Source: Pseudomonadota bacterium
GTDB lineage: Bacteria > Myxococcota > JACRCW01 > JAFGSX01
Length of the DNA: 64,000 nt
Direction of reading: 5' to 3'
Assembly (NCBI GenBank): GCA_043821645.1
Contig: JBDRCO010000037.1
Span: 128,001 to 192,000, forward strand
Below the pieces are notes generated by a model. It did no database searches and was not told where the DNA came from. It saw only the letters and a program-made list of their open reading frames with translations. The position numbers and the translations under genes are program-made. Numbering within the stretch: position 1 is the first letter of the stretch; the number at the start of each line of letters is the position of its first letter. Below, in pieces: positions 1 to 64,000 of the stretch.

Positions 1-2
1 AG

Positions 3-1547
3 ATCATCGAGCAAGGGCTGCGCGATCAGCTCAACCTTGACCGGGTCCTCGCTCTGCTGTTCCCGCTCCTGGGCTCGCACCTGCAGGCCTGCCGGGCCTG
101 GGTGCGGACCTTCGACGACAACCTCAAGCGCAAGGACTTCTACTGGAGCGAGGACGACGACCTGCTGTGGCCCGTGGACCTGTCCCATCTCGAGGAGCGC
201 ACCCGGGGAGGGGAACATGTCGCCGAGGTGGTCGACGGCCATAGCGTGGTGGCCTGCAAGATCGACGTCGCAGGAGAGGACTTTGGCACTGCGGCGTTGT
301 GCGTCGCTGAGCCACTCGACGGGCCCGAGCTGGAGCAGCGTGCCCGGCTGCTCACGGTCTGGTGCGAGCAGCTCGACAATCACCTGGCCTCCATCGCCCA
401 GGCCAGGCGCAAGCACCACGCGGTGACCGCCCTTTCCGAAGCCCTGCGCGATACCGTGCTCAGCGATGGCATCGAGAAGGCCCTGGCGGTGCTCGCCGAG
501 CACGTCCGATACGATCACCTGCTCCTGGTGTATCGACACGACGAGGACAGCGAGGGTGGCACCGCTGCCTACTGGATCGTCAAGGACCGAAAGCTCATCT
601 ACGACTCCCGTGGCCAGACGGACCCCGAGGTCGACGCTTTCATGCGAACTCACGCCATGCGCCTGCTCCTCCACGACGAGACCAACGCCGTGGCGGCCCG
701 CTTCGGGCTGGGTACGTTTCGCGAGGAGGTGATGATCAACGGGGTCAAGGATACGCGCATCGTCGGTCGTGTGCTGGTCAGCAACCGCAGCGGCAGTGAC
801 TTCAGCACCATCGAGCGCGACCTGCTCGAGCGCTTTGCCGATTTTCTACGGCAGCGCATTGTCGACTTCAACCGCGAGTGGCGCCACCTGTCCCTTGCCT
901 TTCCGCGCACGACCGTGAGCCGATTGCTCAACGAGGACAACTACGTCGAGCGTTACCTGCGGCCCCGGGAACGCGACGTCGCCATCATGTACTGTGACAT
1001 CTCGGGCTTCACCCGGGTCAGCGAGCAGGTGCTGCGGACGCCAGCGCTCATCGGCACGCTGGTGGACACCTGGAGCAACCACGTTGTCGAGATGATCTGG
1101 GGCAGCGACGGTGTGTTCGACAAGATGGTCGGCGACTGTATCATCGGCTTGTGGGGCCCCCCCTTCTTCGAGATGAGCCCCCAGGAGGCTTGCCGCCGGG
1201 CCGCACTGGCTGCGATCGAGGTGCGTGCTTTCACGCGATCGCTGACCCAAAGTGAGCTACTCCCGCAGCTGCGTGAGCTGGACCAGCCCCTGACTGTGTC
1301 CACGGGGCTCAACTACTGCCCGCTGTTCGTGGGCCTGTTTGGCCCCAACGAGAACTACACCGGCTTCGCCTCGGGCATGAACAACGCAGCCCGGCTGCAG
1401 GGCGTGGCCGCGCGGGACGAGATTCTGTGCATGGACAACATGTGCCAGGTGCTCGGTTCCCGCGGGGAGTTTTCCGAGGAGAAGGCAGCGCAGGTCAAGA
1501 ACGTGGCTGAACCCTTGCGCTTCCGGAGTCTACTCGGTGTGCACTGA
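3..1547 (+). CDS. Class III adenylate/guanylate cyclase with N-terminal GAF-like regions (5' end outside window)
   Basis: Frame open from base 3. Motifs VAIMYCDISGFT, DKMVGDCI and YTGFASGMNNAARLQ; the K/T specificity pair suggests adenylate cyclase. Confidence 0.9.
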   Translation: MIEQGLRDQLNLDRVLALLFPLLGSHLQACRAWVRTFDDNLKRKDFYWSEDDDLLWPVDLSHLEERTRGGEHVAEVVDGHSVVACKIDVAGEDFGTAALCVAEPLDGPELEQRARLLTVWCEQLDNHLASIAQARRKHHAVTALSEALRDTVLSDGIEKALAVLAEHVRYDHLLLVYRHDEDSEGGTAAYWIVKDRKLIYDSRGQTDPEVDAFMRTHAMRLLLHDETNAVAARFGLGTFREEVMINGVKDTRIVGRVLVSNRSGSDFSTIERDLLERFADFLRQRIVDFNREWRHLSLAFPRTTVSRLLNEDNYVERYLRPRERDVAIMYCDISGFTRVSEQVLRTPALIGTLVDTWSNHVVEMIWGSDGVFDKMVGDCIIGLWGPPFFEMSPQEACRRAALAAIEVRAFTRSLTQSELLPQLRELDQPLTVSTGLNYCPLFVGLFGPNENYTGFASGMNNAARLQGVAARDEILCMDNMCQVLGSRGEFSEEKAAQVKNVAEPLRFRSLLGVH

Positions 1548-1606
1548 AACGTGCACGTCGTTACAGAGACGCTGCTGGGAGTTCCTGCGGTGGAGGAGTC
1601 GGCCTC

Positions 1607-2590
1607 GTGCTCGAGCCCGGTGACATCCAGCGATTGTGCCAGGCCAGCCATGCCGCCACCCGGCCGCTGACGATTCGCGTGCATCCGGGGGCTGAGTCCC
1701 CTCTCGCAGCCCATTTCGCCGGCATCGCCCGGCAGCTGGCAGCTGTCTGCCCGCAGCAGGTCCTGGTGCGCGAGGGGGCTGCGGAGGTGGTGGCGGGCAC
1801 GCCAGCCCTGGTGGTCACGGTCGATGGTCTGCAGGTGACCTACTTGGCGGCCATCGAAGGTCCCGAGAAGGCTCCCTTCGTGGAGTTGCTCGAGCGCCTT
1901 GTCGCGGGTGAACCAGGCCCTTCGCCGGCCGGGGCGGACAGCACGGATAGGCCACAGCTCATCGTCTTCGTCGCGGCGGCCTGCCACCACTGCCCCAGGG
2001 CTGTTCGCGCCGCTCTCGCCGTGGCGCTCGACGATCCGCGAGTTGTGGTGAGTGTCGTCGACAGCCAGCTCTTCCCTGAACTGGCCCGGCGCTACGGCGT
2101 GCGCTCCGTGCCCAGCACCGTGGTTGATGGAGGCCTGGTCCTGATCGGTGAGCTCGACGCCGCAGACCTGCACCGCGTGCTGTCCGGACGTGGCACGCCA
2201 GGGCATCGCACGGCACTGCTTCGCTCCCTGGCCGAGAGCGGTCGCTTCGACGAGGCCCGGGAAATGCTGGCCGGAACGGATGGAGCCGTACACTTCGTGT
2301 CCCTGTGGCAGCAAAGCACCACGAGCCTGCGCATCGCCCTGCTCCTGGCTGCCGAGAAGGCCCTGGACCGCGATTTCTCGGTGCTGGATCCCTGCGTCGG
2401 GGGTTTGCTGCAGCTCCTGGGTAGTGCCGATCGGGCCCTGCGAGGAGATACCGTGGACCTCCTGGGGCGCATCGGCAGCGACAGCGCCCTGGTCGGCTTG
2501 CGTCCGCTCCTCGACGATCCGGATCCTGACGTCGCCGAGATGGTGGCGGAGTTTCTGGCCACGGACGGTCGACGCCGACAGCCTTCGTAA
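1607..2590 (+). CDS. Thioredoxin-fold protein (AhpF-NTD/PDO-like) with C-terminal HEAT-like repeats
   Basis: CHHC redox motif, cis-Pro loop GVRSVP, HEAT-like tail (LRGDTVDLLGRIG...LLDDPDPDVAE). Confidence 0.75.
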   Translation: MLEPGDIQRLCQASHAATRPLTIRVHPGAESPLAAHFAGIARQLAAVCPQQVLVREGAAEVVAGTPALVVTVDGLQVTYLAAIEGPEKAPFVELLERLVAGEPGPSPAGADSTDRPQLIVFVAAACHHCPRAVRAALAVALDDPRVVVSVVDSQLFPELARRYGVRSVPSTVVDGGLVLIGELDAADLHRVLSGRGTPGHRTALLRSLAESGRFDEAREMLAGTDGAVHFVSLWQQSTTSLRIALLLAAEKALDRDFSVLDPCVGGLLQLLGSADRALRGDTVDLLGRIGSDSALVGLRPLLDDPDPDVAEMVAEFLATDGRRRQPS

Positions 2591-2696
2591 TGGGACGCTC
2601 CCCCAGCCCGGGGCGACGCGTGCAGACAGGAGTCCCGCACAGTGGCCACGTGATCGAATCGATACCACAAGGCACAGAGGCCAAGCTGTACACCTG

Positions 2697-2705
2697 TGCG
2701 ATAAT
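2697..2705 (+). promoter_or_regulatory. Possible extended -10 element (TGcGATAAT) giving a leaderless transcript
   Basis: Ends 6 nt before GTG 2712; no clear Shine-Dalgarno. Confidence 0.35.
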
Positions 2706-2711
2706 GGGGGT

Positions 2712-3989
2712 GTGACCAGGATTCAACCACGACCGACCTCGGCAATGCCTCGGACCCCGCGTCCGCTCCCTCGACCGTCGTCCATGGTGGAGGACCCGGA
2801 CGCCGCGGTCGACACCCTCGAGTCCAGTCCCTCCCGCACCCAGCTCGACCCTGCCCAGCTCCAGCGCTTTGCAGGTTTTCGGTGGCGTGATGACGAGGTG
2901 GATGACGTCATGCGGCACTTCGCGGTGGGGGATGCTGCTGCACTCCTCCAGGCTGCGGTGGTCCTGGTTGATGGTGACAGGATTCTCGCGCGCAGCGAGC
3001 TGGAGGCGGCTGCGTCTCGGCTTGGTTCGGCCGTGGCCGGCGGTTGCCGGTGGTCTCCAAGCGTGCTCGCGGACGTGATGAAACATCGAGGCATTGCCTC
3101 GGAGACGGCCCTGCTGGCCCAGGCTCGCCTGATTGACGACGGGGATCGCGTGCTCGACGCGCAAGAGCTTCAGCGCGCCGCGGTCATGCTCGGGCGCGTG
3201 GTTCCGGCCAACGACGTGCGGGGAGTACACCGCCGCATCGACGAGCTGGCGTCTCTCCCAGGAGTGCAGCGTGAACATCTGGGCTCCGTCGACGACTGGC
3301 CCCTGGACGCCCTGCACCTGCCCTGCACGAGCCCACCGCCTGCGTTGCGGCTGCTTGTCACCGGCGGGGTGCATGGCAACGAACCCTGCGGGCCGTCGGC
3401 AGCCCTGCTCCTAGCAGAGTGCGTGGCCGCGAACCCGACCCTGCGCGGTCGTATCGATCTCACGGTGATACCCTTGCTCAATCCCCGCGCCCTCGACGCT
3501 GCGACGCGGCGGACACCCGAGGGGCTGGACCTCAACCGTGCCTTCCGCGACGGTCCGGATGCGCCCTCAGAGGTCCGGGCTGTGGCCGGCCTGCTCGACC
3601 AGCATACCTATGACCTGGCCCTGGACCTGCACAGTGGCAAGGCCAAGCGCAACGGATTCTGGGTGCTCCACCACGGGGCCCGGGACCTCATGGAGGCGGC
3701 CATGCGGCGCTTCGATGAGCGCTGGCCCGTGCTCAACGGCAACACCCGGCCGTATCGCATGGCCGTGCCCGGAGTGGGTGAGAGCGGCAACGACGACACC
3801 CTCAAGAACTTCGTGGCCCGTCGCGGCGTACCCGAGACGGCGACGGTCGAGGCTCCCGCGTCGGTTGGCTTCCTGGATCAGGTTCTGGGTGAGGTCGACC
3901 TGGTCCAGCACATCCTGGTGGAGGCCCTGGCTCGCCGTCCAGGCTCCGTGGTCGCTGGCGGGTCCGGAACCGCCGCCGATCACGGGTGA
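2712..3989 (+). CDS. M14 zinc carboxypeptidase / succinylglutamate desuccinylase-aspartoacylase family protein with N-terminal extension
   Basis: GGVHGNE, DLNRAF, LDLHSG and TVEAP motifs. Start moved to GTG 2712 (alternative ATG 2745) because the ORF-track start overlaps the previous gene. Confidence 0.8.
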   Translation: MTRIQPRPTSAMPRTPRPLPRPSSMVEDPDAAVDTLESSPSRTQLDPAQLQRFAGFRWRDDEVDDVMRHFAVGDAAALLQAAVVLVDGDRILARSELEAAASRLGSAVAGGCRWSPSVLADVMKHRGIASETALLAQARLIDDGDRVLDAQELQRAAVMLGRVVPANDVRGVHRRIDELASLPGVQREHLGSVDDWPLDALHLPCTSPPPALRLLVTGGVHGNEPCGPSAALLLAECVAANPTLRGRIDLTVIPLLNPRALDAATRRTPEGLDLNRAFRDGPDAPSEVRAVAGLLDQHTYDLALDLHSGKAKRNGFWVLHHGARDLMEAAMRRFDERWPVLNGNTRPYRMAVPGVGESGNDDTLKNFVARRGVPETATVEAPASVGFLDQVLGEVDLVQHILVEALARRPGSVVAGGSGTAADHG

Positions 3990-4079
3990 GCTCCATCCCT
4001 GCGACCAGAACTTCGGCGTGGCATCCTCCATCAGGTACAATGGTGTCGTTCAGCACGCCTCTGCTGAGGGAGAGATGGC

Positions 4080-5468
4080 ATGACCCGCGTTGTTCACATC
4101 CTGCTGGGCGGACTGTCGTTCGCCTGCGCCGCGTGCCCGCCGGCGACACCACCCGACGTCCCCTACCAGCCCACGAAGACCATCTGTGGCAACGACCGCA
4201 AGCAGAGCGGCGAGACCTGTGACAGGTCTGACCTTGCGGACATGACCTGCGGTCAGCTCGGCTATGGCAGCGGCGTGCTGGGGTGCAAGGCGAGCTGCAA
4301 GGATTTCGATCGCTCCGGCTGTTCGGCTCCGTCGACCTGCAGCGACGGTGTGCGCAACGGCGTCGAGATCTGCGACGGAACCGATCTGGCGGGTGCGATC
4401 TGCGAGACCCTGGGTCTCGGCCCCGGCACCCTGCGCTGCCTTCCCAATTGCGGTGATTACGACATCGCGGGCTGTGCACCGCCTCCTGACTGCGGTGACG
4501 ACGAGATCAACGGTCCTGCGGAGCTCTGTGACGGCGAGGACCTGGACCATCTGACCTGCGCGCGTCTCGGCTACGAGAGCGGGACCTTGCGCTGTGCGTC
4601 GGACTGCCTGAGCTTCGATCGGTCGGGTTGCATGGCCCCCCGCGACGCCGCGGTGGCCGACAGCACCGTTGCGGACGGGTTCCGACCGGATGCAGCGGGG
4701 CACGATCTGGGAGTCCCCGACGTCCGGATCCCGGATGTGCGTCAGCCGGATACGAGGATCCCCGACGTCAGCGTCTTCACCGACCACGCATTGCCCGACC
4801 TGGTGGCCACTCCGGACAGCGCGCTGGCGATGGATGCCTGGCATCCACCCGATGCGGGCGCGGCTGTGCTGTCCGTGTACGACATCCAGAACACGGGTTC
4901 GATCCTCCATCCGTTGGTGGAGACCTGGGTCACGGTGCAAGGCGTGATCGTCACCGCCATCGACGCCCGGGGCAACAACCTCGGCTTCTGGGTGCAGGAG
5001 CCCGGCGGCGGCCGCTACAGCGGCATCTTCGTGTACAAGCCGGACACGGATCCCTTTGATGTCACCACTTTACAACGGGGAGATGTGGTCACCGTGTCCG
5101 GTCTCTACATCGAGTACTTCGACTTGTCCGAACTCCAGATGTACAGCGTGCAGAAGACCGCGAGTGGGGCGGCACCGTACCCGGAATACCCATCCGACCT
5201 TGGCACAGACCCCGAGGCCTGGGAGGGGGTGCTGGTGCAGGTGGGGCCCGACTGCGTGGTCACCGGCTTCTATTCCTTTGGTGAGGTGCAGACCACCTGT
5301 GCCAGGCTGGACGACGAGATCAGCACCTTCGCCGTCGAGTACGGCATGTCCTTCAGCTCCATCACCGGCATCTGGAACTACAACTTCGAGACTTACAAGC
5401 TGTTGCCCCGGGACGTTCTGGACTTCGGCGCCTTCACCTATGTCGATGCCGGTGGCTTCGACCTGTAG
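4080..5468 (+). CDS. Cys-rich repeat lipoprotein with C-terminal OB-fold (nuclease-accessory-like) domain
   Basis: Lipobox-like FACAAC, three 51-aa Cys repeats, PD-rich linker, then VTVQGVIVTA...GFWVQE...SGIFVY...GDVVTVSG...EYFDLSEL. Confidence 0.75.
   Translation: MTRVVHILLGGLSFACAACPPATPPDVPYQPTKTICGNDRKQSGETCDRSDLADMTCGQLGYGSGVLGCKASCKDFDRSGCSAPSTCSDGVRNGVEICDGTDLAGAICETLGLGPGTLRCLPNCGDYDIAGCAPPPDCGDDEINGPAELCDGEDLDHLTCARLGYESGTLRCASDCLSFDRSGCMAPRDAAVADSTVADGFRPDAAGHDLGVPDVRIPDVRQPDTRIPDVSVFTDHALPDLVATPDSALAMDAWHPPDAGAAVLSVYDIQNTGSILHPLVETWVTVQGVIVTAIDARGNNLGFWVQEPGGGRYSGIFVYKPDTDPFDVTTLQRGDVVTVSGLYIEYFDLSELQMYSVQKTASGAAPYPEYPSDLGTDPEAWEGVLVQVGPDCVVTGFYSFGEVQTTCARLDDEISTFAVEYGMSFSSITGIWNYNFETYKLLPRDVLDFGAFTYVDAGGFDL
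4185..4634 (+). repeat. Three tandem 153-bp (51-aa) Cys-rich coding repeats
   Basis: Units start at 4185, 4338 and 4491 (C..D....E.CD..DL....C..LG...G.L.C...C..(F/Y)D..GC). Confidence 0.9.
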
Positions 5469-5521
5469 CCATCCCTTTCAGCTTTCTGTTCAGCAAGTGG
5501 GAAGCTCCTGGGTCTCGTCGT

Positions 5522-8500
5522 ATGATGACGGCGATGGCGCCGCGTCCGTCCTTCGTTCGCTTCGGTCGCTACCTGCTGCTGCACAGGCTGGCAGTGGGCG
5601 GTATGGCCGAGGTTTTTCTGGCCATCGATCCGAGAGCGCCGGGCGACAGGCAACTGGTCGTCATCAAGCAAATCCGCGAGGACCTGTGCAGCAATCGCGA
5701 ATTCGTCGACATGTTCATCGACGAGGTGCGCGTGATCGACAGGCTCGATCATCCGGGCATCGTCCACATGCACGAGTACGGCGTCGTCGATGGGCGGTCC
5801 TTCATCGCCCTCGAGCATGTGTGGGGCGAGTCGCTGGCGACCTTGACCAGGATCTGCGCCGACCAGCAGACACGCTTCCCCATCTCGGCCGCCCTCTACA
5901 TCGCGTCCGAGATCGCTGCGGCGCTGGACCATGCCCACACCCACCTGGACCGCGCCGGACACCTGTCGCCGGTGATCCATCGCGACGTGACGCTGGGCAA
6001 CGTGGTGGTGTCCTACCAGGGCGACGTCAAGATCCTCGACTTCGGTATTGCCAAGGCCCAGGGGCGTCTCGCCGAGACCCGGGCCGGCCATGTGAAAGGG
6101 ACCCTCGGCTACCTGGCACCCGAGCAGATCCGGGGCGAGCCCGTGGGGCCTGCCACCGACATCTACCAGCTCGGTGTGTTGCTATATCACCTGGTGGTCG
6201 GTCATCCCCCCCTGGTCGAGGCCAATGACCTCGAGCTGATGAAGGCCATCGTCAACGGACGGGTGACACCGCCATGCGAGGTCAACCCGGATTTGCCGCC
6301 AGCGGTGGAGCAGCTGCTGCTTCGCGCCATGGCTCTGAAACCCACAGAGCGCTTTCGAGGGGCCGGTGCCCTGGCAGAGATGCTGCGGCAGATGATCGCC
6401 CCGGTGTATCACGAGGCCCAGCAGCGACTCGCCTCGCTGATGTTGCGCATCACGGGCGATCGCTATCAGCGGCAGCAGGAGTTCATCCGCGGCCTGCTGG
6501 CGGGCCGGAAGGTCGAGGAGTCCGGAGGCTCCAGCCTCTTCGAGTGGGCGTTCAACGAAGCCGCACTCGAGACCTCGAGTCACGGCATGGCGGTCGAGAC
6601 CGATCACGCGTCACTCGACGCGGAATCCACGGCGGTCATGCCCAACCAACTGCTGGCCGAGCTGCACCAGGTTGATGGTCACGTGGATCCACCCGACACC
6701 ATCGTCGAGGAGTCCGGGTTTGATCTCCGCATCCAGCGCGGGTTCGTCGGGTCGAGCGAGTTTCAGCCAGGCGAGATGCGGGACGAGCAGACCGAGGATG
6801 GCGACGAGGTTCCCGAAGCCAGGCCAGGCCGCGGCCACGGCGCCGAGCCCCTGGGTGTGCCTGACCTGCACGAGATCGAGACCTTGCTGCAGGAGCCAAC
6901 GTCACCCGCTCGTGTTCCCAAGCCAGTCTCCGGAGTGTTTCGCTCTCTGGCGGGAGGCGTGGCCCCCCGGGCCGCCAGCGACGAGAGAGGCTCCGTGTTC
7001 ACCCAGCGGCGCTCCGCCGAGCAGCGGCGACGGGATCGCGACATCGCTGACGACCTCCTGACCGGTGACACCGCGATTCTGGAACCTGCAAAGCGTGCGG
7101 GATTTTCCGACGAGGCCCGCGCCCTTGAACTGGAGCTCGAGCGGGGTTTTGGCCGCGAGGAGCCACGAGCACTCGATGACGACGTGGGAGCTGCGGTCGG
7201 TGCGGCCCTGGCCGACGTGCCGGCCTCGGTGGATGATCTCCTCGACGAACCCATCCACGATCAGGTCACCAGCCCAGGTCTCCGCGACGCCGAGTCGACG
7301 GTGGTGGTACGCCAGCGCAGGGCTGCCCTTCGCGCCTTTTCCAAGGTGCGCTCGGGACCGGTGGCGATCGAGGATGCCCAGACACGCCTGCTGGAACTTG
7401 AACCTTCCCCCGATGAGATCCCGGTGGCTCCTCGGCAGGTGCCGGCGCTGGAATCCACCACGGATCCTGGGGTGCAAGAGTCTCTGGCAGAGCGGCTCAT
7501 GTCTCCTCCTGATAAGGCCGTCCTGATCGTCGATCCCAACCTGGCAGCAGCGGTGACGGCGATGGTCGAGGCTGTCGACGACCGCGAACCGGCGCAGCAA
7601 GACGACGCACAGACTCTGCACCGCGCTCCCACGGCTCCATCCGTACGGCGTCAGGTCAGGGACTGGGGATCTGACCAAGACCCTGCGGCCGTGACGGACT
7701 GGAAAACCGATGCCTCCATATCCGTCGGGCAGTTTCGCAACCGCGGAGCCCGGCTGTTTGCCATGCTGCTCCTGCTTGGTCTGCTGGCACTGGTGGCCGG
7801 GACCTTCTTGCTCAACCCCTCCCTGCTCAAGACCGTTCGACGGGCGATGGCGCGACTCAGCGGAACGCTCGACGATGGCGCTGGTTCCCCGCCCTTCGTG
7901 CCCCTGCGCAGCGACGGGGGCACGCTCTCCGCCTCGGAAGGACCCACAGGCGCCGATGCAGGATCCGCGGATTCGGCAGCAAGCGGGATGCGAGCGACGG
8001 AACGTGGCTCCATACATCTGGCAGAAGAGGTCGCCGGGCAGGCGGAGGAGGGGAACGACAGCGAGGACAGCGCAGGGGACGCCGAGGAGGAACCCGGTGT
8101 CGAGGTGGACGCCGGTCGCGCTGCGCGGTCGCCGCGCGTCGGCTCAAAGGTGCCTCCCGGAGAGCAGAACCTGGCTCGTCCTGGCAAGCACGTGCTCGGA
8201 TCTTTGCGGGTCCAAGCAGGGCCGGGTGCGCGCATCGAGTACCCCGGAGGGGGAGGGCAGGGTGAGACCACGCTCCAGGTGCTCGCCCGCAAGGCCCGGC
8301 TTCGAATCACCGTCGACGACGTGGTCCTCGACCTGCAGCACGAGGTGGTAGGGGATCAGATCAAGTTTCACGTGCGCAGCACACCGGTGCTGAGCCTCGA
8401 GTACAACGGACTCAAGATCGGTCAGACGCCCAAAGCGATGATGCTGGGCAAGCGCTTCCGCGTGTCTCTCGGGGCCGCGGAGCGCGGCACGCCCATCGTC

Positions 8501-8527
8501 GTCTCGCTGCGCTACCTCACCCCCTGA
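5522..8527 (+). CDS. Hanks-type Ser/Thr protein kinase, membrane anchored
   Basis: LAVGGMAEVF, VIKQI, HRDVTLGN, DFGIAK, GTLGYLAPEQ; long acidic linker, one TM helix, extracytoplasmic tail. Confidence 0.92.
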   Translation: MMTAMAPRPSFVRFGRYLLLHRLAVGGMAEVFLAIDPRAPGDRQLVVIKQIREDLCSNREFVDMFIDEVRVIDRLDHPGIVHMHEYGVVDGRSFIALEHVWGESLATLTRICADQQTRFPISAALYIASEIAAALDHAHTHLDRAGHLSPVIHRDVTLGNVVVSYQGDVKILDFGIAKAQGRLAETRAGHVKGTLGYLAPEQIRGEPVGPATDIYQLGVLLYHLVVGHPPLVEANDLELMKAIVNGRVTPPCEVNPDLPPAVEQLLLRAMALKPTERFRGAGALAEMLRQMIAPVYHEAQQRLASLMLRITGDRYQRQQEFIRGLLAGRKVEESGGSSLFEWAFNEAALETSSHGMAVETDHASLDAESTAVMPNQLLAELHQVDGHVDPPDTIVEESGFDLRIQRGFVGSSEFQPGEMRDEQTEDGDEVPEARPGRGHGAEPLGVPDLHEIETLLQEPTSPARVPKPVSGVFRSLAGGVAPRAASDERGSVFTQRRSAEQRRRDRDIADDLLTGDTAILEPAKRAGFSDEARALELELERGFGREEPRALDDDVGAAVGAALADVPASVDDLLDEPIHDQVTSPGLRDAESTVVVRQRRAALRAFSKVRSGPVAIEDAQTRLLELEPSPDEIPVAPRQVPALESTTDPGVQESLAERLMSPPDKAVLIVDPNLAAAVTAMVEAVDDREPAQQDDAQTLHRAPTAPSVRRQVRDWGSDQDPAAVTDWKTDASISVGQFRNRGARLFAMLLLLGLLALVAGTFLLNPSLLKTVRRAMARLSGTLDDGAGSPPFVPLRSDGGTLSASEGPTGADAGSADSAASGMRATERGSIHLAEEVAGQAEEGNDSEDSAGDAEEEPGVEVDAGRAARSPRVGSKVPPGEQNLARPGKHVLGSLRVQAGPGARIEYPGGGGQGETTLQVLARKARLRITVDDVVLDLQHEVVGDQIKFHVRSTPVLSLEYNGLKIGQTPKAMMLGKRFRVSLGAAERGTPIVVSLRYLTP

Positions 8528-8554
8528 TGCAGCGCCCGCGCCGCGCCGGGCACA

Positions 8555-8570
8555 TTGCTGCGCTGCAGCA
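8555..8570. promoter_or_regulatory. PhaR-like TGC/GCA box downstream of phaB
   Basis: TTGCTGCGCTGCAGCA; reads TGC-N3-GCAGCA on both strands. Confidence 0.45.
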
Positions 8571-8573
8571 TCA

Positions 8574-9320
8574 TCAGTGCATGTACAGGCCTCCATTGAT
8601 CGAGACATCGCTGCCGGTGATGAAGCCTGCCTGGTCGTCGGTCAAGAAGGCCACGGTACGGCCGATCTCGTCTGGCGCTCCGAGACGGCCCACCGGCACC
8701 TGGGCCACGATCTTGGCGCGCACCTCCTCGGGCATGGCCATCACCATGTCGGTGCCGATGTAGCCCGGGGACACGGTGTTGACGGTGACGCCCTTGCGCG
8801 CTCCCTCCTGGGCCAGGGCCATGGTGAAGCCGTGAATACCGGCCTTGGCCGCGGAGTAGTTGGCCTGGCCGAACTGCCCCTTCTGCCCGTTGACCGACGA
8901 GATGTTGACGATACGGCCCCAGCCACGCTCGCACATTCCTGGAAACACCTGCTTGCTCGTGTTGAAGACGCTGTCGAGGTTGGTGCGCAGCACGGCGCTC
9001 CAGTGCGCCAGGTCCATCTTCCGGAGCATCGCGTCGCGGGTGATACCCGCATTGTTCACCAGCACTTCGACCGGTCCTCGCTCGCGTTCCACGCGCGCGA
9101 CCAGGTCCTGGCAAGAGGCGAAGTCGCTCACGTCCACGGCCTCGATGGCGACGTCGATGTCCTCGGCGCGCATGCGCCGTTGCCATTCCTGGGCCTGGCT
9201 TTCCTCTGGCGGGTAGTAGGCAGCCACCACGTGGCGTCCCTGGCGAAAAAGGGCGCGGCAGATGGCCGTACCCAGTCCTCCGTTGCCCCCGGTGACGATG
9301 GCGATGCGGCGTTCGGACAT
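8574..9320 (-). CDS. phaB: Acetoacetyl-CoA reductase (PHB synthesis, SDR family)
   Basis: TGGNGGLG, NNAGITRD, NISSVNGQKGQFGQANYSAAKAG, INGGLYM; AAGGAGG RBS before ATG 9320. Confidence 0.93.
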   Translation of the reverse strand: MSERRIAIVTGGNGGLGTAICRALFRQGRHVVAAYYPPEESQAQEWQRRMRAEDIDVAIEAVDVSDFASCQDLVARVERERGPVEVLVNNAGITRDAMLRKMDLAHWSAVLRTNLDSVFNTSKQVFPGMCERGWGRIVNISSVNGQKGQFGQANYSAAKAGIHGFTMALAQEGARKGVTVNTVSPGYIGTDMVMAMPEEVRAKIVAQVPVGRLGAPDEIGRTVAFLTDDQAGFITGSDVSINGGLYMH

Positions 9321-9332
9321 GATGAGCCTCCT

Positions 9333-9344
9333 TGCAATGCAGCA
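9333..9344. promoter_or_regulatory. PhaR-like box next to the phaB RBS
   Basis: TGCAATGCAGCA. Confidence 0.55.
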
Positions 9345-9428
9345 AATAGGAAACGAGCCGTTCTGGAGTGCCGATGGTTCCCTCGACACCTCCCAGAATA
9401 TGGACCTAGGCGATAGCACTGAAAATGA

Positions 9429-9440
9429 TGCAATGCAACA
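9429..9440. promoter_or_regulatory. Second PhaR-like box upstream of phaB
   Basis: TGCAATGCAACA, 11/12 identical to the 9333 box. Confidence 0.5.
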
Positions 9441-9568
9441 ATTTGCGATCGGCGCCACTCCAGACGGGCACGGCGACCGCAACCGGGCCCGGGGACACCA
9501 CCCCCTGCTTGCGTCGAGACCGCGTCGGGGACAGCATGCCGCTTGCGGACGATCCGTAGGGAGTCCTC

Positions 9569-10702
9569 ATGCGCACCCCCAAGCCCCTTCGTATTCCACT
9601 CTTCTCCAAGCGCCGCCGCAGGCGGAGTGCTCCCGGAGCCGATCCCGGGACCCTGGTCATGGCGTCGGATCTGCCGGCGATGAAGCTCCGCCTGACCCAC
9701 TACCAGGCCGAGGTCATCGAGGAGCGCGATCTGGGGTTCGAGGAGCTACCCGCAGTCCTGGCTCAGGAGACGGGCGGAGTCACCTGGATCGACGTGCAGG
9801 GCCTGGGGGACGAGGCCAGCCTGCGGCGGGTTGGAAACGCGCTGGCACTCCATCCGCTGGTGCTCGAGGACATCGCCCATGTCCACCAGAGGCCCAAGGT
9901 GGAGGATTACGACAGCTACCTGTTCATCGTACTGCGCTGCGTGCGACTGCTCGAGGACGGGCGGGTGGACAACGAGCAGCTCAGCCTGGTGCTCAAGCAA
10001 GGAGTGCTCGTCACCTTTCAGGAGAAGGCCGGGGACGGCTTTGACGCCGTGCGACGCCGCCTGCGTGAGAACAAGGGCTCGCTGCGCAAGCAGGGCGCGG
10101 ACCACCTGGCCTGGGCGCTCATCGACGTGACCGTGGACCTGGCTTTTCCGGTGCTCGAGGCCTACGGCGAAGCCATGGACCGCATCGACGACGAGGTGCA
10201 CCAGAACCCCACGCCGCAGATCTCGCGAGGCATCCACGACATGAAGCGCGAGCTTCGCATGCTCCGGCGCGCCCTGTGGCCATTGCGCGACGTCACCAGC
10301 GCCCTGAGTCGGGATGATCTGAGCTTCCTGGGTGACAGTGCCGCCACCTTGTTCCGGGACTGCCACGATCACGCGATCCAGATGGTCGATTTCATCGATG
10401 GCAATCGCGAACGGGCCGGCGATCTGGCGGATCGCTACCTGGCTGCAGTGAGCGAGCGGACCAACCAGGTGATGAAGGTGTTGACCATCATCGCCACCAT
10501 CTTCATCCCGCTGACCTTTTTGGCCGGGATCTACGGCATGAACTTTGATACTGCAGCCAGCCCCTACAACATGCCCGAGCTGCGCTGGCGCTTTGGGTAC
10601 CTGGGCTTCTGGGTCTTCAACGTGGTGGCGGTGGTCGGCATGCTGTGGTTCTTCCGGCGCAAGGGCTGGCTGGGTGGTGGCGGCCGCCCGTCAGGTCAGT
10701 AG
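9569..10702 (+). CDS. corA: Magnesium/cobalt transporter CorA
   Basis: LHPLVLEDI, QRPKVEDY, GIYGMNF and MPEL signatures; two C-terminal TM helices. Confidence 0.95.
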   Translation: MRTPKPLRIPLFSKRRRRRSAPGADPGTLVMASDLPAMKLRLTHYQAEVIEERDLGFEELPAVLAQETGGVTWIDVQGLGDEASLRRVGNALALHPLVLEDIAHVHQRPKVEDYDSYLFIVLRCVRLLEDGRVDNEQLSLVLKQGVLVTFQEKAGDGFDAVRRRLRENKGSLRKQGADHLAWALIDVTVDLAFPVLEAYGEAMDRIDDEVHQNPTPQISRGIHDMKRELRMLRRALWPLRDVTSALSRDDLSFLGDSAATLFRDCHDHAIQMVDFIDGNRERAGDLADRYLAAVSERTNQVMKVLTIIATIFIPLTFLAGIYGMNFDTAASPYNMPELRWRFGYLGFWVFNVVAVVGMLWFFRRKGWLGGGGRPSGQ

Positions 10703-11272
10703 GATTTGAAAGTCGATGGCTCCGGGCGCGCTCTGCCGCATCCGCACCTGGCCCTGCTGCTCGAAGATCTCGAGGGCGCCCTCGTAGATTCCGGTCTGGT
10801 AGTACTCCGGAAAGGCGTAGGACCCACGAAGATGGATCACGGCGTGCCTGTCATTGACGATCTCGGCCTCGGCGCTGGCTGTGGTCAGCATGTTGTACAC
10901 GCGATTGACCAGCCGCACGGCGGCCATCAGGTCGCGGCCCGCGAGGGCGAAGAGGAAGGTGCCGGCGGCGCTCTGCTTGAGATTGCCGTACACCGGCAGA
11001 CCAAGCCTGCGCAGCGCTTCTCCCAGGGGTAGATCGCCATGCAGCGTGCGGGCAGCCTCGACGACAACCTGCATGAACTCCCTCAGCGGGTAGTCGGTGA
11101 ACGCGGCGTAGTGGCCGCGACCCAGGCGCTGCTGCGTCTTCTCCTCGACGGCTTTCAGCAGAGGCTTGAACATCATGCCCTTGATGGTCGAGTGTTCGGG
11201 CGTGGCTGCGATGCGTGCCTCCACGTCGATGGGAGACAAGAAATCAGGTCGTGTGAATTCTGATTCCGCCAT
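10691..11272 (-). CDS. DUF2378 (Myxococcales-type) family protein
   Basis: TIKGMMF...Y.AFTDYPLREF...EALRRLG pattern typical of this family. Confidence 0.75.
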   Translation of the reverse strand: MAESEFTRPDFLSPIDVEARIAATPEHSTIKGMMFKPLLKAVEEKTQQRLGRGHYAAFTDYPLREFMQVVVEAARTLHGDLPLGEALRRLGLPVYGNLKQSAAGTFLFALAGRDLMAAVRLVNRVYNMLTTASAEAEIVNDRHAVIHLRGSYAFPEYYQTGIYEGALEIFEQQGQVRMRQSAPGAIDFQILLT

Positions 11273-11293
11273 GAGAACTCCCCCAGGTTCGAA

Positions 11294-13267
11294 TCAGGTG
11301 CCGGGGTCCGCCAAAGGGTCCTGGCCGAGCAGGCGGCCTCGCACCACTGCCTCGAGGCCCCCGGCGACGATCAACTCCTGTGCTGCGGGCCCCAGGGCGT
11401 CGACGCGATAGCGTGCGTCGCCAAACTCCAGTACTCCAGCCACGAAGTCCACCCGGGCAGAGCGCGCGGTGTCGATGGTGAGGGCAGGGCTGTCTGCGAA
11501 GCGCGCACGCAGCGCCTCGACCAGAGCCGGGCATTCCACGACAATGAAACCATTGTTGAAGGCATTGCGCTTGTAGGTGTCGCTGAACGAGGCCGCGATG
11601 ACCAGGCGGATGCCTCGGTACTTGAGAGAAGTGGCCGCCTGCTCCCGCGACGAGCCGGAACCGAAGTTGCTGCCCGCGACGAGGATGTCGCCGCCGCGGG
11701 CGATGTTCTGAAACTCCGGGTCGTAGTTGAGCATGGCCACGGCCGCCATCTGCTCCGGCGTCAGGTCGTCCTTGTAAGTGTAGTCCTTGCCGTAGATGCC
11801 GTCGGTGTTGAGGTTGTTCTTGTCGAGCCACAACACGCGGCCCTCGACCAGAGCCGGAAAGCCGTCAAGCAAGCCCCCCTCCACCTCGGTCTGTCCCTCG
11901 TCGCGGCGGTGCTCCTCGAACGAAGCACGCAGCTCCTGTGCAGGCCTCGCGTCCGGTGCGGCGATATGGCCGGCCGCCGCGGAGGCGGCGACCACGGCTG
12001 GCGAGGCCAGGTAGACCTGGGCCTCGCGCGAGCCCATGCGTCCCTTGAAGTTGCGGTTGGTGGCCGAGACGCCGACCTCGCCCGCCTCCAGCAGGCCCTC
12101 GCCGAGGCCGATGCAGGCGCCGCAACCGGCTGGCAGTTCGCGGGCCCCGGCCTGCACCAGCACCTGCCAGTGCCCGGCCGCTCGTACCCTGTCCTCTATC
12201 TCTCGCGACGCCGCCGCGATGTAGAGCTGCACGCCCGGGGCGACCTGCTTGCCACGCAAGACGTTGGCGGCTGCTGCGAAGTCCTCGGCGCGGCCGCCCA
12301 CGCAGGACAGCAGGTAGGCCTTCTGGATGGCCACGTGCCGTGCCTCGATCTCGGGCAGGGCGACCATGCGCTTGACCTCGTCAGGTCCGGACACGTGGGG
12401 CGTCACCGAGCCCAGGTCCAGGCTCAGGATCCTGGAGTAGAAGGCCTCGGGGTCCGCTCGAGGGCTGTCGTCGCACACCTGCTCGACGACGGAGAGCGGG
12501 AGACGAGGCCTCGCATCGCCGCGCTCGACCATCACCTGGGCTCGGCCGCGCAGGAACGCCCGGGTCACCTCGTCGCAGGGGAAGACGCCAGCCAGGGCGC
12601 CCCATTCCGTCGACATGTTGGCGATGGCGAGGCGCTGGTCCATGGTCAGGCTTGCCAGGCCTTCACCCGCGAACTCGACGGCGCAGTTGAGTACCTCGTC
12701 GTGATTGAAGTGACCGCACAGCGCGATGATCACATCCTTGCCACTCACTCCGGGTTGCAGGCTTCCCTCGAGGATCACCTGGACCACCGTCGGCACCTGC
12801 CACCAGGTTTCACCCGTGGCCCAGATGGCCGCCGCGTCGGTGCGGACCACGGGAGTGCCCAGCGCGCCCACGCCGCCATACAGGTTGCTGTGCGAGTCCG
12901 AGGCCACCACCAGGGTACCCGGCAGGGCGAAGCCCTCATCGACGACGAGCTGGTGACCGATGCCATGCCCGGCGCCAAAGAAAGCGATGCCCTGCTCGCG
13001 GGCGAAGGCCTCGATGGCGGCGTACTTCGCCAGGTTCTTTGGATCCTTGTTCTGCACGTCATGATCGAGCGCGAAGACGGGCTGCGCCGGATCGTGCACC
13101 CGTGTTGCACCCAGCGACCTGAACTTGGGCAGCACCGCGCCGGTATTGTCGTGGGTCATCACGTGAAAGGGTCGCACCCGGACAAACTGGCCTGCGTGAA
13201 CCTGCTCCCCGGGCGAGAGGCCCACGGCGAAGCGCTGTGTGATCTTCTCGACGATGTTCTGTGGCAT
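11294..13267 (-). CDS. lysF: Single-chain homoaconitase (aconitase family, fungal Lys4/LysF-like)
   Basis: QNIVEKI, MTHDN, DHD, ASDSHSNLYGG, TPVVRTDAAAIWATG, SC...CGACIGLG, fused swivel domain (NTDGIY, NFGSGSSREQAA). Confidence 0.8.
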   Translation of the reverse strand: MPQNIVEKITQRFAVGLSPGEQVHAGQFVRVRPFHVMTHDNTGAVLPKFRSLGATRVHDPAQPVFALDHDVQNKDPKNLAKYAAIEAFAREQGIAFFGAGHGIGHQLVVDEGFALPGTLVVASDSHSNLYGGVGALGTPVVRTDAAAIWATGETWWQVPTVVQVILEGSLQPGVSGKDVIIALCGHFNHDEVLNCAVEFAGEGLASLTMDQRLAIANMSTEWGALAGVFPCDEVTRAFLRGRAQVMVERGDARPRLPLSVVEQVCDDSPRADPEAFYSRILSLDLGSVTPHVSGPDEVKRMVALPEIEARHVAIQKAYLLSCVGGRAEDFAAAANVLRGKQVAPGVQLYIAAASREIEDRVRAAGHWQVLVQAGARELPAGCGACIGLGEGLLEAGEVGVSATNRNFKGRMGSREAQVYLASPAVVAASAAAGHIAAPDARPAQELRASFEEHRRDEGQTEVEGGLLDGFPALVEGRVLWLDKNNLNTDGIYGKDYTYKDDLTPEQMAAVAMLNYDPEFQNIARGGDILVAGSNFGSGSSREQAATSLKYRGIRLVIAASFSDTYKRNAFNNGFIVVECPALVEALRARFADSPALTIDTARSARVDFVAGVLEFGDARYRVDALGPAAQELIVAGGLEAVVRGRLLGQDPLADPGT

Positions 13268-13457
13268 GGGAGGCCTCTTTTGGCTGGAAAACTCTTCTGA
13301 CCGTCCCCGGTCGACGCAGCCAGGTGTTTGAGTTCAGAGAACTTCATGCTACAACGCAACGCGTCAGAAAGGCTGAATGGGGGTGCGATCAGCCTTTCGA
13401 GGGCGCAGATTGCCGGGCCCGTGCTGGGCGGGCAATCGTCAACAGCAGGAGCATCGC

Positions 13458-15692
13458 ATGCCGCTCAAGCAGCTCTCCCTGGTCAGCATCATCACCCTCG
13501 GCGTCACCGCCATCCTGGGCGTCTTCGCAGGCACCCCGGTTGCGGTGGGCTTCCTGTTCGTGGCGGCCTTCGCCATCGCCATCTTCAACTTCGCGCGGCT
13601 GGTCAAGCTGGTGACCATCGGCAAGCACGAGCCGCTTTTCGACCGCATGATCGATCGCGTCGAAGCCGTGCTCTACTACGTGTTCCGTGAAAAGAAGCTG
13701 CTCGAGGACGAGCCCGCCGGCGTCATGCACCTGTTCTTTTTTTACGGCTTCGTGGTGCTCAGCATCGGTCACTTCGAGCTCGTCATCCGCGCTGTGACCC
13801 GGCCCTTCGTCGAGGGAGGCCTGGGGTTCCACCTGCTCAATGGCATGGGTGGCTTTGGCACGGGCGTCTACCACGTTTTCCTTTTCTCGCAGGATCTGGC
13901 TGCGGCCTGCATCATCCCTGTGTCGGTGCTGGCCCTGGCCCGACGATGGGTGGGCAAGCCCGTGCGTCTGCTGCCGCGCAGCCAGGACGCCGAGAACATC
14001 CTGTGGTTCATCGTGTTCCTGTACCTGACCTTCTTCATGCTCAATGGCGCCGAGGTCACACTGGGTGATCCTTACGGCTGGTTCCGTCCGGGCTCGTTCT
14101 GGTCGGCGGTACTGTTCTTTGGTGTGCCGGACCTGGTCGCCTCGCCTCTATTCGGCATGGTGTCGACGGACAACGTGCACCTGTGGCTGGAGATCAGCTT
14201 CTGGAGTCACCTGCTGATCTTCCTCGCTTTCCTCAACTACCTGCCCTACTCCAAACACCTGCACCTGCTGGCCGCGTTCCCCAACATCTACCTGCGACGC
14301 TTCGCACCCCGAGGCCAGCCCTCGACCCTGGACTTCGAGAACACCGAGACCTTCGGCGTCAGCCGCGCCGAGCAGTTCAGCTTCAAGACCCTGCTGGACG
14401 GTTTTGCATGCACCGAGTGCTCGCGCTGCAACGACGTGTGTCCAGCGCACCTGACGAGCAAGCCGCTCAAGCCCAAGAAGGTCGTGCACGACCTCAAGGT
14501 GAATCTGTACCGCAACGAGCAGGTGCTGGTGCCCTGGAAGGATGCATGGCTCAAGGCCAAGAAAGAGGGCGCCGAGGCTCTGCCCGAGGCCCCCGAGGAG
14601 CGCCCCGCAGCGCTCATCGTGCGCGACGAGGTCGAGAAGAAGCAGCTTGGCCACATGGGCAAGTACCCCAACGACGGCCAGCTACACGTCGACGAGGTGT
14701 GGAGCTGCACCACATGCGGCGCCTGCGCCGAGGTGTGCCCCGTGCTCATCGAGAGCGTGCCGGTTTCTCTCATCGATGTGCGTCGCCACCTGGTGATGAT
14801 GGAGGCGGACTTCCCGCAGGAACTCACGGCCTGCTTCAAGGGCATGGAGGTCCAGGGTAACCCCTGGAGCATAGGTGGCGACAAGCGCGAGGAGTGGTGC
14901 GAGGGTCTCGACGTCAAGAAGATGCGCGAGCTCGGCGACGACGAGACCGTGGACTATTTGTTCTGGGTGGGTTGCGCCGGTGCCACCGACGATCGCGCCA
15001 AGAAGATCCAGGTCGCCTTCGTCAAGATCATGCAGGCGGCGGGCGTGTCCTTTGCCATCCTGGGGACCGAGGAGAAGTGCAACGGCGATCCCGCGCGGCG
15101 CATGGGTAACGAGTACCTGTACCTGCAGCTGGTCGAGGAGAATCGCGCGGTCTTCGACGCCTACAAGGGCAAGTTCAAGAAGATGGTCACGGCCTGTCCG
15201 CACTGCCTCAACGCGTTCAAAAACGACTACCCGCAGTTCGACATCCAGCTCGACATCATCCACCACACCGAGCTCATCCAGCAGCTCATCGAGCACAAGA
15301 AGATCCGGCTCAACGGCACTCCCGAGAAGGGAGCACTCACCTTCCACGACCCCTGCTACCTGGGCCGCTACAACGGGGTGTACGAGCAGCCGCGGCAGAT
15401 CCTGCAGCACATAGACGGCGTCGATCTGCGCGAGATGGAGCGCCATACCAAGAAGTCCTTCTGCTGTGGCGCGGGCGGTGGCCGCATGTGGATGGAGGAG
15501 CACCTGGGCGAGCGCGTCAACAACAACCGCACCCAGCAAGCCATGGACACCGGGGCCAAGACCATCTGCGTGGCCTGTCCCTTCTGCATGACCATGCTCG
15601 AGGATGGCACCAAGGCCAAGAACGTCGAGGAAGAGATCAAGGTCCTCGACGTGGCCGAGATCGTGGCACGGCACCTGTCTTCTCCTGAGTGA
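13458..15692 (+). CDS. Membrane-bound Fe-S oxidoreductase, FadF/HdrD-like (TM + 2x4Fe-4S + two CCG domains)
   Basis: YLPYSKHLH, CTECSRCNDVCP, CTTCGACAEVCP, HDPCYLGRYN, CCGAGGG; AGGAG RBS before ATG 13458. Confidence 0.9.
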   Translation: MPLKQLSLVSIITLGVTAILGVFAGTPVAVGFLFVAAFAIAIFNFARLVKLVTIGKHEPLFDRMIDRVEAVLYYVFREKKLLEDEPAGVMHLFFFYGFVVLSIGHFELVIRAVTRPFVEGGLGFHLLNGMGGFGTGVYHVFLFSQDLAAACIIPVSVLALARRWVGKPVRLLPRSQDAENILWFIVFLYLTFFMLNGAEVTLGDPYGWFRPGSFWSAVLFFGVPDLVASPLFGMVSTDNVHLWLEISFWSHLLIFLAFLNYLPYSKHLHLLAAFPNIYLRRFAPRGQPSTLDFENTETFGVSRAEQFSFKTLLDGFACTECSRCNDVCPAHLTSKPLKPKKVVHDLKVNLYRNEQVLVPWKDAWLKAKKEGAEALPEAPEERPAALIVRDEVEKKQLGHMGKYPNDGQLHVDEVWSCTTCGACAEVCPVLIESVPVSLIDVRRHLVMMEADFPQELTACFKGMEVQGNPWSIGGDKREEWCEGLDVKKMRELGDDETVDYLFWVGCAGATDDRAKKIQVAFVKIMQAAGVSFAILGTEEKCNGDPARRMGNEYLYLQLVEENRAVFDAYKGKFKKMVTACPHCLNAFKNDYPQFDIQLDIIHHTELIQQLIEHKKIRLNGTPEKGALTFHDPCYLGRYNGVYEQPRQILQHIDGVDLREMERHTKKSFCCGAGGGRMWMEEHLGERVNNNRTQQAMDTGAKTICVACPFCMTMLEDGTKAKNVEEEIKVLDVAEIVARHLSSPE

Positions 15693-16699
15693 GTGCTCCG
15701 TCGCATCGCGAACGCTGCCTGGGCAGCCTCCTCGGCCTCGCCATCGGCGACGCCCTGGGCTATCCCCACGAGTTCCGCCGCTGTGAGCAGGTGCGTCGCG
15801 AGATCGCCCCCGCAGGCCTGACGGATTTCGTACGGCTACAGGACCCCCGCTTCTCGCGCCCTTTCTTCACGGGGCCCGACCATCCACCCGGCACCTTCAC
15901 CGACGACACCCAGATGAGCATTGCCCTGGCCGAGGGTCTGCTCGACGTGGACCCGGTCGCGGATCTGGACACCCTGATGCAGGCCATCGCGCGCCGCTTC
16001 ATCCAGTGGTCGCGCTCCGAGGACAACAACCGCGCACCGGGCTCCGCCTGCATGACGGGCTGCGCCAACCTGGGCCGCGGTGTGCCCTGGCGCGAGGCGG
16101 GCGTGGCCGACTCCAAGGGCTGCGGCAGCGCCATGCGCGTGGCGCCGCTCGGACTGGTGAGCAATGACCTGGACTGGGTCGCCGACACCGCTCGCGCGTC
16201 CAGCCTGTTGACCCACGGCCATCCGGCCGCCCTCGAAGGCGCCGCCGCCTGCGCGCTGATGGTCGCGCTGGCGCGCCAGGATCTCGATCCCACGGCGATC
16301 CACGACGAGGTCGCGCGCCGCTGCGGCGGCCGTAGCCCGGACTTCGATGCCGTGTGGCGGCGTGTACCGCTGGCTATCGGCAGGGAGCCCGACGAGACCC
16401 TGGTCGAATTCTCACGAGGCCCCCTGTGCCTGGGCGAGTCCTGGGTTGCCGAGGAGGCCGCGGCCAGTGCCCTGTACTGCTTCTGGCGCCACCCCGACAA
16501 CTACAGGGCCGCCGTGCTCGAGGGCATCAACACCGATGGCGATTCGGACTCCATCGGCGCCATTGCCGGCAGCGTGCTTGGTGCCCGCGTGGGCCTTGCC
16601 GGCCTCCCCGAGCCCTGGGTGCAGGGTGTCGAGAACAGCACTGGCCTTCAAGATCTGGCGCGACGCCTGGCCTCCCGGCTGACCTCTGGAGCCAGCTGA
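15689..16699 (+). CDS. ADP-ribosylglycohydrolase (DraG/ARH family)
   Basis: GLAIGDALG, TDDTQM, GCGSAMRVAP, LTHGHP, GDSDSIGAIAG; 4-nt overlap with the upstream stop. Confidence 0.92.
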   Translation: MSAPSHRERCLGSLLGLAIGDALGYPHEFRRCEQVRREIAPAGLTDFVRLQDPRFSRPFFTGPDHPPGTFTDDTQMSIALAEGLLDVDPVADLDTLMQAIARRFIQWSRSEDNNRAPGSACMTGCANLGRGVPWREAGVADSKGCGSAMRVAPLGLVSNDLDWVADTARASSLLTHGHPAALEGAAACALMVALARQDLDPTAIHDEVARRCGGRSPDFDAVWRRVPLAIGREPDETLVEFSRGPLCLGESWVAEEAAASALYCFWRHPDNYRAAVLEGINTDGDSDSIGAIAGSVLGARVGLAGLPEPWVQGVENSTGLQDLARRLASRLTSGAS

Positions 16700-16810
16700 C
16701 AGGTGCCCTCTCTCCGCTCCGTCAACCGACCGATGCTCCTCGCTCCTACCGATGGAGGTGGATATCCCACCTGCTAGCGTGAACCGATGTCAGGGGGCGA
16801 GGAGCGGTTC

Positions 16811-18550
16811 ATGAACACCATCCCGGTCAACAGGCACACCCCTCTTACTGCGCTGGTCCTCGGCAGCCTGGGGCTCGTCGCCTGTAGCGGCGAGGCCGAA
16901 GACCTGGCCATGGGAGACCTGCTGCGGCAAGGAGAGCTTGAATTGGGGTCCGCCTCCACCCTGGACCAGGCCGCCGAGGCCTGCGCCTCAGGAAGCACCC
17001 TGTTCGGCATCGACGTCTCGTACTACCAGGGAGCCATCAACTGGGGTCAGGTGGCCGGGGCCGGCGTGCAGTACGCGATCATTCGCGTCTCCGACGGCAC
17101 GGGCTTCGAGGACCCGCGCTTTGCCGAGTACTGGTCGGGCTCCCAGGCCGCAGGCATCCCGCGCGGTGCCTACCAGTTCTTTCGCCCCAACCAGGACCCC
17201 CTTGCCCAGGCCGACCTGCTCATCGCCAAGCTGCAGGCCCACGGTGCCGGCGAGCTGCCGCCCGTCATCGACGTCGAGGCCACCGGCGATCAGCCGGCCA
17301 GCGTGATAGCAGCCAAGGTCGGCCAGTGGCTGGCGAGGGTCGAGGCGGCGCTACACGTCAAGCCCATCATCTACACCGGCTTTTACTTCTGGCGCGACAA
17401 CGTGGGCGGCGTCACTGACTATGCCAGCTACCCGCTGTGGCACGCGCAGTACACCTCTGCGGCCTGCCCGCGCATCGCCGATGCCTGGCCGTCCTGGGCC
17501 TTCTGGCAGTACAGCAGCACCGGGCGCGTTGCCGGCATCAACGCCAACGTGGATCTCAACCGCTTCAACGGCGATCGCGCGGCCCTGCTGGGGCTAGCCG
17601 GGCCTTCTCCGCAGTGCGTTGCCGACCCGAACCTGCAGCGCTGCGACGGCACCGTGATCCGCCGCTGCACGGGCGGCCAGTACGAGGAAGGCGATTGCGG
17701 CTTCTATGGCGCGGGCTGCTCGACGGCCGGTGGTACCGCACACTGCGTGCACCCTTACTGCATGATGAACCTCGACGGCGGCGAGACGGGCACCTTCTGC
17801 GTCGACGGCAGCGAGAAGCTGGCCACCTGCAACCTGGGCACCTACGAGGAGGGCGACTGCGCAGCCTACGGCGCCATCTGCTCCGAGGCGGGAGGGCAGG
17901 GGCACTGCGTGCACTTCATGTGCTGGAGCAACCTGAATGGCGCCGAAGACGGCAGCTTCTGCGTCGACGGCAGCGAGAAGATCGGAAGCTGTGCCCTGGG
18001 TGCCTACACCGAAGGAGACTGTGCGGCGTATGGCGCCACGTGTTCCGAGGCCGGCGGCCAGGCCCACTGCGTGCACTTCATGTGCGCGAGCCACCTCGAC
18101 GGTGGCGAGGATGGCAGCTTCTGCGTCGACGACAGCACCGCTGGCGTGTGTGAGCTGGGCGCTTATGGCGAGCAGACCTGCGCGGGGAGCGAGCACTGCA
18201 TCGAGGGTCACTGCGTGCCAGGACACGAGCTCGACTGTGGGGATGGTCTCGATGAGGATGGCGACGCACGGGTGGACTGTGAGGACGAGGATTGTCAGGA
18301 CCGTGAAAGCTGCGCTGCTCCTGCTGTGTTGCCTCGACCCATTGCATTGCCGCTGGCACCGGGTTCAGGTGGCGACGGCACCACCTCCCGCAGCGGGCCG
18401 GTGGGGGGTGGCGCGATGATGGGCAGGGAGGTCCTGGTGGACCAGGGATGTAGCTGCCAAAGTGGGTCCCGCCCCCGAGGATCCGTGCTGGTGATGGTCG
18501 TGGCGTTGGTGGGGTGGCGGTGCCGCCGCCGCCGAGGTCAGGGCGTGTAG
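16811..18550 (+). CDS. GH25 lysozyme lipoprotein with Cys-rich repeats and MYXO-CTERM-like tail
   Basis: Lipobox LVAC; GIDVSYYQG, IDVE, FWQYS, VDLN; C-terminal GCSC + hydrophobic stretch + RRRR. Confidence 0.88.
   Translation: MNTIPVNRHTPLTALVLGSLGLVACSGEAEDLAMGDLLRQGELELGSASTLDQAAEACASGSTLFGIDVSYYQGAINWGQVAGAGVQYAIIRVSDGTGFEDPRFAEYWSGSQAAGIPRGAYQFFRPNQDPLAQADLLIAKLQAHGAGELPPVIDVEATGDQPASVIAAKVGQWLARVEAALHVKPIIYTGFYFWRDNVGGVTDYASYPLWHAQYTSAACPRIADAWPSWAFWQYSSTGRVAGINANVDLNRFNGDRAALLGLAGPSPQCVADPNLQRCDGTVIRRCTGGQYEEGDCGFYGAGCSTAGGTAHCVHPYCMMNLDGGETGTFCVDGSEKLATCNLGTYEEGDCAAYGAICSEAGGQGHCVHFMCWSNLNGAEDGSFCVDGSEKIGSCALGAYTEGDCAAYGATCSEAGGQAHCVHFMCASHLDGGEDGSFCVDDSTAGVCELGAYGEQTCAGSEHCIEGHCVPGHELDCGDGLDEDGDARVDCEDEDCQDRESCAAPAVLPRPIALPLAPGSGGDGTTSRSGPVGGGAMMGREVLVDQGCSCQSGSRPRGSVLVMVVALVGWRCRRRRGQGV
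17681..18166 (+). repeat. Three tandem 162-bp (54-aa, 6-Cys) coding repeats
   Basis: Units start at 17681, 17843 and 18005 (Y.EGDC..YGA.CS.AGG..HCVH..C...L.G.E.G.FCVD). Confidence 0.9.
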
Positions 18551-19305
18551 ACGTAGGTGATGGAGCCGGTCACATTGCTATTGCTCGCAGACTCCATGAA
18601 ACCCTGGGTGCCGAGTTCGAGGCTCGTCGAGGTCACACTGTTGGGCCACACGCGGTCGTTGATCTCCAGCTTCACGATGTAGGTGCCCTGGGGCGCGGGT
18701 TCACCCAACCGATCCCGCCCATCCCAGGTGTAACTCTTGCTCTGGTTCGGCCACACCGAGGCCTCCGTGATGCCATCGGTGTCTGACTCTCGCGCCACCT
18801 GCCACACCGGCATGCGACCGTCCGAGTAGCGCCAGTAATCCCGATAATGGGTCAGGGTGTCGACGTAGTTTCCATCCGCGTCCTCTATCCAAAGCGCCAG
18901 GCCTATGGCCTCGGGTGCACAGCACAGCTTGAAGCTCACCAGCAACGTGCCCACCGCGGGCGGTGGCTGCGGCGTCGCGGAGACCGCCCCGGACAGCGCG
19001 CCGGTCCCTTCCTCGGCCTTGGTGGCGACGGCATAGCGGTACTCGACGCCATTCTCGAGTTCGCCGTGGGTGAAGGGGATCTGGATCTTGGTGAACTTTT
19101 CGCTGTCGGCGGTCGGATCCTTGCCGTCACGGGTCCAGTACACCTTGTAGTACAGGGCACCGTCCACGGGGTCCCAGGTCAGGTCATTTTGCCTGTCGCC
19201 GGCGACAACCCGAACATTCTCGGGTGGCGGCAGCAGGTTGGGGCCACAGCCCATGGCGCAGAGGAGCCAAGCTGCCACGAGCATCGTCAGAATACGCATG
19301 TCCAC
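18538..19305 (-). CDS. Lipoprotein with fibronectin type III domain and DUF2271/FlgD-Ig-like domain
   Basis: AMGC lipobox; LTWDPVDGALYYKVYW...LENGVEYRYAV; ALWIEDADGNYVDTL, DGITEAS, WDGRD..G.PAPQGTY. Confidence 0.75.
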   Translation of the reverse strand: MDMRILTMLVAAWLLCAMGCGPNLLPPPENVRVVAGDRQNDLTWDPVDGALYYKVYWTRDGKDPTADSEKFTKIQIPFTHGELENGVEYRYAVATKAEEGTGALSGAVSATPQPPPAVGTLLVSFKLCCAPEAIGLALWIEDADGNYVDTLTHYRDYWRYSDGRMPVWQVARESDTDGITEASVWPNQSKSYTWDGRDRLGEPAPQGTYIVKLEINDRVWPNSVTSTSLELGTQGFMESASNSNVTGSITYVYTP

Positions 19306-19513
19306 CTCGGGATCAGATCTCGCCCTGTTTCTGCATCGTCAGCGGCGCCTTGGCAACTGCTGACGCAGAGGTCCACGAGCGAGGTGATCTGAATTCGCCA
19401 CCAAGCTGTGGTCAGCACCTGAATCGCTTGTCCACCACCGGAGCGGTGTTACATACAAGCTGTGGCAGGGCTGGCCCGCAAGCACCCCGCTCGGGGAAGG
19501 ACGGATACTGGAG

Positions 19514-20131
19514 ATGGACAACGCGAGCCGCAGCAGTGTGATGGTGGCCATACGTCGGCAGTGGCAGCCGGTGATCAACAACGTGGTGGCAGCGTGCCGG
19601 GGTGACGCGAGGGCAGCCGAGCAGATAAAACCTTTTCTCAAGCATCTCTCCTCGCAGGAGGACTGGCGCGACCTCACCGCTGTGCTGCGGCGCATCCTCG
19701 ATGGGGAGCGCGAAGCGCAGCACTTGGTGGATGGGCTGGACCCCACGGACAGTCTGATCGCCGGCCACGTACTGGATCAGCTGGGGGTCGACCTGTCGAG
19801 CTTGCCTTCCGAGCTGGTCGCTGCGGTGCGGACACCCACCGAGGGTGACTCAGGCACCGAGATGTCCCTGGTCGATTTCATCTCGATGGTGGTCGGCGCG
19901 TTGCGTCAGGGGACTCCTGGCGCTCGGGTCGAGGAACTCAAGACGATGACCCAGGCCATGGCCCATGCCGACGACTCCCCGGAGTCCTTGCGGGCTCTCG
20001 GGGGTCTGCTCCACGGTCTGCTACACGAACAGCCCCTGGACCTGAAGCTGGTGCCACCCGAATTTTCGCAGTACCTCCAAGGCGCGCTCGCCTCCTTGCT
20101 GGCACCCCAGCGTCCGCCGGCCGAGGCCTGA
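19514..20131 (+). CDS. Hypothetical all-helical protein with internal duplication
   Basis: Clean ORF filling the gap between flanking genes; two halves containing VLRRILDGE and LLHGLLHEQ. Confidence 0.65.
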   Translation: MDNASRSSVMVAIRRQWQPVINNVVAACRGDARAAEQIKPFLKHLSSQEDWRDLTAVLRRILDGEREAQHLVDGLDPTDSLIAGHVLDQLGVDLSSLPSELVAAVRTPTEGDSGTEMSLVDFISMVVGALRQGTPGARVEELKTMTQAMAHADDSPESLRALGGLLHGLLHEQPLDLKLVPPEFSQYLQGALASLLAPQRPPAEA

Positions 20132-20140
20132 GAAACACCC

Positions 20141-20833
20141 TCAGAGCTTGGGACCGAGCCCCTCGACCAGATCTTCCAGGCTCGCCGCGTCGAGGACGCG
20201 GATCCGGTTGTTGTCGAGCAGTTCGATGTAGCCGCTTTCCGCCATCCGCCGCAGGGTCCTGGACACGGTCTCGCTGGTGAGGTTGAGGTGGCTCGCCATG
20301 TCCTTCTTCAGCATCGGAAAAGAGAACTCGGTGCCCACACTCCCGCCTTGCGACAGCAGCAGGTGTCGCGCCAGCCTCCCCGAGGCGTCGCGCAGCACGA
20401 TGTCCTCCATCAGTCCCACGAGGTGACGGACCCACTGCGACAGGCTGAGCAGGAGCTGCTTGCACAGCAGGTGGTCCGTATCGATGGCGTCGAGGAAAGA
20501 ATCCCTGGGCAGCAGAGCACACAGCGAGTCCTCGAGGGCCTCCGCGCTGGCCGGGCACTCGAAGCGGCCGATGACGGCCACCTCGGCAAAGGTCTTGCCG
20601 GGATCCGCCAGGTGCAGCAGGTGCTCCTTGCCGCTGGGCGCAATCTTGTAGATGCGCACCAGCCCGCTCCCCACGACATACAGGCCCGGGCAGGGATCGC
20701 CCTGCCTGAAGATCTGTTCACCACGCTGCAGGCGGACCAGGTGGGCCAGCCCGGTGACGCGACTCATGGGACCGGGGTCCAGGTGCCCGAAGAAGGCACT
20801 ACCACGCAGGATCTGGCCCACCGAGAGTTCCAT
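20141..20833 (-). CDS. Crp/Fnr family regulator (HcpR/Dnr-like)
   Basis: cNMP-type domain (IFRQGDP..GLYVVGSG.VRIYK, FAEVA) and HTH (MASHLNLTSETVSRTL); no Fnr N-terminal Cys cluster. Confidence 0.88.
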   Translation of the reverse strand: MELSVGQILRGSAFFGHLDPGPMSRVTGLAHLVRLQRGEQIFRQGDPCPGLYVVGSGLVRIYKIAPSGKEHLLHLADPGKTFAEVAVIGRFECPASAEALEDSLCALLPRDSFLDAIDTDHLLCKQLLLSLSQWVRHLVGLMEDIVLRDASGRLARHLLLSQGGSVGTEFSFPMLKKDMASHLNLTSETVSRTLRRMAESGYIELLDNNRIRVLDAASLEDLVEGLGPKL

Positions 20834-20855
20834 CTCGACCTCGATCGTCCTGCAC

Positions 20856-20869
20856 TTGATCCAGCTCAA
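20856..20869. promoter_or_regulatory. Fnr/Dnr/HcpR-type box
   Basis: TTGATccagCTCAA, one mismatch to TTGAT-N4-ATCAA, between the divergent regulator and cupin genes. Confidence 0.7.
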
Positions 20870-20949
20870 GGTGCCGGAGTGTACGCCGCGGTACATAACG
20901 AACCACAGCGGCGCTCGACATGCCAGCCACGCCGCACCGGGAGACCATC

Positions 20950-21309
20950 ATGAGCACCATGCAGAACTCGAGCGGCGGCGTGACCGAAGCCACGGCCGTG
21001 CCTGTCCAGGACCTCGCCAGCTATGCTGGCGGAGCTATCGTGAGCCGGACCCTGGCCAAGGCCAAGGGCGGCAGCTTCACCTTCTTTGCCTTCGATCAGG
21101 GCCAGGAGCTCAGCGAGCACTCGGCGCCCTTCGACGCCTACGTGCAGGTGCTCGACGGAGAAGCCGAGCTGATCATCGGCGGCAAAAGCGTGCGCGCGCG
21201 GGTCGGTGAGCTGGTGCGGATGCCAGCCAACATCCCACACGCGGTCAAGGCCAACCAGCGCTTCAAGATGCTGCTGGTCATGATCCGAGATCTGCCGGAG
21301 GGGACCTGA
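20950..21309 (+). CDS. Cupin domain protein
   Basis: FAFDQGQELSEHSAPFDA.VQVLDGE...MPANIPHAVKA; GGAG RBS. Confidence 0.88.
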   Translation: MSTMQNSSGGVTEATAVPVQDLASYAGGAIVSRTLAKAKGGSFTFFAFDQGQELSEHSAPFDAYVQVLDGEAELIIGGKSVRARVGELVRMPANIPHAVKANQRFKMLLVMIRDLPEGT

Positions 21310-21310
21310 C

Positions 21311-22093
21311 ATGGCACTGCGCGAACTCGTTCGTATCGACGAGGACAAGTGCGACGGTTGCGGCCTGTGCGTCCCGGCCTGCGCCGAGGGAGCGATCCAG
21401 ATCATCGATGGCAAGGCCAAGCTGGTCAGCGAGATTTACTGCGACGGCATCGGAGCCTGCCTGGGGCACTGTCCTCAAGAAGCGATCACCGTCGACAAGG
21501 TCGAGGCTCGGCCCTTTGATGAGGCCGCGGTGGAGCAGCACCTGGCAAGCCTGAAGCCGGTCGGACCCACGTCACCCGTCGCCAAAACCGAGACCTTCCC
21601 CCCCACAAAGGAGCACCTCATGGCCCACGGTGGCGGCTGTCCAGGTTCTCGCATGATGCAGTTCAAACCCGAGGCCGACCACGGCCCGCAGGAGGACACC
21701 GGCGCTCAGCCGTCGCAGCTCCGGCAGTGGCCGGTCCAGCTCCACCTCGTCGCACCCATGGCGCCCTACTTCCAGGGCGCGGACCTGTTGCTGACCGCGG
21801 ACTGCGTGCCCTTCGCGATGGCGGCGTTCCATCGCGACTACCTCAAGGGCAAGGCCCTGGCGGTGGCCTGTCCCAAGCTCGACACCAACCAGGACGTCTA
21901 CTTTGACAAGCTGGTCGCCATGATCGACCAGGCGCGCATCAACAGCATCCACGTCCTGGTCATGCAGGTCCCGTGCTGTGGCGGTCTGTTGCGCCTGGCG
22001 CAGGACGCAACGGCCCGGGCTTCGCGCAAGGTGCCGATCAAGTGCACGACGGTCAGCGTGCAGGGTGAGATCCTCGACGAGAGCTGGGTCTGA
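21311..22093 (+). CDS. 4Fe-4S dicluster ferredoxin-like protein (FrdX-like)
   Basis: CDGCGLCVPAC, CDGIGACLGHCP, GCPGS, QWPVQL, ADC, CPKLD, VPCCGG. Confidence 0.85.
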   Translation: MALRELVRIDEDKCDGCGLCVPACAEGAIQIIDGKAKLVSEIYCDGIGACLGHCPQEAITVDKVEARPFDEAAVEQHLASLKPVGPTSPVAKTETFPPTKEHLMAHGGGCPGSRMMQFKPEADHGPQEDTGAQPSQLRQWPVQLHLVAPMAPYFQGADLLLTADCVPFAMAAFHRDYLKGKALAVACPKLDTNQDVYFDKLVAMIDQARINSIHVLVMQVPCCGGLLRLAQDATARASRKVPIKCTTVSVQGEILDESWV

Positions 22094-22101
22094 TTCGCGG
22101 C

Positions 22102-23559
22102 TCACTTGTCGTCGTCGGTCTCGACCAGGATGCTGCCGCCCAGGCCCCTGCGCACCCGGGCACGGGAGGTGGCCTCGCCGCGCTCGCGCACCACGGTCTT
22201 CTCCTCGGCCAGCTCGCGACTCACCACCAGCACGTTGAGCGTGTGCCGCAGGGTCTCGGAGGACGACTGCTGAGCCAGGCTGCGAATGGTATGCACGGCG
22301 AGTGTGCGCAGCATCGAGGTGGCCGGGAGCCTGGGCACACAGCGCTCCAGGCCGTCGAGGATCTGCTCCGAGCTGTTCTCACCACCGCGCTGCAGGACCT
22401 CGAGCAGCAGCTCGACGATGGTGGCGGCGTGGCCACCTCGCGCCGAGGCCTCGAGGAGGGCGACGATCTGCTGCAGGCCAGAGCGCGTCAAGCACTGCTG
22501 ACCGTGCTCGCAGATCGACACGGCTGCGGCGATGGCCAGCTTGTCGCCGTCGAGCACCGGGCGCTGCAACAAGCGCGCGGCGCGCTGGCTGGTCCGTTGC
22601 TCCTCGCTCCAGATCAGGGCCAGGGGCGCCAGGGCACGCTGCGCGCCTGTGTCGCCCTCGTAGTCCACGAAGCGTTGCAGGACCTTCGGCCTGGCCAGAG
22701 GCTCGAGCAGTTGCCCCCGGGCCGGGTCTTCGCCGAGCTCAGCGTCCGCCACGATGCCGGCAAAGGCCACCAGAGCTCCAGCCACCGGCGGTGAACGCTC
22801 GACGATGCCGTCGGCCGCGTTGTAAAGCGACACCAGTGGCTCGCCGGCCGTGCTGGCTGCCACGTCGCGCACGTGGGGGAGGTCCTCGCTGGCCAGCAGC
22901 GCCGGCTGGCGTGTCAGGGCCAGGGCGGCATGCAGGCGAGCGACGCGGTGGTCCTCGTCGATGAAGGGTTTGCTGCGCCACAGCAGGGTGCGGACGGCCT
23001 GCAGTGCTGCGTCCGAGCCTTGCGCCAGCATCCAGTGCAGCAGGCGCCGGGCGTCGCCGTCGCGATCGGCTTGCAGCGCACGCACACCCACCGCGAGCAG
23101 GTCCGCCGGAGTCAACTGGTCGGGAGCCCCGGCCAGGATGTCCGCGGCGAGTTCGGCGGCATGTCCCGGGACTCGCACCGCCTTGCGCAGCATGGCAATG
23201 GCATCTCGCCGACCGGCCAGGGTGGCGCGACGCAGCAGCCGCATCGCCCCCTTGCGCGCTTCGCGGCGGCCCAGAGCCTGACTCAGGGCCCAGAATTCCA
23301 GGCTGCTGAGGCGTGCGAAGGCCTGATCCAGGATCTGGAACACCCGCCGCAGGATGCGTACCTGGTCCCGGGGTGGGAACTCCCAGACCAGGGAGTCGTC
23401 GACCAGCAGCTCGGCCAGCTTGGCCAGGGCCCGGGGGTCGCCTGCCATCGCTGCATTCCCGACCTCGCCGAGGATCTTGAGCAGATGAATCCGCTCATCC
23501 TCGCTGAGCGGCTCGAAGCGCTCGCGTCTGGTGATCTCGGTGGAATCCGGTCGCGGCAT
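22102..23559 (-). CDS. Hypothetical alpha-helical (HEAT/ARM-like) protein
   Basis: Long Leu/Ala/Arg-rich ORF; ATG 23559 avoids overlap with the upstream gene; no catalytic motif seen. Confidence 0.6.
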   Translation of the reverse strand: MPRPDSTEITRRERFEPLSEDERIHLLKILGEVGNAAMAGDPRALAKLAELLVDDSLVWEFPPRDQVRILRRVFQILDQAFARLSSLEFWALSQALGRREARKGAMRLLRRATLAGRRDAIAMLRKAVRVPGHAAELAADILAGAPDQLTPADLLAVGVRALQADRDGDARRLLHWMLAQGSDAALQAVRTLLWRSKPFIDEDHRVARLHAALALTRQPALLASEDLPHVRDVAASTAGEPLVSLYNAADGIVERSPPVAGALVAFAGIVADAELGEDPARGQLLEPLARPKVLQRFVDYEGDTGAQRALAPLALIWSEEQRTSQRAARLLQRPVLDGDKLAIAAAVSICEHGQQCLTRSGLQQIVALLEASARGGHAATIVELLLEVLQRGGENSSEQILDGLERCVPRLPATSMLRTLAVHTIRSLAQQSSSETLRHTLNVLVVSRELAEEKTVVRERGEATSRARVRRGLGGSILVETDDDK

Positions 23560-23617
23560 GTCGTGTCTCGACGGAGCCTGCAGTGACCTGGGAGTACCAG
23601 GCACTCGCAGGGGGGTA

Positions 23618-24772
23618 TCAGGAACGCAGCCAGTCATCGAAGCGGCTGGCTCGCTTCGACGTTGCGCCCGTGCCGGGTGTGCGCACGAGGGCGAGGTCGC
23701 CCTGTCGCGAGGCCCTGCTGTCAAGGCCACTGTCAAGATCGCCGCGTGCCGGGTCGGCGTCGCCGGCTCCTTCGGCAGCATGAGCGTGCTGGAACACCGT
23801 GCGCTGGTCCACCTCGCTGCGGCGGAGCGCCTTGAAGTCGCTGTCCGGTGCAGGCAGCTTGGCTCCGTCCAGGAGCAGGTACGAGAACCCCTGTCCTCCC
23901 TCCCGCGCGTCCTGGGACCTGGGAGCCTCGGCCAGCACGCGCTGAAAAGGAACCCAGTCCTGTGGGTGAATGGCCTGGCAACCAGCGCGGCTCACTCCGA
24001 CACGATTCGCTTCCGCGCCGCGGTGAAACTGGATCTGAAGGCGCGGACCGGCCAACAACACGGGATGCGCCGTGATGGGCGGATCGTGGTCCCCTGTCCC
24101 ATCGTCGTCGTGGCGATCTGCCTGCAGGCGCACAAGGCCCTGCTGAACCAGCCCGAATTCGCCGTGGGCAACCTCGCCGCGCCTGAAGGCATCGCGGTAA
24201 AAACCATCGGCCAGGAGACTCATGCCCACGAAGCTGCCGGCATGATCGTGGTAGCCCAGGATCAGCTTCTCGGGATCTGAGAAGCGGCCCGCATCTGTGC
24301 TTGCCCTGAAGGACTGGACCTCCCTGATGCCGTCGACGAGGCGGCAGGTGTGAAGTGTGTCGTTGTAGTCGCTGCCCCCGGAGCTGCCGGCGTGGCCGAT
24401 GACCACGCCGCGGATTCCGATCAGGTTGATCTCCTTGTCGCCGGTCTTCCATGCAGTCTCGTCGCCGGCCGCCTGCTGCACCGTCAGTTTCTGCAAATAG
24501 TCATAGAGCGGACCCTGGCTCATCTCGAGGAAGGTGGCCTGGGCTGTGTCCTGTGCGTGCTGCGCATGCTGTGCCGCCGCGAATTGTTGAATCTCCTGAG
24601 CCTCGGCGCCCCGGGCCGCCGCCGTGGCCACGGTATCCGCCGTCGCTGTCGTGGCCTGAGACGCCGCCCTCGCCGAAGCCTGGGTGGTCTTGGCTCGCGA
24701 TGTGCTCGGGCTCGCCGGCTTTGCCACCGCCGCCCTGACTGGCCGAGATCCCCTGTTGGTGACGCGGCTCAA
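23618..24772 (-). CDS. Putative L,D-transpeptidase-like (His/Cys) peptidoglycan-active protein with disordered N-terminus
   Basis: NLIGIRG...YNDT...STDAG...IQFHRG...SRAGCQ. Likely TTG start 24772 after GAAAGGA (alternative GTG 24790). Confidence 0.6.
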   Translation of the reverse strand: MSRVTNRGSRPVRAAVAKPASPSTSRAKTTQASARAASQATTATADTVATAAARGAEAQEIQQFAAAQHAQHAQDTAQATFLEMSQGPLYDYLQKLTVQQAAGDETAWKTGDKEINLIGIRGVVIGHAGSSGGSDYNDTLHTCRLVDGIREVQSFRASTDAGRFSDPEKLILGYHDHAGSFVGMSLLADGFYRDAFRRGEVAHGEFGLVQQGLVRLQADRHDDDGTGDHDPPITAHPVLLAGPRLQIQFHRGAEANRVGVSRAGCQAIHPQDWVPFQRVLAEAPRSQDAREGGQGFSYLLLDGAKLPAPDSDFKALRRSEVDQRTVFQHAHAAEGAGDADPARGDLDSGLDSRASRQGDLALVRTPGTGATSKRASRFDDWLRS

Positions 24773-24825
24773 GCTCGTCGTCCTTTCCACATCATCCGGG
24801 GAGCCCCCTCCTACACGGAATTGAA

Positions 24826-24853
24826 TTGTCGGCGCTGAGGCGGGTTTCGTCTA
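24826..24853 (-). promoter_or_regulatory. Sigma28 (FliA/SigD)-like promoter
   Basis: Minus strand TAGA-N16-GCCGACAA versus consensus TAAA-N15/16-GCCGATAA. Confidence 0.45.
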
Positions 24854-24950
24854 CCTCGTCATCGTGAGGATGGGAGACTCTGCGCGCAGGTCTGACATGA
24901 CAGGCATCGTGCACCGGGATTCCGGTCTGCCTGGCTGCGATGGACCCGGC

Positions 24951-26882
24951 TCACGGCTGCTCCGGGCTCAGCTCCAGCCAGAAATCCCCGGCCTCACCCG
25001 CCAGACCGTCGACCACCACGAACAGCGGTCCCTCGTTCAGCTCGGCCAGTACCAGGGGGGTCGTCGCGCCGGCCTCGGCCGACACGCACGCGATCTCGGC
25101 CAGCGCGTCGTCGCAGGGACCCGCGATCACAAAGAGCACGGCGGCGAAGTCCAGCGGGTGGAGTTCGACGCGCAGCCCTGGCGTGTGACCAGGTTCCACG
25201 CGGTACAGGAAGACCCGCTCGCCGGCGCCCGCGCCGCCGCAGCTCGCAGTCATCCTGTCGTCGAGACCTCGGGTGCTGCCGCTGCCAAAGGCCGGCGTGT
25301 CGAGCCTTGTGGTCTCGTCGACCAGGGGGCAGGCGGCTGGCAGCGTGACCTGATACAGACCCGGGTTTCCACGCAGCACCTGCACCTGTCCCGCGGTCAG
25401 GGTGAGCCCGGCCTGCAGGGGGAAAAGCGGGAACATGAGATTGCCGTAATCCGGGCACGATGTGGCCGAGGTGCCGACCGGGCATTCTGGCGTGTCGAGG
25501 ATGGGATCGTGGCGTCCACCCGTGGTTTCGGTGGTGTGGCGCAAGCCCAGGAAGTGCCCCAGCTCGTGCGCCAGCAACACGCCGGTGCGCGCACCGTCAC
25601 CCTGGTACGCGATCACGATGCCGCTGGCGGGTGAACCGTAGACACCCGGCGGACCGGGGATGCCACCCGAGAGCCCGGCCGTGAAGGCCAGCTCGTTGAC
25701 CACGAACACGTTGACCGCCGTACCCTGGGCTCCGGGCTGCGCTTGCGTCGCGCAGAGAGCCCTGACCTCGTCGCCGTCCTCGACCACCGCGGCCGAGGGC
25801 GGCAGGTCGGCGTACTCCACCCGACCCAGCGCCAGCCCTGCGCGAAAGCGGTAGCTGCCCTCGATGCGCGAGAGCAGGGCCTGCACCTCGGTGCTCTGGG
25901 GTGCCGCCGACGCGTGCAGTCCGGTGGCTGTGGCGAAGTGCAGGTTCAGGTCGAGCAATCCACCCTGCCGACCCGCGCGTTCGAGCACCACGTCGACCTG
26001 CTCCAGCTCGCCATCCAGGGGTTCCAGGCTGTCCCACACCGCCGGGTCAAAGGTCCCGACCTGCATGCGGTACGTTCCTGGCCGGGGTTGCGCGGCCGCG
26101 TCGTCGGTCGCCGGGACCAGCACGGCCACGGCGCCCGGGTAGTGATAGCCGGGATTCAGATCGGCCGTGTCGTCGTCGACATCCAGCAACAGCGTGCCGT
26201 CCGGCGCGACCAACCGAGTGACCGCGGGACGCAGCAGCTGTTCGTCGCGCAGCACCACAGTGAACGAGGCCACGCCTTGGGGCAGCTCGAAGCTCAGCTC
26301 ACCACGCGTGGCTGCCGGGGTCGCCAGCGGCCCCAGGGTCAGGCGCTCGAGAGCAAAGGCTGGCAGGCACAGCTCGGCCTGCACCGACTCCCCACCGCGG
26401 TCGAGGGTGGCCGGGGCACAGCTGGTCTGCACGGAGCAGGCGGGGCAGGGGCGGGTGCACAGGTTCTGGTGGCACAGACCACTGGCGCAGCTGCTGTCGT
26501 CGATGCAGAGCGCACCGTCGGGATCGGTGCCTGTTGCCGCAAGGCAGGCCAGAGCAAGTGTGCCATCGGGGCCTACCATGGGCTGACACGACAGGTCGGC
26601 CGTGCAGTCCGTCGATTGCTGGCAGGTCCTGCTGCAGCGCCGCACCCCGGTGCGCTCCGCACACCAGCCCGAGCGGCACTCGAGATCGCTCGCACAGGTG
26701 TTTCCGTCGTCGAGAAGGATGCGCTGGCCGCAGTGCCCCTCGGCATCGCAGCTCTGCCCCGGTGCGCAGTCCTGGTCTTCGGCGCAGGGCAGGCTCTCGT
26801 CACATCCCGCGGCGCTCACCAGCATCAGCAGCGCGAGGCCGATGGCGGGCGGGATTCCCTGCGACGGGTACAGTCGGTTCAT
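24951..26882 (-). CDS. Cys-rich lipoprotein with metzincin (M43-like) metalloprotease domain
   Basis: Lipobox AAGC; Cys-rich N-terminal region; AHELGHFLGLRH zinc motif; NLM Met-turn; C-terminal beta domain. Confidence 0.82.
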   Translation of the reverse strand: MNRLYPSQGIPPAIGLALLMLVSAAGCDESLPCAEDQDCAPGQSCDAEGHCGQRILLDDGNTCASDLECRSGWCAERTGVRRCSRTCQQSTDCTADLSCQPMVGPDGTLALACLAATGTDPDGALCIDDSSCASGLCHQNLCTRPCPACSVQTSCAPATLDRGGESVQAELCLPAFALERLTLGPLATPAATRGELSFELPQGVASFTVVLRDEQLLRPAVTRLVAPDGTLLLDVDDDTADLNPGYHYPGAVAVLVPATDDAAAQPRPGTYRMQVGTFDPAVWDSLEPLDGELEQVDVVLERAGRQGGLLDLNLHFATATGLHASAAPQSTEVQALLSRIEGSYRFRAGLALGRVEYADLPPSAAVVEDGDEVRALCATQAQPGAQGTAVNVFVVNELAFTAGLSGGIPGPPGVYGSPASGIVIAYQGDGARTGVLLAHELGHFLGLRHTTETTGGRHDPILDTPECPVGTSATSCPDYGNLMFPLFPLQAGLTLTAGQVQVLRGNPGLYQVTLPAACPLVDETTRLDTPAFGSGSTRGLDDRMTASCGGAGAGERVFLYRVEPGHTPGLRVELHPLDFAAVLFVIAGPCDDALAEIACVSAEAGATTPLVLAELNEGPLFVVVDGLAGEAGDFWLELSPEQP

Positions 26883-26963
26883 GGCGTCATGTTAGCCGAG
26901 GCCCGACGGCGCACCAAGGAGGGCGGCTTGACCGGCGCACGCCAGGCTCTCTATGGTCGCGAC

Positions 26964-27650
26964 ATGCGACTGGCCAGTCCCCTCTGCCTGCTCCTCGTCG
27001 CGCTGGCCACGCCAGCGTGGTCACAGGGCGGGCCCCCGCGGGTCGAAGCCGGGGTGGTCGAGGACGAGCTCCCCGGAGTGGAGCCATGGCTACCTCCCCT
27101 CGTCGTTGACGAGGATACGGACCTGTATCTGGCCCAGGTGATCGCGGGCCTGGGCGCGGAGGGCCTGTTCGGGATTTTTGGACTGTGTCCGGGGCTGTCG
27201 CTCTGTGCGGGTGTGGCGCGCCCTGCCGCCGGGGCCCTGGCCGTGGACTGGGTCGGCCGCGAGATGGGTGGTCGCCAGGGCTGGCAGCTGGGCGGCCTGG
27301 TCGCGAGCTATGCCCTGTACCTGGCCGCAACAGGCCTGGTGACGACGGGAGCGCTGGGCCTCTACGTGGCTTCGCTCCTCACCGCGGTGCTGGTGCCCAG
27401 CCTCGGCCTCGACGGCATCAGCGGCACCCTGGTGGGCGTCTCCCTGCTCGGCACGCCCGTGGCAGTGATGCTCGGTGGCGCGCTCATCATGCTCGCCCGC
27501 CCCTTCCTGGTTCCCCTGGTCTGGGGCATCACCCGCGACGAGGACGAGGCAGCAGATCCCGGGCCCGAGATCGACGACGCGGCGCCGGCACCAGACCTGG
27601 TACCCGGCGCTCGCCCTCCTGTGATCCGGCCCTCCGAGGTCGTGCCGTGA
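26964..27650 (+). CDS. Hypothetical exported membrane protein
   Basis: Signal peptide MRLASPLCLLLVALATPAWS; several Gly-rich hydrophobic helices; acidic tail. Confidence 0.65.
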   Translation: MRLASPLCLLLVALATPAWSQGGPPRVEAGVVEDELPGVEPWLPPLVVDEDTDLYLAQVIAGLGAEGLFGIFGLCPGLSLCAGVARPAAGALAVDWVGREMGGRQGWQLGGLVASYALYLAATGLVTTGALGLYVASLLTAVLVPSLGLDGISGTLVGVSLLGTPVAVMLGGALIMLARPFLVPLVWGITRDEDEAADPGPEIDDAAPAPDLVPGARPPVIRPSEVVP

Positions 27651-28501
27651 TGCCACCATTGCTGTGGCTGGTCCTGCTTGGTCTGCATCCAGGCCCACAC
27701 GGTGTCGAGGGACACGTCGTGCCTCTCCCCCCGGTCATCGTCGAGGGGCAGGCGCCTGACGCGCCCGAGAGCGCGCCTGCAAGCCAGCCCGAAGAGCAGG
27801 GACCGCCCGCCGAGCCAGCGCCCGCCGAGGAACCGGGCGGGCTGGGTTCGACGCCCGAGGCATCGCCAGAGCCCGTGCCCGAGCCCCTGGTGCCGGCGGG
27901 GGACCCACTGGACCTGTTCCCGGCGGCGCCCGTGGATGGATTCTGGGCCTATGTCGTCGAGGTGGCGGCGGCCATGGGCACAGCGCAGCTGCTGGCCCCT
28001 CTGGGTTGTGTTCCTGGCATCGGGCCGGTGGCCTACGCCATCCTCGCACCTCCGGCCATCGTGCACACGCTCGAGCGCACGGCCGGCACCTGGACCACCA
28101 CGCCTGCAGGACATCGCGAGGCAGCCTTGATCACCGCCCATGTCGTCGAGGCTCTGACCGGCCTGTTCATGCTGGGCGGGCAGATCGTGCTGATGACCGA
28201 ACTGACCTCGGTGGCCTTGCTGGCGGTGGGGGCTGCGAGTGGAAACAACCAGGTGGCCGCCATCGGAGGTGGCTTGCTGGCCGCCGGGACTCTGGGTGGC
28301 CTCAGCCTGCTGGGCGTCATGCCCCTGGGCATACTGCTCGGCCTGGGTGGTCCACACCTCGAAGTTCTGGTCTACCGCTACCTGCGAGCAGACGATACGA
28401 GCGTGGATCCCGACGCCGACAGCGACTATATCGACGACGAGGTGGGTTTCACCGAACCGGAATCCAGCGCTGCGCCCCCACCGTCGGGAGGATACCCATG
28501 A
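27650..28501 (+). CDS. Hypothetical membrane protein with the same architecture as the upstream gene
   Basis: ATG overlaps the upstream TGA; signal-like N-terminus, Pro/Glu linker, hydrophobic helices, acidic tail; overlaps the tal start. Confidence 0.65.
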   Translation: MPPLLWLVLLGLHPGPHGVEGHVVPLPPVIVEGQAPDAPESAPASQPEEQGPPAEPAPAEEPGGLGSTPEASPEPVPEPLVPAGDPLDLFPAAPVDGFWAYVVEVAAAMGTAQLLAPLGCVPGIGPVAYAILAPPAIVHTLERTAGTWTTTPAGHREAALITAHVVEALTGLFMLGGQIVLMTELTSVALLAVGAASGNNQVAAIGGGLLAAGTLGGLSLLGVMPLGILLGLGGPHLEVLVYRYLRADDTSVDPDADSDYIDDEVGFTEPESSAAPPPSGGYP

Positions 28502-29592
28502 CCGTCTTCGAGGACCTGCACCGCATCGGACAGAGCGTCTGGTACGACAACATCTCGCGCGAACTCATCGCCTCGGGAGCCATCGCCAGCCTGGTCGCCG
28601 AGGGTGCGATCCGTGGCATCACCAGCAATCCTTCGATCTTCGAGAAAGCCATCACCAGTGGCGAGGCCTACGACGACGGGATCCGGGCCCTGTTGCACAT
28701 GAACCCTGACCTGGACACCTTCACGCTCTACGAGGCCCTGGCCATCCAGGACATCCAGGCCGGTGCCGACGCACTGCGCCCGGTGTACGAACAGAGCCAG
28801 GGCGAGGACGGCTACATCAGCCTCGAGGTGTCGCCGCGTCTGGCGCACGACACCGAGGCCACGGTGACCGAGGCGCGTCGGCTGCACGTCGCGGTGAACC
28901 GCCCGAACCTGATGATCAAGGTGCCCGCCACCGACGCCGGTCTACCGGCAGTAACGCGGCTCATCGCCGACGGCATCGCGGTCAACGTGACCTTGATCTT
29001 CTCGCTCGAGGACTGGCGACGGAGCTTCGAGGCTTACCTCGACGGGGTGGAGCAGCGGATCGCTGCCGGTGGCGACCTGGGCTCCGTGGCGTCCGTGGCC
29101 TCGTTCTTCGTGAGCCGGCTCGACAACGACCTCGATCGCCGCACCTCCGAGGGCTCACCGCTTCGAGGCACCGTCGCCGTGGCTTACTGCCGTCTGATCT
29201 ACTCCCACTATCGCCAGCTCCTGGCAGCGCCCCGCATGAGCGCGCTGCGCGAGCGCGGAGGCAGGGCCCAGCGGCTGCTGTGGGCTTCCACCGGCACCAA
29301 GAACCCGGCCTACAGCGATCTGCTCTACGTCGAGGAACTGGTGGGTGCGGACACGGTGAACACCATGCCGCCAGCCACCCTGGACGCCCTGCGCGACCAC
29401 GGGCGCGCCGCGTCGCGGATTGATCTGGGACTCGCCGAGGCCGAGGCTCTGCTCGCCACCTTGCCGGCCTCCGGTATCGACCTCGATGGCACGACGCGGA
29501 AGCTCAAGGATCAGGGGGTCGAGGCCTTCATGACCTCGCTGGATGGCCTGTTGCTGGCCCTCGATTCTCGTCGACAGATCGCGGCAGGCTGA
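28498..29592 (+). CDS. tal: Transaldolase (long type)
   Basis: GQSVWYDNISR, GITSNPSIFEKA, SLEVSP, NLMIKVPAT, VNVTLIFS, SVASFFVSR, LWASTGTKNP, TVNTMP. Confidence 0.95.
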   Translation: MTVFEDLHRIGQSVWYDNISRELIASGAIASLVAEGAIRGITSNPSIFEKAITSGEAYDDGIRALLHMNPDLDTFTLYEALAIQDIQAGADALRPVYEQSQGEDGYISLEVSPRLAHDTEATVTEARRLHVAVNRPNLMIKVPATDAGLPAVTRLIADGIAVNVTLIFSLEDWRRSFEAYLDGVEQRIAAGGDLGSVASVASFFVSRLDNDLDRRTSEGSPLRGTVAVAYCRLIYSHYRQLLAAPRMSALRERGGRAQRLLWASTGTKNPAYSDLLYVEELVGADTVNTMPPATLDALRDHGRAASRIDLGLAEAEALLATLPASGIDLDGTTRKLKDQGVEAFMTSLDGLLLALDSRRQIAAG

Positions 29593-29613
29593 GCCTCAGA
29601 GAAAACTCCGCGA

Positions 29614-30540
29614 TCAGATCCCGCCACCGGCCTCGAAGATCTCTTGTCTGGCCTGCACCTGGGTCACGCGGCTCCCCGCGGGAATGCTCCGGGTCAGCCA
29701 TACATTGCCGCCGATGATCGAGCCCTGGCCCAGGGTGATGCGACCGAGGATGGTGGCGCCGGAGTAGATGACCACGTCGTCCTCGACGATGGGATGGCGG
29801 GGGATGCCCTTGATGGGGTTGCCCTGCGCGTCGAGGGGGAAGCTCTTGGCGCCCAGGGTGACGCCCTGGTAGATGCGGACCCGCTTGCCGATGATGCAGG
29901 TCTCGCCGATGACCACACCTGTGCCGTGATCGATGAAGAACATCTCGCCGACGCTGGCGCCTGGATGGATGTCGATGCCCGTGGTGCTGTGCGCGTGCTC
30001 CGTGATCATGCGGGGCAGCAGGGGCACGCCGAGGCGATGCATGGCATGGGCCAGGCGGTAGCTGGTGATGGCGGACACCCCGGGGTAGCAGAAGATCGCT
30101 TCGTCAGGCGAGGTCAGGGCAGGATCGCCCTCGTACGCCGCCTGCACGTCGCTGGCCACCAACCGCTGGACCTCGGGCAGGCGTGCCAGGAAGGTGCGCG
30201 TGATGTTCGCCGCCCGCGCCTCGCAATCGGGGCTGGGGCTTTCGTGATCGCAGGCGAAGCACAGGCCACGGCGCACCTGCTCGCCCAGGATGCGCTGCAC
30301 GTGATCGAGGGTCGCGCCGATGTGAAAGCGCATGCTGTGCTGGGTGAGCTCGGAGACGCCGAAGTAGCCCGGAAACAGCGCCGAGCGCAGCAGTTCGGTG
30401 ACGCCGATGACGGCATCGCGCGAGGGCAGGGGCTGCATGCACGCGGGGCGAGAGCCGCTGCGGCAGACCGCCGTGTTGTTGGCGCTCAGGGCCTCCACCA
30501 CCGAACCCAGATCGAAGTGGGTGCTGTCGATGTCAGGCAT
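29614..30540 (-). CDS. cysE: Serine O-acetyltransferase (EpsC-type CysE)
   Basis: [45 protein letters not shown]; ends in Ile. Confidence 0.93.
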
Positions 30541-31480
30541 GGCCACTCGTCTCCTCCAGGTCGGCGAACAACCAGGTGCTCAGGTAGCGCTCGCCGCAGG
30601 ACGGTATCATGACCACGATCTGCTTTCCGGCATTCTCGGGTCGCGCCGCCACCTGGAGCGCCGCATGCAGCGCGGCACCGGATGAGATGCCCACCAGCAA
30701 GCCTTCTTCCCGCGCCGCGCGGCGCGCCATGGTGCCGGCGTCCTCGTTGCTCACCAGCAGGATCTCGTCGATGACCGCTGTGTTGAGCACCTTGGGGACA
30801 AAGCCAGCGCCCAGACCCTGGAGCTTGTGCGGTCCTGGCTGGCCACCCGAGAGCACCGGTGAATCCGTGGGCTCGATCGCGATGGCACGGACCGAGGGCT
30901 TGCGCGACTTGAGCTCCTCGGCCACGCCGGTGATGGTGCCTCCGGTGCCGACACCGGCCACGAGGATATCCACCTGACCGTCGGTATCGCGCCAGATCTC
31001 GTCGGCGGTGGTGCGCCGGTGCACTGCTGGATTGGCCGGGTTCTCGAACTGCTGCAGCATGATGTGGTCAGATTTCTCGGCGACAAGCTGCTCGGCCCTG
31101 GCGATGGCACCCTTCATGCCCTCGGCGCCCGGCGTCAGCACCAGCTCCGCACCCAGGGCGCGCAGCAACTTGCGGCGTTCGATGCTCATGGTGTCCGGCA
31201 TGGTGAGCAGAAGCTTGTAGCCTCGCGCCGCGCACACGAAGGCGAGGGCAATGCCGGTGTTCCCCGAGGTCGGCTCGACCAGGATGGTGCTGGGTTTCAG
31301 GCGGCCCTCGGCCTCGGCGGCCTCGACCATGCTCAGGCCGATGCGGTCCTTGACCGAGGACAAGGGATTGAAGAACTCGAGCTTGGCCAGGAGTGTGGCC
31401 TTGCCGCCTGCGTTGAGGCGGTTGATGCGGACCAGCGGTGTCTTGCCGATGAGCTGGGTGATGTCGTTGGCGATCTTCAT
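30533..31480 (-). CDS. cysK: Cysteine synthase A
   Basis: [52 protein letters not shown]. Confidence 0.96.
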
Positions 31481-31512
31481 GGCGATTCCCTCGTCGACGC
31501 TTCAGGTGCGCG

Positions 31513-31935
31513 TCAGATGTAAAACATGAGATTGCCCGCGCGCTGGCGTGCGCGAGTGGCGAGCTTGTCCAGGGTCAGCAGCGCGAGCTGGTCGCGCAGG
31601 CCGTTGCTGACCTCCGCGAACACCTCGTCGACCACCGAGCCGGGATCGCTGCTGACGCCCTGCTCCAGGACCTCACCCTCGAGGGTGAGCAGGATGTCTC
31701 GCAGGTTGACCAGGCTGGGATCGCCCGCCAGCAGGAAGCCGCCGTGGGCGCCCCGGGCGCTGCGCACGAAGCCGGCTCCGCGTAGCGTGGTCATCAAGTT
31801 GTGAAGGTACTTGCGCGAGATGCCGTGCTTGTCTGCGATGGCCGTGAGCTGAACGGGCTTGCCTCCGTATGCGCAGGCCAGCTCGACCATGGCCAGCAAG
31901 CCGTAGCGGCCACGTGTCGACACTTTGAGCATCAT
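31513..31935 (-). CDS. cymR: Rrf2 family regulator, CymR-like
   Basis: STRGRYGL, S.RGAHGGF.L; lacks the IscR Cys triad; ends MFYI; first gene of the cysK-cysE unit. Confidence 0.8.
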   Translation of the reverse strand: MMLKVSTRGRYGLLAMVELACAYGGKPVQLTAIADKHGISRKYLHNLMTTLRGAGFVRSARGAHGGFLLAGDPSLVNLRDILLTLEGEVLEQGVSSDPGSVVDEVFAEVSNGLRDQLALLTLDKLATRARQRAGNLMFYI

Positions 31936-31946
31936 GTCTACCTTTT

Positions 31947-31964
31947 ATACTTTATTAGTGTACT
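31947..31964. promoter_or_regulatory. Candidate Rrf2/CymR operator 1
   Basis: ATACTTTATTAGTGTACT with ACT-N5-AGT dyad, in an AT-rich gap. Confidence 0.6.
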
Positions 31965-32028
31965 TAAATTAACACGACGAAATCTTATTGCAACTTCTGA
32001 ATTCCAAGCAGGCCTGTTTTTAAATAAA

Positions 32029-32044
32029 ACTATATTAGTGTACT
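32029..32044. promoter_or_regulatory. Candidate Rrf2/CymR operator 2
   Basis: ACTATATTAGTGTACT, 15/16 identical to 31949-31964, 80 bp away. Confidence 0.6.
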
Positions 32045-33566
32045 ATAGGTCCGACTTTTTTGGATGCGCCAACCCTTCCAAAAAACGGACCAAGGTGGCC
32101 ACCCCGAAGCCAGTGCCCCCCTTGGAAATATGGTCGCGTGCAGAGTCCGAGAAGGCAGGACCCGCGATGTCGAGATGGGCCCAGCGCACGCCCTCGGGCA
32201 CGAACTCCCTCAGAAAGAGTGCGGCGGTGATGGCGCCGCCGTAGCGGCCACCCGTGTTCTTGAGATCCGCGATGGGACTCTTGAGCTGATCCCGCAGGCT
32301 GTCGTCGAGGGGCAGGCGCCAGCTTGGCTCGCCCGCGAGAGCTCCGGCGCGGCCCAGGTCACTGGCCAAGCTGTCGTCGGCGCTGAACAATCCCGCGCAG
32401 TGCGGCCCGAGCGCCACCACGCACGCACCGGTCAGGGTCGCCAGGTCCACCAGCAGCTCCGGCTTGACCGTGGCGGCGAGACTGAAGGTGTCGGCGAGGA
32501 CCAGCCGGCCCTCGGCGTCGGTGTTGCCGATCTCGACGCTGAGCCCGGCGCGGGAACGCACCACGTCGCCGGGCTTGAACGCAGCGCTTCCCAGCATGTT
32601 CTCGCTGCAGGCCAAAAAAGCGTGAACTTCGAGCGGGAGCTTCAGCTCGGCCACCGCTCGCATCGCAGCCAGCACAGCCGCGGCTCCCGCCATGTCGGAC
32701 TTCATGCCGAGCATGCTGGCCGCGGGCTTGATGTCCAGGCCTCCGGCATCGAAGGTGATGCCCTTGCCCACGAGCACCACGCGTGGTCCTCGATGGCGGG
32801 CGGGCCTGTGGCGCAGATGCACGACGCAGGGCGGCTCGTGGCTACCGCGCGACACGGCCTCGAGCAGGCCCATGCGCAAGCGCCGCAGCGAGGCGCGGTC
32901 GTGCACACGAACGGTCAGGCCCAGCTGGCGACTGCCCTGCCGCGCCTGTTCGGCGAGGCGCCGCGGGGTCATGTGCGACGCGGGTTCGTTGACCAGATCG
33001 CGAGCCAGCATCGTGGCGCGGGCCAGCACCTCGCCCCGGGCCAGGGCCGGGCGCGAGATCGTCGGCTCTCCGGGAGGTAGGACCACGATGAAATCCGTGA
33101 GCTCGTGATCCCTGGTCGAGCGGCGCTTGTAGCGATCAAAGCGATAGAGCGCGAGCTGGGCACCCTCGACCAGGGCGGCGCCCACCTCCGGGGCGGGCTG
33201 CAGCGTCGCCAGCGAGGCGGGGAGCACGAGGGCCAGGCGCCGGGCCCGGGTGGCCACCGCGACGCGAACGCAGCGCGAGGCCAGGCGGCGAAGGTCGCTC
33301 ACCGTCGAGGGAGGGTTGGCTCCCAGGCCAAGCAGGGCCACCCGACGGGCGGGGATGAGGCGCTGGGTTCGCAGGGCCAGGGTCTGGTCCGGCGCCGCGG
33401 TGAAGCCGTCGTCGTCCACTGCCTGGCGCAGGGCTCCCTCAAGCGAGCGATCGAGTTCGGCCAGTGGCCCCACCCGGACCTTCTTCAGTTCGCCGCTGGT
33501 GAGCGGCAGCACGAGCAGGTCACAGCGCAGGCGCGACGGGGACTGACGACGGGCAACACAGCGCAT
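32043..33566 (-). CDS. pepA: Leucyl aminopeptidase (M17)
   Basis: GKGITFDAGG, MKSDMAGAA, NTDAEGRL, DLATLTGAC, HLDIAG. Confidence 0.95.
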   Translation of the reverse strand: MRCVARRQSPSRLRCDLLVLPLTSGELKKVRVGPLAELDRSLEGALRQAVDDDGFTAAPDQTLALRTQRLIPARRVALLGLGANPPSTVSDLRRLASRCVRVAVATRARRLALVLPASLATLQPAPEVGAALVEGAQLALYRFDRYKRRSTRDHELTDFIVVLPPGEPTISRPALARGEVLARATMLARDLVNEPASHMTPRRLAEQARQGSRQLGLTVRVHDRASLRRLRMGLLEAVSRGSHEPPCVVHLRHRPARHRGPRVVLVGKGITFDAGGLDIKPAASMLGMKSDMAGAAAVLAAMRAVAELKLPLEVHAFLACSENMLGSAAFKPGDVVRSRAGLSVEIGNTDAEGRLVLADTFSLAATVKPELLVDLATLTGACVVALGPHCAGLFSADDSLASDLGRAGALAGEPSWRLPLDDSLRDQLKSPIADLKNTGGRYGGAITAALFLREFVPEGVRWAHLDIAGPAFSDSARDHISKGGTGFGVATLVRFLEGLAHPKKSDL

Positions 33567-33751
33567 GGCATTCCTTCTGTCGGGCGACGACGATCAAGGC
33601 GTCGGAACGCGCCGGGCCCTTGTACCAGCGGGTGCGCGGCGGCGGCAAGGTGCGCCGCTGCCATCTTCTCGTGCCGTCGTAGAAATGGCTCCGAGCTTCC
33701 ACACCGCCTATCATGAGGTCGAGGAGGGGGGCAGCGCGCCCCGGGACGGTC

Positions 33752-34660
33752 ATGCCGCAATCGCTGGTTCACCTCAGTGCCATCGTCGAACTGGGTGGCG
33801 ATTCCAGGCTTCCGCCCCAGGTGCGGGAGGCGCTGCAGCGCTGTCCGGAGCTGGCCCGTCTGGGTGCCATCCTCCCCGACCTCCCTTTCTTCTCGAACAT
33901 CCGACGGCGCGCCCTGCGTCAGCTGTTGCATCTGCCACAGCCCGGGGCCGCCTGGGCCACCAGGATGCACCAGGAGCCTGCCCTGGAGCTTGGCGTGGCC
34001 TTGCTGCAGCCGCGCTCGCAATCGCGGCTGGGCCCCCTATCGCGGCTGGCTCTGGCGGCGGGCTTCTTCTCCCACGCAGCCCTGGACACCGCGCTGCACC
34101 CCCTGGTGTACCGGCTCATCGCGCAGGAGGGTGTGCAGGGGCAGCAGGCCAGCCAGACCCTCCATCTGAGCATCGAGAAGCTGCACAGCCTGATCCTGCA
34201 CCGCGAGCGCTGGGCAGAGGCGAGGCGCGAGCTGCCCGTCGCGGAGCTGTGCGACCTGCGGACCGAGGGACAGCGACCGGGCACAGGTCTGCACATCGCC
34301 GAAAGCCTGCGCGACATGCACGGGAAGGCACCCCTGCCTGCGGATATCGTGGACTGGGTGGAGGGCTTTGCTCGCTACGGCCGCCTGGTACAGCAGCACC
34401 CGGAGTGGGCCGAGGGTGGCCCCGTTGAGATCGATCGCGACCGCCCGCGCTGGTTCGATGGTCCACAGGTCGAGCTGCTGCTGGAACGTGCCCTGAGCAG
34501 GGCCCTGCGCTGGTTCTCACTGCTCGACCAGGCCTTCGCGCCCGGTGACGTGCTCCCGGCAGATCTGCTCAGGCTGGCCAGTGGTTTTCGCCGGGTTTCC
34601 CTCGACTTCACCGAGGATCCCTTCGTCGAGGAGGAGCGAGCGTCTCCGGGGGTGGACTAG
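33752..34660 (+). CDS. Zinc-dependent phospholipase C family protein
   Basis: MP...H N-terminus, LGAILPD, GFFSHAALD..LHP.V, H..IE. Confidence 0.72.
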   Translation: MPQSLVHLSAIVELGGDSRLPPQVREALQRCPELARLGAILPDLPFFSNIRRRALRQLLHLPQPGAAWATRMHQEPALELGVALLQPRSQSRLGPLSRLALAAGFFSHAALDTALHPLVYRLIAQEGVQGQQASQTLHLSIEKLHSLILHRERWAEARRELPVAELCDLRTEGQRPGTGLHIAESLRDMHGKAPLPADIVDWVEGFARYGRLVQQHPEWAEGGPVEIDRDRPRWFDGPQVELLLERALSRALRWFSLLDQAFAPGDVLPADLLRLASGFRRVSLDFTEDPFVEEERASPGVD

Positions 34661-34801
34661 GCGCAGGGCTGGGCCACGGAGGCGGAACGGTTGCCGCCCG
34701 CGAAGGTGGCGGTTACCATTTACTCATGGCCCGGCGAGGAGTGAACCCGCTGGCCCCGTGACGCGTTGAAAGATCCCGCGGCCTCACCGCGGGGAGGTGA
34801 C

Positions 34802-37801
34802 ATGCGCAGAACGTTCCTGGACCTGGCGCTGGCAGCGCCGCTTGCGCTGCTTCTTGGCCTTGCGATCCAGCCTCCGCAGCACCTTGCAGGCAACGGCGCC
34901 GTCGCGGTCGCTTCCGAGCGAGCGCTGCAAGTCGACGCCACCGAGGACGGGGCCTACAGCCTGACGGCGCTGCGCCTGGTGAGCAAGGTAGTGCTCCTGA
35001 TCAAGGAGAACTACGTGGACCAGCAGCGGGTGAAACCCCGCGAGATGCTCATCGGCGCCATGCATGGCGTGGAACGCGAGGCCGCCGAGGTGCTGGCCAC
35101 CGAGAGCGAGGACACGCATTCGCTCATGGTGCATGTGGGGGCCGAGAAGCAGACCTACAGCGTCGAGGATGTCAGCTCTTTGTGGGAGATGACCTTCAGG
35201 CTGCGGGACATCCTGCGCTTCGTCGATCGCGAGCTTCCGCCAGACGTCGACCGCCGGGACATCGAGTACGCCGTGATCAACGGCATGCTGCAAACCCTGG
35301 ATCCGCACTCGATCCTGCTGACGCCGCGCTTCTACGAGGAGATGAAGATGTCGACCCGCGGCGAGTTCGGCGGCCTCGGCATCGTCATCGCGATCCGCGA
35401 CGGCCGCCTGACCGTGGTGGCGCCCATCGACGGCACACCGGCTCACATGGCCGGCATCCGGCGCCTCGACCAGATCGTTCGCATCGGCGAGGAGTCGACC
35501 ATCAACATGGCGCTCGACGAGGCCGTGGAGAGGCTCCGCGGCGCTCCCGGCACCCAGGTCACCATCTGGGTGCAGCGCGAGCCCTGGACCGAGCCGCGCA
35601 AGTTCGTGATGACCCGGGCGCGCATCAAGATCGAGAGCGTCACCGCGCAGCTTTTGGCCGACGACGTGGGCTATGTTCGCATCAAGAACTTCCAGAACAA
35701 CACGGCCCGCGACCTCGACGAGCACATCCGCAAGATGGCCGGACGCACTGCATCGGGTCTGCGCGGGCTGGTGCTGGATTTGAGGGACAATCCAGGCGGT
35801 TTGTTGGAACAAGCCATCGACGTCAGCGACCGCTTTCTCGAGGCTGGGGTGATCGTCAGCACCGTGGGAGCAGGTGCACCCAAGGTTGAGAGTGCGCACT
35901 GGGCCGGCAGCAACACAGAGCTGCCACTGGTGGTGCTGGTCAATGGAGGCAGCGCGTCGGCGTCCGAGATCGTGGCCGGAGCCATCAAGAACAACGACCG
36001 AGGGGTGGTGATCGGCGAGCAGACCTTCGGCAAGGGCTCCGTGCAGGTTCTGTACGACTTCAAGGACGGATCGGCCCTCAAGTTGACTGTGGCCCAGTAC
36101 CTGACACCGGGGGATCTCTCGATTCAGAACATCGGCATCACACCGGATGTGGCCGTGCAGACGGTCGCGGTGGAGAAGGACTACATCGATCTTTTCCAGG
36201 ACACCTCGCACATGCGCGAATCGGACCTGGACAAGCATCTCAACGACGAGCGCACTGCGACGGCCAAACCCGTTTTCCAGATCCGCCAGCTGGGCGACAA
36301 GGAGGATGAGGACCCCGACGCGGCCGCGGTGCGTGATGCCAGTCATGGATTCAAGAGCGACTTCCAGATCGAGCTGGCGCGACGACTTCTCGCCGAGAAA
36401 GGGGCGCGAACCCGTCGCGAGCTGCTCGAGGGCGCGCGGGCACCCTTCGCCGACGCGACCGCCGCCGAGGAGCAGCGCATCGTCGAGGCTCTGGCCGGCA
36501 TCGGGGTGGACTGGAGTCTGGGTCCGGACGTACCGGGTGGTCAGGCCGTGGCTCGCTTGCTCAAGGAGGCGCGAGCGGAGGCCGGCACTCCGGTGACGGT
36601 CGAGATCGAGGTGGAGAACAAGGGCACCGCTCCGCTGTACCGGCTGCGGGCAACCACCGGGTCCAAGTTCAATTCCTTCGCCGAGCAGGAGTTCGTGTTC
36701 GGTCGGCTCCTTCCTGGCGAGAAGCGACGCTGGTCGATCAAGCTGTCGACGCGCAAGGCGCTCCGCACTCGCACCGAGGAGGTGCCCGTGCGCTTCAGCG
36801 AGCAGTACAGCCGGGCACCGGAGGTTTTGCCGGTCAAGGTGCGCGTCGACGAGTTGCCGCGGCCGCGGTTCGAGCTGCTCGCCGCCATCGACGACAGCGA
36901 GGGCAATGGCGACGGAATGTTGCAGGTGGGCGAGAAGGTTCAGCTGGTGGTGGCGGTGCGCAACGTCGGGACCGGGGTGTCCGCGTCACCCCTGCTGACC
37001 CTGAAGAACATGACGGGACAGGAACTCTTCATCCAGCGAGGCCGGGTGGTTGCCGACGCCCTGGAGCCTGGGAAGGTCGGCGTGGCTCGCATGCAGTTCG
37101 ACGTGCGCGGTGTGCCGCTCAAGGGCGCACAGCTCCGCATTGGTGTCGTCGACCAGGACCTGGGAGAGGGCACGGCCACCCGCCTGAGCCTGCCCGTGAC
37201 CCGTGGTGGAACACCATCCACTCCCGTCACCGGTATCGCGACCAGCCGAGGTAAGGTGCCGCTTCGCTCCAGCATCGATGCCTCGTCGGCCGTGATCGCG
37301 GAGCTCGATCCGAGCCAGGCTGTGGCCGCGCTGACGCAGAATGGAGGGGCCCTGAGGGTCGAGCTTCCACGCAAGGTGCCAGCCTTCGTGGATGCGACGG
37401 CGGTGACCGTGGTGCCTGGCACCGCGGCTCTGCGCAAACGCCCGACAGCCACGCTGGTGTTCCCGGTGGTGCCCCCGCGCATCACGATCACGGCACCTGC
37501 CGCGGGCAGCGAGACACTGGCCAGCAGCCTGGTTTTCGAGGGGCGGGTGGAATCGGACCTGCCCGTGCGAGACCTGATCGTCTATGCCAATGGCAAGAAG
37601 GTGTTCTTCACCGCGGTGGGCAAGAAGACCCCGCAAGGATGGATCTTCTCGACCACGGTTCCTCTCGAGGAGGGGCCCAACATGATCGTCGTGGTGGGGC
37701 GTGTCGACGAGGAACTCGATGGCCAGAGCAGTGTGATCGTCCGACGTGCGATCAAGGGGCTGGAGGTGGCCGGGTCCGCGACTGCTCAGCCGGGACCCTA
37801 G
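34802..37801 (+). CDS. S41 carboxy-terminal protease with PDZ and C-terminal Ig-like domains (myxobacterial long form)
   Basis: LDPHS, FGGLGI, LDLRDNPGGLL, SASASEIVAG, TFGKGSVQ; GGAGG RBS. Confidence 0.92.
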   Translation: MRRTFLDLALAAPLALLLGLAIQPPQHLAGNGAVAVASERALQVDATEDGAYSLTALRLVSKVVLLIKENYVDQQRVKPREMLIGAMHGVEREAAEVLATESEDTHSLMVHVGAEKQTYSVEDVSSLWEMTFRLRDILRFVDRELPPDVDRRDIEYAVINGMLQTLDPHSILLTPRFYEEMKMSTRGEFGGLGIVIAIRDGRLTVVAPIDGTPAHMAGIRRLDQIVRIGEESTINMALDEAVERLRGAPGTQVTIWVQREPWTEPRKFVMTRARIKIESVTAQLLADDVGYVRIKNFQNNTARDLDEHIRKMAGRTASGLRGLVLDLRDNPGGLLEQAIDVSDRFLEAGVIVSTVGAGAPKVESAHWAGSNTELPLVVLVNGGSASASEIVAGAIKNNDRGVVIGEQTFGKGSVQVLYDFKDGSALKLTVAQYLTPGDLSIQNIGITPDVAVQTVAVEKDYIDLFQDTSHMRESDLDKHLNDERTATAKPVFQIRQLGDKEDEDPDAAAVRDASHGFKSDFQIELARRLLAEKGARTRRELLEGARAPFADATAAEEQRIVEALAGIGVDWSLGPDVPGGQAVARLLKEARAEAGTPVTVEIEVENKGTAPLYRLRATTGSKFNSFAEQEFVFGRLLPGEKRRWSIKLSTRKALRTRTEEVPVRFSEQYSRAPEVLPVKVRVDELPRPRFELLAAIDDSEGNGDGMLQVGEKVQLVVAVRNVGTGVSASPLLTLKNMTGQELFIQRGRVVADALEPGKVGVARMQFDVRGVPLKGAQLRIGVVDQDLGEGTATRLSLPVTRGGTPSTPVTGIATSRGKVPLRSSIDASSAVIAELDPSQAVAALTQNGGALRVELPRKVPAFVDATAVTVVPGTAALRKRPTATLVFPVVPPRITITAPAAGSETLASSLVFEGRVESDLPVRDLIVYANGKKVFFTAVGKKTPQGWIFSTTVPLEEGPNMIVVVGRVDEELDGQSSVIVRRAIKGLEVAGSATAQPGP

Positions 37802-37877
37802 CAGAGGGGGGACCAGCGGGCGCAGGGAGGCGCCCTCGGGGGATGGGGATGGGGTACGTCACAGGTGGGGGGTGGAC

Positions 37878-38450
37878 ATGCCGCGGCTGTTCGTGGCGAC
37901 GGAGCTGAGTGCCGAGGCGCAGGCCCGTGCGTCCTCCCTCGAGGAGCAGCTGCGCCGGCAGCTGAGGCGGCGGGCGCGGGTGCGCTGGACCCGGCCCGAC
38001 GGGCGGCACGTCACACTCTGCTTTCTCGGGCTGGTTGCCGATGCTGCCGTCGATGCCGTGGCCAAGGTCATGCACGACGTCGCAGCGCGCCATTTTGGTT
38101 TCCAGGTGGCAGTGCACGGCCTGGGGGCTTTTCCCACAGCGCGCCGGGCTCGCGTGCTGTGGCTGGGTGTGACCGACCCCGCGGGTGCACTTGCTCGTCT
38201 GGCTGCGGACCTTCAAGAAGGGCTGCGCGAGGCCGGGCACGAAATCGACAGCCGCGAGTTCAAGGGACATGTCACCCTGGGGCGCGTGGCTGATCGCAGC
38301 GGGCTCGACGTCGACGACGAGATGGAGCTGGACCAGGCCGAGCCGATCTCGCTGCAGGTCGACAGCATCGTTCTGTTCGAGAGCCAGCTCGCCCCCTCGG
38401 GAGCTCGCTACGTGCGACTCCGCCAGGCGCGGCTGGCCGACGCCGGTTGA
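37878..38450 (+). CDS. thpR: RNA 2',3'-cyclic phosphodiesterase (2H family)
   Basis: RLFVA, two HVTL motifs, RVLWLG. Confidence 0.9.
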   Translation: MPRLFVATELSAEAQARASSLEEQLRRQLRRRARVRWTRPDGRHVTLCFLGLVADAAVDAVAKVMHDVAARHFGFQVAVHGLGAFPTARRARVLWLGVTDPAGALARLAADLQEGLREAGHEIDSREFKGHVTLGRVADRSGLDVDDEMELDQAEPISLQVDSIVLFESQLAPSGARYVRLRQARLADAG

Positions 38451-38544
38451 CAAGCTCGGCGCTTTCTTACGCAATCCCTGGAGCCCCAGGCTGCTCTTCC
38501 GCAGAGCTGGCGGCGGCCAGAGACCACCAGCGCGAGGTAGCACG

Positions 38545-38850
38545 ATGGATCCCGAGCAGCTCAAGGGTTTGCTGCAGCAGGCGCAGACGATGGCGCAGTC
38601 GCTCCAGGGTGACCTGGCAGGAAAGACTGCCGAGGGCAGCGCAGGGGGAGGGCTGGTGCGTGTCGAGGTCAATGGATCCAACCAGGTCACTGCGGTGCAC
38701 ATCGACCCGAAGGTGATCGACCCGTCGGATCCGGCCATGCTCGAGGACCTCGTCCGCGCGGCCATGAACCAGGCCTTCGAGCGTCTGCGCGAGCTGGTCG
38801 CCGAGGAGATGCAGCGGCGCACCGGGGGCATGCTGCCCGGGCTTTTCTGA
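38545..38850 (+). CDS. ybaB: YbaB/EbfC nucleoid-associated protein
   Basis: EGSAGGGLVRV, MLEDLVRAA.N.A; directly upstream of recR. Confidence 0.92.
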   Translation: MDPEQLKGLLQQAQTMAQSLQGDLAGKTAEGSAGGGLVRVEVNGSNQVTAVHIDPKVIDPSDPAMLEDLVRAAMNQAFERLRELVAEEMQRRTGGMLPGLF

Positions 38851-39446
38851 TGCTGGGCGATCCCCTGGTGGAGCTGTGCGACCTTCTGGGCCGTCTCCCA
38901 GGCGTGGGCGAGCGAACCGCGCAGCGCATGGCTTTTTACATGTTGCGCCACAGCCCCGACTATCCCCATGCCCTGGCAAGTGCCCTGGAGCAGGTGGCGA
39001 TCGCGATCCATGCCTGCGGGTTGTGCCAGAACCTCACCGCAAGCGATCCCTGCCCGGTGTGTGCGGATTCCCGCCGGCACAGAGAGACCATCTGCGTGGT
39101 TGCCAACCCGCAGGACGTCAACGCCATCGACGCCACAGGAGAGCACCGGGGTCTGTACCACGTGCTGCACGGTGTGCTGTCCCCGCTGGATGGTGTCGGC
39201 CCGGACGACCTCCGGGTGAAGCAGTTGCTGGCCAGATTGCCGGGTGCTCCTGTGGTCCAGGAGGTCATCGTCGCCACTCCGGCCTCGGTCGAGGGCGAGG
39301 CCACCGCGCTGTACCTGGCGGGGCTGATCAAACCCCTTGGTATCGCGGTGAGCCGCATCGCTGCAGGGATCCCCATGGGTGGCGAGATCGAGTACGCGGA
39401 CCGGTTGACTCTGGGACGCGCGCTCGGAGGCAGGCGATTGCTGTGA
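38850..39446 (+). CDS. recR: Recombination protein RecR
   Basis: LPGVGERTAQR, C4 zinc finger, YHVLHG.LSPLDG, EGEATA, GIPMGGEIEYAD. Confidence 0.96.
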   Translation: MLGDPLVELCDLLGRLPGVGERTAQRMAFYMLRHSPDYPHALASALEQVAIAIHACGLCQNLTASDPCPVCADSRRHRETICVVANPQDVNAIDATGEHRGLYHVLHGVLSPLDGVGPDDLRVKQLLARLPGAPVVQEVIVATPASVEGEATALYLAGLIKPLGIAVSRIAAGIPMGGEIEYADRLTLGRALGGRRLL

Positions 39447-39540
39447 CCCAGGCCCGGCGATGCACGGCGGCTCTCCGGGGTTCCCGGGCCCGACTCGATG
39501 AAGTCCTACGTCCTGACAGGCCTGCCCAGGGCTGCTGACG

Positions 39541-41187
39541 CTACTCCACGACGGGTCTGAACTGCTCGCGCACGATGCGACGGTAGTGTTCCACCTCGAC
39601 AGCCTGGCGTGCGGCATCCCAGCCCAGCACGGGGGCCGCCAGAGCCGCGACCTCCGGGGCCTGTGCCAGGGCTTGCCCCTGCACCCACAGCGCCACGCGC
39701 AGGCGGCGAGTGAGCAGATCATCGAGGTGCACCACGCATTCGCGCTGGCACAGATAGGGCACCTCGGCACGAAGGTAGGGGGCACCGTCGATCAGGGGAT
39801 GGCGGAGCTCGGCGTTGCCCGCAGCCAGTTCCAGGGGCTCATGGGCCCGCGCGCCATACGACCGCACCATCTGCTCCGCCACGCGCTCGTCGACATCGAA
39901 GCGGCGCTGCAGCTCCTTCTTCTTCTCGTCGAGGGAGACGGCGCCACCCAGGGGCTTCTCGTGGGTCGAGCAGGGCTCGATGCTGGCGCGACGTTCCTCG
40001 CTGGTGCGCTGGACCACCAGGTCCACGATGTCCATCGCCATGATGCGATAGGTGGTCAGCTTGCCGCCAGCGATGGAGATGAGACCGCTCGGATCCTCGT
40101 ACACCGAATGTTCGCGTCCCACGGCCGAGGCGTTCTGGTCGCCCTTGCCCGGTGTCACGATCAGGGTTCGTACGCCAGCGATGCTGCTGATGACATCCGT
40201 CTCGGTGAAGGGCTCACCCTCGAAGGTCGCGTTGAGCGCTTTGAGCACGTAGCCAAGGTCGGCCTCGTCGGTGGTGCGGACATCGCCGTGGTCAAAGGTG
40301 TCGGTGGTGCCGACGAGCACGACCTCTCCCCAGGGCACCGCGAACATCAGACGGCCGTCCACGCGGTTCATGAACGCGACGGTGGCGTCGAGAGGCAGGC
40401 GCGCGCGCGACACGACCAGGTGCACACCCTTGGATGCACGAAGCTCGGAGGCCTCGATGGGCGCGATCTTGCCGCGCAGGGTATCCACGTGGATGCCGGT
40501 GGCGTTGACCACCTGATCTGCCCGCACCTCGATGCGCAGGTCGCGCTCGACGTCACGCAGACGCACACCGGCGACGCGCTCGCCCTCCATCACGAACCCA
40601 GTGGCCGAGACATAGTTGAGCGCCAGGCCGCCGTGAACCACGCCGTCCACCACGTTCTCGCTGACCAGCCTGGCGTCGTCGACGGTCGAGTCGTAGTACA
40701 GGGCGACACGGCGCAGGTCGCCGGTGCGCAGCGTCGGTGCGATGGCCTGGATCTCGTCGTCCTTGAGCATGCGGTGGGGGACGGCAGAGGGACCCGCCAG
40801 ATACTCGTAGAAGCGAAGGCCCATGCGGATGAACATGGGATGCAGCCGGGTGTGTCGATAGATGGGGAACATGAAGGGCATGGCCCGCACCAGGTGCGGG
40901 TTCAGGCGCAGCAACAGCTCGCGCTCCTGGCAGGACTCCTTGGTCAGGCGGATGTGGAAGCGCTCGAGGTAACGCAGGCCGCCATGCACCAGCTTGCTCG
41001 ACTTGCTCGAGGTGCCGCTGGCAAAGTCCTCGCGCTCGACGAGGAGCACACGCAGGCCGCGCAGCACAGCGTCCCTGAAGATGCCCGCGCCGGTGATGCC
41101 GCCGCCCACGACGACCAGATCGTAGTGTTGTCCGGCCAGGGAATCGAAGGTCTGGTCGCGCTCGACGACGGAGAAGTTCTTGCTCAT
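39541..41187 (-). CDS. glpD: FAD-dependent glycerol-3-phosphate dehydrogenase/oxidase
   Basis: VVGGGITGAG, DFASGTSSKSSKLVHGGLRYL, DDARL, GGKLTTYR. Confidence 0.92.
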   Translation of the reverse strand: MSKNFSVVERDQTFDSLAGQHYDLVVVGGGITGAGIFRDAVLRGLRVLLVEREDFASGTSSKSSKLVHGGLRYLERFHIRLTKESCQERELLLRLNPHLVRAMPFMFPIYRHTRLHPMFIRMGLRFYEYLAGPSAVPHRMLKDDEIQAIAPTLRTGDLRRVALYYDSTVDDARLVSENVVDGVVHGGLALNYVSATGFVMEGERVAGVRLRDVERDLRIEVRADQVVNATGIHVDTLRGKIAPIEASELRASKGVHLVVSRARLPLDATVAFMNRVDGRLMFAVPWGEVVLVGTTDTFDHGDVRTTDEADLGYVLKALNATFEGEPFTETDVISSIAGVRTLIVTPGKGDQNASAVGREHSVYEDPSGLISIAGGKLTTYRIMAMDIVDLVVQRTSEERRASIEPCSTHEKPLGGAVSLDEKKKELQRRFDVDERVAEQMVRSYGARAHEPLELAAGNAELRHPLIDGAPYLRAEVPYLCQRECVVHLDDLLTRRLRVALWVQGQALAQAPEVAALAAPVLGWDAARQAVEVEHYRRIVREQFRPVVE

Positions 41188-41308
41188 GCGTCACCGCAGG
41201 TGGTTGGGTCGGTTGTAGCCTTGAGGACGCACCGCGTCAACGGCGTGCGAGGCGACCTGGAGGTCATGGTGAACGGAGCCGGCACCAGAGGAGCCAGGCC
41301 CGCGTCGA

Positions 41309-42391
41309 TCAGGGGATGCACTCGAAGGTACACAGGGACCATGGGATACTGCCGGCGGGGCATTCCCAGCCCTCGCTGCCGCACGGAGCCAGCGGACCGT
41401 CCGCGCTGCACCGGATCTGTCCCTGGTTGCAGTAGGCCCAGCGGCAGGTGTCGGTGGAGCTACACTGGCTGGCGGGGAGATGGCAGCTCTCGTCGAAGGC
41501 CTGGCACTGAGAGGCAAAGACCGCGCTCCCAGGGCACGCGTAGCTGGAAGCCACGTCGTCGAAGAAGCTACTACCCGACGCAACGTCGCAGCAGGTCGGG
41601 CCAGCGCCGCTCACCTGGTAGCAGGTGGGCGCAGTCGCACTGATGTCCAGAGGCCACGCTGCGGTGTACGCGTCGATACCTCCTCCCGCATCGGTGGAAC
41701 CACCACCATCCAGGGCGCTGGTGGCGTCGGGCTCAGGGCCGGTGCCGCTATCGAGGCTGATCTCGGAAACATCGAGGTGGCTCTGGCCTCCGTCCAGCTG
41801 AGATCCTCTATCCGGGATGCTGGCATCCGTGGTCCTCGGCGACTCCTCGCGACAGGCCACGCAGGGACGACGCTCGTCGGTGCAGTACTCGAAGGGCGAG
41901 CAGGGCGGGCTGATCGAGAATGGAGCCTGCAAACAGGCGCAGACCTGGTCCGCGGGGGCGGTGCACTGGGGTGGTGGCCGGTGACAGGTCGCGGTGGGCG
42001 TGGTGCCGGCCACGCCGTGCTTGATCACGCACACATCGTCGACGGAGCAGAACCACACCTCCTCGAAGTCATCTGCCTGGCAAGGTCTGAACTGACCGCT
42101 GGTGCATCGGTCCTTGCAGCTCGGGCAATCCAGCCAGCAATGATCCGCGCAGATGCGCTGGCCCTGGCAGTCCACCGCTCCGTTGAGTCCACAGGGTTCG
42201 GCTCCGTCGTCGCAGGCGCACTGTCTGCGGCAGATCCGGTTCTCGCAGCACTGCAGGCCCTCGGGACAGCTCGGGTTGTCCGCGGAGCAGGTGATCTGCG
42301 CAGCCTCGGGGATGAGCAGCTCGAAACAGGCCGCGAGTGTGCAGACGGTCACCGACATCGCTGCCCAGGCGATTCTTCTTTGTCTCGTCAT
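41309..42391 (-). CDS. Cys-rich lipoprotein
   Basis: Lipobox LAAC; two Cys-rich regions separated by a D/G/S/T linker. Confidence 0.7.
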   Translation of the reverse strand: MTRQRRIAWAAMSVTVCTLAACFELLIPEAAQITCSADNPSCPEGLQCCENRICRRQCACDDGAEPCGLNGAVDCQGQRICADHCWLDCPSCKDRCTSGQFRPCQADDFEEVWFCSVDDVCVIKHGVAGTTPTATCHRPPPQCTAPADQVCACLQAPFSISPPCSPFEYCTDERRPCVACREESPRTTDASIPDRGSQLDGGQSHLDVSEISLDSGTGPEPDATSALDGGGSTDAGGGIDAYTAAWPLDISATAPTCYQVSGAGPTCCDVASGSSFFDDVASSYACPGSAVFASQCQAFDESCHLPASQCSSTDTCRWAYCNQGQIRCSADGPLAPCGSEGWECPAGSIPWSLCTFECIP

Positions 42392-43377
42392 TCGCGCTCC
42401 CCCCGGCTCTGGCGATCCAGCCAGTCCGTGAAGAACACCTCGACCGCCGCGGCCACACCCACCACCGCCGCAGCGACATACAGGCTGGTCCGTGCGACGT
42501 CCCAGCCCTCGGCCTGGCGCTGCCGGTCTTGCAGCGAGGTGTAGGGGACAGGATCGCCTGGGGCCACGCTGGACGCGGCGAGCTCGTTGAACGCCGCGTA
42601 GCTCAGCCCCGCCATGACCGTCGCGCCCCCGCCGGCGAGGGCCAGCAGGGCCGTGGCGCCAGCCGTCGACGCGAAGACCCAGACCGGCAGCGGGGGAGGG
42701 TTGAGATCGAGCGCCACCTCGGCATCGACGCCACGTCGGGCTCCGACGACCAGCGCCTGCTCCGGGAACAGTTGTTCGACGGCCGGGCCGAGGGCCGCCA
42801 GGAACTCCTCGCCGTTATCGGGGGTGAGCCTGCGCTCCACCGAACCCCTGGCCTGGGCGTTCAACATGTCCAGGCGGCGCAGGCTGAGCACGCTGGTCTG
42901 CCCGACCCGGGTCAGGCTGCCGGTGACCAGCTCGTCGACACCCAGGGCACCGGCGATCTCGCCCAGGCAACTTTCCTGGTCGCAGCCCAGCAGCTGCTTG
43001 CTGGCCTCGTGCGCCAGCATGGCGCGGATCTCGTCCATGCCGATGGCGTTGACGCCCTTCAGCTTACGCAGCTCGGTGGTCAGCGCATCCGTGGTGAGGC
43101 GGCCGACGCGGGCGGGCACACCCTCGACCCGCAGCTCGTACACGGCGATGCGAAGCTCGTCGGGCACCCCGAGGCGTGTCTTCGCGTCGACGGTGGTTGC
43201 CGTCGATGTCGGAGCTTCCAGGTCCGCCTCGAGTGGGGCCGGCGCGGTCGACGGTGCATCGCCTGGCAAGGCGCGTGCTACACCTGGCAGGACCAGGGCG
43301 AGGAGAGCGCCCAGCCACAGCTCGACCCGGAGCACGTGCGACCCGCGATGCACTTGCTGGGCTGTCTCGGGCTGCAT
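42388..43377 (-). CDS. Exported protein with TolB-N/CsgG/FlgO-like domain and C-terminal hydrophobic hairpin
   Basis: Signal peptide; IAVYEL...DEIRAML..E..KQLLGC...CLGEIAGALGVDELVTGSL; two Gly/Ala-rich hydrophobic segments; AAGGAGG RBS. Confidence 0.65.
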   Translation of the reverse strand: MQPETAQQVHRGSHVLRVELWLGALLALVLPGVARALPGDAPSTAPAPLEADLEAPTSTATTVDAKTRLGVPDELRIAVYELRVEGVPARVGRLTTDALTTELRKLKGVNAIGMDEIRAMLAHEASKQLLGCDQESCLGEIAGALGVDELVTGSLTRVGQTSVLSLRRLDMLNAQARGSVERRLTPDNGEEFLAALGPAVEQLFPEQALVVGARRGVDAEVALDLNPPPLPVWVFASTAGATALLALAGGGATVMAGLSYAAFNELAASSVAPGDPVPYTSLQDRQRQAEGWDVARTSLYVAAAVVGVAAAVEVFFTDWLDRQSRGERE

Positions 43378-43564
43378 GGTGCCGGTGCCTCCTTCACGGC
43401 GGGTGGAGAACCCCATTCTAGCACCAGGATCGTGCCAGAGCCGAATCGGCAGCCGCCGCGCCGGAAACCAGCACGGTCCGGGATGACCCAGGTCGCGTCG
43501 AGGTCTGCGAGTGATCGGAGGGACTGTCAGGGAGGCGGTCGAGCTCAGGCGCGGGGGACGATCC

Positions 43565-46500
43565 TCAGTCGGCCGCGCCAGCCTTGTCGCCGGCCACCGC
43601 CTCGTCGCTGTAGCGCATCTCGGCGAGCTGGGAGTAAAAGCGCCAGCGCGCCTGGGCGGCGGTCTGCGCCATGTCGAGGAACTTGGCCGCCAGCTCTGGC
43701 TTGCTCTTGGTCAGCATCTTGTAGCGCGTCTCGCTGTAGGTGTATTCCTTCATCGAGATCTTGGGCGCCTTCGAGTCGAGCTTGAGGGGATTCTTGCCCT
43801 CGCGCGCCAGCAGCGGGTTGTAGCGGTACAGCACGATGTGACCGGAGTCGACGGCGGCCTTCTGGTGCTCCAGCCCCTTCTCCATGGGAATGCCGTGGGC
43901 GATGCAGTGGCTGTAAGCGATGATGAGCGAGGGACCCGGGTAGGCCTCGGCTTCGAGGAAGGCCTTGACGCACTGGGCGTCGTTGGCACCCATGGCGACC
44001 TGGGCCACGTAAATGTGGCCGTAGGTCATGGCGATGAGCCCGAGGTCCTTCTTGTTGATGGGCTTGCCGCTGGCCGCAAACTTGGCGACGGCGCCCACCG
44101 GGGTCGCCTTCGAGGCCTGGCCGCCGGTGTTGGAGTACACCTCGGTATCCAGCACCAGGGCGTTGACGTCGCGATTGTTGGCCAGCACGTGATCCAGGCC
44201 ACCGTAGCCGATGTCATAGGCCCAGCCGTCGCCACCAAACATCCACACGCTCTTGCGCACCAGGGCGTCGGCCACCGAGATCAGATTCTTGGCGTCGTTG
44301 GAGCTGTCCTTGTCGAGCTTGGTCTTGAGTTCGGCCACCCGGGCACGCTGCTCGGCGATGCCCTTCTCGGTGGTCTGGTCCGCCTCGAGCAGGCCCTGCA
44401 CCAGGTTGGCGCCCAGCGCGCCACCCATCTTGCCGAGGAGTTCGCGGGCGAACTGCCCATGCTTGTCCTGGGTCAGCCTGAAGCCCAGGCCGAACTCGGC
44501 ACAATCCTCGAACAGCGAGTTGTTCCAGGTCGGGCCGCGGCCGTCGCTGCGGGTGGTGTAGGGGGTGGTTGGCAGGTTGCCGCCGTAGATGGACGAGCAG
44601 CCCGTGGCGTTGGCGATGATCGCGCGGTCGCCGAAGAGCTGGGTCATCAGCTTGATGTACGGGGTCTCGCCGCAGCCGGAGCAGGCGCCCGAGTACTCGA
44701 ACAAGGGCTGCAGCACCTGGGAGCCCTTGACCGTGTGGATCTTGGGCAGGGTGCGATCGATCTCGGGCAGCTTGAGCAGGAAGTTGTAGTTGTCGCGCTC
44801 GGGCGCCCGCAGCGGGGGCTGCGCCGCCATCTCGAGAGACTTGTGGCTGACGTTGCTCTTGTCCTTGGCCGGGCAGACCTCGACGCAGAGCTGGCAGCCC
44901 GTGCAGTCCTCCGGCGCCACCTGCACCGAGTACACGGAGTTGGCCGGGAACTGCTTGTCCTTGGTCTCCCGCCATTTGAAGGTCGGCGGTGCGTCCTGGG
45001 TGAACTTCTTGTCGTAGACCTTGGTGCGAATGGCGGCGTGCGGGCAGACCATGGCGCACTTTCCGCACTCGATGCAGATCTTCTCGTCCCACACCGGGAT
45101 CTCGAGGGCGATGTTCCGCTTCTCGTACTGCGTGGTGCCCGTCGGGAAGCTGCCGTCCTTGGGGAAGGCCGACACCGGGATGTCGTCGCCCTTGCCCAGG
45201 ATGATCTGGCGCACCACCTGGTCGACGTACTCGGGGGCACCCTCGGGCACCGCGGGAGGACGCTTGAAGCTCGACGACACTTTGGCCGGAACCTTCACCT
45301 CGTGCAGGTTCTCCAGGGTCTTGTCCACGGCGTCGTAGTTGAGCTGGACGATGCGGTCGCCCTTGCCACCGTAGGTCTTCTTGATGGCGCCCTTGATGGC
45401 CGCGATGGCGTCGTCCTTGGGCAGCACGCCCGAGATGGCGAAGAAGCAGGTCTGCATGATCGTGTTGACGCGGTTGCCCATGTTCGCGTCCTGGGCGACC
45501 TGGTAGCCGTCGATCACGTAGAACTTGCACTTCTTGGCGATGAGGCTCTGCTGCACCTCGATGGGCAGGGTGTCCCACACCTTGTCCGCGGGCGCCTGGG
45601 TGTTGAGCAGGAAGGTGGCGCCGGGCAGCGCCTTGTCCAGCATGTCAAACTTCTCGAGGAACACGGTCTGGTGGCAGCCGATGAAGTGCGCCTGGTCGAT
45701 GAGGTAGGTCGAGCGGACGGGCTTCTTGCCGAAGCGCACGTGGCTCACGGTGACCGCGCCGGCCTTCTTGCTGTCATAGACGAAGTAGCCCTGGGCGTAG
45801 TTCTCGGTCTCGGTGCCGATGATCTTGATGGTGTTCTTGTTGGCGCCCACCGTGCCGTCGGAGCCTAGGCCGAAGAACAGGGCGCGAAAAACGCTGTTGT
45901 CCTCGGTCGAGAAGGTCGGGTCCCACGCGAGATTGGTGTGCGTCACGTCGTCGTGAATGCCCACCGTGAAGCCCTGCTTGGGCTTGTCCTTCTTCAACTC
46001 GTCAAACACGCCCTTGATCATCGCGGCGTTGAACTCCTTCGAACTCAGGCCGTAGCGGCCGCCGACGACGACGGGGAAGGTCTTGGTGGGCAGGGTGCCC
46101 TCGGCCTGCATCTCGGCCAGGGCCGTGACCACATCCTTGTACAGGGGCTCGCCGCCGGCGCCGGGCTCCTTGGTGCGATCCAGCACCGCGATCTTCTTGA
46201 CGCTGGCGGGCAGTGCCCTGGCCAGGTGCTCGCGGGAGAAGGGCCGGAACAGCCGCACCTTGACGAGGCCAATCTTCTCGCCCTTGGCCTGCAGGTACTC
46301 GACGGTCTCATGGGCGGCCTCGGTGCCCGAGCCCATGAGCACGATCACGCGCTCGGCGTCGGGAGCGCCCTCGTAGTCGAACAGGTGGTAGCTCCGACCA
46401 ACCACCTTGGCGAAGCGGTCCATGGCCTTCTGCACAATGGCCGGGCAGGCGTCGTAGTAGGGGTTCACCGTCTCGCGGGCTTGGAAGAACACGTCGGGGT

Positions 46501-47161
46501 TCTGCGAGGTGCCGCGCAGCACGGGGTGGTCCGGCGACATGGCGCGGGCGCGGTGGGCCCGCACCAGCTCGTCGTCGATCATCTGGCGCAGATCATCGTC
46601 GCTGAGCTCCTCGATCTTGGCCACCTCGTGGGAGGTGCGGAAGCCATCGAAGAAGTGCACGAAGGGCACCCGCGCTTCCAGTGACGCGGCCTGGGCGATG
46701 GCGACCGTGTCTCCGACTTCCTGCACCGAGCCCGAAGCGAGCAGGCCCCAGCCCGTGGCGCGCACGGCCATGATGTCCGAGTGATCGCCGAAGATGGACA
46801 GGGCGTGGGTGGCCAGGGTGCGGGCCGAGACGTGAAACACCGTCGAGGTCAGCTCGCCCGCCACCTTGAACATGGTCGGGATCATCAGCAGCAGGCCTTG
46901 GGAGGCGGTGAAGGTCGTGGTCAGGGCTCCCGTCTGCAGGGCGCCGTGCACCGCGGCCGCGGCTCCACCCTCGCTCTGCATCTCGACCACGTCGGGGACC
47001 GTGCCCCAGATGTTGGTCTTGCCCTGGGCGGACCACTCATCCGCCCATTCACCCATGTTCGAAGAGGGGGTGATCGGATAGATGGCGCAGATCTCGTTGA
47101 TGCGGTGGGCAACGTTGGCAGCGGCTTCATTGCCATCGATGGTGAGGATATTGCGGCTCAT
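43565..47161 (-). CDS. nifJ: Pyruvate:ferredoxin (flavodoxin) oxidoreductase, single chain
   Basis: DGNEAAA, YPITPSS, EMQSEGGA, two 4Fe-4S motifs, GACSGCGE, GGDGWAYDIG; AAGGAG RBS. Confidence 0.97.
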   Translation of the reverse strand: MSRNILTIDGNEAAANVAHRINEICAIYPITPSSNMGEWADEWSAQGKTNIWGTVPDVVEMQSEGGAAAAVHGALQTGALTTTFTASQGLLLMIPTMFKVAGELTSTVFHVSARTLATHALSIFGDHSDIMAVRATGWGLLASGSVQEVGDTVAIAQAASLEARVPFVHFFDGFRTSHEVAKIEELSDDDLRQMIDDELVRAHRARAMSPDHPVLRGTSQNPDVFFQARETVNPYYDACPAIVQKAMDRFAKVVGRSYHLFDYEGAPDAERVIVLMGSGTEAAHETVEYLQAKGEKIGLVKVRLFRPFSREHLARALPASVKKIAVLDRTKEPGAGGEPLYKDVVTALAEMQAEGTLPTKTFPVVVGGRYGLSSKEFNAAMIKGVFDELKKDKPKQGFTVGIHDDVTHTNLAWDPTFSTEDNSVFRALFFGLGSDGTVGANKNTIKIIGTETENYAQGYFVYDSKKAGAVTVSHVRFGKKPVRSTYLIDQAHFIGCHQTVFLEKFDMLDKALPGATFLLNTQAPADKVWDTLPIEVQQSLIAKKCKFYVIDGYQVAQDANMGNRVNTIMQTCFFAISGVLPKDDAIAAIKGAIKKTYGGKGDRIVQLNYDAVDKTLENLHEVKVPAKVSSSFKRPPAVPEGAPEYVDQVVRQIILGKGDDIPVSAFPKDGSFPTGTTQYEKRNIALEIPVWDEKICIECGKCAMVCPHAAIRTKVYDKKFTQDAPPTFKWRETKDKQFPANSVYSVQVAPEDCTGCQLCVEVCPAKDKSNVSHKSLEMAAQPPLRAPERDNYNFLLKLPEIDRTLPKIHTVKGSQVLQPLFEYSGACSGCGETPYIKLMTQLFGDRAIIANATGCSSIYGGNLPTTPYTTRSDGRGPTWNNSLFEDCAEFGLGFRLTQDKHGQFARELLGKMGGALGANLVQGLLEADQTTEKGIAEQRARVAELKTKLDKDSSNDAKNLISVADALVRKSVWMFGGDGWAYDIGYGGLDHVLANNRDVNALVLDTEVYSNTGGQASKATPVGAVAKFAASGKPINKKDLGLIAMTYGHIYVAQVAMGANDAQCVKAFLEAEAYPGPSLIIAYSHCIAHGIPMEKGLEHQKAAVDSGHIVLYRYNPLLAREGKNPLKLDSKAPKISMKEYTYSETRYKMLTKSKPELAAKFLDMAQTAAQARWRFYSQLAEMRYSDEAVAGDKAGAAD

Positions 47162-47306
47162 CGGTATCTCCTTAGCGTGGCACCAGAGGGGCGGACCTCG
47201 AGGTCCGTGGGCCCGTCTCATACGTGCCGCCTGCACGAAGGGCAACGGTTATTTCCGACGCCGGGAGGCTGTGCGGACCCTTGTTTTTTTGTCTCGACCC
47301 ATCGCA

Positions 47307-47336
47307 TTGACATCGCGGCCGGTTCTGATAGGTAAT
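47307..47336 (+). promoter_or_regulatory. Candidate sigma70 promoter for the mglBA cluster
   Basis: Perfect TTGACA at 47307 with TAGGTA/GGTAAT 16-18 nt downstream. Confidence 0.45.
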
Positions 47337-47466
47337 GGGCCGCTCCCGAGGAGGAGGCCTCGGCTGCCATCGCTGTGATGGCGCCGGCGGTGCAACGACT
47401 CGACGGGAACCGATAACTTTCGCGCTTTGCAGCTGCCGGGGCGAGCGCGCCGGACATGAGGGCGGC

Positions 47467-47943
47467 ATGAACTCCCAGTTTGTGATGTACGAGGAGGAGT
47501 TCAAGCATATCCATGCGGTCTGCACCCGTTTGACCCGCGATGCGAATGCCAAGGTGGTCTTCCTCGTGGACAAGAATGGCCAGCTCATCGCGGCCACGGG
47601 CGAGGTCGCCAACCTGGACACCACGAGCCTGGCCTCGCTGACTGCGGGTAACATCGCCGCCACCGGCGGCATTGCCAAGCTGATCAACGAGAAGGAGTTC
47701 TCGCAGATCTTCCACGAGGGGGAGCGCGACAACCTTCACATCAGCATCGTGGGTCAGCGCGTGATCCTCGTCGTCATCTTTGATCACCGGTCGTCACTGG
47801 GACTGGTCCGGCTGCGGGTCAAGCGCGCCAGCGAGGAACTCAATGCGGTGTTCCTGCAGCTGGCCCAGAAGAGCGGGCAACCGAGTGCGATGTCGCCGTT
47901 CGCCGAGATCACCGACGACGACATCGACTCGCTTTTCAGCTAG
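47467..47943 (+). CDS. mglB: Roadblock/LC7 GTPase-activating protein MglB
   Basis: VMYEEEF, DANAKVVFLVDKNGQLI, DTTSLASLTAGN, SLGLVRLR, SPFAEITDDDIDSLF. Confidence 0.96.
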   Translation: MNSQFVMYEEEFKHIHAVCTRLTRDANAKVVFLVDKNGQLIAATGEVANLDTTSLASLTAGNIAATGGIAKLINEKEFSQIFHEGERDNLHISIVGQRVILVVIFDHRSSLGLVRLRVKRASEELNAVFLQLAQKSGQPSAMSPFAEITDDDIDSLFS

Positions 47944-48025
47944 GGGGCGTGCCGGGCACCCGTGAGGGACGCGGCCGGTACACTGAACGTGAGGCGGTCA
48001 GGGGCTCTGAAAGAGGACGCAGTCG

Positions 48026-48616
48026 ATGTCGTTCATCAACTATTCATCGCGCGAGATCAACTGCAAGATCGTGTACTACGGTCCCGGCCTGTGCGGGAAG
48101 ACGACCAACCTGCAGTACGTCTACAACAAGACCAGTCCCGACGCGAAGGGCAAGATGATCTCCCTCGCGACCGAGACCGAACGCACCCTGTTCTTTGACT
48201 TTCTGCCCTTGTCCCTCGGCGAGATCCGTGGCTTCAAGACGCGCTTCCACCTGTACACCGTTCCCGGTCAGGTGTTCTACGACGCCAGCCGCAAGCTGAT
48301 CCTCAAGGGCGTCGACGGCGTCGTGTTCGTGGCGGACTCGCAGATGGAGCGCATGGAGGCCAACCTCGAGTCCATCGAGAACCTCAAGATCAACCTCGCC
48401 GAGCAGGGCTACGACCTCAACAAGGTTCCGTACGTCATCCAGTACAACAAGCGAGATCTCCCGAGTGCCGCCACCGTCGAGGAGCTGCGACGCTTGCTCA
48501 ACGTCAATGGGGTTCCTGAGTTCCAGGCCACCGCCACCACCGGGGTGGGGGTGTTCGACACTCTCAAGGCCATCGCGAAGCTCGTGCTCCAGGAGCTCAA
48601 GAAGGGCGCGCCCTAG
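48026..48616 (+). CDS. mglA: Ras-like polarity GTPase MglA
   Basis: [49 protein letters not shown]. Confidence 0.98.
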
Positions 48617-48682
48617 GTCCGGACTGCAGCCAGAAGGGGAGGCCTCGCCGTCGTCCGTCGACGGACAGCAGGGGAAATCATC

Positions 48683-49465
48683 ATGCGACATCTCATGTTT
48701 CGCTTCGCGCTCTTGAGCGCTGCGTTGGTCTGGGGCGGTGTGCTGATGGCACAGGCCGAAGGCGAGACGACGGTCGAGGCCACGCCTCCCGCAGCCGGGG
48801 ACCCGTCGTCACCAGCCGCAGCGGGCACCGAGACAGCCGTGGATCCTGCTCCCGCTCCAGCGCCGGCCGCCGGTGCCTCGGATCTCAAGACCGCCGACGA
48901 GAGCTACGAGGTCAAGATCCGGGACATCGAGGAAAGGGTCAACGAGCTCAAGGAGAAGATCTTCCAGTCCAAGGTGCGCCTGCTGTCCCTGCAGGAGGCC
49001 GTGTTCACCGGCGTGTCGTCCGGTGCTCGCGCCGTGCTCACCCACCGCAACGAGATGGGCTCGACCTTCCGCCTCACCGAGCTGCACTACTTCATCGACG
49101 GGGCGCCACTCCGGCAGGAGGTCGACGCCACTGGCGAGACCCTCTCGGCCAAGGAAGAGATCCAGCTCTTCTCGGGCAACATCGTCCCCGGAAACCACCA
49201 GATCACCGTCAACCTCGTCTACAAGGGCCATGGCTACGGTGTGTTCGCCTACCTCGACGGCTACACCTTCCGCATCAAGTCCAGCTACACGTTCAAGGCG
49301 GAGGAAGGCAAGGAGACCGAGGTCAAGATCGTTGCCTTCGAGAAGGGTGGCTTCACGACCGAACTTAAGGACAGGCCTGCGGTCCGCTATGACATCGAGG
49401 TCAAGAAGCAGCAGCGCAGGAAGCAGAAGGCGGAGGGCGAGCAGGCAGCGCCCTCGGTGCCCTGA
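48683..49465 (+). CDS. Exported coiled-coil + beta-sandwich protein
   Basis: Signal peptide, P/A linker, coiled coil (IRDIEERVNELKEKIFQSK), beta-rich C-terminal domain. Confidence 0.75.
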   Translation: MRHLMFRFALLSAALVWGGVLMAQAEGETTVEATPPAAGDPSSPAAAGTETAVDPAPAPAPAAGASDLKTADESYEVKIRDIEERVNELKEKIFQSKVRLLSLQEAVFTGVSSGARAVLTHRNEMGSTFRLTELHYFIDGAPLRQEVDATGETLSAKEEIQLFSGNIVPGNHQITVNLVYKGHGYGVFAYLDGYTFRIKSSYTFKAEEGKETEVKIVAFEKGGFTTELKDRPAVRYDIEVKKQQRRKQKAEGEQAAPSVP

Positions 49466-49527
49466 CACGTGTCAACCCAGAGCGAGCAGGCGGGATCATG
49501 ACAGGCGGATGTCGAGGCATCGCACGC

Positions 49528-51914
49528 ATGGCAGGAGGCCTCCTCTTGTGTGCGCTGGTCGTGCCCGCCCGCGCCGCCACTCCCACCTCTCTCCGCAGCA
49601 AGTTGCAGAAGCTCGAGGGATCGCTGGTCCAGGCCAAGGCCGAGGTCTCCGCTCTTGAGCGGGAGCTGAGCAGCGTCCTCGAGTCCTCGCGCCTGAAGTG
49701 CATGGAAGCCCGCGCCGAAGGACGCCTGGCCGAGGGCGCGCAATGTGGAGCGGTCGAGGAGAAGGTCAGCGAGGGACAGATCCTGCTTGACCTCGGCGAA
49801 AATGACAGGGCTGCGATCATTCTTTATGACGTCGTCACCGCACCGGGATTCGAGCGCAGCTTCCTTTACGAAGAGGCGGTCTCCACCCTCGCCGAGGCCC
49901 TGTACCGCAGTGGCAACTACATCGTGGCCAGGACCTACTTCCGCAGTCTGGTGCAGCGCGGCGCGCGGCTCTACGCCGAGAACTCGATCCAGCGCTTGAT
50001 CGAGATCAGCGGTCGACTCAATGACTACGGAGATCTCGACAGCTTCTTTGAGGCCTATCGCAAGATGTCCGGCGGCAGCGTTCGCCCCGAGATCGCCTAT
50101 GTGCGCGCCAAGTCCCTGATTCATGCGGGCCGCTCCGGCGAGGCCCTGCCCTTGCTCGAAAAGATCCCGCGCAACCACAACCTGTGGATGCGGGCGCAGT
50201 ACCTCTCCGGTGTGGCCGTGCTGGCGCCGGGCGGCGAGGCCGCCTTGCAGCAGGCGCTGGACTTCTTCAAGCGTGTCGGCGAGCAAGCTCCGCGCGACGC
50301 TGACGAGAAGGAAGTCCGAGAACTCGGCTACCTGGCACAGGGGCGTCTGTATTACGAGCTGGGCGACCTGGTGACCTCCATCGACGCCTACCAGAACATC
50401 CCTCGTGACTCCGAACACTTTCACGACATGCTGTTCGAGGTTGCCTGGGCCTTCATCAAGCGAGGGCAGTTGCTGTACGACCAGCCCGACCTGGCCCGGG
50501 CCGAATTTCGCAAGGCCCTGCAGGCTCTGGATCTCATCGTGGCACCTGGCAGCCGGCTCGAGCCCGAGATCGCGATCCTGCGCGGCAACCTGCTGCTCCG
50601 TCTCAGCGACTACGACGAAGCCACCAGCTCTTTCGCCGAGGTGGTGGGTCGTTACCAGACCACCGTGGACCAGCTCGAGGCCCTGATGGCCGAGCGTGGT
50701 GACGCCAGCCAGTTGCTCGAGGACATCCTGGCCGCCGACGAAAAGTCGCTGACGGTCAACACGCTGCTGCCCCCCCTGGCTGCCCGCTGGGCGCAGGGCC
50801 AGGAGGAGATCGACCAGGCGCTGCGGGTCTACAAGGACCTGCGCTACAGCAAGACCGAGCTGATCGAGACACGCAAGGTCATCGACAAGCTTCGTGCGGC
50901 GCTGGATTCGCCAAACCGCACCGAGCTGCTGCCTGCTTTCGGTGAGATCCACACACGCGGTCTCAATACCTACGACGCCCTGATAGGGTTGCGCAGTGTG
51001 CTGGTGGGCGTGCAGGGTGAGCTCCTCGACGCGACCAGGATTCCCGGCTACGCCGAGGTGGTGGAGCGGCGCAAGGTCCTGGAGAAGAAGTTTGCCTCCA
51101 TCCCCAAGACCCGAGAGGGCCTGACCGATCGCATGAACCGCATCGCCCAGCGCATCGAGGGTCTCGAACGCGACGTGTTCCGCCTCTCCCTGGCGATCGA
51201 CGAGGCCAATGCCCAGATCAAGGCCATGGAAGTGTGGCTGGTCAGTGTCAAGCAGTCCGGCAAGCTCGGCGCCGGCGAGATCGAGTTGATGAACGGTCGC
51301 CTGGCCCAGGCTCGTGCCGAGGTCGAGTACCTGCGCGAGGAACAGCAGGGGCTGGCAGAACTGCTCAAGCGTGAACATGCCCAGCTCACCGTGTCCGGCG
51401 GGCGGGCGCGCAAGAAGCCGAGATCCGCGCCGAGCTGGAGCGCACCCTGGCCGAGGAGGCCGGGCTGCTGAGCGGGGCGCGCAGTGGCGTGGACGCGGAG
51501 ACCCAGCAGATGCTCACCGAGGTCGACACGGTCGCGGTCGAGCTCGAGAACGTCATCGGCCGCCTGGAACGGTTCCGCGGTGCGCTCGATGGTCACGTCG
51601 AGAGCTACGTCACGGAGATGAAGCGCGCGATCTCCCGCGAGGAGCGCCTGCTCGACGAGCACGAGCGCGAGACCCTGCGCTACCAGAACCAGGCCGGAGA
51701 TGTGGCCGCCGGAGCTGCGGTGCAGGCACTGCGCGGTGTGCGGAACGATTTCCACGACTTCGTGCTGCGCGCCGACGTCGGCCTGGTCGACATGTCGTGG
51801 CAGATGAAGAAAGAAAAGTCGGACGAGATCTCGAAGATGGTCAAGCGGCAGCGCGCCGAACTCAAGGCTCTGGATGTGGAGTTCGGCGAGGTGCTGAAGG
51901 ATGACGAGGAGTAG
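49528..51914 (+). pseudogene. GltC-like TPR/coiled-coil exported protein, split by a 1-nt deletion near 51400-51402 (or a sequencing error)
   Basis: ORFs 49498-51471 and 51489-51914 join if one G is added to GGC GGG CG; restored reading VSGGAGAQEAEIRAELERTLAEE. Confidence 0.75.
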
Positions 51915-54900
51915 CCGGGTGCAGCGCTGGTCCATCCTCCTCCTGTGCATGGCCTCCCTGGCCCCGACCAGGCCCGCTGGGGCGCAGGTTGGCTCGGTAG
52001 TGCAGCCCGGTGACGCCCAGCTCCTCGACGAGATCCGCGAGGTGGTCGACGCCTTCGAGAAGCAGACCCGGGCCTACCGGCGGCAGGTGAACGGTCTGGT
52101 CCAGAGGCAGTACGAGGAGCGCCGCGCCCAGCTCTCCGAGACCTACGAGAAGGCGATCCGCGAGCTCGAGGTGGTCGAACGCCAGCGTCGGCTCGAGGCC
52201 ATCGCGCGCTTCGAGGCCTTCCTGCGGCACTACCCCGACAATCCACAGTACACGCCCGATGCCATGTTCAGGCTGGCAGAGCTTTACTACGAGCGATCTT
52301 ACGAGCAGTACCTGCAGGCCATGCGCGAGTTCGATCAGCAGGTCAAAGCCTTCGATCGCGGCGAGACCACCGACGACCCGGTGATGCCGAGCCAGCACTT
52401 CGAGGACTCGATCGCGCTGTACCAGCAGCTCATCAATCGGTTCCCGAGCTACCGGCTGGTGGATGCAGCCTACTACTTGCTGGGCTATTGCCTGGGCGAA
52501 CAGGGGGAGCTGGAGTCCTCGATCCAGACCTTCGTCACCCTCACCGAGAAGTACCCCGATTCTGGTTTTTACGTCGAGGCGTGGATGCGCATCGGCGAGT
52601 TCTACTTTGACGCCGACCGTCTGGACGAGGCTGTTCAGGCCTACACCCAGGTCACGACCAAGGGCGTGGGTACCAAGTTCTACGACAAGGGCCTGTACAA
52701 GCTTGCCTGGACCCACTACAGGCTCGACCTGTTCGACGCAGCCATTCGAGAGTTCCTGACCCTCGTCGACTACGCTGACGCCGAGAAGCTCAAGGGCAAC
52801 AACGAGGCCCAGTCCCTGCGACCGGAGTCCATCCAGTACGTCGCCATCAGCTTCGCTGACGAACGCTGGGACCGTGGCATTGCCTACGACTTCGAGGCGG
52901 ACCAGACCGGCGAGCAGATGGTGGATTTCGCGATCAGCTACTTCGCCTCGGCGGGCCATCGCCCCTACGAGCCCGAGATCATCGAGCGTCTGGGCGGCAT
53001 CCTGTTCGACAGCGCCAAGTACCAGGGCGCGGTCAAGGCCCTCGAGTACGCTCTCGACCAGGCCCCCCTGGCGCCGCAGGCTCCCCGGCTGCAGCAGAAG
53101 ATCGTCGAGGCCTGGGAACGCGCCCGACAGTTCGACAAGGCGACCGCCGCGCGCGACAAGCTGTTCGAGAAGTACGCGGAGAAGACACCCTGGTACGACG
53201 CCAATATCGAGAACGGTGAGGCCATCCGGGCCGCCCAGGAGTTGACCAAGAACTCGGTGTACGTGTCCGCGATCTTCCACCACCAGCAGGCTCAGCAATA
53301 TTTCCAGGAGCAGCGGCTGGATCTGGCCAAGGTCTCGTACGAGCAGGCGGCCAAGGGGTACCAGCGCTACCTCGACCGCTTCCCGCACGACAAACAGGCC
53401 TACGAGCTGCGGTTCTACCTGGCGGACTGCTACTTCTACTCCCTGGACTTCATGAACGCGGCCGACGCGTACCGCTACGTGCGCGACTCGACGGCAGGTG
53501 ACAAGTACCGCAACGATGCGGCCCTGGGCGTCATCTTCGCCTACCAGGAGGAGATCAAGCGGCTGGAGAAGGCAGGCAAGCTCGAGGCACGCAAGGTGCT
53601 GACCGGGGGCCGCGAGGGCGACACCCTTCCGGCTGCCGAGGAGATCCCGACGCTGCGGACGTCCTATATCCAGGCCTGCGACCGCTTCGTCGAGCTGGCC
53701 CCACAGCACGAGCGGGTGCCCGTTTTCTCCTACACCTCGGCCGAGACCTTCTACGTCTACAACCACTTTGACGAGGCCACCAAGCGCTTCGAGCAGATCA
53801 TCGAGAAGTACCCCACCGACGAGGTGGCCAAGTTCGCTGCGAACCTGATCATCGAGCTCCTGCTGGCCAAGAAAGACTGGGTTGCCGTCGAGAAATTCGC
53901 CCAGATGGTGCAGCAGCGACGGGTGGGCGACACCGAGGCCTACAAGAAGTTCGAGGTCGGCGCCCTGTTCAACAAGGCGAGCCAGTACAACGCCGAGGGC
54001 GAGAAGTTGCTTAGCGAGGGCAAGGCCAAGGAAGGCAACGCCAAGCTCGAGGCCGCCGCCGCCGAGTACGTGCGCCTGGTCAGCGAGAACCCCAAGCACG
54101 AGTTCGCGGACAAGGCCCTGTTCAATGCCGCGGTGGCCTACGAGCGCGTGCGCCGCTTCGAGTCGGCCGCGCGTCTGTACGAGCGGGTGTTCGATGAGTA
54201 CCCGCAGAGCGATCTCGCCGACAAGTCGCTGTTCCTGGTGGCACTCAAGAGCGAGCAGGCCTTCGACTTTGACAAGGCCATCGACAAGTACCTGAGGCTG
54301 GTCAAGGACTACCCCAAGAGCACCGACCGCGCCAACGCGCTCTTCAACGCGGCCCTCGCGCTTGAGAACACGCAGCAGTACGAGCGCGCGGCCCGGGAGT
54401 ACGAGCGCTACGCTTCGATGTTCTCCGATCGCGAGGACGCCCCCGAGACCTTCTACCGGGCCGCCATCGTGCATGAGAAGCGCGAGGACAAGGCTGCCAT
54501 GGTCTCGACCCTGTTCAAGTTCATCCAGAAGTACCGCAAGGACGCGCGCCAGGGCGACCGCGTGGTCGAGGCCCTGGGCAAGATCGCGACCTACTACGAC
54601 GAGGCCGGCAAGGACTCGGACGCGACCAAGTATTACGAGTCCGCGGTCAAGGAGTTCGCGGCCCGGGGTCTGGCGCCGGCCACGCGCGCTGGTTACTTCG
54701 CGGCCAAGGCTCGCTTCGCCCTCATCGAGAAGGAACTCAAGCGCTACGAGACCATCAAGATCGAGGGCGACGGCAAGAACCAGCAGAAGCAGCTTGCCCT
54801 CAAGGCCGAGCGCCTGAAGAAGGTCGAGGATCAGTACCGCACAGTGCTCGACTACAAGCAGATCGAGTGGTCCCTGGCCTCTCTGTATCGCATGGGCTTC

Positions 54901-55260
54901 CTGTACGAGAACCTGGCCGAGACCATGGTCGCCGCCGACTGTCCGAAGGACATCAAGCGCCTGGGCCAGGAGTACTGCGACGAGTACAAGGTCCTGCTCG
55001 AGGACAAGGCCGCCGAGCTGGAGCAGAAGATCGTGCCGGCCTATGAGCTGGCGTACAACGAGGCGATCAAGGCCAAGGTCATCAACGAGTGGACCAAGCG
55101 CACCCTCGAAGGCCTCAACAAGTATCGCAAGGCCCAGTACCCCATCGACAAGGAGCCCCTGGGACGGATGGTTCCTCCCTTGTCGACGGGCGCCGGACTG
55201 GTCATCCCCGACGAGGTTGCTGCTCGCATGGGCGCCGGGCGACAGATGGAGGGCAAGTGA
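51901..55260 (+). CDS. Large exported TPR protein, GltD/AgmU-like
   Basis: Signal-like N-terminus; many TPRs (YTPDAMFRLAELYYE, AWMRIGEFYF, YKLAWTHY, ALFNAA); context. Confidence 0.8.
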   Translation: MTRSSRVQRWSILLLCMASLAPTRPAGAQVGSVVQPGDAQLLDEIREVVDAFEKQTRAYRRQVNGLVQRQYEERRAQLSETYEKAIRELEVVERQRRLEAIARFEAFLRHYPDNPQYTPDAMFRLAELYYERSYEQYLQAMREFDQQVKAFDRGETTDDPVMPSQHFEDSIALYQQLINRFPSYRLVDAAYYLLGYCLGEQGELESSIQTFVTLTEKYPDSGFYVEAWMRIGEFYFDADRLDEAVQAYTQVTTKGVGTKFYDKGLYKLAWTHYRLDLFDAAIREFLTLVDYADAEKLKGNNEAQSLRPESIQYVAISFADERWDRGIAYDFEADQTGEQMVDFAISYFASAGHRPYEPEIIERLGGILFDSAKYQGAVKALEYALDQAPLAPQAPRLQQKIVEAWERARQFDKATAARDKLFEKYAEKTPWYDANIENGEAIRAAQELTKNSVYVSAIFHHQQAQQYFQEQRLDLAKVSYEQAAKGYQRYLDRFPHDKQAYELRFYLADCYFYSLDFMNAADAYRYVRDSTAGDKYRNDAALGVIFAYQEEIKRLEKAGKLEARKVLTGGREGDTLPAAEEIPTLRTSYIQACDRFVELAPQHERVPVFSYTSAETFYVYNHFDEATKRFEQIIEKYPTDEVAKFAANLIIELLLAKKDWVAVEKFAQMVQQRRVGDTEAYKKFEVGALFNKASQYNAEGEKLLSEGKAKEGNAKLEAAAAEYVRLVSENPKHEFADKALFNAAVAYERVRRFESAARLYERVFDEYPQSDLADKSLFLVALKSEQAFDFDKAIDKYLRLVKDYPKSTDRANALFNAALALENTQQYERAAREYERYASMFSDREDAPETFYRAAIVHEKREDKAAMVSTLFKFIQKYRKDARQGDRVVEALGKIATYYDEAGKDSDATKYYESAVKEFAARGLAPATRAGYFAAKARFALIEKELKRYETIKIEGDGKNQQKQLALKAERLKKVEDQYRTVLDYKQIEWSLASLYRMGFLYENLAETMVAADCPKDIKRLGQEYCDEYKVLLEDKAAELEQKIVPAYELAYNEAIKAKVINEWTKRTLEGLNKYRKAQYPIDKEPLGRMVPPLSTGAGLVIPDEVAARMGAGRQMEGK

Positions 55261-56903
55261 TGCGCGTGCTGCTCACTGCTCTCACTCTGATGCTGTTGGC
55301 GGGCGCCTGTGCCACGACGGATAGCGCGGCGCGTCCGGACGACACCACCAGCAACAACACGGCGGCATCGACTCCGCCTCCACCTGCTGCTGCTGTCGAC
55401 GAGGCTGCCGCGCCGGAACCCACGCCGCCGCCGGCTCCCGAACCGACCGCGGCTGCGGTCCCACCAAAGCCTGCGCCACAACTCGAGGAACCCGCGCCCG
55501 AGGCGGTGGCAGACCCTGAGCCTCGGCTGTCCCGAGATGCATCTGCCAGCCAGGACTTCACCGACGGCGTCGCCGTGGCCGCAGCGGAGCCGGCTCGGGC
55601 CCTGGGTCTGTTCGAGCGCGCTGCGAAGAGCGACCCCGGCTTCGTGCTGGCCTGGCACAACGCCGGCGCGAGCGCCGAGCGCCAAGGCAAGCTCACGGAT
55701 GCCATCGCGTACTACCAGAAGGCACTCGAGCGTCGTCCGGACTACTTCCCGTCGCTGTACAGCCTGATCCAGATCTACACTCGTCAGGGCAAGGCCGCGG
55801 ATGCGCGCAGTCTTGCCGAACGCGCCGTCACCAAAAAGCGCAGTGCCTCGTCGCTGGCCGCAGCCAGTGCAGCTGCGCTGGCCGCTCGCCAGGTGGGGGA
55901 GGCCGAACGCCAGGCCAAGGCAGCCCTGAAGCTCGACGAGAAGTTCGTGCCGGCGATGTTGCTCCTCGCCGAGGCCTTTCATGCCCAGGGAAAGTTCGAG
56001 CTGGCCAAGTTCGTGCTCAGCAATGCCAAGGAAGTGGACCCGCGCAACGCGCTGGTGCACCAGGCTCTGGGACGAGCGCTGCTCGCGCTCAAGAACCCCC
56101 AGGGAGCCCAGCGCAGCTTCGAGGAGGCGATCGCGATCCGCCAGGACCTCGTCGAGAGCTACAACAACCTTGCGGTGCTGTACTACGAATCGGGCGACTA
56201 TGGCGCGGCTCTGACCTCGTCGAAGAATGCGGTGGACCAGGCTCCACAGCAGGGCGCAGCCTGGCTCAACTACGGCAATGCTCTGCGGGCTGCCAAGCGC
56301 CACGCCGAGGCTATACAAGCCTACGAGAAAACGATCTCGCTGTCCGATGCCGAGGCGGCGACCGCGGCGCAGTTCAACCTGGGCATCCTGTACATTGACA
56401 ATCCCGTCGACAAGCTCGACGACGTGCAGCGCATGGACAAGGCGATGGGCTATCTGAACGCTTACAAGGGGCGCGCCCGGCTCGACGAGGCCATGGCCGA
56501 GAAGCTCGACAAGTACCTCGCCGAGGCCGATCGCGAGAAGCAGCGCGAGCTCAAGCGCCGCGAGCGTGATGCCAAGCGTGCCGCCAAGGACGCCGCCAAG
56601 AAGAAGGCCGAAGAAGAAGCTCGGATCAAGGCCGAAGAGGAAGCCAAGCAGAAGGCTGCGGAAGAGGCAGCGCTGCTCAAGGCCCAGGAAGACGCGCGAA
56701 AGAAGGCCGAACAGGAGGCTCTCAAGAAGGCAGAGGCGGACGCTGCTCGGCAAAAGGCCGAGGCGGAAGCCGCCCGGCTCAAGGCCGAGGAGGAGGCGCG
56801 CAAGAAGGCCGAGGAGGCTGCCCGGCTGCAGGCCGAGGAAGAAGCGCGCAAGAAGGCCGAGGAAGAAGCCAAGCAGCGCAAGCTGGGTGGTGGCGGCAAG
56901 TAG
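55260..56903 (+). CDS. TPR lipoprotein, GltE/AglT-like, with long charged helical tail
   Basis: Lipobox AGAC, Pro-rich linker, TPRs (GKFELAKFVL, YNNLAVLY, LNYGNAL, FNLGILY), E/K/A/R-rich tail. Confidence 0.8.
   Translation: MRVLLTALTLMLLAGACATTDSAARPDDTTSNNTAASTPPPPAAAVDEAAAPEPTPPPAPEPTAAAVPPKPAPQLEEPAPEAVADPEPRLSRDASASQDFTDGVAVAAAEPARALGLFERAAKSDPGFVLAWHNAGASAERQGKLTDAIAYYQKALERRPDYFPSLYSLIQIYTRQGKAADARSLAERAVTKKRSASSLAAASAAALAARQVGEAERQAKAALKLDEKFVPAMLLLAEAFHAQGKFELAKFVLSNAKEVDPRNALVHQALGRALLALKNPQGAQRSFEEAIAIRQDLVESYNNLAVLYYESGDYGAALTSSKNAVDQAPQQGAAWLNYGNALRAAKRHAEAIQAYEKTISLSDAEAATAAQFNLGILYIDNPVDKLDDVQRMDKAMGYLNAYKGRARLDEAMAEKLDKYLAEADREKQRELKRRERDAKRAAKDAAKKKAEEEARIKAEEEAKQKAAEEAALLKAQEDARKKAEQEALKKAEADAARQKAEAEAARLKAEEEARKKAEEAARLQAEEEARKKAEEEAKQRKLGGGGK
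56565..56880 (+). repeat. Low-complexity KKAEEEAR-type coding repeats
   Basis: Repeated AAGAAGGCCGAGGA-like units encoding (K)KAEEEAR/K. Confidence 0.8.
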
Positions 56904-56946
56904 CCGGGGACCCGCGAACGGTCGCATCCTCGTCGACAGAGGTGGT

Positions 56947-57219
56947 ATGAAAATGCAGTTGCGCCGGCAAAGGAGCCGCCAGTATACTCGCTGCCTCGTC
57001 GGGGTCGGAGTCGCACTGACCCTGCTTCTGACGACGACAGCGGCGAGTGCGCAGCGGCGCAAGAAGATCGTGCTCAGCGAATTCGTGATCGAAGGGAGAG
57101 TGCAGAAGCCACAGGCCTTTCTTCTGCTGCAGAGGCAGAACCTGAACTTCGAGGGACTTCAACTCAAGAAGAGCTTCGTACCCAAGATTGTCAAGTCCGC
57201 CGACAGGAAGCCATTTTAA
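56947..57219 (+). CDS. Small exported protein, GltF/CglF-like
   Basis: Signal peptide, then IEGRVQKPQ...R..LNF..L....SF.PKI.KS; position after the GltE-like gene. Confidence 0.7.
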   Translation: MKMQLRRQRSRQYTRCLVGVGVALTLLLTTTAASAQRRKKIVLSEFVIEGRVQKPQAFLLLQRQNLNFEGLQLKKSFVPKIVKSADRKPF

Positions 57220-57373
57220 GGGTACTTGCCCGGGCCTTCGCGGCGACACAGAGGTTGTGCTAGGGTAAGCCCGCCGTGACAGAGAGAGTCCGGCGGTTCG
57301 TTCTGGGAGCAAGAGCCTCGCCCCTGAGGCTTGCATCATCGCGCCGGGAAAAGGCACAAGGAGGACGGTCACC

Positions 57374-58030
57374 ATGTTTGCAGCCATCGCCAAGTTCTTC
57401 GAGGACGGCGGACCGTGGATGTATCCCATCGCCGCGGTCTCAGTCGTCTGCGTCGCCGTCGCTATCGAGCGAATCGTATTCTTGTTCTTCCGCTACGATA
57501 TCAATGGCAACGCCTTCATGGCACAGGTCCAGAAGCTGGTGATGGCCAACAACATCGATCGCGCCATCAAGCTGTGCAACGCCGCCCCCAACGCGGCGCT
57601 GCCAAAGATCATCAAGGCTGGCCTCACCCGCGCCAACAAGGGTGAGATGGAGATCCAGAACGCGGTGGAGGAGAGCACGCTCGAGGTGGTGCCCATGCTG
57701 CAGAAGCGCACCAACTCCTTGGCGGCCCTCGCCAACCTGGCCACTCTGCTCGGTCTGCTCGGAACCGTCATCGGTCTGATCCAGGCCTTCAGCGCGGTTG
57801 CCAACGCGCCGCCGGACCAGAAGTCGGCCCTGCTGGCCTCCGCCATCTCGATCGCCATGAACACCACGGCCTTCGGTCTCATGGTGGCGATCCCGACCCT
57901 GTTTGTGCACCTGATCCTGTCGGGTGTGACCAAGAAGATCATCGACGAGATCGATATGTACTCGGTCAAACTCGAGAATCTGCTGATCGCGCGTGGCAAG
58001 GGCGGCTCGGCGGCCATGGACCGCGGCTAG
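57374..58030 (+). CDS. MotA/TolQ/ExbB proton channel, AglR-like
   Basis: GGPWMYPI, ATLLGLLGTVIGLI.AF, ISIAMNTTAFGL.VAIP. Confidence 0.92.
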   Translation: MFAAIAKFFEDGGPWMYPIAAVSVVCVAVAIERIVFLFFRYDINGNAFMAQVQKLVMANNIDRAIKLCNAAPNAALPKIIKAGLTRANKGEMEIQNAVEESTLEVVPMLQKRTNSLAALANLATLLGLLGTVIGLIQAFSAVANAPPDQKSALLASAISIAMNTTAFGLMVAIPTLFVHLILSGVTKKIIDEIDMYSVKLENLLIARGKGGSAAMDRG

Positions 58031-58137
58031 TCTCTTTCTGCCTTTTTTTGCGCGGACCCGGGCGACTCGCAAGCCCCGGAACTTCTGGCACCCCACGGTG
58101 TCAGATCTGCTGGGATTCGGTCGCGGGAGAGTGAGAG

Positions 58138-58665
58138 ATGGCCAGAAAACCATCCGAGCGGCGCCACGGTGCCGATGAGACGTCAGAGCTGAACCTGGTT
58201 CCGATCATGAACCTGGTGCTGATGCTCATCCCGTCCATCTTGATCACGGCGGCTTTCGTCGAGATCACGGTGATCAACGTTTCGGCGCCGCAGATCGGCG
58301 GTGGCGCTCCCCAGGAGCAGCAGGAAAAGCCTGACAAACCACCGCTCAATTTGACCATCGTATTGACCGACCAGGGGTTCACCATTGCGGGTTCGGGTGG
58401 TGTGCTGGGCCAGGAGCAGGCTGATCCCAATGCCCAGAAGGGGCCCACCATCCCGAAGACCTCGGCGGGTGACTACGACTGGCCAGGTCTGACCAAGAAG
58501 CTGGTCGAGATCAAGGATGCTTTTCCGGAAGAGACCAAGGTCATCGTCAACGCGGAGCCGGACATCAAGTACGAGTTCCTCGTGGGGACCATGGACGCGG
58601 CGCGCGAGACCACTGATCACCGCGAGCTGTTTCCCGACGTGATCCTGAGCGCAGGTATCACCTGA
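58138..58665 (+). CDS. ExbD/TolR family protein 1 (AglQ/S-like), TM Asp replaced by Asn
   Basis: ELNLVPIMNLVLMLIP TM segment; periplasmic AEPDIKYEFLVGTMDAAR. Confidence 0.88.
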   Translation: MARKPSERRHGADETSELNLVPIMNLVLMLIPSILITAAFVEITVINVSAPQIGGGAPQEQQEKPDKPPLNLTIVLTDQGFTIAGSGGVLGQEQADPNAQKGPTIPKTSAGDYDWPGLTKKLVEIKDAFPEETKVIVNAEPDIKYEFLVGTMDAARETTDHRELFPDVILSAGIT

Positions 58666-58718
58666 TAGCAGTGAGGGTGAGGTGCCCGGAGCCGTGAACC
58701 ATCGCTGCGGAGCGTGAG

Positions 58719-59330
58719 ATGAGCGACGCCAGTCAGGAAAAAGATTTCAAGGTCCAGGAGGACGGCATCGGTGACGGTGGCGAGTTCGTCGGCTGGACCG
58801 ATGACCTCAAGGCTGCCCCCACCCAGCGCCGCAAGGGAAAGTCGAAGAGGGTCTCGGAGTACAAGGCCGCCCTCAACATGAACTCCCTCATGGACATCGT
58901 GACCATCATCCTGGTCTACCTGCTCAAGAGCTTTGCAGGCAGCCCGGTGTCGGTGCCCGATCCCAACGTCAAGCTGCCGGCCTCGACCGCCCAGCTGATC
59001 CCGGAAGAGGCGGCGACGATCACCGTGACGACGCAGCGAATCGTCGTCAATGACAAGTCCGTGGCGGAGATCAACGAGGGGCGTATCGACCCCAATGACA
59101 AGCGCGATGGCCCGCAGGGCTTCTTCATCACACCGCTGTACGACGCCCTGGTCGAGGCGGCGGACAACGAGAAGAAGATCGCCCAGTACAACCCGGCGCG
59201 GACCTTCAAGGGGATCAGCATTGTCATCTGCGACAAGAGCATCCCCTTCCGCCTGCTGTCCGAAGTCATGTACACGGCCGGCCAGGCCGAGTTCGGAAAC
59301 TTCAAGTTCGCCGTCATCAAGAAGGAATAG
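58719..59330 (+). CDS. ExbD/TolR family protein 2 (AglS/Q-like)
   Basis: LNMNSLMDIVTIILVYLL; DKSIPFRLLSEVMYTAGQAEF. Confidence 0.9.
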   Translation: MSDASQEKDFKVQEDGIGDGGEFVGWTDDLKAAPTQRRKGKSKRVSEYKAALNMNSLMDIVTIILVYLLKSFAGSPVSVPDPNVKLPASTAQLIPEEAATITVTTQRIVVNDKSVAEINEGRIDPNDKRDGPQGFFITPLYDALVEAADNEKKIAQYNPARTFKGISIVICDKSIPFRLLSEVMYTAGQAEFGNFKFAVIKKE

Positions 59331-59415
59331 GCGGGTCTCGGGGGTCAGGGAGAGGTGTCGGTGCGCGTCGCCTCAGGACAGACGCGTGTATTGAAAGGGT
59401 GAGGAAGCAAAGGTC

Positions 59416-60786
59416 ATGGCCGCGCAAGCCACGGGCAAGATACTCCGCATCGGAGTGATCCAGAGCGGCAAGATCATCGAGGAGCGGCTCCTGCGCAAGC
59501 GGGACGTCGTCACCATCGGTACCGATACCAAGAACACCTTCGTGTTTCCCGCCTCGGAACTGCCCAAGGCCATCCGGCTCTTCGACTTCAAGGGTGGCGC
59601 CTACACACTGTGCTTCGACGACAAGATGGACGGACGTGTGTCCGTCGGTGAGTCTGTCCTCGACTTCACGGGACTCAAGACCCAGGGTGTGGCCAAGAAA
59701 TCTGGCGACCAGTACAGGGTGAGTCTCAATGAAGAGTCCCGCGGCAAGGTGGTCGTGGGCGGGTTCACGCTGCTGTTCCAGTTCGTGGTTCCGCCCCCTG
59801 AGCCTGCCAAGCCGCAGCTCCCGAGCGTGGCCAAGGGCGGCTGGGTCAAGTCCATCGACTGGTTCTTCACGGCGCTGATCGCCTGCTCGTTCGTGGCCCA
59901 CACGGGCTTCCTGGTCTCGTTCAAGTTCACAGATCTGCCTCCCAACCCGACGGTGTTCGAGCTGCCAGATCGCTTCGCCAAGTTCGTGGTGCCGGACAAG
60001 AAGAAGCGCGATCTCGAAGACGCGAAGAAGGCCGGCGAGGGCAAGACTGACGACGAGAAAAAGAAGAAAGCCAAGAAGAAGGCGGACGACGACGAGGGAG
60101 ACAAGAAGGCAGGCAAGAAGAAGGAGATGAGCGAGTCCGAGAAGGCCGCGGCGGCGGCTGCGCGCAAGGCGGCCATTCAGCAAAAGGTCGCAGGCAAGGG
60201 CTTGCTCAAGATCCTTGGCGCGCGGGGACCCGGGGCGGATGGTAGTGGCGCCATCTCCGACGTGTTCAGCGATGGCGGTTTGAGCGGCGATCTCGACGGT
60301 GCTTTTGATGGCACGTCCGGTGTCGGCATCGCCAACAGTGCCGATGAGACCACGCGCCGTGGCAGCGGTAGCGGTGAAGCCACCGGGATCGGCGACCTCG
60401 CCACCGAGGGCGTCGGTACTGCCAACACGGGTTCCAAGGGTGCCGTCAGCGTGCGGGGTAACATCCAGGCGTCCGCGGTCGAGTCCGTGGATGGCAGCCT
60501 GGACCCCAAGAAGATCGCCGCGGCGATTCGCTCACGTCTGTCGGGTATCAAGAATTGTTACGAGCAGCAGCTCAAGCGCAATCCGAAGCTGGCGGGCAAG
60601 ATCGTCGTTGCCTTTGTCATCGACGAAACCGGCAAGGTCAGCGAGGCGAGCGTGGACTCGGACACGCTGGGTGACGGCCAGGTGGCGAAGTGCATCATCG
60701 GGCTCATCCGGCGCGTCAGGTTCCCCAAGCCCGATGAGGGCACGGTCGAGGCCACCTTCCCCTTCGTTTTCACTCCAGCGGGCTGA
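59416..60786 (+). CDS. GltG/PglI/AgmX-like TonB-type energy transducer
   Basis: N-terminal FHA-like beta domain, one TM with His (SFVAHTGF), K/E-rich then Gly-rich linker, TonB-C-like end (IKNCYEQQLKRNPKLAGKIVV.F.I...FPKP..G.V...FPFVF). Confidence 0.88.
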   Translation: MAAQATGKILRIGVIQSGKIIEERLLRKRDVVTIGTDTKNTFVFPASELPKAIRLFDFKGGAYTLCFDDKMDGRVSVGESVLDFTGLKTQGVAKKSGDQYRVSLNEESRGKVVVGGFTLLFQFVVPPPEPAKPQLPSVAKGGWVKSIDWFFTALIACSFVAHTGFLVSFKFTDLPPNPTVFELPDRFAKFVVPDKKKRDLEDAKKAGEGKTDDEKKKKAKKKADDDEGDKKAGKKKEMSESEKAAAAAARKAAIQQKVAGKGLLKILGARGPGADGSGAISDVFSDGGLSGDLDGAFDGTSGVGIANSADETTRRGSGSGEATGIGDLATEGVGTANTGSKGAVSVRGNIQASAVESVDGSLDPKKIAAAIRSRLSGIKNCYEQQLKRNPKLAGKIVVAFVIDETGKVSEASVDSDTLGDGQVAKCIIGLIRRVRFPKPDEGTVEATFPFVFTPAG

Positions 60787-60882
60787 TGACCGTACAATGG
60801 AACGCGCCAGGGCCAGCAGCGCCGGCGCGAGGCGGCGGCGGGCCCCTGCAGGCTCGACAATGGCGAGAGCGGGGAGGCGCAA

Positions 60883-61818
60883 GTGAAGGCCAAGTGGCTA
60901 CACGAGGTTCAGGATCTCCTCAACCAGGAGCAGTTCCGTGCCTGGTTCGATGACCTGGAGCAGGTCCGCATCGAACTCAAGGAGGCCGTGGAGCGCTACG
61001 AGGAGTTGCTGACCCAGGTCAATGTCAGCGAGTTCCGGAGCGAGCTGGCCCAGAAGAACGCCATCGATACCCTCTATCGTGCCAGCGAGTACGAGGACGC
61101 CGCGGCGCAGATGAACGCCGAGGCGACGGACCTCGAAAACAAAGCCATGGAGAACCTGGGCACCTTCGAGGAGCAGCGTGTGCATACCTCGGAGATCTGG
61201 TTCAAGCTGGAAGCTCTGGACCATGACTTGGAGGAGCATCGCAAGGCCAGCAACGCCGCTCGCGTCAAGGAGCTGGAGCGCGGCCGGCGCAAGATATCCG
61301 AGGAGTACGAGCGGGAAGCCGCCAAGAAGCAGCGCTTGTGGGAAGAGGTCGAGGCCATGTGGGGGATCAGCCTCGAGAAGAACCTGCTCACGAACGAGCG
61401 CAGTACCAAGGGCAAAGCCGTGCGGCGGCAAGCGGAGAAGCTTTTTGCCAAGGCCGAGGAGGCCAAGACCCAGGCCGAGGAGCTGCGGGCGGATGCCGAG
61501 GCCATCGCCCGGGAGCGCGAGCGGCTGGAAGAGCGCGAGCGGGAGCTAGTTGAGGACGCCAGGAGCCGGTTTGACGCGGTGCTGCACGAGGACTTCCTGT
61601 ACTGGCAGCAGCGCGAGAACAACAAGCGGGTCTGGGTGTCGCCCCTGATCTCGGACGTCAATAATTACAACATTTCCCTCAGGGCCTGTTCGGTGTATCA
61701 GTGTGAGCGGGGACGCGGCGTCGATTTCCTGGAACCCTTGATCGAGCAGGAAAAATCGTTGCAGGAGGATGGACGTCTCGACGAGTTCTTCAGTGGCGGT
61801 GCGACCAGCGTGCGTTGA
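60883..61818 (+). CDS. Hypothetical cytoplasmic coiled-coil protein
   Basis: Long E/K/R heptad-rich region with small C-terminal domain; GGAGG RBS before GTG. Confidence 0.75.
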   Translation: MKAKWLHEVQDLLNQEQFRAWFDDLEQVRIELKEAVERYEELLTQVNVSEFRSELAQKNAIDTLYRASEYEDAAAQMNAEATDLENKAMENLGTFEEQRVHTSEIWFKLEALDHDLEEHRKASNAARVKELERGRRKISEEYEREAAKKQRLWEEVEAMWGISLEKNLLTNERSTKGKAVRRQAEKLFAKAEEAKTQAEELRADAEAIARERERLEERERELVEDARSRFDAVLHEDFLYWQQRENNKRVWVSPLISDVNNYNISLRACSVYQCERGRGVDFLEPLIEQEKSLQEDGRLDEFFSGGATSVR

Positions 61819-61827
61819 GGCAAGGCC

Positions 61828-62274
61828 ATGGACAAGATCGAGATCCTGCAAAAATCCCCGCTGTTCGAGAAACTCCTGCCTGCCGAGCTGGAGACCCTGG
61901 CAGAATTGACCCAGCCCCGTGAGTACGAGAGCGGCGAGGTCATCATCCGCGAGGGTGATGCAGGTGACGCTCTGTACATCCTGGTTCAGGGCGAGGTCGA
62001 GGTGCTGCGTAGGGATCCCCGTGGCGCCGACCACAGTCTGGCCGTGCTCACGGTTCCTGACTTCTTTGGCGAGATGTCCCTGATCGACAAGGAGCATCGC
62101 TCCGCAACGGTCCGTACCCGCACCCGGGTCACGGCCTTGACCTTGACCGCCGAGAACCTGCACAGCTTTGCCAAGGTCTATCGCGAGGGCTTCACCTGGA
62201 TCGCGGTCAACATCGCCAAGGTGCTCAGTCATCGTCTGCGCGAGACCAACCGTCGCCTCTCCGATCAGGGCTAG
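61828..62274 (+). CDS. Stand-alone cyclic nucleotide-binding domain protein
   Basis: IIREGDAGDALYILVQGEV, FFGEMSLID...RSATV; no HTH. Confidence 0.9.
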   Translation: MDKIEILQKSPLFEKLLPAELETLAELTQPREYESGEVIIREGDAGDALYILVQGEVEVLRRDPRGADHSLAVLTVPDFFGEMSLIDKEHRSATVRTRTRVTALTLTAENLHSFAKVYREGFTWIAVNIAKVLSHRLRETNRRLSDQG

Positions 62275-62438
62275 TGGGCAAGCCGCACGCATGTGCCGAG
62301 GTCCGGGCTCGCCCCGGAGAGGGCACTGGTGTATCAAAGGCGGGTCCCGTGTACCGATGATAGAATCGGCGAGTTGACGCGAGTGCGTGGAGCGTGTCGC
62401 ACGCAGGGTCTCCCTGCACTGGACCACGGGGGTTCAAG

Positions 62439-64000
62439 ATGAAGACTTTCCTGGCTCCACTGAAATTTTCGGCTGTGCGAAACCTGCGGACGAGATCCTG
62501 GCATGGGGCCCTGTTGATCCTGCTCATGGCGCCAGGCGCCCAGGCGGTCGAACTCAGGGGCTTTCCCGTGGCCATGGGCGGCCGGGTGAGTGGGTCGTCG
62601 CCTGCCGTGATCGATGTGGATGGCGACGGCCAGCTGGACATCGCCCTGTGCACGTCGACGCGGCTGGTCGTGCTGGACAACAGCGGGGCGCCACTTGCAG
62701 GTTTTCCCTTCGCCCTCAGTCGATCGGCCGACGACAGCGAGATCCAGAACCCGGCATCTCCCACGGCCTGCGACGTCGATGGGGACGGTCGGCCCGAGCT
62801 GGTGGTCGCGGGTCCGGATCGCAAGCTTCACCTCGTGGACGGGGCCGGCAGCGAGCGCCCGGGATGGCCCATCGAACTCAGCGCCCGCGCTCCGGCGGCC
62901 GCGGCCTGCGTGGATCTCGATGGCGACGGCAAACCCGAGATCCTCGTGGTGTCCGAGGACGGCATTCTGCATGCGCGCAGTGCGAGTGGCGCGGCGGCAG
63001 CGGGTTTCCATCCACCCCAGACCAAGTTCTCGCCGGGGCTTATCTCGGTGGTGGACCTGGTCGCCGATCGCAAGGGCCCCGAGCTGGTTCTCGGGACGTC
63101 GGATGGTCGGCTGCATGCCCTTGAGCGCAGCGGACGATCCATCGAGGGATTTCCGGTGGTGACGGACTACGCGGTGAGTGCCGGTGCCTCCGCTGGCGAC
63201 CTGGACGGTGATGGCAGCTGGGATTTGGTGTTTGGCTCGCAGGACTTCGGTCTCTATGCCGTCGACGCGCGAGGCAAGCCGCTCCCTGGTTTCCCGGTCA
63301 AGACCGGCTACCGCATCTATGGCGGGACGGCGCTCGGCGACCTGGACGGAGACGGCCGCGCGGACATCGTGGTCGGGGGAGGGGATGGCAAGATCTACGC
63401 CTTCAATGGCCGGGGTGCGCCCCTTCCGGGATGGCCTGTGGCGACCCGAGCAAGGATACACTCCACGCCCGCCCTGGCCGACGTGGATCGCGACGGTGCT
63501 CTGGAGGTCCTGGTGACCTCGAACGATGGCCGGCTGCATGCCCTGAACCAGCGCGGCCGGCCAGTGCCAGGCTTTCCGGTGATGGTCGGAGGGGAGCTGA
63601 CCACCTCGCCACTGGCCGTGGACCTGGATGGTGATGGCAGCATCGAGGTCCTGGTGGCGTCGGCAAGTGGCCAGCTGCACGCCTACTCCTTCGTGCCCTC
63701 GGGAGCGGCCAAGGCGACCTCGGTGGCCTGGGCTGGCTATGGCAACGGGCCAGCCCGACATGGGCGGACCTTCCCCAATCGAGGTCTGTTCGTGGAACTC
63801 GCGCTGGCGCCGGAGCAAGCGCGTACGGCCGACGCCCTCGAGGTGCACTATCGCTTCGTGGATCTCGACGGTGACGCCGAGAAGGGCACACGGATCCGCT
63901 GGTATCGAGAGGGCAAGCGGGTGCCAGATCTCGATGACAGCCGCAAGGTCCCGGCCGACGCCACGCGCAAGGGACAGCGCTGGAGCTACACGCTGCAGGC
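62439..64000 (+). CDS. Exported FG-GAP/VCBS repeat beta-propeller protein with Ig-like domain (runs off window; not in ORF track)
   Basis: Hand translation: MKTF...LLILLMAPGAQA, then repeated D(V/L)DGDG..(E/D) and G(F/W)P(V/I) motifs; C-terminal RFVDLDGDAE..TRIRWYREG. Confidence 0.85.
   Translation, partial: MKTFLAPLKFSAVRNLRTRSWHGALLILLMAPGAQAVELRGFPVAMGGRVSGSSPAVIDVDGDGQLDIALCTSTRLVVLDNSGAPLAGFPFALSRSADDSEIQNPASPTACDVDGDGRPELVVAGPDRKLHLVDGAGSERPGWPIELSARAPAAAACVDLDGDGKPEILVVSEDGILHARSASGAAAAGFHPPQTKFSPGLISVVDLVADRKGPELVLGTSDGRLHALERSGRSIEGFPVVTDYAVSAGASAGDLDGDGSWDLVFGSQDFGLYAVDARGKPLPGFPVKTGYRIYGGTALGDLDGDGRADIVVGGGDGKIYAFNGRGAPLPGWPVATRARIHSTPALADVDRDGALEVLVTSNDGRLHALNQRGRPVPGFPVMVGGELTTSPLAVDLDGDGSIEVLVASASGQLHAYSFVPSGAAKATSVAWAGYGNGPARHGRTFPNRGLFVELALAPEQARTADALEVHYRFVDLDGDAEKGTRIRWYREGKRVPDLDDSRKVPADATRKGQRWSYTLQ

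Follow-up and report, generated by a model that had tools for sequence, protein, structure and literature searches.

A probable undivided form of the G4 paralogue of the Agl-Glt machinery, with its own motor genes, lies directly behind mglBA

MglA regulates the gliding machinery of Myxococcus xanthus, the Agl-Glt system, whose genes lie in the clusters G1 (gltD-J) and G2 (gltK-B-A-C) and in the motor cluster M1 (aglRQS). M. xanthus also carries a G4 cluster, in which the gltD homologue is MXAN_1922 (Luciano 2011, PMC3169522), and an orphan motor, M2 (MXAN_3003-3005); mglA and mglB are listed as MXAN_1925 and MXAN_1926, and MXAN_1922 is three genes away from mglA. A core complex of seven genes (gltC, D, E and G plus aglR, Q and S), found in one cluster and of unknown function, has been described in Gammaproteobacteria, Geobacter and Fibrobacter (Luciano 2011; Wartel 2013). 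The cores of Gammaproteobacteria and Geobacter are reported to include one more gene.

We analysed a stretch of 64,000 nucleotides (the window) and found that positions 47467-62274 hold 13 genes, all on the + strand, in the order mglB, mglA, a gene for an exported protein with a helix and a beta-sandwich, gltC-, gltD-, gltE- and gltF-like genes, a TolQ/ExbB-like gene, two ExbD-like genes, a GltG-like gene of TonB type, and genes for a coiled-coil and a cyclic-nucleotide-binding (cNMP-binding) protein. Each of the 11 co-oriented genes that the original prediction had named at 47467-60786 is there, but the conserved unit does not end with them, extending two genes past the gltG-like gene, to 62274. 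The stop/start overlaps, which the prediction had thought to be several, exist at two junctions only (gltC/gltD, 14 nt; gltD/gltE, 1 nt), and the remaining intergenic gaps are 9-154 nt.

The component list matches that of the seven-gene core complex (GltC, D, E and G plus an AglRQS-type motor), bearing out the predicted resemblance to an Agl-Glt core, and in both cases the genes form a single co-oriented cluster; the window's cluster adds mglBA upstream, as well as the GltF-like, beta-sandwich, coiled-coil and cNMP-binding genes. The TPR scaffold proteins GltC/D/E, the small GltF and the GltG arm of TonB type all have homologues in the M. xanthus Agl-Glt system, as does the TolQ/TolR-type motor, which in both contains two distinct TolR-like subunits. 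In contrast to that system, we found no GltA/B/H/K barrels, lipoprotein platform, GltI or GltJ in the cluster; there is no GltA/B-type barrel in the window, and none of the five TIGR04565 matches in the genome falls in the cluster. The cluster also resembles Tol-Pal and TonB-ExbBD, with which it shares the TolQ/ExbB and TolR/ExbD families and an arm that has an S-x3-H membrane helix and ends in a TonB/TolA-like fold; further common features are TPR modules of YbgF/CpoB type, here part of the GltD-like protein, and a lipoprotein as the outermost component. It differs from both in the absence of TolB, Pal and a TonB-dependent receptor from the cluster, and in having two different ExbD proteins, a large TPR scaffold and an arm whose cytoplasmic domain is FHA-like.

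Five genes encode the putative scaffold. The exported protein (48683-49465) has a signal peptide, an Ala/Pro-rich linker, a long helix (residues 71-108) and an eight-strand beta-sandwich that is modelled by AlphaFold with pLDDT >90; it matched no Pfam or NCBIfam family, and a PDB search gave nothing at E<=0.001. Its family was seen in Myxococcota clusters only, and 54 of 56 loci have the gene ahead of the one for the GltD-like protein. The GltC-like TPR/coiled-coil protein (49498-51914) scored 61.6 bits against NF033756, for which the cut-off is 450. The GltD-like periplasmic TPR protein (51901-55260) matched TPR families (TIGR02795, 156.9 bits), contains six YbgF/CpoB-like stretches, and has more than 100 homologues at 41%-46% identity over >92% of its length. 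The GltE-like TPR protein (55260-56903; NF033758, 70.9 bits, cut-off 225), the ATG of which overlaps the gltD-like stop, has a Lys/Glu/Ala-rich helical tail and is a predicted lipoprotein, since its N-terminal LLAGAC reads as a lipoprotein signal. The ORF of the GltF-like small exported protein (56947-57219) matched no Pfam or NCBIfam family, but tblastn detected it in all 59 related loci that extend 7 kb or more downstream, and a CglF-like ORF in the Nfs-type cluster of this genome matches it weakly (E 0.0017).

The GltG-like TonB-type arm (59416-60786) matched NF033768 (104.5 bits, over the cut-off of 40) and NF033760 (198.2 bits, under the cut-off of 650). The latter alignment covers model positions 221-649, and the N-terminal canonical FHA domain of M. 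xanthus GltG is missing; Pfam likewise detected no FHA. The folds are clear in the predicted structure, in which an FHA-like domain (8-124) is followed by a membrane helix (149-171), a disordered linker and a TonB-CTD-like domain (353-456). The model aligned with the Ki67 FHA domain (Z 9.4) and with the Helicobacter pylori TonB-CTD (Z 8.5) in VIA-align. A published model of M. xanthus GltG likewise has a membrane-proximal FHA-like domain, which docks on AglR5-AglQ-AglS. The membrane helix contains S158-x3-H162, with the Ser kept in 26 and the His in 24 of 33 orthologues. Two conserved accessory genes follow: one for a cytoplasmic coiled-coil protein (60883-61818) without a family match, which just 22 of the 59 named loci, and 4 of 6 further one-piece loci, have behind the gltG-like gene, and one for a stand-alone cNMP-binding protein (61828-62274; PF00027, 84.7 bits), which is found downstream in 46 of 59 named loci and 4 of the 6 further loci.

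The GltD proteins fell into four orthogroups, and this genome, Myxococcus eversor and a third genome each contributed a single protein to every one of them. The window's GltD-like protein grouped with the Myxococcus copy that lies beside mglBA (SH-aLRT 100), in the same orthogroup (G4) as that of the M. xanthus G4 cluster; the Myxococcus order mglA, beta-sandwich, gltC-like, gltD-like agrees with the MXAN numbering of G4. The order mglB, mglA, beta-sandwich, gltC-, D-, E-, F-, G-like, cNMP-binding is common to the G4 clusters of Myxococcus, Corallococcus, Archangium, Hyalangium and others. These comparisons establish the identity, orthology and synteny of the cluster. Species genomes yielded 576 relatives, and of the 301 genomes sampled from the phylum, 212 encode a GltD of G4 type, as do 98 of the 137 genera. 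Against the original prediction, then, this gene order is already widespread, and the cluster has been catalogued, as G4 in M. xanthus, but not characterised.

The prediction that this is not the canonical gliding set was confirmed. The GltC, GltE and GltG matches are far under the NCBIfam equivalog cut-offs, and the GltD-like protein is outside the gliding GltD orthogroup. Moreover, the genome holds a gliding-type cluster separately, and it holds Nfs-type and G5-type clusters as well. The gliding-type cluster starts 15.7 kb past the end of the window, ~17 kb downstream of the G4 cluster, and encodes GltC (568.7 bits), CglF/GltF (106.6 bits) and CglE/GltH (114 bits), all over cut-off, GltG (610.7 bits), a GltI-like protein of 4141 aa and a GltA/B-type barrel. 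The gliding partners that were missing from the window are therefore present elsewhere in the genome, as the prediction had allowed, but they belong to other paralogous clusters. In M. xanthus, neither polar mutation of MXAN_1922 (G4) nor deletion of MXAN_3004 (M2) impaired motility (Luciano 2011). We therefore take the cluster not to be the gliding machine.

The physical tie of the cluster to mglBA was as predicted, with both genes directly upstream on the same strand. mglB (47467-47943) encodes a Roadblock/LC7 GTPase-activating protein of MglA (PF03259, Robl_LC7, 60.5 bits; NF052242, 81.2 bits, under the cut-off of 200) that is 62%-78% identical to the product of the same-position gene in related loci. 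mglA (48026-48616), encoding a Ras-like polarity GTPase with Arf/Ras-type matches, is 82%-89% identical to 29 cluster-adjoining MglA proteins (mean column identity 92% in an alignment with them), 83%-89% identical to those from Myxococcus, Archangium and others, and just 45%-53% identical to its three other paralogues in the genome. Gene linkage suggests that MglA may act on the cluster. We considered that the link might instead be inherited gene order without functional coupling, with G4 an MglA-independent envelope system like Tol-Pal, which we regard as possible but doubtful. Consistent with this idea, Wuichet and Sogaard-Andersen describe Group 1 MglA genes as lacking a conserved neighbourhood; mglA and the next gene are 66 nt apart, without overlap; ~5 kb is inserted at this point in loci L051 and L065; and mglA is not clearly found upstream in two of the six further, divergent one-piece loci (one without mglA or mglB, one with a weak MglB-like match only). 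Furthermore, the G4 and M2 mutants of M. xanthus have normal motility, unlike mglA mutants. However, the linkage is kept across many families. Among the 84 genomes in which mglA could be paired by eye with a G4-type GltD, 75 have both genes on one contig and strand, mglA lying 3.5-9.1 kb upstream, and both mglB and mglA precede the cluster in 54 of the 56 named loci whose flanks are long enough. Clusters that the motor genes have left still show this linkage, and gene order conserved this deeply would usually point to co-regulation or shared function.

The motor genes encode a TolQ/ExbB/AglR-type stator channel subunit (57374-58030; PF01618, 89 bits) and two ExbD/TolR-type subunits (58138-58665, PF02472, 48.9 bits; 58719-59330, PF02472, 34.1 bits). 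In the alignment, the first ExbD has Asn at the position of the conserved membrane Asp (IMNLV, compared to LMDIV or FIDLM in others), while the second keeps the Asp, as do both M2 ExbD proteins. The window's motor proteins are closest to M. xanthus M2: in the TolQ tree, G4-linked motors, including this one, grouped with Myxococcus and Archangium M2 (support 89/97), and the M2 TolQ and second M2 ExbD gave reciprocal best matches to the window's genes. The first M2 ExbD best matched an orphan paralogue on contig C87 (117 bits), with the window's gene next (109 bits). The split of M1 and G5-linked motors from G4-linked motors and M2 had 71/66 support, and a single M1+M2 clade was not rejected by AU tests of TolQ (p 0.28) or of the three motor proteins (p 0.133). 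Thus, the motor looks to be a relative of the orphan M2 motor of Myxococcus, on sequence evidence that is not decisive.

TolQ of the window's type (E<=1e-68) occurs in 81 of 301 genomes. In other families than those with Myxococcaceae-type loci, GltD and TolQ could be paired by eye in 43 genomes, 30 of which have TolQ 2-8 kb downstream of GltD, and the full cluster order including the motor was present in six of six further genomes from four families. In contrast, only 2 of 59 Myxococcaceae-type named loci have an in-cluster motor; M2 lies elsewhere, next to a topoisomerase-like gene. In the Myxococcaceae, the motor genes appear to have moved out of the G4 cluster and to persist as the orphan M2.

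We also considered that the window's motor might be the working AglRQS equivalent of the gliding-type cluster downstream, which would make the locus part of canonical gliding. The genome has four GltD-type and five GltG-type genes but two Agl-type motors, the gliding-type and Nfs-type clusters have no motor genes of their own, and we found no third Agl-type motor in the genome (94.7% complete), so these clusters must borrow one, possibly that of the window; two Glt-type complexes of M. xanthus share a single motor (Wartel 2013). Nevertheless, this is quite unlikely: Myxococcus AglR matches the motor on contig C70 better than that of the window (142 vs. 129 bits) and AglS matches only the former, the window's motor clusters with M2, the M2 TolQ (MXAN_3003) gave no two-hybrid signal to GltG or NfsG (Wartel 2013), and all one-piece loci seen have the motor genes flanked by the gltF-like and gltG-like genes of G4 type.

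In this assembly, a frame change near 51397-51410 divides the GltC-like gene into two parts (49498-51471 and 51489-51914), which 68 of 69 related loci have as a single open frame. None of the runs listed as holding the cluster was an RNA run. That this marks a decaying, pseudogenised system is very improbable, given that all other cluster genes are open with third-position G+C of 0.76-0.90, that the break falls within a G/C run, that no contig of the best-holding run spans 50874-51409, and that a near-identical public contig, which comes from a different study, carries an additional letter after 51403 that joins both parts in frame (weakly, at depth 3.9).

We conclude that the cluster is no new kind of system but a widespread, still unexplained G4 paralogue with its own motor genes, and probably the undivided, non-gliding form, directly behind mglBA, of a paralogue of the Agl-Glt machinery found throughout the Myxococcota. 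Our best guess is a Tol/Ton-like, polarity-coupled envelope machine. By analogy with the published AglRQS-GltG prediction, a TolQ-like pentamer would surround an ExbD heterodimer of one Asn subunit and one proton-binding Asp subunit, and the S-x3-H membrane helix and membrane-proximal FHA-like domain of the arm would dock on this stator, which would convert proton-motive force into movement of the arm. The TonB-like C-terminal domain of the arm would engage a periplasmic scaffold of the GltC-, GltD- and GltF-like and beta-sandwich proteins, tethered beneath the outer membrane by the GltE-like lipoprotein. The original prediction had proposed pole-targeted transport, adhesion or prey contact as candidate roles. 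Because the cluster has no outer-membrane barrel, we do not favour a role at the cell surface; like Tol-Pal, the machine probably reaches only as far as the inner side of the outer membrane. MglA-GTP and MglB, perhaps with the coiled-coil and cNMP-binding proteins, would set the place or time of its action.

Between positions 47467 and 62274 lie 13 genes, all on the plus strand, in an assembly of 7.07 Mb and 140 contigs (94.7% complete; G+C about 66%). The cluster begins with mglB (Robl_LC7, PF03259, 60.5 bits), followed directly by mglA, whose Group 1-type product shares 82-89% identity with 29 orthologues, and by the gene for an exported protein (48683-49465) that matched no family in Pfam and NCBIfam scans. 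Next come genes for a GltC-like TPR protein (49498-51471 and 51489-51914; NF033756, 61.6 bits, cut-off 450), a GltD-like TPR protein of 1119 aa with six YbgF/CpoB-like stretches, a GltE-like lipoprotein (NF033758, 70.9 bits, cut-off 225) and an exported GltF-like protein of 91 codons (56947-57219). The last of these has no family match; tblastn finds the ORF in related loci, and it has weak similarity (E 0.0017) to a CglF/GltF-like ORF in the Nfs-type cluster of the same genome. A putative motor follows, comprising a TolQ/ExbB-like protein (MotA_ExbB, PF01618, 89 bits, Pfam cut-off 22.9) and two ExbD-like proteins (48.9 and 34.1 bits for the ExbD domain, Pfam cut-off 25.4), and then a GltG-like protein (NF033760, 198.2 bits, cut-off 650; NF033768, the AgmX/PglI tail, 104.5 bits, cut-off 40). 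The final two genes encode a coiled-coil protein, with no family in the scans and no usable Atlas match, and a stand-alone cNMP-binding protein (PF00027, 84.7 bits). The 11 genes listed in the original prediction are accurate, based on the family scans and, for the GltF-like ORF, on tblastn in related loci; related loci also show that the conserved unit extends past the gltG-like gene through the coiled-coil and cNMP-binding genes. The overlapping stops and starts, described there as several, are present at two junctions only (14 nt and 1 nt).

Scans of 46500-63000 for promoters (1 promoter-like site, 1.3 expected) and terminators (11 terminator-like sites, 10.1 expected) were both at chance level. 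Upstream, a pyruvate:ferredoxin oxidoreductase gene (43565-47245, minus strand) is divergent to the cluster, and downstream a gene for an FG-GAP repeat protein of 1598 aa (62394-64000, plus strand) runs past the window end. The remaining window, from 1 to 43 kb, holds only metabolic and housekeeping genes; 27 kb upstream of the cluster is the window's second cyclic-nucleotide-binding protein, a Crp-type regulator with a cNMP-binding domain and an HTH (20141-20896, minus strand).

The GltC-like gene is in two frames here, with the switch inside a G/C run near 51397-51410, while in 68 of 69 related loci both parts form a single open frame of about 790-840 codons. Among public contigs compared over 50400-52400, one 248-letter contig from another study, at a depth of only 3.9, has one extra letter behind 51403 and no other difference; this letter places both parts in one frame. 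In the public run that best covers this stretch, no contig spans 50874-51409. In our view, the frame break reflects an assembly error or a strain variant rather than decay. In the tail of the same gene, a strain difference is seen at 51845: the window has G, and three public runs belonging to different studies have contigs with A.

In a predicted model based on a 33-sequence alignment, the GltG-like protein has a confident N-terminal beta-sandwich (residues 8-124); a membrane helix (149-171) and a disordered linker connect it to a C-terminal domain (347-455). Pfam FHA gave no match to this protein, and we dropped the view that it lacks any FHA domain, since the model and VIA-align show an FHA-like domain: FHA domains account for nearly all of the top PDB matches to the N-terminal domain (Foldseek E from 1.6e-3), and the Ki67 FHA domain aligns with Z 9.4 and rmsd 2.7 over 94 residues. 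The C-terminal domain resembles the TonB C-terminal domain in VIA-align (H. pylori, Z 8.5, rmsd 2.6 over 98 residues; BtuB-bound TonB, Z 7.8), with TIGR01352 (TonB) reaching only 21.3 bits against a cut-off of 27.1. The membrane helix carries S158-x3-H162, with the serine in 26 and the histidine in 24 of the 33 orthologues; S-x3-H is the pattern of TonB and TolA membrane helices. The single FHA-like domain sits just before this helix. In the M. xanthus GltG model described in PMC11761067 (2025), an N-terminal FHA domain and a second FHA-like domain precede the membrane helix, and the C-terminal domain is TonB-like; the helix and second domain dock on AglR5-AglQ-AglS, and the first FHA domain binds GltI. 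In contrast, the window's protein has the membrane-proximal domain and lacks the N-terminal canonical FHA. It aligns to NF033760 from model position 221 to 649 only, such that the membrane-proximal domain is kept and the GltI-binding one is absent, which fits a cluster without GltI. Against the gliding-type GltG of the same genome, the C-terminal domain alone aligns in BLASTP. We did not use an apparent loss of phosphothreonine-binding residues as evidence, because the paralogue alignment pairs non-equivalent FHA domains.

For the exported protein encoded at 48683-49465, the model predicts a helix and an eight-strand sandwich. Foldseek found no PDB match at E ≤ 0.001, only weak similarity to transthyretin-like and fimbrial sandwiches, and Atlas matches were limited to Myxococcota clusters that are unnamed or wrongly named and to a PEGA/OmpA protein at TM 0.48. 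We refer to it as the beta-sandwich protein.

To which Glt system does this cluster belong? The source genome encodes four GltD-like and at least five GltG-like proteins. A tree of 17 GltD proteins, made by a quick method without bootstrap, resolves four clades (SH-aLRT 100 for G4, 99 for G1, 100 for Nfs and 100 for G5), with one protein each from the source genome, Myxococcus and a third genome in every clade. The window's protein falls in the clade of Myxococcus, Corallococcus and Archangium copies that adjoin mglBA (SH-aLRT 100). In M. xanthus, the paralogue clusters described by Luciano et al. (2011, PMC3169522) are G3 (nfs), G4 (with the gltD homologue MXAN_1922), G5 (MXAN_1327) and the orphan motor cluster M2 (MXAN_3004), and mglA and mglB are MXAN_1925 and MXAN_1926 (Wuichet and Sogaard-Andersen 2014). 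The order in the Myxococcus loci, mglA, beta-sandwich gene, gltC-like and gltD-like, agrees with this numbering of MXAN_1922, MXAN_1925 and MXAN_1926. Thus, from the GltD clade, the gene numbers and the gene order, we conclude that the window's cluster is of the G4 type. Canonical gliding identity fails on the family scores: GltC, GltE and GltG of the window are below the NCBIfam equivalog cut-offs (61.6 of 450, 70.9 of 225 and 198.2 of 650 bits), and the gliding-type cluster of the same genome scores 568.7, 194.2 and 610.7 bits, respectively.

Four Glt-type systems are present in this genome: the window's cluster and a gliding-type one, both on contig C37 (the window spans C37:128001-192000), an Nfs-type one on C89 and a G5-type one on C70. 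We typed the other clusters by NCBIfam scans, a search for the barrel family and comparison with Myxococcus eversor. The gliding-type cluster (C37:207696-230957; extracted loci L113 and L106) begins 15.7 kb past the window end, about 17 kb after the last gene of the window's cluster. Above cut-off are its GltC, CglF/GltF (106.6 bits) and CglE/GltH (114 bits); it also holds a GltA/B-type barrel, a GltD-like protein, GltE, GltG and a GltI-like protein of 4141 aa. Unlike in M. xanthus, the barrel and GltC directly precede gltD-E-F-G-H-I, such that the gliding locus G1 and part of the second gliding locus, G2, are joined here. An RCC1-repeat protein of 1727 aa is encoded after this cluster. The Nfs-type cluster has the order A, B, C, D, E, F, G, H. 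The G5-type cluster (L109:3795-17900, equivalent to C70:85794-99899, minus strand) is in one piece, with its own TolQ-ExbD-ExbD and two barrels, in the order TolQ, ExbD (Asn), ExbD (Asp), GltF-like, GltG-like (846 aa, FHA-bearing), two GltA/B-type barrels, GltC-like, GltD-like, a 255-aa protein and GltE-like; in Myxococcus, no motor adjoins the G5 cluster.

The original prediction also held that GltA/B/H/K and GltI/J/AglZ are not recognisable in the window. Searches for GltA/B/H and GltI/J, among them NCBIfam scans and the barrel search, found none in the window's cluster; the GltA/B-type barrel (TIGR04565) has 5 matches genome-wide, none of them there. Elsewhere in the genome such partners do occur, with CglE/GltH, CglF/GltF, GltI-like and barrel genes all in the gliding-type cluster and a GltJ-like gene on contig C51.

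We compared the window's motor with the two Agl-type motors found in each of Myxococcus eversor and Archangium. The first of these corresponds to M1, the aglRQS gliding motor, as its 246, 162 and 193 codons are the lengths of AglR, AglQ and AglS in Table 1 of Luciano et al. (2011); the second, M2, adjoins a topoisomerase-like gene in both. The TolQ tree unites the window's protein with both M2 copies and with four further G4-linked ones in a single clade (89/97); G5-linked motors form a separate clade (99/99), and AglR lies outside both. Best matches in the source genome are similar in direction: M2 TolQ and the second M2 ExbD match the window's genes, the first M2 ExbD matches an orphan ExbD on contig C87 with the window's gene next, and AglR and AglS match the C70 motor. 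An M1+M2 clade was not rejected by AU tests (P = 0.28 for TolQ; P = 0.133 for three proteins, 585 columns), and the split that sets G4-linked and M2 motors apart from M1 and G5-linked ones has support of 71/66 in the concatenated three-protein tree. Thus, sequence comparison favors, without being decisive, orthology of the window's motor to M2 rather than to AglRQS. The motor trees are unrooted or midpoint-rooted and are compatible with loss of the motor from the cluster as well as with gain.

The ExbD/TolR helix has a conserved membrane Asp. At this position in the alignment, the window's first ExbD has Asn and the second has Asp; Asn also occurs in the C70 and C87 ExbD paralogues, and Asp is present in both Myxococcus M2 proteins, AglQ and AglS. 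The orphan ExbD (L111:9628-10149; C87:73627-74148) shares 64% identity with the first ExbD of the window and has no TolQ or Glt genes as neighbours.

Queries with Myxococcus AglR, AglQ and AglS found no third Agl-type motor in the assembled 94.7% of the genome, the best matches being the C70 and window motors. Judged by these searches, this assembled portion encodes no motor dedicated to the gliding-type or the Nfs-type cluster, and, with two Agl-type motors for four Glt-type clusters, these two clusters would have to share one. Best hits favor C70 over the window as the source of this shared motor. Wartel et al. (2013) report that two-hybrid assays of MXAN_3003, the AglR homologue encoded in M2, gave no signal with either GltG or NfsG, which fits a different partner for M2.

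We found that the gene order is shared across Myxococcota. A search with the GltD-like protein returned 897 homologues at E ≤ 1e-20; those listed share 41-46% identity over more than 92% of the length, while the genome's own paralogues reach only 233-253 bits. From a scan of species genomes with 576 relatives, we used the best 80 loci for synteny. At least 5.5 kb of upstream sequence is available for 56 of these 80 loci, and 54 of the 56 have mglB, mglA and the beta-sandwich gene there. In the 59 loci whose downstream flank reaches at least 7 kb, GltF-like and GltG-like genes are downstream in all (59/59 each), GltE-like in 57/59, the cNMP-binding gene in 46/59 and the coiled-coil gene in 22/59; TolQ-ExbD-ExbD is downstream in only 2/59 (4 of the best 80 loci overall). 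The gene order singled out in the original prediction is widespread in the phylum.

In an even sample of the phylum, G4-type GltD (E ≤ 1e-150) occurs in 212 of 301 genomes and 98 of 137 genera, MglA (E ≤ 1e-95) in 249 of 301 genomes (a count that includes the unpublished genome G198), and window-type TolQ (E ≤ 1e-68) in 81 of 301. We paired coordinates by eye, using 150 of 213 GltD matches, 150 of 249 MglA matches and all TolQ matches. Of the 84 genomes that could be paired for mglA among the matches listed, 75 have it on the contig and strand of the GltD-like gene, 3.5-9.1 kb upstream; the remaining nine are broken up by contig ends. Of the 43 paired for TolQ among the matches listed, 30 carry it 2-8 kb downstream of the GltD-like gene; the other 13 comprise seven fragmented assemblies and six genomes with an unlinked copy of 52-59% identity. 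The close TolQ type is found in 4 of 115 genomes of the family that contains Myxococcus (f11) and is near-universal in several other families, such as f4 (17 of 18 genomes) and f18 (10 of 11). Six further genomes from four families all keep, in this order, the beta-sandwich gene, gltC, gltD, gltE, gltF, tolQ, exbD, exbD and gltG, and four of the six also have the coiled-coil and cNMP-binding genes. Upstream of these six loci, we found clear mglBA in two, an MglA-like gene (47-48% identity) in two, only a weak MglB-like match in one, and none in one. In L135 (G039:C48:30000-49999), a complete one-piece cluster, the only upstream match is MglB-like at 26% identity; in the family of this genome, MglA at E ≤ 1e-95 is present in 0 of 6 genomes. 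Considering the family counts, the TolQ pairing and the six further loci together, we conclude that the one-piece layout is the usual one outside Myxococcaceae-like families, and that the cluster, taken as a sequence feature, is nothing unusual in its phylum.

The likeness to the proposed Agl-Glt core, suggested in the original prediction, holds in gene content: gltC, gltD, gltE, gltG and three motor genes are in one region, as in the core complex (Group B genes) of Luciano et al. (2011). Agl-Glt-like core machines, the G4 paralogue and a one-cluster layout of core genes are already in print. For MXAN_1919-1924 we found only Luciano et al. (2011) in the literature, and no later study of G4 or M2. 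The main texts that we searched contained no discussion of the mglBA-G4 linkage and no suggestion of M2 as the G4 motor; supplementary figures of the 2011 and 2013 papers may show one-piece clusters.

By analogy with AglRQS-GltG, Tol-Pal and TonB, a proton-driven stator would move the TonB-type arm, whose C-terminal domain might grip the periplasmic TPR scaffold, which the GltE-like lipoprotein could in turn hang from the outer membrane. Since the cluster has no GltA/B-type barrel, the machine probably does not reach the cell surface. Gene linkage suggests that MglA and MglB may control it. As reported in Luciano et al. (2011, PMC3169522), a polar MXAN_1922 mutant and an MXAN_3004 mutant had no motility defect, which argues that gliding is not the task of the G4 machine. 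We tentatively consider, as a possibility that we regard as rather unlikely, that G4 with an M2-type motor might be an ancestral, phylum-wide output of MglA/MglB older than gliding, that the 13-gene locus might be near the original operon, and that M. xanthus might have the machine in two pieces (the MXAN_1919-1924 region and MXAN_3003-3005), with a polarity-dependent envelope task, perhaps modulated by cyclic nucleotides.

Since 2011, G4 and M2 have had neither a function nor a known partner in the best-studied gliding bacterium. The undivided locus yields a concrete hypothesis, that M2 is the motor of G4 and that the pair is under MglA/MglB, which is cheap and directly testable in M. xanthus with existing genetics. 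Moreover, the association of mglBA with this cluster across the phylum is relevant to the question of what the MglA/MglB switch governed before gliding evolved.
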